Source: Rickettsiales bacterium
Lineage (GTDB): Bacteria > Pseudomonadota > Alphaproteobacteria > Rickettsiales > UBA3002
Length of the DNA stretch: 24,000 bases
Assembly (NCBI GenBank): GCA_049317085.1
Contig: JBMOIY010000019.1
Coordinates: 2,161-26,160, forward strand
Reading direction: 5' to 3'
Within the stretch, counting starts at the first letter, position 1. Each line of letters opens with the position of its first letter. This document shows positions 1 to 24,000 of this stretch, one piece after another. The translations under genes were made by a program, and so were the position numbers. Below the pieces are notes generated by a model. That model worked only from the letters and a program-made list of their open reading frames with translations, made no database searches and had not been told where the DNA came from.

Positions 1-486
1 GTTAAATTCTTTGGGAGATAACTTTATCCGCTCACCGCGTAAGGATACAATGCGTTTCATCAGATCGATAGTGAGATCACCGATGATAACGGTCGTTTCT
101 TCTGCATCAGCGACAATCGCATCACGCAAAGCAGCGCGCAGCCGTGCCAGAAGCTCCCCTGTGCCAAAAGGCTTGGTGACATAATCATTGGCGCCGAGGT
201 CGAAGGCTTTGATTTTTTCCTGTTCGCCGCTACGCACGCTAAGCACGATGATCGGTATTTTTGACCATTCGCGCACGCTTTTAATGACCTCAGTACCATC
301 AATATCAGGCAAGCCAAGATCGAGCAACACAGCATCAGGCTTTACCGAGGTGGCAAGGCGAATGCCCTCATTTCCTGACTCAGCGGGAATGACTGCATAG
401 TCGTGGGAGGTGAGTGTAATGGTCAGGAATTTCCTTATCTGTGGATCATCTTCAATCACCAGTATTTTCGGTTGCGTGGTTCTCAT
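1..486 (-). CDS. kdpE: OmpR-family response regulator, KdpE-like. Partial: the C-terminal DNA-binding domain runs off the left edge.
   Basis: Not in the ORF track because there is no stop inside the window. The reverse complement from ATG at 486-484 reads open for 162 codons to position 1: MRTTQPKILVIEDDPQIRKFLTITL...LLDLGLPDIDG...WSKIPIIVLSVRSGEQEKIKAFDLGANDYVTKPFGTGELLARLRAAL. The receiver-domain motifs (DD, D in LDLGLPD, K in TKPF) and the block after the phospho-Asp closely resemble E. coli KdpE as I recall it. It lies 3 nt downstream of the KdpD-like kinase stop. Confidence 0.8.
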   Translation of the reverse strand, partial: MRTTQPKILVIEDDPQIRKFLTITLTSHDYAVIPAESGNEGIRLATSVKPDAVLLDLGLPDIDGTEVIKSVREWSKIPIIVLSVRSGEQEKIKAFDLGANDYVTKPFGTGELLARLRAALRDAIVADAEETTVIIGDLTIDLMKRIVSLRGERIKLSPKEFN

Positions 487-489
487 GGT

Positions 490-2034
490 TCAAACTTCTT
501 CTATTTCTTCTTCAATATCAATTGGTATTAGCGCTTCTTTTGGTAATGCAAGCCGCACACACGCACCCTTGCCATCGTGCGGATCAATAGCTGCAATCGT
601 TCCACCATGCGCCTCGATAATCCCACGGCAAATATAAAGCCCCAGCCCCGTTCCTGCGATTTTACGGTCACCGTGCTTGGAGCGGTAGAACTTCACGAAA
701 ATGGCTTCCCGTTCCGATTCAGGGATACCTTCGCCGTCATCATCAATATCGATGGTGGCGGATTGTTCGTTAAAGGATGCAATAATCTTCACCTCTCCTT
801 CGGGTGGGCCATATTTGATGGCGTTTTCTAGCAGGTTCAGGAACACCAGCTCCATCAATGCGGAATTGACATATAGCAGTGGAAAATCTGGCGCTGCTTG
901 AATAGAAAAACGCTGCTTACCGATTAATGGGTGAAGGGATTTAAGGCTACTTGCCAGCATATCGCGCAAAAGCACTGTGTCTTTGTGTATAGCTTCAAGC
1001 CCGGATTCAAGACGGCTGATTTCTACCAGATTATTGATGAAGCGGTTGAGTTTTTGCGCTTCTTCCAGCCCTCCGGCGACCATCTCGCGGCTGTCGAAAT
1101 TATCCTGCACTTGTTTCATTTCCTTGAGCGAACTAAACGCGCCGATGACCGTCACCAGCGGTGTTTTGAAATCATGCGATACGGAAGAAAGCAAAGCGGA
1201 AAGAAATTTCTCTCGCTCGGCATCGCGCAGTTTTTTCTGATGCGCTTCGGCAAGGCGTGCTTTTTCAAGGGCGCTGGCGGTTTGTGCGGTGAGCGTTGCC
1301 AGCACTTTAGAAGAAAAACGCTCAACTACATCCGAGCCGACGCAGAGTAACCCAAGCGCGGATTCCTGCACAGAAAGCGGGAGGTAAAGATTTTGGCTAT
1401 CGGTAAAATGCTTGGTGCCACTGCCAACGGGCGTATTGTTATCAATGCAAAACTGCCCTGCTTGATTGAGTCTTTCTCTCTCGCTTCTCAAGATGATTGT
1501 CGCCTCACTATCCAGCAATGAGGATAATTTTGCCTCTGCTGCGCGGCGCATATCAGGGATATTGGCAATCCCCAGCATGTCCTGGCTCAAAGCATAGACG
1601 CCCGAAAGCACGCGCTCGCGCTGCATTGCCTCTCGCGCCAACTTGCGTATGCGGCTGGAAAGCGCACTTGCCACAATCGCTACAAAACTAAGTGCAAACA
1701 TTTTTGCAACGTTTTCGACCTCCCACAGTCCGATGTGCCATACTGGAGGCAGAAGCACGAAGTTATAGGCAAGTACGGAGAATACAGCAGCGATAAGCGA
1801 AGCTCGCAGACCATAAACTACTGCGCCCACCAGTACCGGAATGACAAACAGTACGCTCAGTGCTTCAGGCGATGGAAAACCCGCCGATACTAATAACCAT
1901 GCGACCAGTGATGTGAAAATAACGGGAGCAACGGTAATACTAACGCTGGCGAAAAAATTATGGCTACGCGAACCTATTTCACCTTCGGTGATAAAATGAT
2001 GAAGCTGTGATTCCAGTGTGACAGCGGGTGCCAT
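490..2034 (-). CDS. kdpD: Sensor histidine kinase, the KdpD C-terminal-half type (DUF4118 membrane domain + HisKA + HATPase_c). It lacks the N-terminal KdpD/Usp sensing domains.
   Basis: 514-aa ORF. It has four predicted TM helices at the N-terminus in the DUF4118 style (VAPVIFTSLVAWLL..., VLFVIPVLVGAVVYG..., LIAAVFSVLAYNFVLLPP..., MFALSFVAIVASAL). H-box SHDFKTPL, N-box LLENAIKYG, G1 DDDGEGIP, G2 GTGLGL. Its stop lies 3 nt upstream of the kdpE-like start on the same strand. Confidence 0.7.
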   Translation of the reverse strand: MAPAVTLESQLHHFITEGEIGSRSHNFFASVSITVAPVIFTSLVAWLLVSAGFPSPEALSVLFVIPVLVGAVVYGLRASLIAAVFSVLAYNFVLLPPVWHIGLWEVENVAKMFALSFVAIVASALSSRIRKLAREAMQRERVLSGVYALSQDMLGIANIPDMRRAAEAKLSSLLDSEATIILRSERERLNQAGQFCIDNNTPVGSGTKHFTDSQNLYLPLSVQESALGLLCVGSDVVERFSSKVLATLTAQTASALEKARLAEAHQKKLRDAEREKFLSALLSSVSHDFKTPLVTVIGAFSSLKEMKQVQDNFDSREMVAGGLEEAQKLNRFINNLVEISRLESGLEAIHKDTVLLRDMLASSLKSLHPLIGKQRFSIQAAPDFPLLYVNSALMELVFLNLLENAIKYGPPEGEVKIIASFNEQSATIDIDDDGEGIPESEREAIFVKFYRSKHGDRKIAGTGLGLYICRGIIEAHGGTIAAIDPHDGKGACVRLALPKEALIPIDIEEEIEEV

Positions 2035-2046
2035 AGATTCCTTTGA

Positions 2047-2745
2047 TTAAAACATGCCGCTAACCAGTTGCCATATTACCCACGCATACCCACTGATTAG
2101 TGCTACAAAAAAGCATAAGGCAAAAAACGTGAGTAGCCAACCTGTTATCATAAAAATGCCATCACGTTCTGTAATGGCGAGCGCCAGAACAGCCATAGCA
2201 ATGCCAAGAGGTAGGTTCCCTAAAGGAATGGGCAGCGCAATAAGCAACGCGAGCAACAGGATCAGCCCGCCGGCAAAACGCTCAAAATTCCGTGTGGTAA
2301 TTTTGTCAAGACGAGGCTTTACCATTTTCTCCAATCGCACCAGCCACGGCAATGACTTTTGCAGTAACGGCCTGAGTTTACACATTGGAATCTGGCGACT
2401 TGCTAACCAGCCGGGAAGCCATATATGCTCCTTACCTAAACAAAGCTGCGCGGCAAAAAATATGAGTGGAAGGCTAGTAAGCGTTGATACTCCGGGAATG
2501 GGGAGCGGAATCGTATTGGGAAGCGCAAACAATAAAAGCATCAACCCGAATCCACGATCCCCAAGCTGCGCCGATAGGTCACGTACACTTATGCTATCAC
2601 CATGAAACCCTGTAATTTCATGAAGAATGCTGCTGCTAGAACGGTAGCGACTGCCACGCTCCTTTGGCAAAGCGACCAGGCGCGATGCAGTCGTTGCTTG
2701 ATCCATATCCATCCCTCTTTCATCGAGTCGATAAAATTTTTGCAT
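2047..2745 (-). CDS. exoD: Exopolysaccharide synthesis protein, ExoD family, membrane protein
   Basis: 232-aa ORF. The block SVRDLSAQLGDRGFGLMLLLFALPNTIPLPIPGVSTL...IFFAAQL..G....WLP.WL, followed by two more hydrophobic segments, is the ExoD (PF06055) pattern as I recall it. The start is uncertain: the ATG at 2706 (MDQATT...) has a better Shine-Dalgarno (AGAGGG plus 6 nt) than the ATG at 2745. Confidence 0.7.
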   Translation of the reverse strand: MQKFYRLDERGMDMDQATTASRLVALPKERGSRYRSSSSILHEITGFHGDSISVRDLSAQLGDRGFGLMLLLFALPNTIPLPIPGVSTLTSLPLIFFAAQLCLGKEHIWLPGWLASRQIPMCKLRPLLQKSLPWLVRLEKMVKPRLDKITTRNFERFAGGLILLLALLIALPIPLGNLPLGIAMAVLALAITERDGIFMITGWLLTFFALCFFVALISGYAWVIWQLVSGMF

Positions 2746-2844
2746 GGGCGTAGGGGATGGATTTCTTCAAAATCCGCATCAATCACTGCCCGTGCTTCTG
2801 CGTTCAACAGATCACCTTCAGGGAAGCCCCGCTCATAAGGACTT

Positions 2845-3057
2845 TTACGCATAGCCCGTCCGTTTCGGAATGAGGGAGCGAAGACGCTGTCCGATCCGCG
2901 AAAGCCGTTTGCGCTTGGTACAATATTCCAGCAGCGCAAATTCTCGGTCGTCAGGTAATTCCCTCCACCCATCATCTTGGCTGTCGAGCAACCGGTACAG
3001 TGAACGATCACTAAGCGTAAAGACATCCAAGCCTCCATAATCCGATGATTTAGACAT
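2845..3057 (-). CDS. Hypothetical small protein (70 aa), downstream partner of the amphi-Trp gene
   Basis: ATG at 3057 is preceded by GGGAGA plus 7 nt and lies 13 nt after the amphi-Trp gene stop. Sequence: MSKSSDYGGLDVFTLSDRSLYRLLDSQDDGWRELPDDREFALLEYCTKRKRL... I recognise no family. This is the internal start of track ORF 2845..3201. Confidence 0.5.
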   Translation of the reverse strand: MSKSSDYGGLDVFTLSDRSLYRLLDSQDDGWRELPDDREFALLEYCTKRKRLSRIGQRLRSLIPKRTGYA

Positions 3058-3070
3058 AGTTTTTCTCCCG

Positions 3071-3298
3071 TCAGTTTTTCCATTTGATCTGAAATTCAAT
3101 TTCTTCTTCGCGTCCCGCGCGCTCATGCTCGACGTTGAAGATAGCATCCTTGGGAACGTAAATGCGCTCACCTGCGATCTGGATATCGAACCTTTCGCCA
3201 TTTTCCAGACAATCTGCCAGCCTACGAATCTTCTCCACGAATTGCTCCGTGCTATAGGTTTTTTCGATATCGCGGTTTTTCATTTTCACGGTATTCAT
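3071..3298 (-). CDS. Amphi-Trp domain-containing small protein (75 aa)
   Basis: Strong SD (AAGGAG plus 5 nt). MNTVKMKNRDIEKTYSTEQFVEKIRRLADCLENGERFDIQIAGERIYVPKDAIFNVEHERAGREEEIEFQIKWKN. An acidic beta-hairpin-like tail ending in E-I-E-F-x-I-K-W-K matches my recollection of the amphi-Trp family (TIGR04354-like). Recalled, not searched. Confidence 0.5.
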   Translation of the reverse strand: MNTVKMKNRDIEKTYSTEQFVEKIRRLADCLENGERFDIQIAGERIYVPKDAIFNVEHERAGREEEIEFQIKWKN

Positions 3299-3322
3299 GT
3301 TTTCTCCTTTTTGGTTAATATG

Positions 3323-4072
3323 TTACTGTCTTCTATCGCCCAGCAGATGCATCAGACTAATGAAGATATTGATGAAATCGAGATAGAGCGTCAGCGCCCC
3401 CATGATGACGGTTTTCGCCATCGCTTCGCCCTCAATCTGTAACTCGTAGTAAAGATTTTTTAGCTTTTGCGTGTCGTAAGCGGTAAGGCCGGTGAACACC
3501 AATACGCCGATGACAGAGAGTGCGAACTGCAACGCCGAGCTTTGCAGGAAGATATTGACCAATGAAGCAAGAATTAGGCCAATCACACCCATAATCAGGA
3601 ACGAGCCAAGCTTGGTCAGATCACGCTGCGTGGTGTAGCCGTAAATGCTCATAGTGCCGAATGTGCCAGCGGTGATAAAAAACACACGGGCGATGCTGGT
3701 GCCGGTATAGGTAAGAAATAGCGTGGTGAGCGATAGCCCCATCACCACGGCAAAACCCCAGAATCCGGCTTGCGCAGCGCCAAGGCTCATTTTATGAAGC
3801 GCAAACCCCATCCACATGGACATGCCCAGCGGGGCAAGCATAATGATCCACGCCAGAGGCTTCATGCCGGTAACCGCCGTGCCTTCCATCACATACATGG
3901 CGTTAAGAAATGCCGGTGACTGCACCGCAAGCAATGCGACAATACCCGTAATGGCGAGCGCACTTCCCATGTAGTTGTAAATTTTGAGCATGTAGGCGCG
4001 TAGGCCAGCATCGTAGATGGCAGCTTGTGCGGTGCTATTCTGGCGTGCAGCCTGAGTATAGTAGTCGTTCAT
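3323..4072 (-). CDS. Bax inhibitor-1/YccA family membrane protein
   Basis: 249 aa with seven hydrophobic segments. The N-terminus ...AIYDAGLRAYMLKIYNYMGSALAITGIVA and the C-terminus ...GALTLYLDFINIFISLMHLLG are typical of alphaproteobacterial BI-1/YccA proteins. Confidence 0.85.
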   Translation of the reverse strand: MNDYYTQAARQNSTAQAAIYDAGLRAYMLKIYNYMGSALAITGIVALLAVQSPAFLNAMYVMEGTAVTGMKPLAWIIMLAPLGMSMWMGFALHKMSLGAAQAGFWGFAVVMGLSLTTLFLTYTGTSIARVFFITAGTFGTMSIYGYTTQRDLTKLGSFLIMGVIGLILASLVNIFLQSSALQFALSVIGVLVFTGLTAYDTQKLKNLYYELQIEGEAMAKTVIMGALTLYLDFINIFISLMHLLGDRRQ

Positions 4073-4316
4073 GGCGGTTCTTTCTCTTTCAAATTACGCG
4101 CAGTCTTTTTGCGCACACTCATTAATACACCAGCACACCGCCAAATCGCTGTACTGACTCTGCCTTGCCTTCGTTTTAATTGCGTAGTGATGGTGTAAAA
4201 ATTCCGTATATTCCCGCCTACGGAAGTACAGCGGCTTCCGCCTTCAGTCGGTACGGACTTACTACGGCCATGCTTGTTATAGTTTCTTAAAGTTAAACAA
4301 CCATAAGGAGGAACTA

Positions 4317-4487
4317 ATGCATGACCAAGATTCATATAGTCTCTACTGCGCGATGCTCCTGCAAGAATACCAGCAGCACGGCACCGCCTTAAACGGTATC
4401 GACCAATCGATTGTGGATGCGTGCCAAAGTTATCTGGACACCAATACTCAAAGGTATCGTGAAAACAGCAAAGAGGTTTGTTTATGA
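4317..4487 (+). CDS. Hypothetical small protein (56 aa), first gene of a four-gene small-protein array
   Basis: Below the ORF-track length cutoff. Perfect SD AAGGAGG plus 6 nt before ATG 4317. MHDQDSYSLYCAMLLQEYQQHGTALNGIDQSIVDACQSYLDTNTQRYRENSKEVCL. Its TGA (4485-4487) overlaps the next ATG (4484-4486) as ATGA. Confidence 0.5.
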   Translation: MHDQDSYSLYCAMLLQEYQQHGTALNGIDQSIVDACQSYLDTNTQRYRENSKEVCL

Positions 4488-4768
4488 GTTCGATGAAGCA
4501 TTTTACCCGTTCCGTCCGTCAGGAAATCAGTAGGATTTCTATGACCATTAAGCAGATGGAGTTCCGTATCGCGCGCTTTCGAGGACTCCTAAGGCGGAAA
4601 CTGCGGGAAGAAATTCAGGAACTACGACGCATGAAAGACGCGATCATGCATCGGCTGTCGGAATTAACGGCTGAAGCGCGGCTACACTTACCCACCATGC
4701 AATCCATCCGCGATGACATCGCGTTGCTACATGAGCGTTGCCGTCAATTGAAAACTCAACATTTATAG
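4484..4768 (+). CDS. Hypothetical coiled-coil small protein (94 aa)
   Basis: ATG at 4484 (the track starts at TTG 4478), with AAGAGG 8 nt upstream and ATGA coupling to the previous ORF. The sequence is Arg/Glu/Leu-rich and heptad-like (KQMEFRIARFRGLLRRKLREEIQELRRMKDAIMHRLSELTAEARL...). Confidence 0.55.
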   Translation: MSSMKHFTRSVRQEISRISMTIKQMEFRIARFRGLLRRKLREEIQELRRMKDAIMHRLSELTAEARLHLPTMQSIRDDIALLHERCRQLKTQHL

Positions 4769-4778
4769 GAGTAAAACC

Positions 4779-5003
4779 ATGATTTTGCCGCTGGGCGCAA
4801 CGTCACCCGACACCGGCTATTCGTTCCCTTACCTGTATGGTGTGGGGTACGACTATGGTGGACGGTTTGTACCGAGACAAACCCCACCGGTGCCCCCGCC
4901 GGTGGGGACGGAGGTTAGGGATATGGTGTCTTTAAGCCCTGCCGCCCAGCGTATTCTTGATCAAGCGGAACGCTTAACAAAAATGAGTATAGGAAAGGAA
5001 TAA
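4779..5003 (+). CDS. Hypothetical small protein (74 aa) with a Gly/Tyr- and Pro-rich N-terminal half
   Basis: SD AGGAG plus 7 nt. MILPLGATSPDTGYSFPYLYGVGYDYGGRFVPRQTPPVPPPVGTEVRDMVSLSPAAQRILDQAERL... No family recognised. Confidence 0.5.
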   Translation: MILPLGATSPDTGYSFPYLYGVGYDYGGRFVPRQTPPVPPPVGTEVRDMVSLSPAAQRILDQAERLTKMSIGKE

Positions 5004-5006
5004 CCA

Positions 5007-5231
5007 ATGACCGCCATCCATTGCCCCATATGCCAAGCGCCTTTCAAAGAAGTAGCGAGAGAAGGTGTTTTGATCGACGTATGTACCCAATGTAGAGGAG
5101 TATGGCTTGACAACGGCGAGCTTGAAAAATTAATGGATATAGCGCGCGAAGAGATAAATAAACCCAGAAAGATTGGCCGCAGATCGGATTCCGGGAGATC
5201 GCGCATTGAAAGCTGGCTGGAGCCGTTATAA
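5007..5231 (+). CDS. TFIIB-type zinc-ribbon protein (zf-TFIIB, PF13453-like), 74 aa
   Basis: SD AAGGA plus 7 nt. CPICQAPF...(15 residues)...CTQCRGVWLDNGELEKLM is the CxxC...CxxCxGxWhD.gEL.kl signature of this family. Basic C-terminal tail. Confidence 0.75.
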   Translation: MTAIHCPICQAPFKEVAREGVLIDVCTQCRGVWLDNGELEKLMDIAREEINKPRKIGRRSDSGRSRIESWLEPL

Positions 5232-5292
5232 TTTTCATGCAACGCGACATCGCAATCGTCGCCTGCTAATCCTCTAGAGTTGGAATTTTCGA

Positions 5293-6273
5293 ATGGAATT
5301 TTTCTTTGATGTCGTGATGGGTAAGCCCGTCTGGATGTGGGCTACTTTCATGGGCATTGTGGCTGTCCTGCTCGCTTTTGATTTAGGAGTTTTACACCGC
5401 AAAACACGGGAAATTTCCATTAAGGAAAGTCTGTGGCTTAGTGCTTTTTATATTTCTATCGCGCTGCTCTTTGGAGCGTGGGTATGGCATTCACTGGGCG
5501 CACAAAGTGGCAAGGAATATTTCACAGGCTTCATCGTTGAGAAAACACTTGCGATGGATAATGTGTTCATTATCTCTCTGATTTTTACGTATTTCGCAAT
5601 CCCGCCCCTATACCAGCATCGCGTGCTGTTCTGGGGTATTCTCGGTGTGATCGTATTACGCGCCATCATGATTGGACTCGGCGCAACGCTAGTAGCAGAG
5701 TTTAGCTGGATTCTTTACATATTTGCTGTGTTCCTGATCATCACTGGTATCAAAATGCTATGGATCGGTGAAAAGCTACCCAACATCGACAATAACCCGT
5801 TACTCAAATTCCTGCGGCACAATTTCCGTATCAGCAATGAACTTCACGGCCAGAAATTTACCGTGAAGCTGCCTGATCAAAAAACCGGCAAACTTAAAAC
5901 CTTCGGTACGCCGTTGCTGGTAGCGCTTGTGCTGATCGAGTTCGTGGATTTAATCTTCGCGGTAGATAGCGTACCTGCCATCTTCACCATTACGCTTGAC
6001 CCGTATATCGTTTACACCAGCAACATCTTTGCCATCCTTGGCTTGCGTGCGCTGTATTTCGCGCTCGCCGCCATTATCCACCGCTTCAAATATCTGAAGC
6101 AAGCATTGGCGTGGGTACTTATTTTTATTGGATCAAAAACCTTCATCGCCGATGCGATGGGCATGGAAAAATTTCCCGCCAGCCTCTCGCTGGGTGTGAC
6201 CTTTGCCATCATCCTAGCTGGTGTACTGGTGTCACTTTATAAAACAAGAAAGCATGAAGCTATTATCAGCTAA
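5293..6273 (+). CDS. TerC/Alx family integral membrane protein (putative metal, e.g. Mn2+, exporter)
   Basis: 326 aa. Blocks GFIVEKTLAMDNVFIISLIF and LIEFVDLIFAVDSVPAIFTIT...YIVYTSNIFAILGLRALYF are the duplicated TerC signature (E..LS.DN.F / D..FA.DS.PA). Confidence 0.85.
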   Translation: MEFFFDVVMGKPVWMWATFMGIVAVLLAFDLGVLHRKTREISIKESLWLSAFYISIALLFGAWVWHSLGAQSGKEYFTGFIVEKTLAMDNVFIISLIFTYFAIPPLYQHRVLFWGILGVIVLRAIMIGLGATLVAEFSWILYIFAVFLIITGIKMLWIGEKLPNIDNNPLLKFLRHNFRISNELHGQKFTVKLPDQKTGKLKTFGTPLLVALVLIEFVDLIFAVDSVPAIFTITLDPYIVYTSNIFAILGLRALYFALAAIIHRFKYLKQALAWVLIFIGSKTFIADAMGMEKFPASLSLGVTFAIILAGVLVSLYKTRKHEAIIS

Positions 6274-6286
6274 GAAGGAGACAAAT

Positions 6287-6712
6287 ATGCCCAATAAAAA
6301 AATTATAGAAAAACTAAACACCATTTTGGAATTTGAACTGGCGGGTGTGGTTCGCTATACGCATTATTCACTGATGGTCTTTGGCCACACGCGCATTCCT
6401 ATTGTTTCGTGGTTGCGTGAACAGGCCAGTGAATCATTGCTGCATGCCTATCAGGCGGGTGAGCACATCACTACTTTAGGTGGTCATCCATCGCTCAAAA
6501 TCGCCGCATTACTCGAAACGCACAAGCATTCCATCAATGATATTTTGGAAGAAAGCCTTGAACATGAGAGTGAGCAAATCAGAAATTACATGGCATTGCT
6601 GAAACTCGTAGAAGGCAAGTCTGTCTATCTCGAAGAATATGCACGCGCCATGATTAATGATGAAGAAATGCATGTATCTGAAGTGCAAAAAATGCTTCGT
6701 AAGCCCGAGTAA
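6287..6712 (+). CDS. Ferritin-like / bacterioferritin-family protein (141 aa)
   Basis: ATG 6287 follows AAGGAG plus 6 nt (the track ORF starts earlier, inside terC). It aligns without gaps to my recollection of E. coli Bfr over the first ~65 residues (KIIEKLNTILEFEL....Y......). Equivalents of E18, Y25, H54, E94, E127 and H130 are present. Confidence 0.65.
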   Translation: MPNKKIIEKLNTILEFELAGVVRYTHYSLMVFGHTRIPIVSWLREQASESLLHAYQAGEHITTLGGHPSLKIAALLETHKHSINDILEESLEHESEQIRNYMALLKLVEGKSVYLEEYARAMINDEEMHVSEVQKMLRKPE

Positions 6713-6743
6713 TTCTATCGCTAATTTAACCAAGGAGAAACTT

Positions 6744-7490
6744 ATGTTTGATGCTAAAAACTTACTCGCCAATATTGATTCAAATGGACTCGTTGGCAAA
6801 ATGCTTGGCGGTATGGCTACCAAAAATTTTGCTGCCGGATTGCTGACAGGTGGCGTTGCCACTTCGCTACTGGGCGGCGGCAAAGACACAGTGGAAACCG
6901 TAGCAAAAGTTGGTGGGTTGGCGCTGCTAGGGACATTGGCGTACAAAGCCTTCGGCAATTATCAGCAGCAGAAATCTGCGGGCGGCAAAGCCAGTGTTGT
7001 AGATGCGGTAAAGCATTCCGCAAGCGGAATGGCGACACAGGCGAGCAGCATTATTTCTGGTCTGCTTTCAGGCAATCAGCCGTCAAGCGCATCTTTACCC
7101 GCTCCCCTAGCGGCTCCGGCCAATGCAGAACTTCCGCTGGCGATTATCCGCGCCATGATCGCCGCAGCTAAAGCTGATGGGCATATGGATGCGCCGGAAA
7201 CCCAGAAAATTATGGGGCAGCTGGAATCCGCAGGCGTAGGTGCTCAGGAAAAAGCCCTGCTGATGCAGGAAATGGCGAATACGCAGGATGTGAATGCTAT
7301 TGCTAAAGCTGCCACATCGCCACACGATGGCGCGCAAATTTACCTTGCAGCCTTGCTGGTATGCGATAGCCAGTGTGTGCGTGAGCAGGAATACCTCGCC
7401 TCGCTTGCCAGCGCCTTGAAGCTGGAGCCTGCCTTTACCGTCAGCCTGCAAGAAGAACTTCTTAACATGTCGGCACAGGAGGCGGCCTGA
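6744..7490 (+). CDS. TerB-family / DUF533 (YebE-like) membrane-associated protein
   Basis: ATG 6744 follows AAGGAGA plus 5 nt. Gly-rich N-terminal membrane segments (GLLTGGVATSLLGGG, VGGLALLGTLAYKAF) precede a C-terminal TerB-like domain (LAIIRAMIAAAKADGHMDAPETQKI...AQIYLAALLVCD....EQEYL..LA.AL.L). Confidence 0.75.
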   Translation: MFDAKNLLANIDSNGLVGKMLGGMATKNFAAGLLTGGVATSLLGGGKDTVETVAKVGGLALLGTLAYKAFGNYQQQKSAGGKASVVDAVKHSASGMATQASSIISGLLSGNQPSSASLPAPLAAPANAELPLAIIRAMIAAAKADGHMDAPETQKIMGQLESAGVGAQEKALLMQEMANTQDVNAIAKAATSPHDGAQIYLAALLVCDSQCVREQEYLASLASALKLEPAFTVSLQEELLNMSAQEAA

Positions 7491-8806
7491 TGACCAGTGC
7501 TTCTTCCCCACAGGAAGCCAGCCCCACAAAAAAAGCCTTGCACCGCTCGATCTACGTTCAAGTGATTGTCGCCATTATTCTGGGGATCGGCTTTGGCCAT
7601 TTTCACCCGGAAATGGCTGCAACAATGAAGCCACTCGCTGATGGCTTTATCAAGCTAATCAAAATGATCATCGGGCCAATTATTTTCTGCACCATCGTTC
7701 ATGGGGTTGCTGGGTCTGATAATTTAAGGCAAGTCGGCACTGTCGGCGTGAAGGCGCTCAGCTATTTCATGTTTATGACAACGTTTGCCATGTTGATTGG
7801 ACTGGTTGTGGTGAATATCCAGCAGCCGGGCGTTGGGATGAATATTGGTTCGACGGTGCATGAGCAGGAATACGTTGCCGCTGATAAGGGCAACACACCG
7901 ACCGCTGCTAAATCGCACAACAGTGCGGTGGATTTTGTACTTAATATCATTCCAAAAACCATGTCGTCCGCTTTCACAGAAGGTAATATTCTACAGGTTC
8001 TTTTTATATCGCTCCTATGTGCATTTGCGCTGGCGGGTATGGGAGAAAAAGGAAAGCCAGTAGTACATGGGATTGAGCTGCTTTCCGCCATGTTTTTTCG
8101 CATCGTGAACATGATCGTAAAACTTGCGCCAATCGGCGCATTCGGCGCAATGGCCTTTACGATTGGTGAGCATGGGATAGAATCACTGATAAAACTTTTC
8201 GCCATGATGCTTGGCTTTTACGCAACCTGCATCCTGTTTGTTGGTGTTGTATTATGGGCAGTGATGCGCGTTGTGGGTCTTTCGCTCTGGTCATTCCTTA
8301 AATACATTAAAGAGGAAATATTCATTGTCGTCGGCACTTGTTCATCAGAAACGGTGCTGCCGCAGATGGTAGAAAAACTCACCAAGCTCGGTTGCAAACG
8401 CTCAGTAGCCGGAATGGTGATTCCTACGGGATATTCTTTCAATCTGGACGGTACAGCCATTTATTTAACGATGGGGGCAATGTTCATCGCCCAAGCAACT
8501 AATACTCCTATGGGGCTTGGTGAGCAGCTCTCCTTACTTGCGCTACTTATTGTGGCCTCTAAAGGTGCAGCCGCAGTAAGTGGCGGATCATTTATTGTGC
8601 TCGCCGCAACCTTATCCACTATGGATCTGATTCCACCGGCACTGCTTACCATCGCACTTGCGCAGATATTTGCGATTCATCGGTTCATGTCTGAAGCCAT
8701 TTCCGTCACGAATCTCATTGGCAATGGCGTAGCAACGTTATTCGTTTCCAAATGGGAAAAAGCCTTGGATATGAATGTTGCCAGAAAAATGCTGAGTGAA
8801 AGATAA
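7490..8806 (+). CDS. dctA: C4-dicarboxylate/cation symporter (DAACS family)
   Basis: 438 aa. SIYVQVIVAIILGIGFGHF...LADGFIKLIKMIIGPIIFCTIVHGVAG..., ...GTCSSETVLPQM..., ...IPTGYSFNLDGTAIY... are canonical DctA/GltP blocks. The ATG overlaps the previous stop by 1 nt (TGATG). Confidence 0.9.
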   Translation: MTSASSPQEASPTKKALHRSIYVQVIVAIILGIGFGHFHPEMAATMKPLADGFIKLIKMIIGPIIFCTIVHGVAGSDNLRQVGTVGVKALSYFMFMTTFAMLIGLVVVNIQQPGVGMNIGSTVHEQEYVAADKGNTPTAAKSHNSAVDFVLNIIPKTMSSAFTEGNILQVLFISLLCAFALAGMGEKGKPVVHGIELLSAMFFRIVNMIVKLAPIGAFGAMAFTIGEHGIESLIKLFAMMLGFYATCILFVGVVLWAVMRVVGLSLWSFLKYIKEEIFIVVGTCSSETVLPQMVEKLTKLGCKRSVAGMVIPTGYSFNLDGTAIYLTMGAMFIAQATNTPMGLGEQLSLLALLIVASKGAAAVSGGSFIVLAATLSTMDLIPPALLTIALAQIFAIHRFMSEAISVTNLIGNGVATLFVSKWEKALDMNVARKMLSER

Positions 8807-8807
8807 T

Positions 8808-9575
8808 ATGGTAAAATTATCTCTCAAAAGTTTTGTCGAAGCGCCGTGGTTCACCAGAACCATTATGGTGCTGATCGTCATCAATGCCGCGATTCTGGGG
8901 ATGGAAACCTACCCCGGAATCATGGCGCTGTACGGCAGCACACTTAAAGTTATAGATCACGTCATACTCTGGGTGTTCGTGGCAGAGTTATGCTTACGTT
9001 TGGCCGCATACCGCCTGAGATTCTTCCGCGACCCGTGGAGTATTTTTGATACGGCAGTGGTGTTGATTGCCTTTATGCCCGCTAATGAAGCGTTTGCAGT
9101 GCTTAGGGCAGCACGTGTGCTGCGCGTGCTGCGGCTGATTTCAATCTTCCCGCGCCTAAGGCGCGTCATTGAGGGTTTGATTGGTGCTATCCCAGGTATC
9201 GGCTCCATTGGTGCCATTTTGATGATCGTGTTTTACGTCTTCGCTGTTATGGCCACGAAACTCTATGGAGCACAATTTCCCAACTGGTTCGGCAGCCTGC
9301 ACGGTTCGTTCTTCACGCTGTTTCAAATCATGACGCTGGAAGGTTGGGCGGACATCGTGCGCGAAATCATGAAAACCCATCCGCAGGCATGGATATTTTT
9401 CGTCATCTACATATTAGCTGCCACTTTTACCGTACTCAATCTTTTTATCGCGGTGATCGTTGACGCGATGCAAAGACAGCATCAGTCAGAGGAGCAGGTA
9501 GAGAAAGACTCCATCAAGCGCATCGAAACAGAATTGATGAAGCTTCACCAGAAAATCGACGCGATGGGAAAATGA
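8808..9575 (+). CDS. Single-domain (6-TM) voltage-gated cation channel of the BacNav/NaChBac superfamily, with a TLEGWAD selectivity filter
   Basis: S4 has four phased arginines (LRAARVLRVLRLIS). Pore helix and filter: FFTLFQIMTLEGWADIV (filter at 9333-9353). S6: FFVIYILAATFTVLNLFIAVIVD. C-terminal neck and coiled coil: EEQVEKDSIKRIETELMKLHQKIDAM. The ATG at 8808 lies 1 nt after the dctA stop; an alternative GTG is at 8796. Confidence 0.85.
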   Translation: MVKLSLKSFVEAPWFTRTIMVLIVINAAILGMETYPGIMALYGSTLKVIDHVILWVFVAELCLRLAAYRLRFFRDPWSIFDTAVVLIAFMPANEAFAVLRAARVLRVLRLISIFPRLRRVIEGLIGAIPGIGSIGAILMIVFYVFAVMATKLYGAQFPNWFGSLHGSFFTLFQIMTLEGWADIVREIMKTHPQAWIFFVIYILAATFTVLNLFIAVIVDAMQRQHQSEEQVEKDSIKRIETELMKLHQKIDAMGK

Positions 9576-9640
9576 AAAATGAGCAGTAATTATAGATAGT
9601 GTACTGATGCCATTTTCTGCTTCAGCGGGGGTGCTATCCA

Positions 9641-9949
9641 TCAATTCACCGTATTACCAAGGGCGAAGCAAACATTGAGGAAGGCATTGCTCTTGAACGC
9701 GATGATGCACGCGCACGCGATCACTTCCGCGAGCATGCGGTTGAAATTGAATATAGCCCCGCGGATTTTTGGAGCACTGGACTGGAATTCGTAGCCGAGC
9801 GAGAATCTGGTGAAACGGCGCCGATTCTTGAAACTATCCTCATTGCTTTTGGCAAGGTAGCTATCTGGGAACCCGCCACGTAGCCACATGCTTTTTATGG
9901 CCTTTTCATTGTTACCGATTTCCAAAACATTCAGCGGGCCGAGATCAAC
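9641..9949 (-). pseudogene. Truncated, decayed fragment of a DUF4143-type AAA ATPase gene
   Basis: The open frame VDLGPLNVLEIGNNEKAIKSMWLRGGFPDSYLAKSNEDSFKNRRRF... carries the L.PL...E.......WLRGGFP.S.LA hallmark of the central part of these roughly 400-aa ATPases. A TAG lies immediately upstream, so there is no AAA domain. The downstream part retains only faint similarity (..F..MLA....TV.) and stops early. Confidence 0.5.
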
Positions 9950-9981
9950 CTAGTATGGGTAGATTTTAGCGAAATGAATGC

Positions 9982-10102
9982 ATGCACAATCCACCGATAA
10001 GCATGTATGTTCAGGGCAAAAAATGCACAGGAAAGTCATTTTAGTGCACACAACTTACGATTTGATGCACAAATTTGACATTTTAATGCACGACCAAAAT
10101 GG
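9982..10102 (+). repeat. Five same-strand (A/G)TGCAC motifs; the last four are exactly 21 bp apart (DnaA-box-like or iteron-like array)
   Basis: ATGCAC at 9982, ATGCAC at 10023, GTGCAC at 10044, ATGCAC at 10065, ATGCAC at 10086. The 21-nt units are aaaaATGCACaggaaagtcat / tttaGTGCACacaacttacga / tttgATGCACaaatttgacat / tttaATGCACgaccaaaatgg. TGATGCACA matches the DnaA box TTATNCACA at 8 of 9 positions; the others match at 7 of 9. Confidence 0.6.
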
Positions 10103-10362
10103 CTCGCCGAAACGGTCAATCATGCATATTGATTAATATTAATGGGTTAATAGCGGGTCTTTCCCAGCAACCTTCTATACGGGGACGCCAGGCCCGCCAT
10201 TTAGCTAGATTCAGGATTTTTAAAAGCATTTCGTTTCATTTTTTATTTAACAACAAATTGATATTAAATGGAACTTCTGTTTTTTTTGGCGAAAAACGTT
10301 TCGTTTTCACTTCGTTCGGTATCTAAAACAGCAATCATCTGCCGGTTTCGTCTCACTTCAGG

Positions 10363-10518
10363 TTATGCCCGCGCAATCGCTGGCCACCCAAAATAGTTAT
10401 CGATATAGATTTTGCGCTGCTCAGGAAATTCGATGACAGCTGCTCTTTGCTCCGGTAAAGTTCGAAACGCGTCGATGACGGCGCGCCATTGACTCGAGTC
10501 CTTAAACGTCACATGCAT
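10363..10518 (-). CDS. Hypothetical small protein (51 aa if it starts at MHVTF...); possibly a gene remnant
   Basis: The track ORF 10363..10659 would overlap the divergent neighbour's start. The shorter form MHVTFKDSSQWRAVIDAFRTLPEQRAAVIEFPEQRKIYIDNYFGWPAIARA has GC-rich-half composition. The SD is weak and I recognise no family. Confidence 0.3.
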   Translation of the reverse strand: MHVTFKDSSQWRAVIDAFRTLPEQRAAVIEFPEQRKIYIDNYFGWPAIARA

Positions 10519-10642
10519 CGCTTGGGCGCGCTCGGTACACAACATCAGCCAGAATCTCAACCGTCCCCACCCCAATTCCCATTTCAAACTTGCTATTATA
10601 TACCCATCGCTTAATTTCCAACCATTAGCGATGGAGATACCA

Positions 10643-11239
10643 ATGAAGGCACAACACAACTCCAGGACGACCGATTTGGGTACTACACTCTATGACGGGT
10701 CCACCGGCTTTCAAGTCCGCAAGCGCAACGGCATCGGAATGTTTTTTCATGTCTTTGCCTTATGCTGCATGGTGCTGATGGGTGCCTCGTTGCTTGTCTA
10801 CTATCGCTCGCCTGAAGGTTGCGCCTTTGCAGTCGCCATCGGCCTCAGCTTCGCACTGATTGCACAGAACCTCGAGAAACAGAAAAAAAGCCGCGAATCG
10901 CTGGAATTCATGAACGCGCTGTTATCCTCGGCACTTGGCGCAGGCCACCGCTTCTGCTGCATCGTGAAGAATACCGGCGACATCATGTTCTATAACCGCC
11001 CGTTCCAGGAAGTCTTCCCGGAATACATCACCCAAGGCACCCACACGCTGGATGCATTATTCACTCTTTATAATGTGCCCCAAGCCGACCATAACGCCAT
11101 CACAGGCCTGATGGCCCCGAATCGCAGCGGCACAATCAACACCAGCATCCGCGCCGAAGGTTCCAACACACAGACCATCAGCATTATCCTCGAACCCATC
11201 GAGCGGCCGACCGGGTACTTCCTGCTGCGCGGCAAATAG
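10643..11239 (+). CDS. Membrane-anchored protein with a C-terminal PAS-like fold and no output domain
   Basis: ATG 10643 follows GGAGA plus 5 nt. Two hydrophobic helices (MFFHVFALCCMVLMGASLLVYY, AFAVAIGLSFALIAQ) precede ...FMNALLSSALGAGHRFCCIVKNTGDIMFYNRPFQEVFPEY...ISIILEPIERPTGYFLLRG, which reads like a PAS core. This is a by-eye call. Confidence 0.45.
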   Translation: MKAQHNSRTTDLGTTLYDGSTGFQVRKRNGIGMFFHVFALCCMVLMGASLLVYYRSPEGCAFAVAIGLSFALIAQNLEKQKKSRESLEFMNALLSSALGAGHRFCCIVKNTGDIMFYNRPFQEVFPEYITQGTHTLDALFTLYNVPQADHNAITGLMAPNRSGTINTSIRAEGSNTQTISIILEPIERPTGYFLLRGK

Positions 11240-11281
11240 CGCGTTGCATCAGGGCCTCGGCTGCTCTACACCCCGTCCCCT

Positions 11282-13144
11282 ATGGCTGGACGCGTCCTTT
11301 TAGCACTCGAAGATATTTTCCTCACGGTTGGCAACCGGCTGCTGTTCGCGGGGGTGAACCTGCATATCAATGAGGGCGACAAGATATGTTTGGTGGGCCG
11401 CAATGGCGCTGGCAAGACCACCCTCATGCGTTTGATCATGCAGGAACTGGAGACCGATTCGGGCAAACGCTTCCTTCTGCCCGGCACCCGCATCGGATAC
11501 CTCGCCCAACAGGTCGATTTCAACCCCAAACAACGTGTCCGCGATTTCGTGATGCACGGCTTTCCGAAGGATAAACGCACCGACGAGGTCGCCCACCGCG
11601 CTGATATGGTCACCACCCCGCTCGGCCTCGACGCGGATGCACCCATGGGCCATTTGAGCGGCGGCCAGCTACGCCGCGCCGCGCTCGCACAAGCCCTCGT
11701 CGATGAGCCCGATATTTTGTTACTGGATGAGCCGACGAACCATCTCGACCTCGAAGCCACCCTCTGGCTCGAGCAATTCCTCGCCCGCACGAGAAGCGCC
11801 ATCATATGCGTGTCGCACGACAGAGCCTTCCTGAACGCGTTCACCCATAGGGTTTTCTGGATCGACCACGGCACGGTGCGCAACTGTCCGGTGGGTTATG
11901 CGGATTTCGATGATTGGGCCGAGCAGATTCTAGAGCAGGAAGCCCGCACCCTCGCCAATATGCAGAAGAAGTTGGAACAGGAGCTGGACTGGACCCAAGG
12001 CGGCGTCACCGCCCGACGAAAACGCAACATGCGGCGGATGAACGAACTCCACCGCCTGCGCGACAAACTGAAAAAAGATAAGGCCGCCTATAACGCAAAG
12101 ATTCAAGCCATCGATATCGACCCGCTGCAGCCTACGCCTGCTTCAAAGATCGTCGCGGAGTTCAAAGGCGTCAGTAAAACCTTCGAGCGTGACGGCAAGA
12201 AAATCAAGATCCTCGATAACTTCTCCCGCCGCATCCTCAAGGGCGATCGCATCGGTATACTCGGTCGCAATGGCTCTGGCAAATCGACCTTACTCAAAAT
12301 GCTCATCGGTGAGCTGGAGCCGGATTCCGGACTTGTTTTTCGTTCCAAGAAAATTGACCTCGCCTATTTCGACCAACACCGCAGCGCGCTAGAGCCGAGC
12401 CAGACGTTATGGCGCACCCTCGCCCCAAACAGCGATTACGTCTATATCGGCAGCGGCGCAGAGCGTCGGCACAAACATGTCGCGGCTTACCTCAAGGATT
12501 TCCTGTTCGACCCCAAACGCGCGAAGGACGAGGTCGGCACCCTGAGTGGTGGCATGCAGAACCGACTGATGCTCGCCCGCACCCTCATCAACCCCGGCAA
12601 TTTGATGATCCTCGATGAGCCGACCAACGACCTCGACATGGACACGCTCGACATGCTGCAGGAAATTCTCGCCAGCTACCAGGGCACGCTCATCATCGTC
12701 AGTCATGACCGCGACTTTCTTGACCGCACGGTGACCGAAGTGCTGGCCTTCGAGGGCGACGCCCAGATCGACTCCTACATCGGCGGCTACAGTGATTACC
12801 TTGAAGCCAAGGAAGAAAAACTGCGCCTGAACAGCAAGAGAAAAAACGCCGCGACCAAGGCCGCCATCGCCCAAGTTGAAGCGGCAGCGCCTGCCGTTGA
12901 AATACTCAAGCCAGCTAGTAGCCTAAGCTTCACCGAACTCCACGAACTGAAAAAACTCCCCGCCACCATCGCCGCGCTGGAACAGGAACTGATACCGTTA
13001 AAGAAAACCCTGGAAGACGCAGAACTCTACACCCGCGACCCACAACTTTTCGACCGCACCCTGCGCTACCTTACCCGTACGCAGAAGAAGCTGGAGGATG
13101 CAGAGAGCAGGTGGCTTGAGCTGGAAAGCAAAACGGCGGGCTAG
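11282..13144 (+). CDS. uup: ABC-F family ATPase, Uup-like (two ABC domains plus a C-terminal coiled-coil domain)
   Basis: 620 aa. Walker A GRNGAGKTT and GRNGSGKST; signatures LSGGQLRRAALA and LSGGMQNRLMLA; Walker B ILLLDEPTNHLD and LMILDEPTNDLD. No TM segments. The C-terminal tail ...LEQELIPLKKTLEDAELYTRDPQLF....L.....KLEDAESRWLELE matches the Uup C-terminal domain. Confidence 0.85.
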   Translation: MAGRVLLALEDIFLTVGNRLLFAGVNLHINEGDKICLVGRNGAGKTTLMRLIMQELETDSGKRFLLPGTRIGYLAQQVDFNPKQRVRDFVMHGFPKDKRTDEVAHRADMVTTPLGLDADAPMGHLSGGQLRRAALAQALVDEPDILLLDEPTNHLDLEATLWLEQFLARTRSAIICVSHDRAFLNAFTHRVFWIDHGTVRNCPVGYADFDDWAEQILEQEARTLANMQKKLEQELDWTQGGVTARRKRNMRRMNELHRLRDKLKKDKAAYNAKIQAIDIDPLQPTPASKIVAEFKGVSKTFERDGKKIKILDNFSRRILKGDRIGILGRNGSGKSTLLKMLIGELEPDSGLVFRSKKIDLAYFDQHRSALEPSQTLWRTLAPNSDYVYIGSGAERRHKHVAAYLKDFLFDPKRAKDEVGTLSGGMQNRLMLARTLINPGNLMILDEPTNDLDMDTLDMLQEILASYQGTLIIVSHDRDFLDRTVTEVLAFEGDAQIDSYIGGYSDYLEAKEEKLRLNSKRKNAATKAAIAQVEAAAPAVEILKPASSLSFTELHELKKLPATIAALEQELIPLKKTLEDAELYTRDPQLFDRTLRYLTRTQKKLEDAESRWLELESKTAG

Positions 13145-13151
13145 CACAAAC

Positions 13152-13170
13152 GAAAATGGGAGCCATTTTC
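13152..13170. terminator. Hairpin between convergent genes (possible bidirectional terminator)
   Basis: GAAAATGG-gag-CCATTTTC: an 8-bp stem with a 3-nt loop, 8 nt after the uup-like stop and 35 nt from the convergent gene's stop. The stem is AT-rich and there is no clear U-tract. Confidence 0.3.
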
Positions 13171-13204
13171 ATGACCCCCATTATCATAGAATTAAAATAC
13201 CCTT

Positions 13205-13876
13205 TTAATAGGTCGGGGTACGATTCTGTTGCTTACGCGCATCCACACAATCCGGCGAACTATACTTTTCTGCCTCTGGCGTGCCGGTTTTGGGCTCTGT
13301 GTAGCAGACATTGGCATCTTTGAGAGCTTGGGCAGCCTTATCCGCTGCACTACTTGCTGCCGATCCAACAGCTGAACCAGCGGCTTTCGCTTTATTCCAA
13401 AGTGAACCAAATCCGCTCTCTTCTTGCGCTGCTGGAGTCGGCGCTGCAGCAGGTGCCGCCGCCGCGGGTGCAGCTGGCGCTTGAGAACCCGGTGTCGGTG
13501 CCTGTGGTGCTGGCGCCTGCTGCGGAGCCACACCCGTGCGCTGATCCAAAATCTTCAGTCCTTCCTCATTAATACGAAGGAAATGCGGGCGAACAGTATC
13601 GTTCAAGAACGCCTTACCGCGCAATTCCGGGTCATTGTCGAAAAACTCTTTGGCCTTTTGCATCTCACCTAAGCGCAGTGAACCATTGGGCTGGTTCTTA
13701 AGCGCACCAATCTTGATAAGCTGGAGTTCAATTTTAGCAATTTCAGGGGTACGCTTGCCCGACTCGATGGTAACAGCATTCGTAGCTTTGTCCGCACCAA
13801 AGCGAAGCACGTCGCCTAGTACACCAGCTTGCGCCAATAGTTCAGGTTTTAGTTCGGGTGTTTTGTTGTCAGCCAT
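13205..13876 (-). CDS. Hypothetical protein with a central Pro/Ala/Gln-rich linker (223 aa)
   Basis: ATG 13876 (MADNKTPELK...) follows AGGAGA plus 5 nt. Linker APQQAPAPQAPTPGSQAPAAPAAAAPAAAPTPAAQ. No signal peptide seen and no family recognised. Confidence 0.55.
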   Translation of the reverse strand: MADNKTPELKPELLAQAGVLGDVLRFGADKATNAVTIESGKRTPEIAKIELQLIKIGALKNQPNGSLRLGEMQKAKEFFDNDPELRGKAFLNDTVRPHFLRINEEGLKILDQRTGVAPQQAPAPQAPTPGSQAPAAPAAAAPAAAPTPAAQEESGFGSLWNKAKAAGSAVGSAASSAADKAAQALKDANVCYTEPKTGTPEAEKYSSPDCVDARKQQNRTPTY

Positions 13877-14031
13877 TCTCATCTCCTACAGTTGATTTTT
13901 CACGATTCACTACAGGTTCAGTATACTTAATAAAACCTTAAGAGTGCATGACAGTTTGAAGACAATAGGCTCGATCCACGCCGAAAATCATAGCGCGAGA
14001 AATAACTAAAAAAATAATTTAAATCAAGCGA

Positions 14032-14787
14032 TTATTCCCCAGACATCGTGGCCGGAATATCCCAGCTCAGATGGACATTGGCCGCCTTGTGCTTACTGTT
14101 GATGGTGAAATCCTGATGCTTCTTCATCTCACCCAGCGTGGCATCGAGGGCATACGACCCATCCACCAGCTTTACATAGAGCAGAGGCCCTGCCACCACG
14201 TTCAGCATCTCCTCGACATCCTTGCCGTTCTTGCGAGTGATGACCACCCGCGCATCGCCCACGAACGCCCCGGCTTTACTTGCGCTCATCACATACAGGT
14301 TATAATCCGGCTTCGCCGCCTGAATCGCCGCCTGCTCATCATCGCCGATGCCACCGGTAACATACGTCACCTCCGGGCTGCTATGGGCCTCATTCTTAGT
14401 CTCAATCAGCGGAATATCCTGTGGTTTAGCTTTCGCCAGCGGAGCAACAGGTTTCACCACCGGGGCTGGTGTAGCAGTAGGAGCCACAACGACCGGAGTC
14501 GGTGTAGCGACGGGAGCTGCATCTGGCTTCACCACCACAATGCGCGGCATTTCCACATCATTCGCCGCCGGAGGAATCACTTCAACAGTACCGCTGTCCG
14601 GTACAGGTGCTGAAGAGGCCTGCGCCATCACCATATCATCCGCGTTATGGTCTACCTCGCCCGTATCTACCCAAACTTCTTCCACCACCTTCTCATCCAG
14701 TTGGAATGTCGTGATAGGCCTGGCAGAAGCAGGCAACGCACCCGCGCCAGCAAAAGTGATGACCGCAGCAGTGACCAGACGTTTCAT
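14032..14787 (-). CDS. Secreted protein (251 aa): signal peptide, Pro/Thr/Val/Ala-rich linker, and a conserved C-terminal beta-rich domain
   Basis: Internal start MKRLVTAAVITFAGAGALPASA|RP has a Sec signal with an ASA cleavage motif. Linker PDAAPVATPTPVVVAPTATPAPVVKPVAPLAKAKP. The C-terminal block YVTGGIGDDEQAAIQAAKPDYNLYVMSASK.GAFVGDARVVI...GKDV......GPLLYVKL.DGSY resembles a widespread proteobacterial domain of unknown function (carboxypeptidase-regulatory-like), as I recall it. Confidence 0.6.
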   Translation of the reverse strand: MKRLVTAAVITFAGAGALPASARPITTFQLDEKVVEEVWVDTGEVDHNADDMVMAQASSAPVPDSGTVEVIPPAANDVEMPRIVVVKPDAAPVATPTPVVVAPTATPAPVVKPVAPLAKAKPQDIPLIETKNEAHSSPEVTYVTGGIGDDEQAAIQAAKPDYNLYVMSASKAGAFVGDARVVITRKNGKDVEEMLNVVAGPLLYVKLVDGSYALDATLGEMKKHQDFTINSKHKAANVHLSWDIPATMSGE

Positions 14788-14881
14788 AGCAAACTCCCTG
14801 AAAGGATAGGTAACATTAGCTACCACTATGCACCCGCGCCATGACCGCAGCAAGCAGCATCGACACAGCATCCACCACGAG

Positions 14882-16801
14882 TTAACGGCGGTAGCCTTCA
14901 AGATTCTGGTCAATGATATCCTTCACCAATTGCACCAATTTCGGCCCATACGGTGCGCCGTCCCACATTAAATGGTTATTCTTAAGGATTTGCTCGCTGA
15001 GCCCGCGCTTGTATTCGGCATCGTTGGCCAGCTTAACCGCCATCTCAGCGTATTCATTCAAATTCTTGGCTTCGGGTGCATCCGCGATACCCATGAGGGA
15101 ATAATAGGAATGTACAACCCGGCCACGCGCATACTCCCCCGGCATGGTTACAATCGGCAGCCCGAAGCCAAATGCATACTGCGCGGTGGTGCCGCCCCCG
15201 AAATAGATGGTATCGAGAATTGCATCAGACGCTTTGAGGACGCTAAGCAGGATTTCAAGCGGCTGCCAGCCGAAGAAGATGATTCGTGACTCATCACATT
15301 TCGCAAAGATACGTTTTTGAAGGATGTCGCTGGCGGCTTGCTGGCTGAAATCATTGAACAGCAGCAGCACCGCCTTTGGATCCTTCGAGAGGATATTACT
15401 CAGCACCCCATCGAAATCCGGGTGGAATTTCTGGATGGCCATCGGGCAGACATAGATGTTCTTGTCGTCCGGCAGGGTCATCTCCTCCCGCGTCAGCCAG
15501 CGCTTTGGCGCTTGTGGACGGGTGAACACGGTATCGATGCCTGCCGTGCATAACAGCCGCTCGGTATAATTCTCATCCGCCTGCGGCGGCTCGTAGGAGC
15601 GCGAAGAAATGACGTAATCAATCGTGTCGATACCGGTCGTCTCGGGATGCCCCTGGAAACAAGCCTGATGAGGTGCCAGCCGTGCCATGGCCAGCAGATG
15701 AGTCATCGGGTCCATCCCGATATCGGGATAGATAATGAGATCGAGCCTCTCATTTGCAATCATAGTCTGTGCTGCCGACACGTTATTCGGCAGTGAATGG
15801 ATTGGGATGGCCGCCGCATGGATGGTCTGTATTTTCTCATCCACGATATTGCCGATGCTGAACAGCATTACTGAAAATTCCGGCTGCGATGCCAGATGGA
15901 TCATCGCCCCGCGATAGCAATTCCCGACCGAATGGTTATGCATATAGCGCGACACGAACCCGATACGGATCTTTTCATCCGGCTGGCGCACAGGCTTCAC
16001 TTTGCAATGCGCCGCCGTGAAATTGATGGCCGGCTTACCGACAATGCGCAACATTTGCGCATAAAGTTTCACTAGCTCCTTGTTGTCGCGGTTATGGAAC
16101 GCGAGGCTGAAGACAGGATTGTTGCTCAGCAATGCTTCCTGACTGACCTGGGGCTTTTCAGCGATAAAGCGTTCTAGCGACGCCTTGAAATTTGCCCGCC
16201 CAGCATCGATCTCTTCCGAAGACAGATTGATACGCGGCAAATGGGTTTCATATTGAATCCGGAAACTCGCTGGCACCCGGAATTTGGATGTCAATGTACG
16301 ATAGGCAGCATCTGCTTCCGCGAACCGGTTATTAAGCTTGAGCGAAAGACAGTAAAATTTCTCCAGATCCATTGCATTCGGGAACCGCGGCAGGATATCT
16401 TCTAGATACGACGGCACCAGATGCGCCTGATTGAAGCGAATGAGCATGCCCATCAACGCCGCGTGGGCATCAGGATTTTCCGGCAGCACCTGCGTGGCCC
16501 GATGCGCTAGGCGCACCGCTTCCGTGCCATTGTTCTGGGCTTCGAGCAATTGGCAGAACAGTAGGTAAGTATCGATATTGTTCGGATCGATCTGCAGAGC
16601 GCGCTGATAATTATCCGCTGCCAGCATGTAATTTCCCGCGCTATGTGCGATGAACCCAAGCTTATGTAGCGCCTCAGCATGGTTTGGGTTCATCTGCAAC
16701 ACCTGCTGCAGCACATCCACCGCTTCCTGCACACGGTTCTTCGCCAGCGCGCTTTCGGCGATCTTCATCATTTTGCGAACGGGGGGGACAACCTGATTCA
16801 T
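14882..16801 (-). CDS. TPR-repeat + GT41-family glycosyltransferase (O-GlcNAc-transferase/SPINDLY-like; the architecture of Caulobacter FlmG)
   Basis: 639 aa. N-terminal TPRs (AEALHKLGFIAHSAGNYMLAADNYQRALQIDPNN...). The C-terminal blocks LDLIIYPDIGMDPMTHLLAMARLAPHQACFQGHPETTGIDTIDYVISS and LDTIYFGGGTTAQYAFGFGLPIVTMPGEYARGRVVHSYYSLMGI...AKNLNEYAEMAVKLANDAEY track the human OGT catalytic-domain blocks (LDT....G.TT....G.P.VTMPGE...RV..S.....AKN..EY...AVKL..D.EY) as I recall them. ATGA overlap with the upstream aminotransferase gene. Confidence 0.85.
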   Translation of the reverse strand: MNQVVPPVRKMMKIAESALAKNRVQEAVDVLQQVLQMNPNHAEALHKLGFIAHSAGNYMLAADNYQRALQIDPNNIDTYLLFCQLLEAQNNGTEAVRLAHRATQVLPENPDAHAALMGMLIRFNQAHLVPSYLEDILPRFPNAMDLEKFYCLSLKLNNRFAEADAAYRTLTSKFRVPASFRIQYETHLPRINLSSEEIDAGRANFKASLERFIAEKPQVSQEALLSNNPVFSLAFHNRDNKELVKLYAQMLRIVGKPAINFTAAHCKVKPVRQPDEKIRIGFVSRYMHNHSVGNCYRGAMIHLASQPEFSVMLFSIGNIVDEKIQTIHAAAIPIHSLPNNVSAAQTMIANERLDLIIYPDIGMDPMTHLLAMARLAPHQACFQGHPETTGIDTIDYVISSRSYEPPQADENYTERLLCTAGIDTVFTRPQAPKRWLTREEMTLPDDKNIYVCPMAIQKFHPDFDGVLSNILSKDPKAVLLLFNDFSQQAASDILQKRIFAKCDESRIIFFGWQPLEILLSVLKASDAILDTIYFGGGTTAQYAFGFGLPIVTMPGEYARGRVVHSYYSLMGIADAPEAKNLNEYAEMAVKLANDAEYKRGLSEQILKNNHLMWDGAPYGPKLVQLVKDIIDQNLEGYRR

Positions 16802-17964
16802 GCATTCTCCAAATTCGTCAATACTTCATCGAGCGACGCCGCAACCATGAGCAAATGCTTAGGCGGAATATCAACATAAAACGGCAGCGACACGATGGAT
16901 TCGCCCAACTGCTTGGTGACCGACAGATCTCCCCGCGGATAATTTGCGTAGGCCGGTTGCGTGTGGCAGCCCTTGTCCCACCATTGCCGCGCCTTGATGC
17001 CGCGCACCTGCAATTGCGAGATCACCCGATCCGCCATCGTTGTAGGCAGGCGAATATTACAGGTCGTCGTCACCGCATCGTCCGGGAACCACAGCAGCAG
17101 GTTATGTTTTTCTGTAACCGGAGCTAATGAGCGCTTATAGGTCTCGGTGATCTCCAGCCACTGTGCCCGCCGGTTCGGCCAGATATCGAGCGCTGCCAGC
17201 CCCACCGCACAGCCATATTCGCTGATTTTCGAGTTGATGCCAGGAATCGAGATGCGCCGCGTGTAATAGCCGAAATTGGTCTGCTCCTGCACATGCCGAA
17301 TCAGACCCGTATCGCGCGAGATGACCACCGCCCCCTCGCCGATACCGAGCACCTTGGTCGCATGCATGCTAAACACGACTGCCGTTCTGCCGAACTTCAC
17401 ATTGCGAAAGCTATCGAACCCTGATGCGGCATCGACAACCACCGGAATAGAGGTATCCGCCGTGAATTTATCCCATGCCTGGATATCGATTGGTTTGCCG
17501 AACGGCGCCGCCACCAGCACCGCGCCGATGACCCCGTTGATTTTGGTGATCTGCTTCTTCACCGCCTCCGGATCCAGTGCCCATGTCGCATCGTCACAAT
17601 CGATGAAATACGGGGTCATCTCCGCTGCGATAGCCGAAGCGGGTGTTGCAACAAACGTCCATGACGGAACAAGGCAATAGCTATCTTTAGGCAGATTCAA
17701 TGCCCTGAGTGTAGCGATCAGGCCCGAAGTAGCACTGGATGCAGTCACCGCACATTCCGTGGTGACCCCAAAATGCTCCGCCAACCGCCCACGGAATTCC
17801 TGCTCCAACGGGCCGAAATTCGTATACCAGCGCGCCGCATCGATACGTTTCAGGTACGGCAAAATATCCGCCGTCTCCGGCAGCATTGGCTTCAGCAGCT
17901 CGACCGTCTCGAACAGCTCTGGCACTGTGTTTTCGGCTGGTTTTGTCATCGCCTGCACCTGCAT
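16798..17964 (-). CDS. DegT/DnrJ/EryC1/StrS-family PLP-dependent sugar aminotransferase
   Basis: N-terminal ...ILPYLKRIDAARWYTNFGPLEQEFRGRLAEHFG and the PLP-lysine block VVFSMHATKVLGIGEGAVVIS are family signatures. The ATG at 17964 follows GAGGGA plus 4 nt; the track start, TTG 17976, sits inside that SD. Confidence 0.85.
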   Translation of the reverse strand: MQVQAMTKPAENTVPELFETVELLKPMLPETADILPYLKRIDAARWYTNFGPLEQEFRGRLAEHFGVTTECAVTASSATSGLIATLRALNLPKDSYCLVPSWTFVATPASAIAAEMTPYFIDCDDATWALDPEAVKKQITKINGVIGAVLVAAPFGKPIDIQAWDKFTADTSIPVVVDAASGFDSFRNVKFGRTAVVFSMHATKVLGIGEGAVVISRDTGLIRHVQEQTNFGYYTRRISIPGINSKISEYGCAVGLAALDIWPNRRAQWLEITETYKRSLAPVTEKHNLLLWFPDDAVTTTCNIRLPTTMADRVISQLQVRGIKARQWWDKGCHTQPAYANYPRGDLSVTKQLGESIVSLPFYVDIPPKHLLMVAASLDEVLTNLENA

Positions 17965-18036
17965 GATTTCCCTCAACTAACTCGACAATGTACGGTTAGG
18001 CAAGGGTTAAGCAAGGCTTGTGCCAATAGGAGGCAC

Positions 18037-18846
18037 TTATTTCCAGTAATCCACGAATTTCTCGGCAAAAATATACTGGTACATCGAGTCTCGGTTCATC
18101 GCATTCGCTTTCTCGATAATGGGCCGAATGATCGAAGCTGGCTGCTTGGACCACAGCCACAGCCGCGACGCCACGTTATACACCGAGCACTGGTAACCGT
18201 TCTGCTCGAACAGCAACTGCATCGACCGGTTAGTGAAGAACGAACAATGCACCGACAGCAGATAGAACCAATCCGGGTTCTGTGGCACATGTTCGGCCAC
18301 CAGCGTATGCAGGATCATCACCCCTTCATCACTCACAAGATCAAAGATGCCATCGAGCTGCGAACGGAACCGCAAATGCTCCATCACCGCGGTATGCGTG
18401 ACCAGGCTGAAGGCCTTCGGCTTCAACTCCCCCGCCTGCAAATACCCTTGCGCCGGGTTGCTGCTATGTTCGTATTTTTCGACCTTGAGCCCGTGGTCTA
18501 CCGCGAGCGCATTGACTAATTTGCCATCCCCCGCACCATAATCCAGCCAGCGGCCTTTGGGCAACAAACCTAAGTTCGCGCAATCACCAATAATCGCCGA
18601 CTGCGCCACGAACCGCTCCAGCCAGCGCGGATCTTCGGGGTTATCGTCCGTCCCCTGATAGAGCGACACCCACTGGTTATTCAACGTCTCCCACTCAGCA
18701 TCCGTCATCTCGTAATGCGTGCGCGAGAACACAAAACCACAGCCGTCGCACTTATCATAATACACGTCGCCGAGGTTGAATTGCTCGAAATGCTTCTGCA
18801 TGAACGGCTGCGTCGCACTGGCGCAGATAATGCATGGGATTGACAA
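18037..18846 (-). CDS. Class I SAM-dependent methyltransferase with an N-terminal CxxC...CxxC zinc ribbon
   Basis: 269 aa. Motif I is WLDYGAGDGKL. The N-terminus CIIC...(26 residues)...CDGCGFVF resembles the zinc-binding N-domain of NDP-sugar C-methyltransferases (Methyltransf_13-like). The TTG start at 18846 has GGAG plus 6 nt and is needed to include the first CxxC. Confidence 0.75.
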   Translation of the reverse strand: MSIPCIICASATQPFMQKHFEQFNLGDVYYDKCDGCGFVFSRTHYEMTDAEWETLNNQWVSLYQGTDDNPEDPRWLERFVAQSAIIGDCANLGLLPKGRWLDYGAGDGKLVNALAVDHGLKVEKYEHSSNPAQGYLQAGELKPKAFSLVTHTAVMEHLRFRSQLDGIFDLVSDEGVMILHTLVAEHVPQNPDWFYLLSVHCSFFTNRSMQLLFEQNGYQCSVYNVASRLWLWSKQPASIIRPIIEKANAMNRDSMYQYIFAEKFVDYWK

Positions 18847-18919
18847 AACAAACTCCGATTCTTACGGTTTTACCATTCGCGATACGCTAGCATGGCATCC
18901 ATAGAAAGGCCAGCACCTG

Positions 18920-20662
18920 ATGAAGTTCACCGCCCTCGAATTGCTCGAGACCTATGTATCGAGCGCCGAAACACACAGCGTTGCGCTAGGCGACTATGCG
19001 CCCGGGATCCATTGCACCAACCACGCTTTCTTCAAGAAAGAAGCAGACGGCTCTATTCCCTGGGTAGTGAGCCGCTCCTGCGACCATGCGGGCGGCAAAT
19101 TGCGCTTCTGCGATGGCGACAGCAGCAAAGCCATCTGCCCGTTACATAACTGGGAGTTCGATTTTAATAACCTCAGCTACACAAAAATCCCTAACCAGAC
19201 ATTTGAACATATCACCAAGAACTCATTGCCCTTCTCGGTCAAAGGCAATACCCTCACCTACGAAACCGAGCAGTTGAACCTGCGCGTCCCATCGTCTATC
19301 CCTCAGCCTAAAACCCCGATTGAAGTCGAGCTGCGCTTTATCACCCACGCTTCGGTAATGCTGGAACTGAACGGGCTGAAACTGCTGACTGACCCGTGGT
19401 ATGTCGGCGAATGCCTTGCTGGTGGCTGGTGGCTGAAGCAGCCCCCCAAAGCCGACGCGTGGGAATTGCTGAAAAGCGCAGACCTGCTCTACATCTCTCA
19501 CAACCACCCTGACCACTTGCACACCGAAACCCTCGCCCATGCCCACCGCGACATCCCCATCATCGTCCCGAAATTCGATACAGATTCCGTGACCACCCCC
19601 CTACGTGACCTCGGTTTCACCAACATTCACGAACTCGAACTCAAACGGCTCTACCGCGTCAACAACAGCGAACTGCTCATCAGCATCCTACCGACAGGCG
19701 ACCACCGAGACGATAGCGGCCTGTTCGTCGTACAAGGCGATTTCTCAGCCGTACTCACCGTCGATTGCGTCGGCACCAATCAATACGTGCTGCCGCAGGA
19801 TATAAGCATCCTTCTCACCAACTTCGCCTCCGGCGCCTCTGGCTGGCCGCTTTGCTACGAAGTCGTGGGTTCGCTCGACGAACGCGCGAAGATCGTCACC
19901 AAGAACCGCGGCAACGCCGTACTCGAGGTCATGAAATATATCGCCGCTACCAAACCGCGCGTTTATATGCCCTATGCCGGGTTCTTCGACGAACGCGCCC
20001 CCCGCGACCACACAATCAAAACCTATAACGTAAAAAATTCCTCCGCGAGCATTGTCGAAAAAGTCACCGCGAAATTCCCGATGGTGCAGGCTATCGACCC
20101 ACTACTCCATGACCGCATCCACTGGAAAAACGGCGAAGCGATGGTGAGCAACATCGACCAGCCACCGCTATTCACCTATGACGCGACTACCATCACCCAC
20201 TATCTCGATGCCCAGCGCAAGATGCTCAAGAAATTCGACATCGAAAAAATCGCTGAATATTTCAGCCAGTCCGAATTCAAGGACGACCTCATCGTCTACC
20301 TTGCGCTGACCGATGACGATTACACCCCAACCGGCCCCAGCTTGCGCATCGATTTCTCGACTACACCGATCACCCATAAAGTCATCGACGGCCCTACACT
20401 GCTCGCGCAATTCAACGCCCTCACCGAACTGAATGGCAAGCACCACCTCCTCATCAAAGCCCGCACCGACAGCCTCTGGCGCCTCGTCCATGAAGGCCGC
20501 CCGCTCGAGGAACTCACGTTGGGCTTCCAATGCCGCATCGACCGCAAGCCCGACCAGTACAGTGCCGCCTTCTGGCAGCATTACACCACCCACGGCGCCC
20601 CCATGCTGAAACGCGGTGAAGACAGGCTGCTCTATAAACTGCTCGAAGGCAGCGATGGCTGA
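18920..20662 (+). CDS. Rieske [2Fe-2S] + metallo-beta-lactamase-fold oxygenase, CMP-N-acetylneuraminate hydroxylase (CMAH)-like
   Basis: 580 aa. Rieske motif C54-D-H-(16 residues)-C73-P-L-H76 at 19079-19147. MBL motif H-N-H-P-D-H at 19499-19516. Many blocks shared with vertebrate CMAH as I recall it are listed in the first finding. Divergent from the methyltransferase operon across a 73-bp gap. Confidence 0.8.
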   Translation: MKFTALELLETYVSSAETHSVALGDYAPGIHCTNHAFFKKEADGSIPWVVSRSCDHAGGKLRFCDGDSSKAICPLHNWEFDFNNLSYTKIPNQTFEHITKNSLPFSVKGNTLTYETEQLNLRVPSSIPQPKTPIEVELRFITHASVMLELNGLKLLTDPWYVGECLAGGWWLKQPPKADAWELLKSADLLYISHNHPDHLHTETLAHAHRDIPIIVPKFDTDSVTTPLRDLGFTNIHELELKRLYRVNNSELLISILPTGDHRDDSGLFVVQGDFSAVLTVDCVGTNQYVLPQDISILLTNFASGASGWPLCYEVVGSLDERAKIVTKNRGNAVLEVMKYIAATKPRVYMPYAGFFDERAPRDHTIKTYNVKNSSASIVEKVTAKFPMVQAIDPLLHDRIHWKNGEAMVSNIDQPPLFTYDATTITHYLDAQRKMLKKFDIEKIAEYFSQSEFKDDLIVYLALTDDDYTPTGPSLRIDFSTTPITHKVIDGPTLLAQFNALTELNGKHHLLIKARTDSLWRLVHEGRPLEELTLGFQCRIDRKPDQYSAAFWQHYTTHGAPMLKRGEDRLLYKLLEGSDG

Positions 20663-20814
20663 AAAATCAATAGCTTGTCACAATCACACCCCCTTAGATG
20701 GAATAGCCCCTAAATAAATTGTGTATGTGTAAAAGAATGTGTAAAAATGGCCCACTTTAAAAAAAAGGGGCGGATGGTACCTTTTGGGGTCAAAAAATTA
20801 GAGTAGCCCCAACC

Positions 20815-21177
20815 TCAGACTGCACCGGGTTGAATCAGTACCCCAGCGGGAATACCAAGTCCGGCATGCAGCTTGCGAATCATCGGTAACGTCAATTCAC
20901 GTCGATGATTAAGCACCTCTGATACGCGCGCACGACTGCCAATGTAGGGCTCCATATCACGGCGCGAAAGGCCCTGCTGATCCATCGTAAATAAAATCGC
21001 CTCTACGGGATCTGGCGCTTGGATGGTATGATGTTTTTCTTCCCACGCAACAACCAGCGTCGAGAGTATATCCAAACGGTCACCTTGTGGCGAATTCGGG
21101 GCCGCATTCATCAATCCATCAATTTCTTGAAGGGCGCGTTTGTAGTCCTGTGCGGTTTTAATTGGTCGAATGTCCAT
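20815..21177 (-). CDS. higA: HigA-family antitoxin (XRE-type HTH)
   Basis: 120 aa. ...IKTAQDYKRALQEIDGLM......GDRLDILSTLVVAWEEKH..I...DPVEAILFTMDQQGLSRRDMEPYIGSRARVSEVLNHRRELTLPMIRKL is the typical HigA pattern. It lies 2 nt downstream of the higB stop. Confidence 0.85.
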   Translation of the reverse strand: MDIRPIKTAQDYKRALQEIDGLMNAAPNSPQGDRLDILSTLVVAWEEKHHTIQAPDPVEAILFTMDQQGLSRRDMEPYIGSRARVSEVLNHRRELTLPMIRKLHAGLGIPAGVLIQPGAV

Positions 21178-21179
21178 AC

Positions 21180-21479
21180 CTATATCTCCGTTACTTCGAT
21201 TGCGTCATAGTGCCGGTGTGTGCCGATAAAGCGGATATAGAGTACCCCGTAGGGGTAATTTATCTTGGCCACCAACCGATACTTATTACCTGCAATGTTA
21301 AACACCACACGGTTATCGCCGACGATACTTGCGCTACCTAAGGCCTTCTTTACTTCTGACGGCTTTGCCCAGTCAGCTTCCTCTGCTAATTTGAACCATG
21401 CCTTCAAAGGCTGTTCCGCATCGGCATAAGCAGGCTTTTCCCAAAAGTCGCGCAGTGTCTTACGGGCGATAATCCTCAT
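21180..21479 (-). CDS. higB: HigB-family type II toxin (mRNA interferase)
   Basis: 99 aa. MRIIARKTLRDFWEKPAYADAEQPLKAWFKLAEEADWAKPSEVKKALGSASIVGDNRVVFNIAGNKYRLVAKINYPYGVLYIRFIGTHRHYD matches the HigB_toxin (PF09907-like) pattern. The toxin-first gene order is typical of higBA. Confidence 0.85.
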   Translation of the reverse strand: MRIIARKTLRDFWEKPAYADAEQPLKAWFKLAEEADWAKPSEVKKALGSASIVGDNRVVFNIAGNKYRLVAKINYPYGVLYIRFIGTHRHYDAIEVTEI

Positions 21480-21496
21480 ACTCTTGTCCTTAGCAT

Positions 21497-21541
21497 GTTC
21501 CCGTTATGGGAGCAACCTTAAAATGATCCCATAGCGGGAAC
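21497..21541. promoter_or_regulatory. Imperfect 15-bp inverted repeat upstream of higB (candidate HigA/HigBA operator)
   Basis: GTTCCCGTTATGGGA (21497-21511), then 15 nt, then TCCCATAGCGGGAAC (21527-21541). The arms are reverse complements with one mismatch. The repeat begins 18-62 nt upstream of the higB start codon. Confidence 0.5.
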
Positions 21542-21838
21542 AATTTAAGTTTTCTTTATTTCCAATAGATAGCGACTATATCCTTAACTGCCAAACTCGC
21601 CGTACATCGGGCCGTCGCTCCGACCACAAAATGCTCAATCAACTTATCCTGGATGCTCTTGCTTAATCGACTCTTGCGCATGCTGTTCCGTAACACAAAA
21701 TGCGTTATCTGGTACAGCCCCTTCTATTATTTCCAACAGTTGCCGCAAAGCGTCCCGCCAGTGTCCCATGAGCTACAATCAGCCACTTCGGCAAACCGCC
21801 AAATCATCTATAATCTATTGATATATAATGGAAAGAAA

Positions 21839-21914
21839 TGGTGGCCAGAGACGGGATCGAACCGCCGACACGGGGATTTTCAATCCCCTGCTCTACCAGC
21901 TGAGCTATCTGGCC
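21839..21914 (-). tRNA. tRNA-Phe (anticodon GAA), CCA encoded
   Basis: Reverse complement: GGCCAGATAGCTCAGCTGGTAGAGCAGGGGATTGAAAATCCCCGTGTCGGCGGTTCGATCCCGTCTCTGGCCACCA. Acceptor stem GGCCAGA/TCTGGCC, D-arm GCTCAGCTGGTAGAGC, anticodon stem GGGGA/TCCCC with loop TTGAAAA, and T-arm GGCGGTTCGATCCCGTC. 76 nt, close to E. coli tRNA-Phe. Confidence 0.95.
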
Positions 21915-21948
21915 ACGTTGCGCTTCTCACGCATCTTGAAGAAGCAGT

Positions 21949-21977
21949 GCTATAGCCAAAGCACTCGCCCATGGCAA
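21949..21977 (-). promoter_or_regulatory. Candidate sigma70-type promoter for tRNA-Phe
   Basis: On the minus strand: TTGCCA (21977-21972), a 17-nt spacer, then TATAGC (21954-21949). The -10 element ends 34 nt upstream of the mature tRNA 5' end. Confidence 0.35.
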
Positions 21978-22030
21978 GCGCGGCGTGTGTGAGGGGGAAG
22001 ATTTTGCGGTGGAGGGCGGATTCGCCAGGG

Positions 22031-22225
22031 TTACTGGTCTTCGGGCGAGCCATTCAACAGCGCTTCGGCGGCGGCTAAGCTCTCATCGTCCACATCGTCG
22101 AGTTCCACCGCTGGCACGGCGTAGGAGCCGGTGAACCATTTGTTGAGGTCGACCTGCCGGCAGCGCTCGGAGCAGAAGGGCTTATGCTCGGGCTTGGTGG
22201 GCTTGAAACAGACCGGACACGTCAT
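22031..22225 (-). CDS. yacG: DNA gyrase inhibitor YacG (zinc-ribbon protein)
   Basis: 64 aa. MTCPVCFKPTKPEHKPFCSERCRQVDLNKWF..SY.VP is the CPxC...FCSxRCxxxDLxxW YacG signature. ATGA overlap with the upstream trhO-like gene. Confidence 0.85.
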   Translation of the reverse strand: MTCPVCFKPTKPEHKPFCSERCRQVDLNKWFTGSYAVPAVELDDVDDESLAAAEALLNGSPEDQ

Positions 22226-22956
22226 CTCGCAGCCTCCAGCATCGGCAACAATGCATGGCCGACGGCTACCCGCTCATCGAACACGAAGCAACTGCCCCGC
22301 CACAGCGAATCAGCGGTCGGAACCTGCTCCAGATACGCAAGGATGCCGCCATGCAAATGATGCACGTCCTTGAAGCCAAGCGCGACGAGGTACGACGAAT
22401 ATTTCTCACAGCGAATCCCGCCCGTACAATACATCGCGACACTGGTGTTGGCGCTGACGCTGAGGTTCTGCGCCGTCCATGCCACCATCTGCTTGAAGTT
22501 GCGCGTCGCCGGGTTCACCGCGCCCTCGAAATGCCCCATCACGTATTCATAATCGTTGCGCGTATCGATGGTGATGACATCCGCCCGGGTGATGAGCGCG
22601 TTCCAGTCCTTCGGCGCCACATAACTGCCCACGCATTGCGCCGGGAAGGTGGGCACGCCCATCGAGATCAGCTCGCGCTTCACTTTCACCTTGCTACGCT
22701 TGAACGGCTGCGCGCCGAAATAACTTTCGCGGAAGGTCGGCGTGGTAAAGGCGATGCGCGATTGCAGGAACGCCATCAAGGATTCAATTGCATCGGTCGC
22801 GCCCGAGATGGTCGCGTTGATGCCCTCACTGGCTAGCGTGATCGTGCCGCGAATACCGAGCGCCTGCATGCGTTCCAATATCGGGGCGCGCAACGCTTTC
22901 GGGTCAGCAAGGCCGACGAAGCTATAGAAGGTGGAAATGGTCAGAGGCGCGCTCAT
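22222..22956 (-). CDS. trhO: Rhodanese-domain protein of the UPF0176/YceA family (tRNA uridine(34) hydroxylase TrhO)
   Basis: 244 aa. ...TFYSFV.L.....LRAPILERMQALGIRGTITLASEGINATISG... then IDTRNDYEY..GHFEGAVNP......F and the active-site loop MYCTGGIRCEK. Confidence 0.8.
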   Translation of the reverse strand: MSAPLTISTFYSFVGLADPKALRAPILERMQALGIRGTITLASEGINATISGATDAIESLMAFLQSRIAFTTPTFRESYFGAQPFKRSKVKVKRELISMGVPTFPAQCVGSYVAPKDWNALITRADVITIDTRNDYEYVMGHFEGAVNPATRNFKQMVAWTAQNLSVSANTSVAMYCTGGIRCEKYSSYLVALGFKDVHHLHGGILAYLEQVPTADSLWRGSCFVFDERVAVGHALLPMLEAAR

Positions 22957-22989
22957 GGCGCGGGTCGTAGCAAAAATCGTTGGGAATGT

Positions 22990-23997
22990 CTAGAGCGTGG
23001 CGTGCGCAGCCACTTCCGGCACCACACGAGAGACTTGTGTGGCCGCATGGATCTGCTGGCCCGGCGCTGGCACTTCCGGCGAAACGGGCGCTGCCGCAGC
23101 AACCGGGCTGGCGGGAGGCATGTTCGCCGCCATCTGCCTCAACCGCTCGATGCGTGTCTCGGTCGAGGGGTAACCGGACTGGATTTTGCGGTACAGTTTG
23201 TACAAGCTAGGACGTCCGCGGCCCTCCTCCAGCTTGCCGAGAGCCAAAATCAAGCCCTCCGGGTCACCCGAGATCATGGCGCCTTTGCGGTCAGCGTCCA
23301 GTTCCGTCGGCCGCACGCTCACCTGGTTCGCCGCAATCAACCCGAGGCTACCACCCACCAACATATAGATCACGGAATCCAGCGGCGAGAGATGTTTCCC
23401 CCCCTTACCCGTGATGAATTGCAATACCTTCTTGAGACGACCCGTCTCCATTTTATCATAAGGAATATAAGCGCCGATACCGCCGCGATGCGCCATGCGA
23501 TCTGCCGCGATCACCGCACCACCACCGAGCAATCCAATCGCCAAGGCCCGCGATTTCGTATGATTGCTTACTTCATGCCCAAGCTCATGCCCCAGCACCG
23601 CCCGCACCTCACGCAGATCGAGGCGCTTGAGCAGCCCGGTCGTCAGCACGACCGCATTCTCATGGGTCAGCGACGCCGCATTCATCATCGGGCTTTCCGC
23701 AAGAATCAGCTGCGGCACGCGCGTGTGGCCTGCCCGCTGGCAGAGCGTCCGCCATTCCTGATGCAGTTCCGGATGCGTCTGCGCGGTGATTTCCTTACCG
23801 CGTTTCATACCCATCTTGCCAAGCTCGCTCAGCAGATGCATATCGAGGTCGCCATTGCCCATCGGCACCCGCGGAATGAAGCGTGGGTCGATATTCGGGC
23901 TGCTGGCAAGCCCATAATCCCCTGAAAAATCCCGGTGACCGAACATGCCACTCAGTTTTTCCCACGCCGAGGACACAGCATCCTGCACCGCGCTCAT
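22990..23997 (-). CDS. M48-family zinc metallopeptidase (HtpX-like)
   Basis: 335 aa. HELGHEVSNH (HExxH) is followed by two hydrophobic segments (LAIGLLGGGAVIAA, VIYMLVGGSLGLIAA) and ...ELDADRKGA. The first ATG is only 3 nt from the right edge with no upstream stop visible, so the true start may lie outside the window. Confidence 0.7.
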   Translation of the reverse strand: MSAVQDAVSSAWEKLSGMFGHRDFSGDYGLASSPNIDPRFIPRVPMGNGDLDMHLLSELGKMGMKRGKEITAQTHPELHQEWRTLCQRAGHTRVPQLILAESPMMNAASLTHENAVVLTTGLLKRLDLREVRAVLGHELGHEVSNHTKSRALAIGLLGGGAVIAADRMAHRGGIGAYIPYDKMETGRLKKVLQFITGKGGKHLSPLDSVIYMLVGGSLGLIAANQVSVRPTELDADRKGAMISGDPEGLILALGKLEEGRGRPSLYKLYRKIQSGYPSTETRIERLRQMAANMPPASPVAAAAPVSPEVPAPGQQIHAATQVSRVVPEVAAHATL

Positions 23998-24000
23998 AAA

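Follow-up and report, generated by a model that had tools for sequence, protein, structure and literature searches.

A voltage-gated channel with a TLEGWAD selectivity filter on a NavAb-like scaffold from a Rickettsiales bacterium, and its predicted Ca2+ permeability

The DNA analysed here (the window, 24,000 nucleotides from a Rickettsiales bacterium) encodes a single-domain cation channel with the selectivity filter TLEGWAD, and the question that it raises is whether such a channel passes Ca2+ or Na+. The original prediction was Ca2+, on the ground that the glycine at filter position 4 (Gly4) and the aspartate at position 7 (Asp7) are the same as in CavMr, the sole characterised native prokaryotic Cav, for which no structure has been reported. 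On sequence grounds, the protein is predicted here to be a Ca2+-permeable, probably Ca2+-preferring, voltage-gated channel, a reading in which confidence is evenly balanced. The features of the locus are collected in Table 1.

Table 1. Features of the channel gene and of the same-strand genes upstream of it (positions in the window)
Feature	Positions	Strand	Basis
TerC/Alx-family metal-homeostasis membrane protein gene	5293..6273	+	Pfam TerC 1e-47; NCBIfam TIGR03718 381 bits (cut-off 246)
Ferritin-like domain protein gene	6287..6712	+	Pfam Ferritin 2.6e-19; AAGGAG ribosome-binding site before ATG 6287
DUF533 membrane protein gene	6744..7490	+	Pfam DUF533 1.6e-46; synteny
DctA-type C4-dicarboxylate transporter gene (SDF family)	7490..8806	+	Pfam SDF 1e-100; NCBIfam DctA 548 bits (cut-off 513)
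Channel CDS (BacNav family, NavAb-like clade, single-domain, 255 aa)	8808..9575	+	ORF, Pfam, PDB matches, AF2
S4 voltage-sensor helix, aa 96-113, R100/R103/R106/R109	9093..9146	+	AF2 helix; NavAb alignment
P1 pore helix, aa 164-175, includes Q173 (= NavAb Q172)	9297..9332	+	AF2, pLDDT ~95; alignment
Selectivity filter heptad T176-L-E178-G179-W180-A181-D182	9333..9353	+	In-frame translation; conservation in homologues
P2 pore helix, aa 180-190, one residue shorter than NavAb/NaChBac	9345..9377	+	AF2; alignments; spacing
S6 inner helix, aa 194-222; T206, N211, gate residue I217 (numbered as in NavAb)	9387..9473	+	AF2; NavAb alignment
C-terminal coiled-coil heptads	9513..9566	+	3-4-3-4-3 sequence spacing; AF2 helix continuous to residue 254

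In-frame translation of the ORF returned the 255-aa protein and the filter heptad as first described. The start was taken as ATG 8808, an in-frame GTG at 8796 would lengthen the protein by 4 aa, and close homologues were 253–255 aa in length. Residues 13–228 matched Pfam Ion_trans (PF00520, E = 3.6e-46), and the best matches among solved structures were NavMs (3e-70) and NavAb (~1e-65), indicating a genuine member of the family and not a chance motif. The exact protein had no record in the assembly index, the best relative being 93% identical. Databases call the homologues ‘voltage-gated sodium channel,’ a label that is assigned automatically. The AlphaFold2 (AF2) model used, built on a 73-sequence alignment (pLDDT 84; a single-sequence run with pLDDT 56 was discarded), resembled NavAb, CavAb and NavMs with Foldseek TM scores of 0.75–0.90, and Pfam, AF2 topology and Foldseek agreed on one six-TM Ion_trans domain in a protein of the ~250–300 aa usual for BacNavs.

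The other hallmarks of the BacNav family were also present. Four S4 arginines at every third position, noted in the original prediction, aligned as R100, R103, R106 and R109 with NavAb R99, R102, R105 and R108, and were accompanied by the S1–S3 countercharges E33, D50, E60 and D81 and the hydrophobic-seal residue F57; by alignment the voltage-sensor and gate residues were fully canonical. The T-x-E/D-x-W filter (TLEGW, 176–180) lay between the P1 and P2 helices. The C-terminal neck and predicted four-helix coiled coil, of which the original prediction named the coiled coil, were borne out by a/d heptads at I236, I239, L243, L246, I250 and M253 and by a single-chain AF2 model in which residues 194–254 formed one helix, with the coiled coil continuous with S6. 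The protein is presumably a homotetramer with voltage gating, and would act as a depolarisation-activated cation channel.

Phylogenetic analysis placed the channel within the NavAb-like clade and outside the AnclNav clade of CavMr. A neighbor-joining (NJ) tree of 95 sequences, with groups sensu Shimomura 2020, separated the AnclNav and Bacillus groups from a NavAb-like group including NavAb, NavMs, NavSp and the channel (bootstrap 88); the placement that had been proposed as a check therefore upheld a BacNav, but one apart from CavMr. Profile scores were 333.5 bits for the NavAb-like group, 233 for Bacillus and 222 for AnclNav, and identity was 42–48% to NavAb/NavSp vs 33.5–35% to CavMr. Acquisition of the pore from an AnclNav by recombination was considered and rejected, because the voltage-sensor domain (VSD), pore and P-loop, scored separately, gave the same ranking, each scoring highest against the NavAb-like profile. 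Inner nodes of the NJ tree had bootstrap values of 5–32, at which ancestral and derived origins of the short-P2/Gly4/Asp form within the NavAb-like group are not separated.

Compared with NavAb, NavMs and NavSp (filter TLESWSM), with which it shares a short turret, a short P2–S6 loop, voltage-sensor charges and S6 numbering, the channel has Ser178 replaced by Gly, Met181 deleted, Gly182 replaced by Asp and Phe201 by Tyr, as well as ‘ETYP’ for ‘ETS’ in the S1–S2 motif. Both pairwise and multiple alignments left NavAb Met181 without a counterpart and aligned D182 with NavAb G182, and 31 residues separated the filter Trp from the S6 Asn, vs 32 in the canonical Met181-containing type. The resulting register, W-x-D-[IV]-x-R, is found again in CavMr (W-V-D-V-L-R), in Cav3 domain I and in the AnclNavs with short loops. 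Because the Met181 equivalent is lost, the Trp-to-Arg spacing in P2 is the same as in CavMr. CavMr, also a single-domain 6TM channel with T-L-E-G-W-x-D, differs in having Val at position 6, where the channel has Ala181, and in a ~18-residue Cys-containing P2–S6 insertion. The extended Cys-containing L6 loop of CavMr has been proposed to influence selectivity, and NavPp too has an extended loop with a Cys pair; the loop of the channel has neither insertion nor Cys, as in several AnclNavs. Also accurate was the statement that Cav domains I and III contain E-G-W: the domain I heptad of Cav3.1/Cav3.2 is identical to that of CavMr, and Cav3 (T-type) domain I, TLEGWV[DE]IMY, aligned ungapped in HMMER with the same T-L-E-G-W-x-D-I and register as the channel. 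In contrast to the channel, Cav3 is a 24TM protein built from four domains that are not identical, and its selectivity depends as well on the remaining three and on its long extracellular loops.

The Gly4 and acidic position 7 that the channel (G179, D182) has in common with CavMr were conserved throughout a large alphaproteobacterial clade. Of the 120 nearest homologues, all had TLEGWx[D/E] and 76 had TLEGWAD itself; E178, G179 and W180 were invariant and D182 at least 90% conserved among 73 homologues, while 172 clade members all had G179 and at least 97% of them Asp or Glu at 182. The features that set these 172 members apart from 51 TLESW[SA]MG channels were limited to Y35, G179, the Met deletion, D182 and Y201. 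Across 60 loci, Gly and Asp at the filter sites were encoded by every one of their four and two codons, respectively, which was counted as purifying selection on these sites. Position 6 varied in the clade (A/P/G/S), and the natural intermediate filters TLEGWAMD and TLEAWADG were found. Channels of this kind were abundant in uncultured Alphaproteobacteria.

In CavMr itself, the importance of Gly4 is clear. Its filter is, as the original prediction had it, 183-TLEGWVD-189, and PCa/PNa falls from ~218 to 12 in G4S and 8 in G4D, in agreement with the critical role ascribed to Gly4; V6T also lowers selectivity, Val6 being described as supportive, and monovalent discrimination is lost by such small filter changes as G4S and V6T (eLife 2020). 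In AnclNav scaffolds, with CavMr or with NavPp as the background, high Ca2+ selectivity results from TLEGWVD and from TLEGWTD alike. The step from shared Gly4 and Asp7 to Ca2+ selectivity nevertheless ignores the scaffold, which in the channel is NavAb-like and without the Cys loop of CavMr. In canonical scaffolds, Gly4 alone gives no Ca2+ selectivity: NaChBac LEGWAS behaves as wild type (Yue 2002), and NavAb S178G (‘LivAb’) has PCa/PNa <0.05 and PLi/PNa 2.2, having gained Li+ selectivity (JGP 2026). NavAb carrying the entire CavMr filter (NavAb-Mr) gave no current (eLife 2020), and the lack of current after exchange of filters between CavMr and NavAb led the authors of that study to conclude that backbone and mechanism differ between the two groups.

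The NaChBac LEGWAS and NavAb S178G results, together with membership in the NavAb-like clade and the automatic database labels, speak for a channel that still conducts Na+, in which Gly4 would only tune monovalents (e.g., Li+) and the Asp ring would confer low-affinity external Ca2+ block, as in NavPp and NaChBac LESWAD. Despite three acidic residues in its filter, NavPp carries Na+ and is subject to Ca2+ block. Na+ entry might serve, e.g., a Na+ cycle, Na+-coupled uptake or pH homeostasis, and a DctA-type cation-coupled dicarboxylate symporter gene, which adjoins the channel gene in the window, also counts for this reading. However, the Na+ preference of NavPp depends on Asp4, and D4G confers divalent selectivity; canonical scaffolds become more permeable to Ca2+ with Asp7 and likewise without Met181; and the DctA gene was found at only two syntenic loci, those of the window and of one relative (L007). 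Moreover, Gly, Asp and the deletion are fixed together clade-wide, which argues for a changed function. Retained Na+ selectivity is considered unlikely.

The effects of Asp7 and Met181 have been measured separately. Asp at position 7 alone raised PCa/PNa of NaChBac from 0.15 to 17 in LESWAD, which was blocked by Ca2+ and termed ‘relatively nonselective’ (Yue 2002), and Met181 of NavAb is needed for Ca2+ exclusion, removal of its side chain changing PCa/PNa from <0.05 to 0.36–0.47. Gly4 joined to M181A in NavAb (S178G/M181A) yields a non-selective channel with PCa/PNa 0.47 (JGP 2026). Together with the wording used for NaChBac LESWAD, the loss of monovalent discrimination in CavMr G4S and V6T, and the variable filter position 6 of the clade, the last mutant raises the alternative of a non-selective channel for Na+, K+ and Ca2+ (PCa/PNa ~0.3–10) like NsvBa, CavMr-G4S and the NavAb M181A mutants, the job of which would be depolarisation rather than the entry of a specific ion. 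Natural non-selective BacNavs exist, NsvBa (TLDSWGS) being a precedent. Against this stands the fact that no published mutant combines Gly4, Asp7 and a shortened P2, a combination that is highly Ca2+-selective in AnclNav backgrounds, and a low probability is attached to a non-selective pore. Among the engineered relatives, the NavAb filter mutants, unlike the channel, have a P2 of the longer kind, with Asp or Ala at 181 and Gly182 after it, and the channel heptad corresponds to NaChBac with S192G and S195D, a Gly4+Asp7 double mutant that was never made in NaChBac. The literature search returned no match for the literal string TLEGWAD and no electrophysiology for any channel with this filter, NavAb-like or other. 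As the outcomes of engineering ranged from unchanged Na+ selectivity through PCa/PNa 17 to no current, they bracket the behaviour of the channel and do not settle it.

By analogy with these mutants, Asp7 and the loss of Met181 favour Ca2+ permeation in the channel, while the NavAb-like scaffold, the value of only 0.47 for Gly4 with M181A in NavAb, Ala at position 6 and the absence of an L6 Cys loop count against it. The original call of Ca2+ over Na+ thus stays plausible, on grounds other than those first given: Gly4 by itself is ineffective in canonical scaffolds, and it is the Asp7 effect in NaChBac and the missing Met181 that support Ca2+. In a Ca2+-preferring channel of this type, the pore would have been converted to, or would have retained, a calcium-channel-type outer filter on the NavAb-like branch. 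Four Glu178 would form a ring serving as a high-field-strength site, Gly179 at +1 would remove the Ser hydroxyl and widen the mouth, and the absence of the Met181 found in canonical BacNavs would bring four Asp182 together as a ring at the first turn of P2. Such a pore would favour Ca2+, and probably further divalent cations, over Na+, with an expected PCa/PNa above ~10 and not necessarily the roughly 200 of CavMr, and the channel would provide a voltage-triggered route for divalent-cation entry.

The channel gene lies in a tightly packed same-strand run together with a TerC/Alx gene, the DctA stop codon lying 1 nt before the channel ATG in the junction sequence. The DUF533 ORF as listed begins at 6657, and its start at ATG 6744 was chosen from the alignment with homologues; the closest relatives (L001, L006–L009, L012, and L014) likewise have a DUF533 gene after TerC and before the channel gene. 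DctA was absent from syntenic loci of relatives other than L007, and the ferritin-like gene between TerC and DUF533 was present in the window only, being absent from L001 and L007 by DNA alignment. A TerC/Alx gene (TIGR03718) was directly upstream on the same strand in 19 of 41 Gly4 channels with enough flank vs 3 of 30 Ser/Ala4 channels (Fisher p = 0.0015, uncorrected for phylogeny), with stops and starts overlapping or abutting in the TerC-linked loci. Three Ser4 channels (TLESWAM) also followed a TerC gene, and a sister Gly4 subclade (T[LM]EGWADIAR) had no adjacent upstream TerC, with one downstream case (L046), so that TerC linkage is no proof of divalent selectivity. Promoter and terminator scans of 4000–10700 found sites no more numerous than in shuffled sequence, and the operon boundaries thus follow gene spacing only; the channel is probably co-transcribed with the genes of the TerC run. 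The placing of both genes in one such run, in the window and in many relatives, suggests that channel and TerC/Alx exporter form an influx/efflux pair.

In two papers (PMC10197570, PMC10550928), TerC/Alx proteins are reported as Mn2+ exporters and metalation factors. This, the repeated position of the channel gene right after TerC/Alx, the ferritin-like gene added to the run in the window, and a relative (L018) beside CNNM/CorC and TerC genes would fit a channel for another divalent metal, e.g., Mn2+, or a protein that gives no voltage-gated conductance by itself and serves the TerC/DUF533 module as a regulatory partner. Voltage sensor and gate are fully canonical in their residues, though; no riboswitch upstream of TerC, the Mn2+-responsive yybP-ykoY or any other, was detected by Rfam at the gathering threshold in the window or at E ≤ 1 in 4000–5400; and the synteny is missing in a quarter of close relatives as well as in the sister Gly4 subclade. 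Either variant is considered very improbable. A wider proposal, that the whole TLEGWx[D/E] short-P2 clade consists of widespread native voltage-gated Ca2+/divalent channels on the crystallisable NavAb-like scaffold, is speculative and on balance doubtful. [quoted passage not shown] Their functional partners, in many cases encoded in the same operon, would be TerC/Alx exporters, and the two would make up a module of voltage-gated entry and extrusion for Ca2+ or Mn2+ signalling and homeostasis.

If the clade proved Ca2+-selective, it would be a second, independent native prokaryotic Ca2+ channel beside CavMr, in a scaffold with dozens of high-resolution NavAb/NavMs structures, and would supply a natural series of three changes (Ser to Gly, deletion of Met181, and Gly182 to Asp). 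With such a series, the disputed contribution of Gly4 could be taken apart: under the ‘beacon’ rule Ca2+ selectivity is expected, whereas LivAb and NaChBac LEGWAS show none. The abundance of the clade in uncultured Alphaproteobacteria and its linkage to TerC would then suggest that ordinary environmental bacteria use divalent cations for voltage-coupled signalling. Were the channel instead Na+-selective, the Gly4/Asp7 signature would not be portable between scaffolds.

The TLEGWAD filter is already present in published data and hence is not new there: two sequences carrying it, from Asticcacaulis excentricus and Tabrizicola sp. TH137, are contained in the Figure 1 source file of eLife 2020, where they are undiscussed. 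The A. excentricus homologue is 53% identical to the channel and belongs to the short-P2 type and the same clade, while that of Tabrizicola sp. TH137 is of the long-P2 type (TLEGWADAVVRPVM) and is nested among Rhodobacterales TLESWSM channels.

The TLEGWAD filter was the in-frame translation of part of a 255-aa ORF whose ATG lay one base past the stop of the upstream gene; this start gave a protein equal in length to its closest homologues. The protein matched Pfam Ion_trans (E=3.6e-46) and, judged by sequence, is a clear member of that family. Best single-domain matches among solved structures were NavMs (3e-70) and NavAb (about 1e-65); Cav3 and Nav1 channels were matched through single domains too. 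AlphaFold2, given 73 homologues, produced a model (mean pLDDT 84, pore about 95) that contained S1–S6, a P1 helix (164–175), a four-residue non-helical filter (176–179), a P2 helix (180–190), and an S6 continuous with a C-terminal helix ending at residue 254. Foldseek searches with this model retrieved NavAb, CavAb and NavMs (TM 0.75–0.90). Aligned to NavAb, the protein has the full set of gating arginines (R100/103/106/109) as well as countercharges E33, D50, E60 and D81 and F57; the tail carried hydrophobic heptads spaced 3-4-3-4-3 from I236 to M253. The description first given from the sequence, a 255-aa channel with TLEGWAD, a four-arginine S4 and a C-terminal coiled coil, was thus borne out in full, and the channel is an intact, real BacNav-family member of the NavAb-like clade.

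[quoted passage not shown] Identity was 48% to NavSp, 45.5% to NavAe, 43% to NavMs, 41–42% to NavAb and 38% to NaChBac, and 33.5–35% to CavMr and NavPp. Three group profiles were built as an independent test, the NavAb-like one from TLESW sequences only. Scores against the NavAb-like, Bacillus and AnclNav profiles were 333.5, 233 and 222 bits for the whole query, 151, 110 and 113 for the voltage sensor, 144, 92.5 and 80 for the pore, and 46.6, 30.1 and 29.4 for the P-loop. As the NavAb-like profile was top for each segment taken alone, the filter does not come from a transplanted AnclNav pore, a candidate rejected on the pore and P-loop scores. In the original prediction, the family read from the filter alone was wrong.

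TLEGWx[D/E] occurred in all 120 nearest homologues (62–93% identity), with positions 6–7 reading AD in 76, PD in 29, GD in 9, AE in 3, GE in 2 and SD in 1. In a 73-sequence alignment T176, L177, E178, G179 and W180 were invariant and D182 was at least 90% conserved. Across 60 loci the Gly and Asp filter sites used every synonymous codon available (four for Gly, two for Asp), so these residues were held through extensive synonymous turnover.

From the filter Trp to S6 the query was one residue shorter than canonical BacNavs. Three alignments (MAFFT multiple, global pairwise and 224-sequence) placed the gap at NavAb Met181 and aligned query Asp182 with NavAb Gly182. The spacing from filter Trp to S6 Asn was 31 in 185 Gly4/acidic-7 sequences versus 32 in 66 Ser4/non-acidic sequences, and 31 was found in short-loop AnclNavs as well. 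When the pore was aligned with those of CavMr, NavAb and NaChBac-type channels, the likeness to CavMr held for W-x-D-[IV]-x-R, where NavAb has W-S-M-G-I-V-R, but not for the Cys-containing insertion of about 18 residues between P2 and S6 of CavMr, which has been proposed to influence selectivity and which the query lacks. Between 172 short-type channels (Met181 counterpart deleted) and 51 TLESW[SA]MG channels, the only group-specific differences were Y35/S, G179/S, the Met deletion, D182/G and Y201/F; divergence is therefore concentrated on the filter. Three coupled changes relative to canonical channels create this Cav-type outer filter: Gly replaces Ser, Met181 is missing, and Asp replaces Gly.

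Nearly all relatives derived from MAGs of uncultured Alphaproteobacteria that carried the labels Rickettsiales, Caulobacterales, Rhodospirillales or Parvularculaceae. In the eLife 2020 dataset, Asticcacaulis excentricus (53% identity to the query) is a cultured carrier of the short-type filter, and Tabrizicola sp. TH137 carries TLEGWAD in long form and groups among Rhodobacterales Na+-type channels. Metagenomes also held hybrid filters, namely TLEGWAMDIVRPVM (Gly4, Met retained, Asp at position 8), TLEAWADGIVRPVM and, in one NavAb-like sequence, TLEGWVDIAREVM with the exact CavMr heptad. These filters (TLEGWVD, TLEGWAMD and TLEAWADG) bridge the Na+-type and query-type pores as natural intermediates and would be of use in a mutational series. 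TLEGWVD was carried by locus L099, and TLEGWAMD (Met retained) and TLEAWADG by NavAb-like channels of metagenome loci (L043, L051, L052, L055; L047, L063, L067). Channels of the AnclNav and Bacillus groups share the query's S1–S2 motif ETYP (residues 33–36), where the canonical NavAb-like form is ETS. Combined with the short P2, ETYP hints at ancestral states that the query clade may have kept, although inner bootstraps of 5–32 in the tree do not separate an ancestral from a derived origin.

The background facts given on CavMr proved correct: its filter is 183-TLEGWVD-189, and G4S and G4D lower PCa/PNa from about 218 to 11.9 and 7.7, respectively (PMC7041947). Cav domains I and III keep Gly4, and the domain I heptad of Cav3.1/3.2 is identical to that of CavMr (PMC7041947); a gapless HMMER alignment of the query segment TLEGWADIVREIM with Cav3 TLEGWV[DE]IMYYVM agreed with this E-G-W arrangement. 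The prediction that Gly4 and Asp7 favor Ca2+ over Na+ appears reasonable, but Gly4 is insufficient in canonical scaffolds. Published mutants of these scaffolds speak against inferring selectivity from Gly4. NaChBac S192G (LEGWAS) behaved as wild type (PCa/PNa 0.15), and NavAb S178G (LivAb) remained below 0.05 and preferred Li+ instead. NavAb with the full CavMr heptad (NavAb-Mr), and CavMr with that of NavAb, gave no detectable current, and the authors regarded the two groups as having different backbones and mechanisms (PMC7041947); the NavAb-Mr graft retained the long spacing and is therefore an inexact model of a query-type channel. NaChBac S195D (LESWAD, Asp at position 7 only) was blocked by Ca2+ and had a PCa/PNa of 17. 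In NavAb M181A, PCa/PNa rose from below 0.05 to 0.36–0.47, with or without S178G, and its authors therefore termed Met181 essential for divalent exclusion. S195D and M181A support Ca2+ permeation. The most likely function, given about an even chance, would be a voltage-gated channel admitting Ca2+ in preference to Na+ (PCa/PNa above about 10); selectivity of CavMr grade is unlikely. A Na+ channel with Ca2+ block and a non-selective cation channel are each about as unlikely, and a divalent other than Ca2+ as the physiological ion is less likely still. The LEGWAD combination was not among the mutants of the NaChBac filter study, and a literature search found neither mention of the string TLEGWAD nor recordings from such a channel. 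The query would make a well-posed, cheap experimental case in the dispute over what the glycine at position 4 does.

The channel gene was part of a tight run on the plus strand (Zn-ribbon, TerC/Alx, ferritin-like, DUF533, DctA, channel).

Features of the window and of related loci
Feature	Locus	Positions	Strand	Remarks
DUF4118/HisKA/HATPase sensor kinase and ExoD genes	window	490-2745	-	upstream
Bax1-I / BI-1 (YccA/YetJ-type) membrane protein	window	3323-4072	-	divergent from TerC run
Bax1-I to TerC interval	window	4073-5292		1.2 kb; short ORFs only
GC-rich hairpin with T tail	window	4907-4882	-	strong
Zn_ribbon_TFIIB protein	window	5007-5231	+	likewise precedes TerC in L004
TerC/Alx	window	5293-6273	+	TIGR03718, 381 bits vs cut-off 246
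Ferritin-like protein	window	6287-6712	+	PF00210, 2.6e-19; own AAGGAG ribosome-binding site
DUF533	window	6744-7490	+	
DctA-type C4-dicarboxylate transporter	window	7490-8806	+	
BacNav-family channel (query)	window	8808-9575	+	
ETYP motif	window	8904-8915		
TLEGWAD filter	window	9333-9353	+	
tRNA-Phe (GAA)	window	21839-21914	-	
DctA	L007	3683-4996		
Channel	L018	4001-4768		
CNNM/CorC-type gene, then TerC	L018	1341-3876	-	divergently adjoins channel
Channel with TLEGWVD	L099	3001-3702		

The closest genomes had TerC-DUF533-channel and lacked the ferritin-like gene, which was missing from the TerC-DUF533 junction in L001 and L007; in the window's ORF list it was masked by a GTG start at 6221 and overlapped an over-long DUF533 ORF from 6657. 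DctA separated DUF533 from the channel in the window and, among the closest genomes, in L007 alone, a MAG labelled Rickettsiales with an 88% identical channel, which is therefore the closest in organization. In more distant relatives (59–72% identity), TerC abutted or overlapped the channel gene (by 4 nt in L004, 8 nt in L017, none in L019).

TerC/Alx upstream of the channel recurred in the window (5293-9575, +) and in L001, L004, L006-L009, L012, L014, L017, L019, L020, L024-L026 and L033-L041, often with DUF533 in between and with stop and start codons overlapping or abutting. Where at least 1 kb of upstream sequence was available, a same-strand TerC gene directly preceded 19 of 41 Gly4 channels versus 3 of 30 with Ser or Ala at position 4 (Fisher p=0.0015, without phylogenetic correction). 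TerC/Alx proteins are described as Mn2+ exporters and metalation factors (PMC10197570, PMC10550928). The linkage suggests a divalent-metal flavor for the locus, possibly as an entry/extrusion pair. TerC also preceded three Ser4 channels, it was not found upstream in the Gly4 sister subclade T[LM]EGWADIAR (L046 has it just downstream), and a search of the window found no Mn2+ riboswitch, so this evidence is circumstantial. No published TerC–BacNav link was found in the literature search. In L018, a 64%-identical relative, the CNNM/CorC-type (Mg2+/Co2+ efflux-like) gene is another divalent-cation neighbor.

Some Bax1-I / BI-1 family members are reported to be pH-sensitive Ca2+ leak channels; the position of this gene was conserved in L001, L007 and L009. 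The interval between it and TerC matched no Rfam family and corresponded to 440 bp in L001. The TerC-channel block of L001, L004, L006 and L009 had the kinase and ExoD genes in synteny, with a response-regulator gene adjoining the kinase in L001 and L004, and there may be a regulatory connection. G+C rose from about 0.47–0.49 at 1–11 kb to about 0.53–0.60 at 11–24 kb, where genes for ABC-F, a TPR/GT41 glycosyltransferase, a DegT aminotransferase, a methyltransferase, a rhodanese and an M48 peptidase were found.

Follow-up and report, generated by a model that had tools for sequence, protein, structure and literature searches.

What does a relative of CMAH, the animal enzyme that makes the sialic acid Neu5Gc, do beside a methyltransferase, an aminotransferase and a glycosyltransferase gene in an uncultured freshwater alphaproteobacterium? 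CMAH homologues in prokaryotes have been reported merely as BLAST hits (PMC5767959), and no functional study of them was found in the literature searched. The four genes (Table 1) lie within the 24,000-nucleotide stretch of DNA analyzed here, which we call the window. An earlier note had read them as one module that may decorate flagellin or another protein, and had framed its chemistry around pseudaminic acid and other nonulosonates.

Table 1. Features of the cassette, in window coordinates
Feature	Position	Strand	Size and start
TPR + GT41 glycosyltransferase gene	14882..16801	-	639 aa
DegT/DnrJ/EryC1-family PLP aminotransferase gene	16798..17964	-	388 aa from ATG 17964
Zinc-ribbon class I SAM methyltransferase gene ("MT23")	18037..18846	-	269 aa, TTG start
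Divergent intergenic spacer, methyltransferase/hydroxylase genes	18847..18919		73 bp
CMAH/NamH-type hydroxylase gene, Rieske + metallo-beta-lactamase-fold	18920..20662	+	580 aa

Open reading frames and domain matches bear out the operon structure and the four family assignments of the earlier note, and the ATGA overlap that joins the DegT stop to the GT41 start can, as it claimed, be read off the sequence. ORF calling takes a TTG as the first in-frame DegT start (16798-17976, minus strand), but the ATG at 17964 is the better choice because GAGG lies 5 to 6 nt upstream of it and DegT orthologues begin MQAQAM...; the gap behind the methyltransferase stop is therefore 72 nt, in agreement with the earlier assignment. 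The length given for the divergent spacer also holds, with 71 to 79 bp found across seven orthologous loci. In this comparison a GAAAGG block precedes the hydroxylase ATG, while the methyltransferase TTG start is kept in the orthologous loci and is accompanied by a CTCC block, which reads GGAG on the minus strand, so that purine-rich, ribosome-binding-like blocks face both directions. We infer that promoters lie within this spacer; a sigma-70 consensus scan placed none there, and over positions 13000-21600 it returned no more sites than in shuffled sequence.

The same order of genes is seen on at least six independent contigs, with proteins merely 49 to 73% identical to those of the window, and is thus beyond chance. 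The linkage check in related genomes that the earlier note had proposed finds all four genes together in the window, L001, L006, L086, L134/L135 and L136, and probably in L087, where the contig stops inside MT23. What is conserved, however, is two separable units rather than a single module: DegT with GT41 (unit A) and MT23 with the hydroxylase (unit B). In each of the 15 orthogroup loci the DegT gene immediately precedes the GT41 gene, and in each of the nine loci of the hydroxylase clade MT23 and the hydroxylase form a divergent pair. As an indirect sign of the same pairing, matching longest-contig sizes suggest that at least 15 of about 26 hydroxylase-clade proteins share a contig with an MT23-clade protein. 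Because the two units adjoin in six to seven loci, down to 49% GT41 identity, their linkage is real. In a neighbor-joining tree of GT41, loci that carry unit B are mixed with those that lack it, and L136, where unit B is present, is basal. Three loci (L083, L088 and L137) are syntenic with L001 (pseudouridine synthase / MTS / Methyltransf_32 ...) and lack unit B in the interval from the synthase to DegT, while L002 carries unit B without unit A nearby. Unit B is a separable cassette, and we read it as a portable tailoring add-on.

The GT41 protein is the terminal transferase. It has N-terminal TPRs (residues ~11-120, Pfam) and matches PF13844 Glyco_transf_41 (77.5 bits, cut-off 25), and its PDB sequence matches are human OGT, SPINDLY, XcOGT and HMW1C/NGT. 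Equivalents of human OGT His498 (H290), Lys842 (K458) and Thr921/922 (T538/T539) are retained and are invariant or nearly so across the orthogroup, which has about 75 members, ~636 aa long and 44 to 64% identical, beyond which identity drops to ~31%. In OGT, Lys842 and Thr921/922 contact the donor diphosphate. To our knowledge, every characterized GT41 enzyme (OGT, SPINDLY, NGT) glycosylates proteins; since the TPR domain and these key donor-binding residues are retained as well, a protein acceptor is plausible and indeed probable. To this extent the earlier proposal of protein decoration stands. Flagellin, its named example, is not supported, as no flagellin gene lies within 10 kb at any of the 15 GT41-orthogroup or nine hydroxylase-clade loci; the candidate in cis is instead TpsA, a TPS-domain exoprotein whose gene belongs to the same-strand string at two loci, L136 and L091. 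The window itself encodes no acceptor. HMW1C, a GT41 enzyme, acts on a protein (PMC3012730), the TpsA protein and adhesin HMW1 (PMC3012730, PMC3983070), and this precedent, with the TpsA genes in the same string, makes the two-partner-secretion exoprotein the probable acceptor in those two loci.

Which sugar is transferred must be approached through the other enzymes and the neighborhood. The DegT protein matches PF01041 DegT_DnrJ_EryC1 over the whole profile (196 bits, Pfam), and its FSMHATKVLGIGEGA motif holds the family's typical PLP lysine. Among NCBIfam models DesI scores best (148 bits), above PseC (109) and LegC (104), which speaks against the PseC/FlmB-like role suggested earlier; as all three fall far under their cut-offs, these scores do not fix the substrate. 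The best PDB match is 3ju7 (1.9e-53), followed by DesI 2po3. Within 10 kb, genes for NeuB/PseI, a CMP-transferase (CTP_transf_3), PseB-type enzymes and flagellin are absent from 15 GT41-orthogroup and nine hydroxylase-clade loci, and with them goes the support for a nonulosonate framing. Scores above the respective cut-offs are reached by RmlA in L001, by a CDP-glucose 4,6-dehydratase in L084, beside an RmlC-like epimerase gene, and by NeuD/PglB/VioB-family acetyltransferases in L084 and L136. Recurring neighbors in the GT41-orthogroup loci also include VioB/PglD-type N-acetyltransferases and TcaB9-type (PF08421/PF08484), TylF, CmcI and WbqC genes; the window itself has no N-acetyltransferase, RmlA/RmlB, Methyltransf_24 or TpsA gene. 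Given the RmlA, CDP-glucose, VioB and methyltransferase neighbors, DesI as best model, the MT23 fold and the diphosphate-contact residues of GT41, the best reading of these data is 6-deoxyhexose rather than nonulosonate chemistry.

MT23 matches a single Pfam family, PF13489 Methyltransf_23, and carries the SAM motif LDYGxGDGK and a CxxC...CxxC pattern (residues 5/8/33/36) whose four Cys are nearly invariant in the family. Its AlphaFold model (pLDDT 92) is predicted to fold like dTDP-sugar C-methyltransferases: the top 17 Foldseek matches in the PDB are all C-3'-methyltransferases of this kind (TcaB9, KijD1, MtmC; E 1e-9 to 6e-8, TMq 0.55-0.59), and the next match falls to 1e-5, which leaves these enzymes ahead by three orders of magnitude in E-value. 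Like them, MT23 begins with a four-Cys zinc ribbon and continues into a class I SAM domain. It differs in its length (269 versus ~405 aa), its low identity (12 to 15%) and its lack of their C-terminal, sugar-binding domain (PF08484). A Nostoc sphaeroides cluster that ends in a TPR-GT41 protein has an MT23 homologue with a classical Rieske oxygenase on one side and a DegT on the other.

The hydroxylase combines an N-terminal Rieske [2Fe-2S] domain with a Lactamase_B_3 domain (Pfam). Its Rieske ligands (C54-x-H56 ... C73-P-x-H76) and its metal motif (H194-N-H-P-D-H199) are invariant among 16 diverse homologues, and the metallo-beta-lactamase-fold domain is a probable diiron site; PDB searches by sequence and by fold (predicted model, pLDDT 85) put the diiron beta-hydroxylases CmlA and FrsH on top. 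Against mouse CMAH (approximate query sequence) it is colinear over residues 54-555 with 29% identity (E 6e-50), and many of its homologues are labeled CMP-N-acetylneuraminate monooxygenase by JGI or NCBI. CMAH and NamH, a UDP-MurNAc hydroxylase (PMC10050696), likewise join a Rieske [2Fe-2S] to a metallo-beta-lactamase-fold domain, and all of the metal-ligand motifs are kept here. Whereas the nearest outgroup loci (38 to 42% identity) have a CMP-sialate synthetase gene in 13 of 14 cases, and neuA, neuB and neuC together in 11 of 14, CMP-sialate synthetase and neuABC genes are found in none of the nine window-clade loci. By this comparison with sister clades only ~40% identical, the window's clade has left the neuABC sialic-acid setting of its nearest relatives, and the CMAH relative described here most likely works in a setting unconnected to sialic acid. 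Unlike CMAH in its setting, members of the clade are always found with the zinc-ribbon methyltransferase and usually beside DegT-GT41. Clade-specific substitutions cluster in a conserved ILKSGDFRDDSG loop, which becomes ILPTGDHRDDSG in the window's clade. In sialic-acid-type loci a different small methyltransferase gene overlaps the hydroxylase gene or lies within about 15 nt of it (13 of the 16 carrying it); the hydroxylase-methyltransferase partnership is general, extending beyond the window's clade. The window encodes neither a ferredoxin nor a reductase to partner the Rieske centre.

The explanation we favor, at about even confidence, is that the cassette builds a methylated and hydroxylated NDP-4-amino-4,6-dideoxyhexose and attaches it to protein, with the hydroxylase and methyltransferase as a tailoring add-on. 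The translationally coupled DegT and GT41 genes of unit A would form the core. DegT would aminate an NDP-4-keto-6-deoxyhexose, whose synthesis from dTDP- or CDP-glucose takes place elsewhere, to the NDP-4-amino-4,6-dideoxyhexose. The hydroxylase would oxidize one of the methyl groups that the nucleotide sugar carries, in analogy to the N-acetyl to N-glycolyl hydroxylases CMAH (CMP-Neu5Ac) and NamH (UDP-MurNAc). Its likeliest target would be an N-acetyl group, converted to N-glycolyl, although this is not assured because the window lacks an acetyltransferase and, among unit-B-positive loci, only L136 has a VioB-type one in cis. MT23 may either methylate the new hydroxyl or install the methyl group that is later hydroxylated. 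GT41 would then pick the protein acceptor via its TPR domain and transfer the finished sugar, all in the cytoplasm. Several observations count against this explanation: TpsA adjoins in just two of 15 loci, the unit B of L002 may serve another substrate, and MT23 lacks the sugar-binding domain and reaches TM-scores of just 0.55-0.59.

A polysaccharide product (O-antigen, capsule or other surface glycan), with the TPRs serving assembly contacts rather than acceptor choice, is an unlikely alternative that would account for other neighbors, namely Wzy_C in L084, a MOP flippase with LptF/LptG in L134, GT2 enzymes in some loci, WbqC in five, and tailoring genes of a kind typical for O-antigen clusters. 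It sits poorly with the protein acceptors of characterized GT41 enzymes, with the TpsA genes at two loci, and with the minimal DegT-GT41 plus RmlA unit of L137, which is without flippase, polymerase or initiating transferase. We consider it slightly less probable that units A and B are mere neighbors, with unit B acting on CMP-sialic acid made elsewhere, on UDP-MurNAc, as NamH does, or on a non-sugar metabolite. Unit B stands alone amid housekeeping genes in L002, unit A is alone in eight of 15 loci, and the hydroxylase catalytic domain has its closest PDB relatives among enzymes whose substrates are carrier-bound amino acids instead of sugars; yet order and orientation are the same in at least six contigs with GT41 identities of 49 to 61% and several chromosomal settings, and where the units adjoin in this way, MT23 heads an MT23-DegT-GT41 string. 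The NDP-sugar methyltransferase fold of MT23 and the Nostoc cluster, with oxygenase, MT23 homologue and DegT side by side, also argue for a common pathway.

Least probable, in our judgment, is that the cassette decorates flagellin with a nonulosonic acid, with a PseC/LegC-type DegT and a true CMP-nonulosonate N-acetyl hydroxylase, in the manner of FlmG, a TPR + GT-B protein that decorates flagellin with pseudaminic or legionaminic acid (PMC7591256; bioRxiv 10.1101/2022.03.25.485807). Points in its favor are the genuine neuABC linkage of the wider hydroxylase family, the DegT matches to PseC and LegC, an MT23 homologue within a nonulosonate / Maf-type island (L133), and MotA/MotB genes in L002, which show that relatives have flagella. 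Against this stand the missing nonulosonate and flagellin genes, the RmlA, CDP-glucose, VioB and deoxysugar-methyltransferase genes that recur in their place, the resemblance of MT23 to dTDP-sugar methyltransferases, and a GT41 donor site whose residues fit NDP (diphosphate) sugars, whereas nonulosonates are CMP-activated.

The proposed dideoxyhexose cassette can be placed among known protein-glycosylation systems. With FlmG of Caulobacter and Brevundimonas, its GT41 protein has in common an architecture of N-terminal TPR and C-terminal GT-B within about 600 to 640 aa, and both systems have an alphaproteobacterial host and a DegT-family enzyme in the pathway (PMC7591256). However, FlmG needs CMP-pseudaminic or CMP-legionaminic acid and PseI/LegI, genes for which occur near none of the GT41 orthologues, whose neighbors are dTDP-/CDP-hexose genes. 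HMW1C / NGT of Haemophilus and Actinobacillus shares the GT41 catalytic domain (PDB matches 3q3e, 8j30) and is a cytoplasmic NDP-sugar-dependent protein glycosyltransferase, as proposed here, but lacks the N-terminal TPR domain (PMC3012730). Further differences are the score of our GT41 against the NGT model (61 bits, cut-off 1000), its constant coupling to DegT, the window's lack of TpsA, and the probable use of a tailored 4-amino-4,6-dideoxyhexose as donor in place of UDP-Glc or UDP-Gal. Viosamine / anthrose-type sugars are N-acylated, methylated and put on protein, the acceptors being flagellin (Pseudomonas, Burkholderia) or an exosporium protein (Bacillus anthracis BclA). We know of no such system that uses a CMAH-like hydroxylase. 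As proposed here, DegT in these systems converts NDP-4-keto-6-deoxyglucose to the 4-amino-4,6-dideoxyhexose, and the VioB-family acetyltransferases of L084 and L136 are a further feature in common.

Analysis of open reading frames with Pfam and NCBIfam recovered the four genes described in the earlier note, with their positions and families unchanged. They encode a TPR-GT41 glycosyltransferase, a DegT aminotransferase, a zinc-ribbon SAM methyltransferase (MT23) and a CMAH-like hydroxylase. Their junctions were borne out as well. The DegT stop and GT41 start share ATGA, MT23 and the hydroxylase diverge from a 73-bp spacer, and the 72-nt gap between MT23 and DegT holds with DegT starting at ATG 17964, which is the likelier start because it has GAGG upstream and matches orthologue N-termini. 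Across seven orthologous loci, the divergent spacer measures 71-79 bp, keeps the MT23 TTG start and has ribosome-binding-like blocks on both strands; sigma-70 promoter and terminator consensus scans gave results no better than shuffled sequence.

The remainder of the window consists of unrelated housekeeping genes, TrhO and a HigB/HTH toxin-antitoxin pair, which lies immediately after the hydroxylase gene. A small ion-channel gene overlaps the end of a sodium:dicarboxylate symporter gene, and its product resembles, in sequence, the NaChBac-type voltage-gated cation channels of bacteria. GC content is patchy, with 56-61% at window positions 11001-13000 and 22001-24000 versus 45-52% at 5001-11000 and with 53-56% in the cassette region, and GC skew is negative across most of the window's second half.

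Coordinates of the four genes, of other features of the window and of features in related loci (L numbers, from other genomes and metagenomes)
Sequence	Positions	Strand	Feature
Window	8796-9575	+	259-aa single-domain Ion_trans protein; PKD_channel match too
Window	13205-13882	-	Pro/Ala/Thr-rich linkers; no Pfam match
Window	14032-14913	-	Pro/Ala/Thr-rich linkers; no Pfam match
Window	14882-16801	-	TPR-GT41 ORF, 639 aa; Pfam TPR and Glyco_transf_41
Window	16798-17976	-	DegT ORF; Pfam full-length DegT_DnrJ_EryC1
Window	18037-18846	-	MT23 ORF, 269 aa; Pfam Methyltransf_23, N-terminal CxxC...CxxC
Window	18920-20662	+	Hydroxylase ORF, 580 aa; Pfam Rieske and Lactamase_B_3
Window	20815-21479	-	HigB-type toxin (PF09907, 3.8e-31) and HTH_3 antitoxin-like gene
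L001	2922-4838		Conserved 619-638-aa protein; no Pfam/NCBIfam match
L083	11892-13751		Conserved 619-638-aa protein; no Pfam/NCBIfam match
L036	2324-4531		CMAH-like family in neu cluster
L041	9281-11680		CMAH-like family in neu cluster
L091	3-4889		1,628-aa TpsA (TPS and 12 DUF5650 repeats)
L091	14676-19403		1,575-aa RTX protein
L132 (CP045226.1)	3153-16852		Nostoc sphaeroides cluster: KAS III, ACP, KAS III, ketoreductase, hexapeptide acyltransferase, Rieske/Ring_hydroxyl_A oxygenase, MT23 homologue, DegT, GT2, GT4 + Methyltransf_24, giant protein
L133	8001-8834		MT23 homologue, 37% identical
L136	1-4251		TPS-domain exoprotein, >1,400 aa

The hydroxylases most similar to the window protein form a tight clade (56-73% identity), and MT23 is divergently upstream of the hydroxylase in all nine distinct loci of this window clade. 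For at least 15 of the ~26 hydroxylase-clade proteins, the longest contig equals in size that of an MT23-clade protein, an indirect sign that the two genes share contigs in these cases. The continuation MT23-DegT-GT41 is found in six of the nine loci (the window, L001, L006, L086, L134/135 and L136), with a 358-aa Methyltransf_24 gene added in L001, L006, L134 and L136 and a VioB/PglD-family acetyltransferase in L136. Elsewhere in the clade, L002 has the MT23/hydroxylase pair alone, the L004 contig stops at MT23, and L003 carries an O-acetyltransferase-like gene and a distant TPR-GT41 along with MT23. The hexapeptide protein of L003 was considered as a VioB-type enzyme and rejected, as it resembles WbbJ/WcaF-like O-acetyltransferases. 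L134 has a phage-type integrase near the same cassette.

Conservation of the same gene order in six loci favors a functional cassette, so the linkage claimed in the earlier note stands, but its single four-gene module is better described as a DegT-GT41 core with a portable MT23/hydroxylase add-on. A DegT orthologue is directly upstream of GT41 in 15/15 distinct loci examined from the GT41 orthogroup, the close relatives of the window enzyme, whereas MT23 occurs in 7/15 and the hydroxylase in 6 (the L087 contig stops inside MT23). Three loci, L083, L088 and L137, match L001 in gene order (pseudouridine synthase, MTS methyltransferase and Methyltransf_32, among others) but lack the pair between the synthase and DegT, and the pair thus behaves as an insertable two-gene cassette. 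In a neighbor-joining tree, GT41 proteins from pair-carrying loci intermingle with those from loci lacking the pair, and the pair is present in the deepest-branching one, L136 (49.5% identity to the window protein), implying that the association was kept or regained through the depth of the orthogroup. The chromosomal site of the cassette varies between genomes, a hint of mobility. In the syntenic loci L001 and L083, the conserved 619-638-aa protein lies between a second DegT and GT41.

The hydroxylase shares with CMAH the order of a Rieske CxH...CxxH motif and a metallo-beta-lactamase-fold HxHxDH site. Its Rieske ligands (C54/H56/C73/H76) and metal site (H194/H196/D198/H199, HNHPDH) are invariant in 16 diverse homologues, many homologues carry the JGI/NCBI label CMP-N-acetylneuraminate monooxygenase, and residues 54-555 appear colinear with an unverified mouse CMAH sequence (29% identity, E 6e-50). 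By sequence and predicted fold (pLDDT 85), the catalytic domain is nearest the diiron beta-hydroxylases CmlA and FrsH. The UDP-MurNAc hydroxylase NamH likewise combines Rieske and beta-lactamase-fold domains (PMC10050696), and prokaryotic homologues of CMAH have been reported just as BLAST hits (PMC5767959).

Gene neighborhoods set the window clade apart. Hydroxylase loci were drawn from a scan of one genome per species (79 loci) and from metagenome proteins, and the 66 loci outside the clade (30-46% identity) were clustered by neighbor genes and then annotated. Their neighbors include a CMP-sialate-synthetase-type cytidylyltransferase (25 loci), NeuB (22), a hydrolysing UDP-GlcNAc 2-epimerase (22) and a small SAM methyltransferase (16). 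The cytidylyltransferase is present in 13 of the 14 loci closest to the window clade (38-42% identity), and the full set of three neu genes in 11. In contrast, none of the nine window-clade loci contains the cytidylyltransferase or any neu gene, so that the CMP-sialic-acid pathway linkage (neuA/neuB/neuC) of CMAH is missing, which indicates a diverged branch that left the sialic-acid context. Fixed differences of the clade cluster in the conserved ILKSGDFRDDSG loop, which is ILPTGDHRDDSG in the window clade. The wider CMAH-like family occurs in neuA/neuB/neuC clusters of Bacteroidota, Alpha- and Gammaproteobacteria, Helicobacter, Pelagibacteraceae and Prochlorococcus (L009-L074). The pairing of hydroxylase and methyltransferase in neu clusters suggests that bacteria make N-glycolyl, perhaps O-methylated, sialic acids.

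In 13 of the 16 sialic-acid-type loci with the small methyltransferase, its gene overlaps the hydroxylase gene or is at most about 15 nt away, on a side (upstream or downstream) that differs between phyla; ten gammaproteobacterial hydroxylase loci have a Methyltransf_11 gene 2.1 kb away. The small methyltransferase was rejected as a specific relative of MT23, as hhalign finds a generic SAM core only (88% probability), making the two pairings analogous rather than orthologous. The hydroxylase-methyltransferase partnership thus recurs with non-orthologous parts. A homologue of MT23 in Nostoc sphaeroides (45% identity) sits between a classical Rieske/Ring_hydroxyl_A oxygenase and DegT, and the giant protein of this cluster (>1,600 aa) combines GT4 domains, TPR and a terminal GT41; the cluster follows the logic of the window cassette with a different oxygenase.

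MT23 itself resembles sugar methyltransferases. The top 17 PDB fold matches of its predicted model (pLDDT 92) are all dTDP-sugar C-3'-methyltransferases, namely TcaB9, KijD1 and MtmC (E 1e-9 to 6e-8), with the following match at 1e-5. The zinc ribbon and SAM domain are common to MT23 and the TcaB9-type enzymes (PF08421/PF08484), but the C-terminal sugar-binding domain of the latter is absent from MT23, which ends at residue 269 and has PF13489 as its sole Pfam match. The MT23 family is not confined to deoxyhexose clusters, as another homologue, in L133, belongs to a nonulosonate-type island that also encodes radical SAM enzymes, a PglD-like acetyltransferase, an MptE-like (Maf-type) protein and two LuxC/LuxE pairs.

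The glycosyltransferase matches PF13844 at 77.5 bits (cut-off, 25), and PDB sequence searches retrieved human OGT (hOGT), SPINDLY, XcOGT and HMW1C/NGT, with the C-terminal 412 aa alone matching hOGT at up to E 4e-23. Several TPR Pfam families match residues ~11-120, and the OGT TPR structure 1w3b was also retrieved. When aligned to hOGT, residues H290, K458 and T538/T539 correspond to His498, Lys842 and Thr921/Thr922, which we take to be donor-binding and catalytic positions; H290, K458 and T539 are invariant in the orthogroup and T538 nearly so, and the position of hOGT His920 is Gly in the window protein. The orthogroup contains about 75 proteins of ~636 aa with 44-64% identity, the next relatives being at ~31%, and tblastn against a plasmid collection returned only generic TPR-GT41 proteins at ~30% identity.

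Its constant partner, DegT, matches PF01041 almost end to end (196 bits, profile positions 5-359 of 360) and has the PLP-lysine motif SMHATK...GEGA (SxHxxK...GEG). Scores fall far below the equivalog cut-offs for DesI (148; cut-off, 650), PseC (109; 423.5) and LegC (104; 420), with DesI as the best model; in the PDB, the uncharacterised 3ju7 is the closest relative and DesI the next.

The nonulosonate context of the earlier note fares poorly against the neighborhoods, as no nonulosonate synthase or CMP-transferase was found within 10 kb in 15 GT41-orthogroup loci and 9 hydroxylase-clade loci, and genes of RmlA, CDP-glucose and VioB type appear instead. L001 has RmlA (402 bits; cut-off, 361), with homologous nucleotidyltransferases in L083, L085, L088 and L137, and L084 has a CDP-glucose pair (cytidylyltransferase, 295, cut-off 300; 4,6-dehydratase, 369, cut-off 278). 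NeuD/PglB/VioB-family N-acetyltransferases are present in L084 (182 bits) and L136 (222 bits; cut-off, 161), the latter being the only pair-carrying locus with an N-acetyltransferase in cis. Further genes near DegT-GT41 cores encode an RmlC-like epimerase, a full TcaB9-type C-methyltransferase, TylF and CmcI-type methyltransferases, a PhyH-type oxygenase and, in five loci, WbqC. The window lacks a VioB-type acetyltransferase, Methyltransf_24, RmlA, WbqC, TpsA and the 638-aa conserved protein. These neighbors, the DesI-like DegT, the dTDP-sugar methyltransferase fold of MT23 and the NDP-sugar-type donor residues of GT41 favor an NDP-4-amino-4,6-dideoxyhexose over pseudaminic, legionaminic or neuraminic acid. 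Such a 4-amino-4,6-dideoxyhexose most likely comes from a dTDP- or CDP-sugar, with N-acylation, methylation and hydroxylation that vary. On the simplest reading, methyl oxidation and methyl transfer would be consecutive steps on one nucleotide sugar, either from N-acetyl to N-glycolyl to O-methyl-glycolyl or by methylation first, with the added methyl group then hydroxylated.

As for the acceptor, the flagellin suggested previously as one option loses ground: an approximate FliC N-terminal probe, a weak test, found no flagellin within 10 kb of any GT41-orthogroup locus, its sole match being in the unrelated sialic-acid-type locus L052. A TpsA exoprotein is the better lead. In L136, the string MT23-DegT-GT41-Methyltransf_24-acetyltransferase runs directly into a TPS-domain exoprotein, and in L091 a TpsA gene opens a run of same-strand genes that continues with WbqC, two GH32N-like proteins, a methyltransferase, DegT and GT41. 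Such proteins occur in the gene strings of these 2 of 15 GT41 loci and are absent from the window and 13 other loci. TpsA, by analogy with HMW1C, may be the best acceptor candidate on evidence that is suggestive, not decisive. To our knowledge, all characterised GT41 enzymes modify proteins. Acceptors bind through the TPR domain in OGT (PMC3012730), as they do in FlmG, a TPR + GT-B enzyme (PMC7591256). The cassette may instead serve a polysaccharide, a role that Wzy_C, a flippase or LptFG near some loci would suit.

Two other kinds of protein lie close to the core. L091 also has an RTX protein near DegT-GT41. In the window, two genes directly downstream of GT41 encode proteins with no counterparts in related loci; the first (14032-14913), for which an internal Met (MKRLVTAAVITFAGAGALPASA) gives a plausible signal peptide, was considered as an acceptor candidate and set aside on that ground.

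The boldest reading compatible with these comparisons is one that we regard as possible rather than probable. The window clade would be a third substrate class of CMAH/NamH hydroxylases, recruited from sialic-acid clusters, that converts an NDP-4-acetamido-4,6-dideoxyhexose to its N-glycolyl form, its obligate partner MT23 would O-methylate this to N-methoxyacetyl, and the TPR-GT41 would attach the unusual sugar to secreted TpsA-type adhesins. If true, this would describe a bacterial protein-glycosylation system with a previously undescribed combination of donor sugar and enzymes. All of the conclusions drawn here come from comparative genomics of uncultured organisms. The parts all belong to known families; the novelty lies in how they are combined and in a CMAH-type hydroxylase apparently put to use outside sialic-acid metabolism, and the literature searched describes neither.

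Until now, bacterial CMAH homologues were only a phylogenetic curiosity (PMC5767959). Most of those seen here neighbor a methyltransferase within neuABC clusters, and one clade has moved to a deoxyamino-sugar/GT41 setting, so that bacterial N-glycolyl and methoxyacetyl sugars and the substrate range of CMAH-like enzymes become testable questions. Similarly, bacterial TPR-GT41 proteins are common, few of them with known donors and acceptors, and this orthogroup offers a defined case with a fixed DegT partner, a short range of possible donors and, in two loci, TpsA proteins as candidate acceptors.

A literature search returned no account of bacterial CMAH function or of a GT41 + aminotransferase system beyond HMW1C, FlmG and NamH. 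FlmG (PMC7591256) has the same TPR + GT-B two-domain architecture as the window GT41, but the PseI/LegI or CMP-transferase linkage of its system is absent within 10 kb of the 15 GT41-orthogroup and 9 hydroxylase-clade loci. HMW1C-like NGTs have a non-TPR N-terminal domain where the window protein has TPR, and their model, NF049992, scores 60.9 bits on it against a cut-off of 1000. Nevertheless, HMW1C, itself a GT41 enzyme, acts in the cytoplasm to glycosylate the adhesin HMW1, a TpsA protein (PMC3012730, PMC3983070), and this pairing of GT41 with TpsA is echoed, by gene adjacency, in L136 and L091.

Follow-up and report, generated by a model that had tools for sequence, protein, structure and literature searches.

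Background

To our knowledge, N-glycolyl sugars are rare, and biosynthetic enzymes are known only for Neu5Gc (the animal CMAH) and for N-glycolylmuramic acid (NamH). Animal CMAH (EC 1.14.18.2) is a protein of 577-590 aa in which a Rieske domain, an MBL fold and a C-terminal domain follow each other in this order. It is a distant homologue of the mycobacterial NamH, whose function has been demonstrated genetically and which by hydroxylation turns N-acetyl into N-glycolyl on a nucleotide sugar (PMC6481270; PMC10050696). NamH (Rv3818), the UDP-N-acetylmuramic acid hydroxylase of Mycobacteriales, also combines a Rieske domain with an MBL domain of the UlaG type, while it is shorter (~517 aa), is without the CMAH-type C-terminal domain and has a permuted order, namely MBL, SCP2_Rv3818 and Rieske, as seen in Nocardia (L093). 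The third related family is represented by CmlA and FrsH, diiron MBL-fold beta-hydroxylases of NRPS-bound amino acids, where the MBL fold serves O2 activation and not hydrolysis.

In prokaryotes, 60 organisms with CMAH homologues were listed by Peri et al. 2018, after Simakov 2015 (PMC5767959), and in the databases JGI, as well as NCBI once, call such relatives "CMP-N-acetylneuraminate monooxygenase". In our literature search, no bacterial CMAH-type enzyme with an assay turned up. According to reviews, no microbe is known to make Neu5Gc (PMC6481270), and Tannerella forsythia UB4 is tentatively reported to contain N-glycolyl legionaminic acid, to which no gene has been assigned (PMC5378307).

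Below we report the analysis of one CMAH-type gene and its surroundings in a Rickettsiales bacterium, where the window means the whole stretch of 24,000 nucleotides analysed. The sequence-only reading of this DNA had stressed the novelty of a bacterial CMAH, which was overstated: prokaryotic homologues have been published, relatives are labelled as such by JGI, and NamH is genetically characterised. Since the bacterial distribution of CMAH is already known, the gene is no evidence of a deuterostome-specific enzyme occurring unexpectedly in bacteria.

The hydroxylase gene and its domains

The gene of the CMAH-family Rieske/MBL-fold monooxygenase is located at 18920..20662 on the forward strand, starts with ATG and encodes 580 aa, and its product is identical to the protein named "MAG: MBL fold metallo-hydrolase [Rickettsiales bacterium]" by NCBI (P0001). 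The ORF, its N-terminal Rieske motif of the form CxH-16-CxxH and the HNHPDH motif had been read correctly from the letters, and Pfam places PF00355 and PF13483 on them. The Rieske [2Fe-2S] domain covers residues 38-93 (19031..19198, forward strand), with 22.2 bits for PF00355 against a cut-off of 20.3 and with conserved ligands; its motif, SCDHAGGKLRFCDGDSSKAICPLHNWEFD, consists of C54-x-H56, 16 residues and C73-x-x-H76, and the codons of the ligands C54, H56, C73 and H76 lie within 19079-19147. The MBL-fold catalytic core spans residues ~137-365 (19328..20014, forward strand), as delimited by Pfam matches (Lactamase_B_3, PF13483, at residues 137-212 with E 9.6e-9, and PF12706), invariant columns and matches to CmlA and FrsH. 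Here HNHPDH takes residues 194-199 (nt 19499-19516) and gives the HxHxDH ligands H194, H196, D198 and H199, together with invariant H143, D158, D265, D282 and D363 and the near-invariant E358, the metal site being rich in histidines and carboxylates. The CMAH-type C-terminal domain (residues ~380-560; 20057..20599, forward strand) is covered by none of the models in the Pfam search; it is collinear with the same region of vertebrate CMAH and keeps the block LGFQCRIDRKPDxY..FW.HY, with R515, G535, R542, P544, F551 and W552 invariant.

On the whole, the family alignment (86 sequences) has 35 invariant columns, all intact in the hydroxylase. Among them are the Rieske and HxHxDH ligands, with no exception in 74 bacterial and 11 vertebrate sequences. 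The window protein and its nearest alphaproteobacterial relatives form a small clade, whose hydroxylases are 56-73% identical among themselves and in which only 4 family-conserved positions are altered, which argues for purifying selection on an active enzyme. Positions 258, 259, 529 and 555 are specific to the clade. The AlphaFold (AF2) model of the hydroxylase has a pLDDT of 92.7 and a pTM of 0.90, and a fold search matches its MBL core to CmlA, FrsH and UlaG. The nearest solved structures are those of CmlA and FrsH, in sequence (CmlA is the best PDB match, E 1.3e-6) and in fold (E ~1e-11 to 1e-10, MBL core only); they share HxHxDH with the hydroxylase, as well as a loop acidic residue aligned with the CmlA ligand E377, and they are 15-20% identical to it over ~320-340 columns. 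However, CmlA and FrsH are without a Rieske domain, differ in the N-terminal domain and act on carrier-protein-tethered amino acids. We thus rejected a placement in their class, given the extra Rieske domain and the other C-terminal domain of the hydroxylase, and NRPS genes were not found nearby. A Rieske ring-hydroxylating oxygenase alpha subunit was likewise rejected, because PF00848 has no match, the catalytic part is an MBL fold, and the PDB matches to biphenyl dioxygenase are confined to the Rieske region (E 0.04-1.4).

The NCBI name of the identical protein, together with MBL families in Pfam and a weak match in NCBIfam to a "metal-dependent hydrolase" model, would suggest a hydrolytic MBL-fold enzyme. 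A stand-alone hydrolase was rejected nevertheless, since this sole NCBIfam match reaches 18.2 bits against a cut-off of 144, the top structural matches are MBL-fold oxygenases, and the homology to the CMAH oxygenase is full-length; moreover, the Rieske domain with its ligands is invariant across the family, which speaks for redox chemistry. A NamH-type UDP-MurNAc hydroxylase acting on peptidoglycan would also account for the MBL core, which is 24% identical to a NamH-family protein (E 2e-15). Against it stand the permuted domain order of NamH, compared with Rieske first in the hydroxylase, the absence of PF25451 (SCP2_Rv3818) from the hydroxylase in the Pfam search, and pairwise NamH matches that fall at opposite ends, so that the similarity holds at the level of single domains only. 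We consider hydrolase and NamH-type enzyme alike to be very improbable.

Relationship to animal CMAH

For the comparison with vertebrates, BLASTP was run against 120 source-named vertebrate CMAHs from the database; a mouse CMAH query, which is 96% identical to Apodemus CMAH, served as a lead only, and the conclusions rest on the database sequences. The hydroxylase matches authentic CMAHs, including P0182 (Rana), P0137 (Sarcophilus) and P0136 (Sorex), with 27-30% identity over 530-570 columns and E-values from 2e-54 to 1e-48. The alignments are collinear, running from residues 38/54 to 555/579 with the C-terminal block conserved. The blocks that the sequence-only reading had listed as CMAH-like (ITHA...DPW...GWWL...ADL.YISH.H.DHL, DIPI.V, TVDC, FA.GASG.P, PR.Y.PYAGFF.E and LGFQ.R..R.PD.Y...FW.HY) each align with vertebrate CMAH, and its claim on length and domain order agrees with a full-length collinear homologue: both proteins run from Rieske through MBL fold to C-terminal domain, have the same Pfam pattern and measure 577-590 aa in animals versus 580 aa here. 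The similarity is far above chance and, judged by sequence, the protein is a real bacterial member of the CMAH family.

The special closeness to the animal enzyme, however, is not retained. With authentic CMAHs as the query, the window hydroxylase is found at rank 85-109 among 120 bacterial homologues. In the tree, vertebrate CMAHs cluster with seven homologues from Bdellovibrio, Nitrospira, Nitrospina and Polyangia at 100% bootstrap, while the window clade is placed in another bacterial supergroup (88% bootstrap), nested among clades with nonulosonic-acid (NulO) operons. Being neither the closest bacterial relative nor the tree sister of deuterostome CMAH, the hydroxylase is not orthologous to it in any simple sense. 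It further differs from animal CMAH in having no CMP-sialic-acid genes within 10 kb and no evident cytochrome b5-type partner, and in neighbours that point toward a sugar of the NDP-hexose type.

Neighbouring genes in the window

The sequence-only reading had placed the gene beside sugar-tailoring and glycosyltransferase genes, and this setting is borne out by a methyltransferase, an aminotransferase and a TPR-GT41 glycosyltransferase. The class I SAM methyltransferase (269 aa; 18037..18846, reverse strand; Pfam Methyltransf_23) is divergent from the hydroxylase gene. The 73 bp between them (18847..18919) are presumed to be a shared promoter region; a sigma-70 consensus scan detected nothing in this interval, and around the two divergent genes, matches to promoter and terminator consensus sequences were no more numerous than in shuffled sequence. 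In the window clade, this methyltransferase is always adjacent and divergent to the hydroxylase gene, at 63-84% identity, and it has an N-terminal zinc-ribbon with four conserved cysteines (C5, C8, C33 and C36). By sequence it has no match in NCBIfam or in the PDB, and the fold search alone is informative: for its AF2 model (pLDDT 94.7), the top 17 Foldseek PDB matches are TcaB9, KijD1 or MtmC, with E-values from 8e-10 to 4e-8, while the next fold follows at 2e-5. The predicted fold of the partner is thus that of NDP-ketosugar C-3 methyltransferases of the dTDP-ketosugar type, which likewise unite a zinc-ribbon with a SAM-methyltransferase fold, although the identities are only 12-14% and the partner is without the C-terminal domain of TcaB9 (~405 aa). 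In Nostoc, Ralstonia and Pectobacterium, distant relatives of it are part of glycan clusters.

Beyond the methyltransferase lies a DesI-like PLP sugar aminotransferase of the DegT/DnrJ/EryC1 family (16798..17976, reverse strand; PF01041, E 1.2e-57), which probably starts a few codons further in than the TTG of the listed ORF. In NCBIfam, DesI is best for it but under the cut-off, with PseC and LegC second and third, and in the PDB it matches 3ju7 at 2e-53 and DesI (2po3) at 5e-29. The next gene (14882..16801, reverse strand) encodes a 639-aa TPR and GT41-family protein glycosyltransferase, OGT/SPINDLY/HMW1C-like according to the Pfam Glyco_transf_41 and TPR families, and its PDB sequence matches are human OGT, SPINDLY, XcOGT and HMW1C-like N-glucosyltransferases. 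It shares the GT41 catalytic lobe and the TPR domain with OGT, SPINDLY and HMW1C, and the lobe matches enzymes with NDP-sugar donors. We know of no characterised pathway that joins enzymes of the TcaB9/KijD1/MtmC, DesI and GT41 types with a CMAH-type hydroxylase.

The ORFs at 14032-14913 and 13205-13882 have neither Pfam or NCBIfam matches nor relatives in any related locus, and were therefore left out of the module. The window contains neither a 4,6-dehydratase nor a nucleotidyltransferase gene, and only one relative has an N-acetyltransferase, so the pathway is incomplete as seen. No electron-donor gene (reductase or ferredoxin) for the hydroxylase was found nearby in the window. In addition, a tRNA-Phe and a HigBA module adjoin the hydroxylase gene, and in L003 an integrase lies beside the same module. 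The idea of a genomic island was set aside, because a search for an att-like direct repeat matching the 3' end of the tRNA found none and the GC content does not set the module apart.

Gene context across relatives

The context of the family was surveyed in 79 genome loci by tblastn with probes for NeuB, NeuC and CMP-NulO synthetase within 10 kb. Overall, ~30 of the 79 loci have one or more of the three. A complete NulO operon surrounds the CMAH-type homologue P0056 (L006), and the operon at L019, from the gammaproteobacterial group L017-L024, is another example. These homologues have the same architecture as the window hydroxylase, belong to the same bacterial supergroup in the tree and are 33-40% identical to it over nearly the full length; their genes share the operon with NeuB, NeuC, a CMP-NulO cytidylyltransferase and putative NulO transferases, and such operons often hold a methyltransferase too. 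In the window clade, this context is replaced by the module of zinc-ribbon methyltransferase, DegT and TPR-GT41, and tblastn detects no NeuB, NeuC or CMP-synthetase within 10 kb in the window, L001, L003, L011-L013 and L015. The divergent methyltransferase/hydroxylase arrangement is kept in L001, L002, L003, L011, L013 and L015. The TPR-GT41 gene is found in the window, L001, L003, L013 and L015, four of which also have DegT, and L015 has a hexapeptide acyltransferase; in L001 an NTP_transferase gene lies within the same island as the module. The window aminotransferase is 70-75% and the TPR-GT41 55-61% identical to their counterparts in L001, L003 and L013, while the TPR-GT41 of L015 is 28% identical.

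The sister and outgroup clades inside NulO operons, with a CMP-NulO synthetase gene directly upstream, and the 88% bootstrap of the shared supergroup make it worth considering that the protein is a true N-acetyl hydroxylase of a CMP-nonulosonate (CMP-Neu5Ac, CMP-Leg or CMP-Pse), with the CMP-sugar genes elsewhere in the genome and the TPR-GT41 acting like FlmG. FlmG is a TPR and GT-B enzyme, resembling the GT41 neighbour, that uses CMP-Pse and CMP-Leg to transfer pseudaminic or legionaminic acid to flagellin (PMC7591256; bioRxiv 10.1101/2023.12.03.569772). DegT enzymes work in the Pse and Leg pathways as well, PseC and LegC being the second and third NCBIfam matches, and the near-complete conservation of family residues, with merely four changed, fits a CMP-nonulosonate substrate equally well, as do the nonulosonate-linked sister clades. 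However, none of the clade loci has the probed genes within 10 kb, the partner methyltransferase has the predicted fold of dTDP-ketohexose C-methyltransferases, the aminotransferase has DesI and 3ju7 as its nearest matches and shares just 20-24% identity with the DegTs from a genuine NulO operon, and the glycosyltransferase domain matches GT41 enzymes with UDP- or GDP-sugar donors. FlmG is reportedly restricted to Caulobacterales (bioRxiv 10.1101/2023.12.03.569772), and flagellar genes were not found in the window. A CMP-nonulosonate hydroxylase is accordingly, in our estimate, rather unlikely.

The survey also bears on whether the substrate is a sugar at all. In L002 and L012 the hydroxylase is accompanied by the methyltransferase only, with the DegT and GT41 genes absent in L002, so the link to them is not obligatory. 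The 42%-identical homologue of Parasphingorhabdus (L009) has no sugar genes around it, its neighbours being another methyltransferase, a Rieske ring-hydroxylating oxygenase and a Fer2 reductase, and many family members (e.g. Flavicella, L008) are isolated from any sugar context. The methyltransferases adjoining the L009 and gamma-clade (L019) homologues have no detectable relation to that of the window, showing that "methyltransferase plus CMAH-like" is not one conserved pair family-wide. The nearest solved folds, CmlA and FrsH, hydroxylate carrier-protein-bound amino acids. This and the loci with no sugar context, as well as L002, would agree with an oxygenase on a small metabolite, lipid or peptide, where the glycosylation neighbours are incidental or the partnership concerns the methyltransferase only. 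Opposed to this are the nucleotide sugars used by both characterised relatives, CMAH and NamH, the recurrence of glycan genes around the hydroxylase in ~30 of the 79 loci and, independently, around the partner methyltransferase family, and the four-gene arrangement, which several genomes keep at 55-82% identity although their flanks differ otherwise. A non-sugar substrate therefore seems improbable to us.

Proposed function

The reading that we favour, with somewhat better than even confidence, is that the hydroxylase is an active CMAH-family monooxygenase and that the module builds a hydroxylated, methylated amino-deoxy sugar for proteins from an NDP-hexose-like donor. In the proposed mechanism, an external reductase or ferredoxin would reduce the Rieske cluster, from which electrons would reach a centre of non-haem iron within the MBL domain. 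By fold similarity to CmlA and FrsH, this centre is probably diiron, and it would activate O2 and hydroxylate an unactivated C-H bond. The most likely target, because of the analogy with CMAH and NamH, is the methyl of an N-acetyl group on a nucleotide-activated sugar, which would become N-glycolyl. Together with the divergent TcaB9-like methyltransferase, the DesI-like aminotransferase (and, in one relative, the hexapeptide acyltransferase) and the TPR-GT41, the hydroxylase would build the modified amino-deoxy sugar, which would be put onto protein in the cytoplasm.

As for the substrate, the earlier suggestion of a nucleotide-activated acetamido sugar is reasonable, and the most likely class is that of amino or acetamido sugars that are nucleotide-activated and serve protein glycosylation; the part naming a CMP-nonulosonate is not the best supported, since the clade has no nonulosonate genes within 10 kb. 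An NDP-hexose derivative is the more likely donor, and the descent of the clade from nonulosonate-linked ancestors means that a CMP-nonulosonate made elsewhere in the genome is possible. Going further, we tentatively suggest, as a possibility well short of an even chance, that the CMAH-type hydroxylase of this clade has shifted from a CMP-nonulosonate to an NDP-amino-deoxyhexose pathway and, with the truncated TcaB9-like methyltransferase and the cytoplasmic TPR-GT41, decorates proteins with an N-glycolyl sugar that may be methylated in addition.

Significance

The window hydroxylase adds to the catalogued bacterial CMAH-type genes, and probably acts on a different activated sugar than CMP-Neu5Ac. 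The four-gene module of hydroxylase, zinc-ribbon methyltransferase, aminotransferase and GT41 is compact, and could reveal the substrate of a bacterial CMAH-type enzyme and tell whether the CMAH family acts on more than CMP-sialic acids. As a soluble bacterial homologue, the protein could also make CMAH itself, whose structure and metal centre are still unsolved, easier to approach. If the suggested switch to an NDP-amino-deoxyhexose is true, its product would extend the natural classes of N-glycolyl sugar from two, Neu5Gc and N-glycolylmuramic acid, to three, and the clade would present the first documented substrate switch within the CMAH-type architecture.

Homology of the window protein to animal CMAH

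The gene lies where the sequence-only reading placed it, at 18920..20662 on the forward strand, with an ATG start and a product of 580 aa. The Rieske motif (C54-x-H56, 16 residues, C73-x-x-H76) and the HNHPDH motif (residues 194-199) claimed for it are both borne out; in Pfam the Rieske domain PF00355 exceeds its gathering score at residues 38-93, and Lactamase_B_3 / Lactamase_B_2 starts at residue 137. NCBIfam has no specific model for the protein, the sole match being a hydrolase model, for which it scores 18 bits where the cut-off asks for 144. The identical protein on a 26-kb contig in NCBI is named 'MAG: MBL fold metallo-hydrolase [Rickettsiales bacterium]', while 'CMP-N-acetylneuraminate monooxygenase' is the JGI label for many relatives and the NCBI label for that of a Parasphingorhabdus MAG.

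The first comparison with animal CMAH used a provisional mouse sequence, taken as a lead only and then as a query for authentic entries, and gave 29% identity over 537 columns (E 2e-49). This provisional sequence is 96% identical to the Apodemus sylvaticus CMAH retrieved from the database, and its named matches are all vertebrate 'cytidine monophosphate-N-acetylneuraminic acid hydroxylase'. Aligned with the 120 database entries found in this way, the window protein is 27-30% identical over 530-570 columns (E 2e-54 to 1e-48), with alignments spanning its residues 38-54 through 555-579. When 86 sequences (74 bacterial, 11 vertebrate) are aligned, 35 columns are invariant, including the four Rieske ligands, H143, D158, H194, H196, D198 and H199, and further D265, D282, D363, R515 and R542. 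Every motif block that had been listed aligns with vertebrate CMAH, and the Pfam pattern and positions of authentic CMAH are the same as in the window protein. Because identity at the BLAST level, invariant columns, motif blocks and Pfam pattern agree, the proposed homology to CMAH is confirmed at the sequence level over the full length and with the same domain pattern, and the gene is predicted to be a bona fide bacterial CMAH-type monooxygenase. Only four family-conserved positions are changed in the window clade, a small alphaproteobacterial group (K258P, S259T, W529L, F555Y), which argues for retained activity of the predicted enzyme; these changes, set against positions conserved in the rest of the family, give no clear sign of an altered substrate.

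Family size, distribution and comparison with NamH

Genes of this type have been catalogued before. CMAH homologues were described in two green algae and 60 prokaryotes of many phyla by Peri et al. 2018, following Simakov et al. 2015 (PMC5767959), and a Varki-group review regards the prokaryotic genes for UDP-N-glycolylmuramic acid (NamH; Raymond et al. 2005) as distant CMAH homologues (PMC6481270). In the literature we found no report of an assayed bacterial CMAH-type enzyme. Our exhaustive HMMER scan over 1.84 billion 50%-identity representatives yields 140 clusters at a threshold of E<=1e-30 and 589 when it is relaxed to E<=1e-10, with the entire window clade forming one cluster. The family is thus of modest size and wide taxonomic spread, being found in Alphaproteobacteria MAGs (Rickettsiales-labelled and others), Gammaproteobacteria, Bacteroidota, Pelagibacteraceae and Prochlorococcus, and also in gastric Helicobacter species, Bradyrhizobium, Pannonibacter, Bdellovibrio, Nitrospira and Polyangia. 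Searches that start from authentic CMAHs place the window protein only at ranks 85-109 among 120 bacterial homologues, and the database homologues P0056, P0101, P0060 and P0108 are nearer to these CMAHs. From a neighbour-joining tree of 79 sequences (200 bootstraps; a distance tree built without algal or invertebrate sequences) only well-supported groupings are used. The window groups with the clade loci L011, L012, L013 and L015 (100%), the vertebrate CMAHs with seven homologues from Bdellovibrio, Nitrospinaceae, Nitrospira, Polyangia and others (100%), and the window clade with the loci L076, L016 and L014 and a gammaproteobacterial clade (88%).

By published description, NamH combines a UlaG-type MBL domain with a Rieske domain (PMC10050696). 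Searched by tblastn, plasmid records gave MBL-core matches in Nocardia, Rhodococcus and Tsukamurella. One of them, a 517-aa Nocardia sp. PE-7 protein (L093), matches Pfam SCP2_Rv3818 (PF25451, E 3.8e-48) and has the order MBL (from residue 2), SCP2-like (332-451), Rieske (467-508); on the strength of this match and this order it is assigned to the NamH family, its domains following a permuted order when compared with CMAH. The window protein aligns with it only in separate pieces, in the MBL core (24%, 235 residues, E 2e-15) and in the Rieske segment at the opposite end of the L093 protein (E 0.002), and is judged from these alignments to be CMAH-type, not NamH-type. The L093 gene (3001-4551) lies on the 69-kb plasmid pPE-7, with similar plasmid copies in Rhodococcus ruber and Tsukamurella, and its domain order resembles a circular permutation of CMAH.

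Predicted structure and mechanism

We found no CMAH structure in the PDB; the entry there that comes closest by sequence is the diiron MBL-fold beta-hydroxylase CmlA (E 1.3e-6). AlphaFold gives a confident model of the window hydroxylase (pLDDT 92.7, pTM 0.90), whose nearest solved folds are the diiron MBL-fold hydroxylases FrsH and CmlA (E about 1e-11 to 1e-10, 315-343 columns), followed by UlaG, NAPE-PLD and generic MBL hydrolases. In the HMMER alignment HNHPDH stands opposite CmlA HNHQDH, and TGDHRDD (residues 259-265, with the invariant D265) opposite the CmlA GEHGD loop with ligand E377; with the invariant or near-invariant carboxylates D282, E358 and D363 added, the site would be complete and rich in histidines and carboxylates. 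An external donor would pass electrons to the Rieske cluster, which would hand them on to a (di)iron centre like that of CmlA for activation of O2 and hydroxylation of a C-H bond. No electron-donor gene was identified near the window hydroxylase gene.

Genomic context across the family

With Pfam-labelled genes as probes, tblastn was run on 79 reference-genome loci, each taken with its 10-kb flanks. In about 30 of the 79, NeuB, a NeuC-like epimerase and/or a CMP-nonulosonate cytidylyltransferase is encoded within 10 kb. P0056, the most animal-CMAH-like bacterial homologue, sits within a complete nonulosonate operon of dehydratase, DegT, NeuB, radical-SAM, NeuC-like epimerase, CMAH-like, NTP-transferase-CBS, CTP_transf_3 and PglD-like acetyltransferase genes. 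Some members stand alone (Flavicella). In the Parasphingorhabdus MAG (L009:6541-9581) the 42%-identical CMAH-like gene is divergent from an unrelated methyltransferase gene, next to which come genes for the alpha subunit of a Rieske ring-hydroxylating oxygenase and for a DmmA-like/Fer2 reductase; the reductase could donate electrons to Rieske proteins, and such a gene is missing near the window hydroxylase. On the whole, gene neighbourhoods suggest a strong family-level link to CMP-activated nonulosonic acids. A nucleotide-activated acetamido sugar is the well supported, probable substrate class of the family, because CMAH, NamH and the nonulosonate operons all point to it by analogy.

Neighbours in the window clade

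The invariant partner of the hydroxylase gene in the window clade is a divergently transcribed 269-aa Methyltransf_23 gene (18037-18846 in the window; 63-84% identical across the clade), which is kept even in L002 and L012, where all other neighbours differ. Beside it in the window, L001, L003 and L013 are a DegT aminotransferase (70-75%) and a TPR-GT41 protein (55-61%); a Methyltransf_24 gene comes after TPR-GT41 in L001, L003 and L013 and is absent from the window, and the L001 island further has an NTP_transferase, a second DegT and more methyltransferases. In L015, the most divergent member, a hexapeptide-repeat acyltransferase takes the place of DegT, with TPR-GT41 again present. A promoter scan of the divergent pair gave no informative signal.

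The methyltransferase has no informative sequence match in NCBIfam or PDB; its family alignment has conserved cysteines C5, C8, C33 and C36. Its model is confident (pLDDT 94.7), and the top 17 Foldseek matches are only TcaB9, KijD1 and MtmC (E 8e-10 to 4e-8), the next fold being at E 2e-5. These three we take to be C-3 methyltransferases of dTDP-4-keto-sugars whose N-terminal part has a zinc site of four cysteines. The aminotransferase is nearest in the PDB to 3ju7 (E 2e-53) and DesI (E 5e-29), and NCBIfam ranks DesI, PseC and LegC, each under its cut-off. The catalytic lobe of the glycosyltransferase matches human OGT, SPINDLY, XcOGT and HMW1C-type enzymes, which glycosylate proteins in the cytoplasm with UDP- or GDP-sugars as donors.

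Taken from these conserved neighbours (the TcaB9-fold methyltransferase, the DesI-like aminotransferase or hexapeptide acyltransferase, and GT41), the reading that fits best is tailoring of an NDP-amino-deoxyhexose, which would then be transferred to protein. The main alternative is a CMP-nonulosonate synthesised elsewhere in the genome. Such a substrate would accord with the family-level link, and Caulobacter FlmG, whose TPR plus GT-B layout is similar to that of the window glycosyltransferase (compared by layout only), transfers pseudaminic or legionaminic acid; FlmG is reported as confined to Caulobacterales, and tblastn probes found no nonulosonate genes within 10 kb in any window-clade locus. 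Under the NDP-amino-deoxyhexose reading as well, the exact substrate and hydroxylation site in the clade are what we infer.

Distant methyltransferase relatives (35-50% identity) are located in glycan clusters: that of Ralstonia pickettii in a polysaccharide GT cluster, and that of Pectobacterium versatile adjoining fliA, with transketolase, LuxC/LuxE and SDR genes. The Nostoc sphaeroides relative (45%; CP045226.1, L091:3153-16852) lies in a larger cluster with KAS-III/ACP/KAS-III/SDR/hexapeptide acyltransferase genes, DegT, GT2, a GT4-Methyltransf_24 fusion and a large TPR-GT41 protein, where a different, unrelated Rieske oxygenase of ring-hydroxylase type occupies the place of the CMAH-like gene. 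Barring this oxygenase the module families are the same as in the window, and the CMAH-like gene may have undergone non-orthologous replacement there.

Other genes in the window

An HTH antitoxin gene (20815-21177) and its paired HigB-type toxin gene (21180-21479; PF09907, E 3.8e-31), both on the reverse strand, separate the hydroxylase gene from a tRNA-Phe gene (21839-21914, reverse strand). A phage-type integrase flanks the L003 copy of the glycosylation module; a search of the window for an att-like repeat of the tRNA-Phe end found none, and genomic-island status is unproven. Directly downstream of the GT41 gene, 14032-14787 (reverse strand) encodes a 251-aa predicted secreted protein with a signal-like sequence in its N-terminal part (MKRLVTAAVITFAGAGALPASA) and a linker rich in Pro/Thr/Ala/Val; this protein has no family match in Pfam or NCBIfam and no relative in any related locus. 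By adjacency alone, the glycosyltransferase might use it as a local acceptor. The remaining parts, 1-13144 and 22222-23997, look like ordinary chromosomal genes: a DUF4118 histidine kinase (490-2034), ExoD (2047-2745), a Bax1-I family protein (3323-4072), TerC (5293-6273), a ferritin-like protein (6221-6712), DUF533 (6657-7490), a sodium:dicarboxylate symporter (7490-8806), a 259-aa Ion_trans channel (8796-9575), an ABC-F ATPase (11282-13144), a UPF0176/rhodanese protein (22222-22956) and an M48 peptidase (22990-23997).

Possible N-glycolyl sugars in the gammaproteobacterial clade

In the gammaproteobacterial clade, for example at L019, a single operon holds NeuB-SAF, CMP-NulO cytidylyltransferase, methyltransferase and CMAH-like genes, a NeuC exceeding its NCBIfam cut-off, and two BFO_1060-like putative nonulosonate transferases. 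The L019 operon (1119-14211, Gammaproteobacteria MAG SGMAG-20) has a 39%-identical CMAH-like gene, a NeuB-type synthase and a NeuC of the hydrolysing type, and also encodes a serine palmitoyltransferase (NCBIfam 599.9 bits, cut-off 500), a PLD-like protein and a GT2-GtrA-PMT_2 fusion; by probe positions its layout is repeated in L018-L024, L035 and L043. A possible N-glycolyl legionaminic acid has been described in Tannerella forsythia UB4 without an assigned gene (PMC5378307), and the Varki-group review places Neu5Gc synthesis beyond all known microbes (PMC6481270). Judged by gene content, the gammaproteobacterial clade looks like a better candidate than the window organism for making an N-glycolyl sugar of the sialic-acid type de novo, possibly in linkage to a sphingolipid. 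Such synthesis, if true, would matter for the view that Neu5Gc is made by no microbe.
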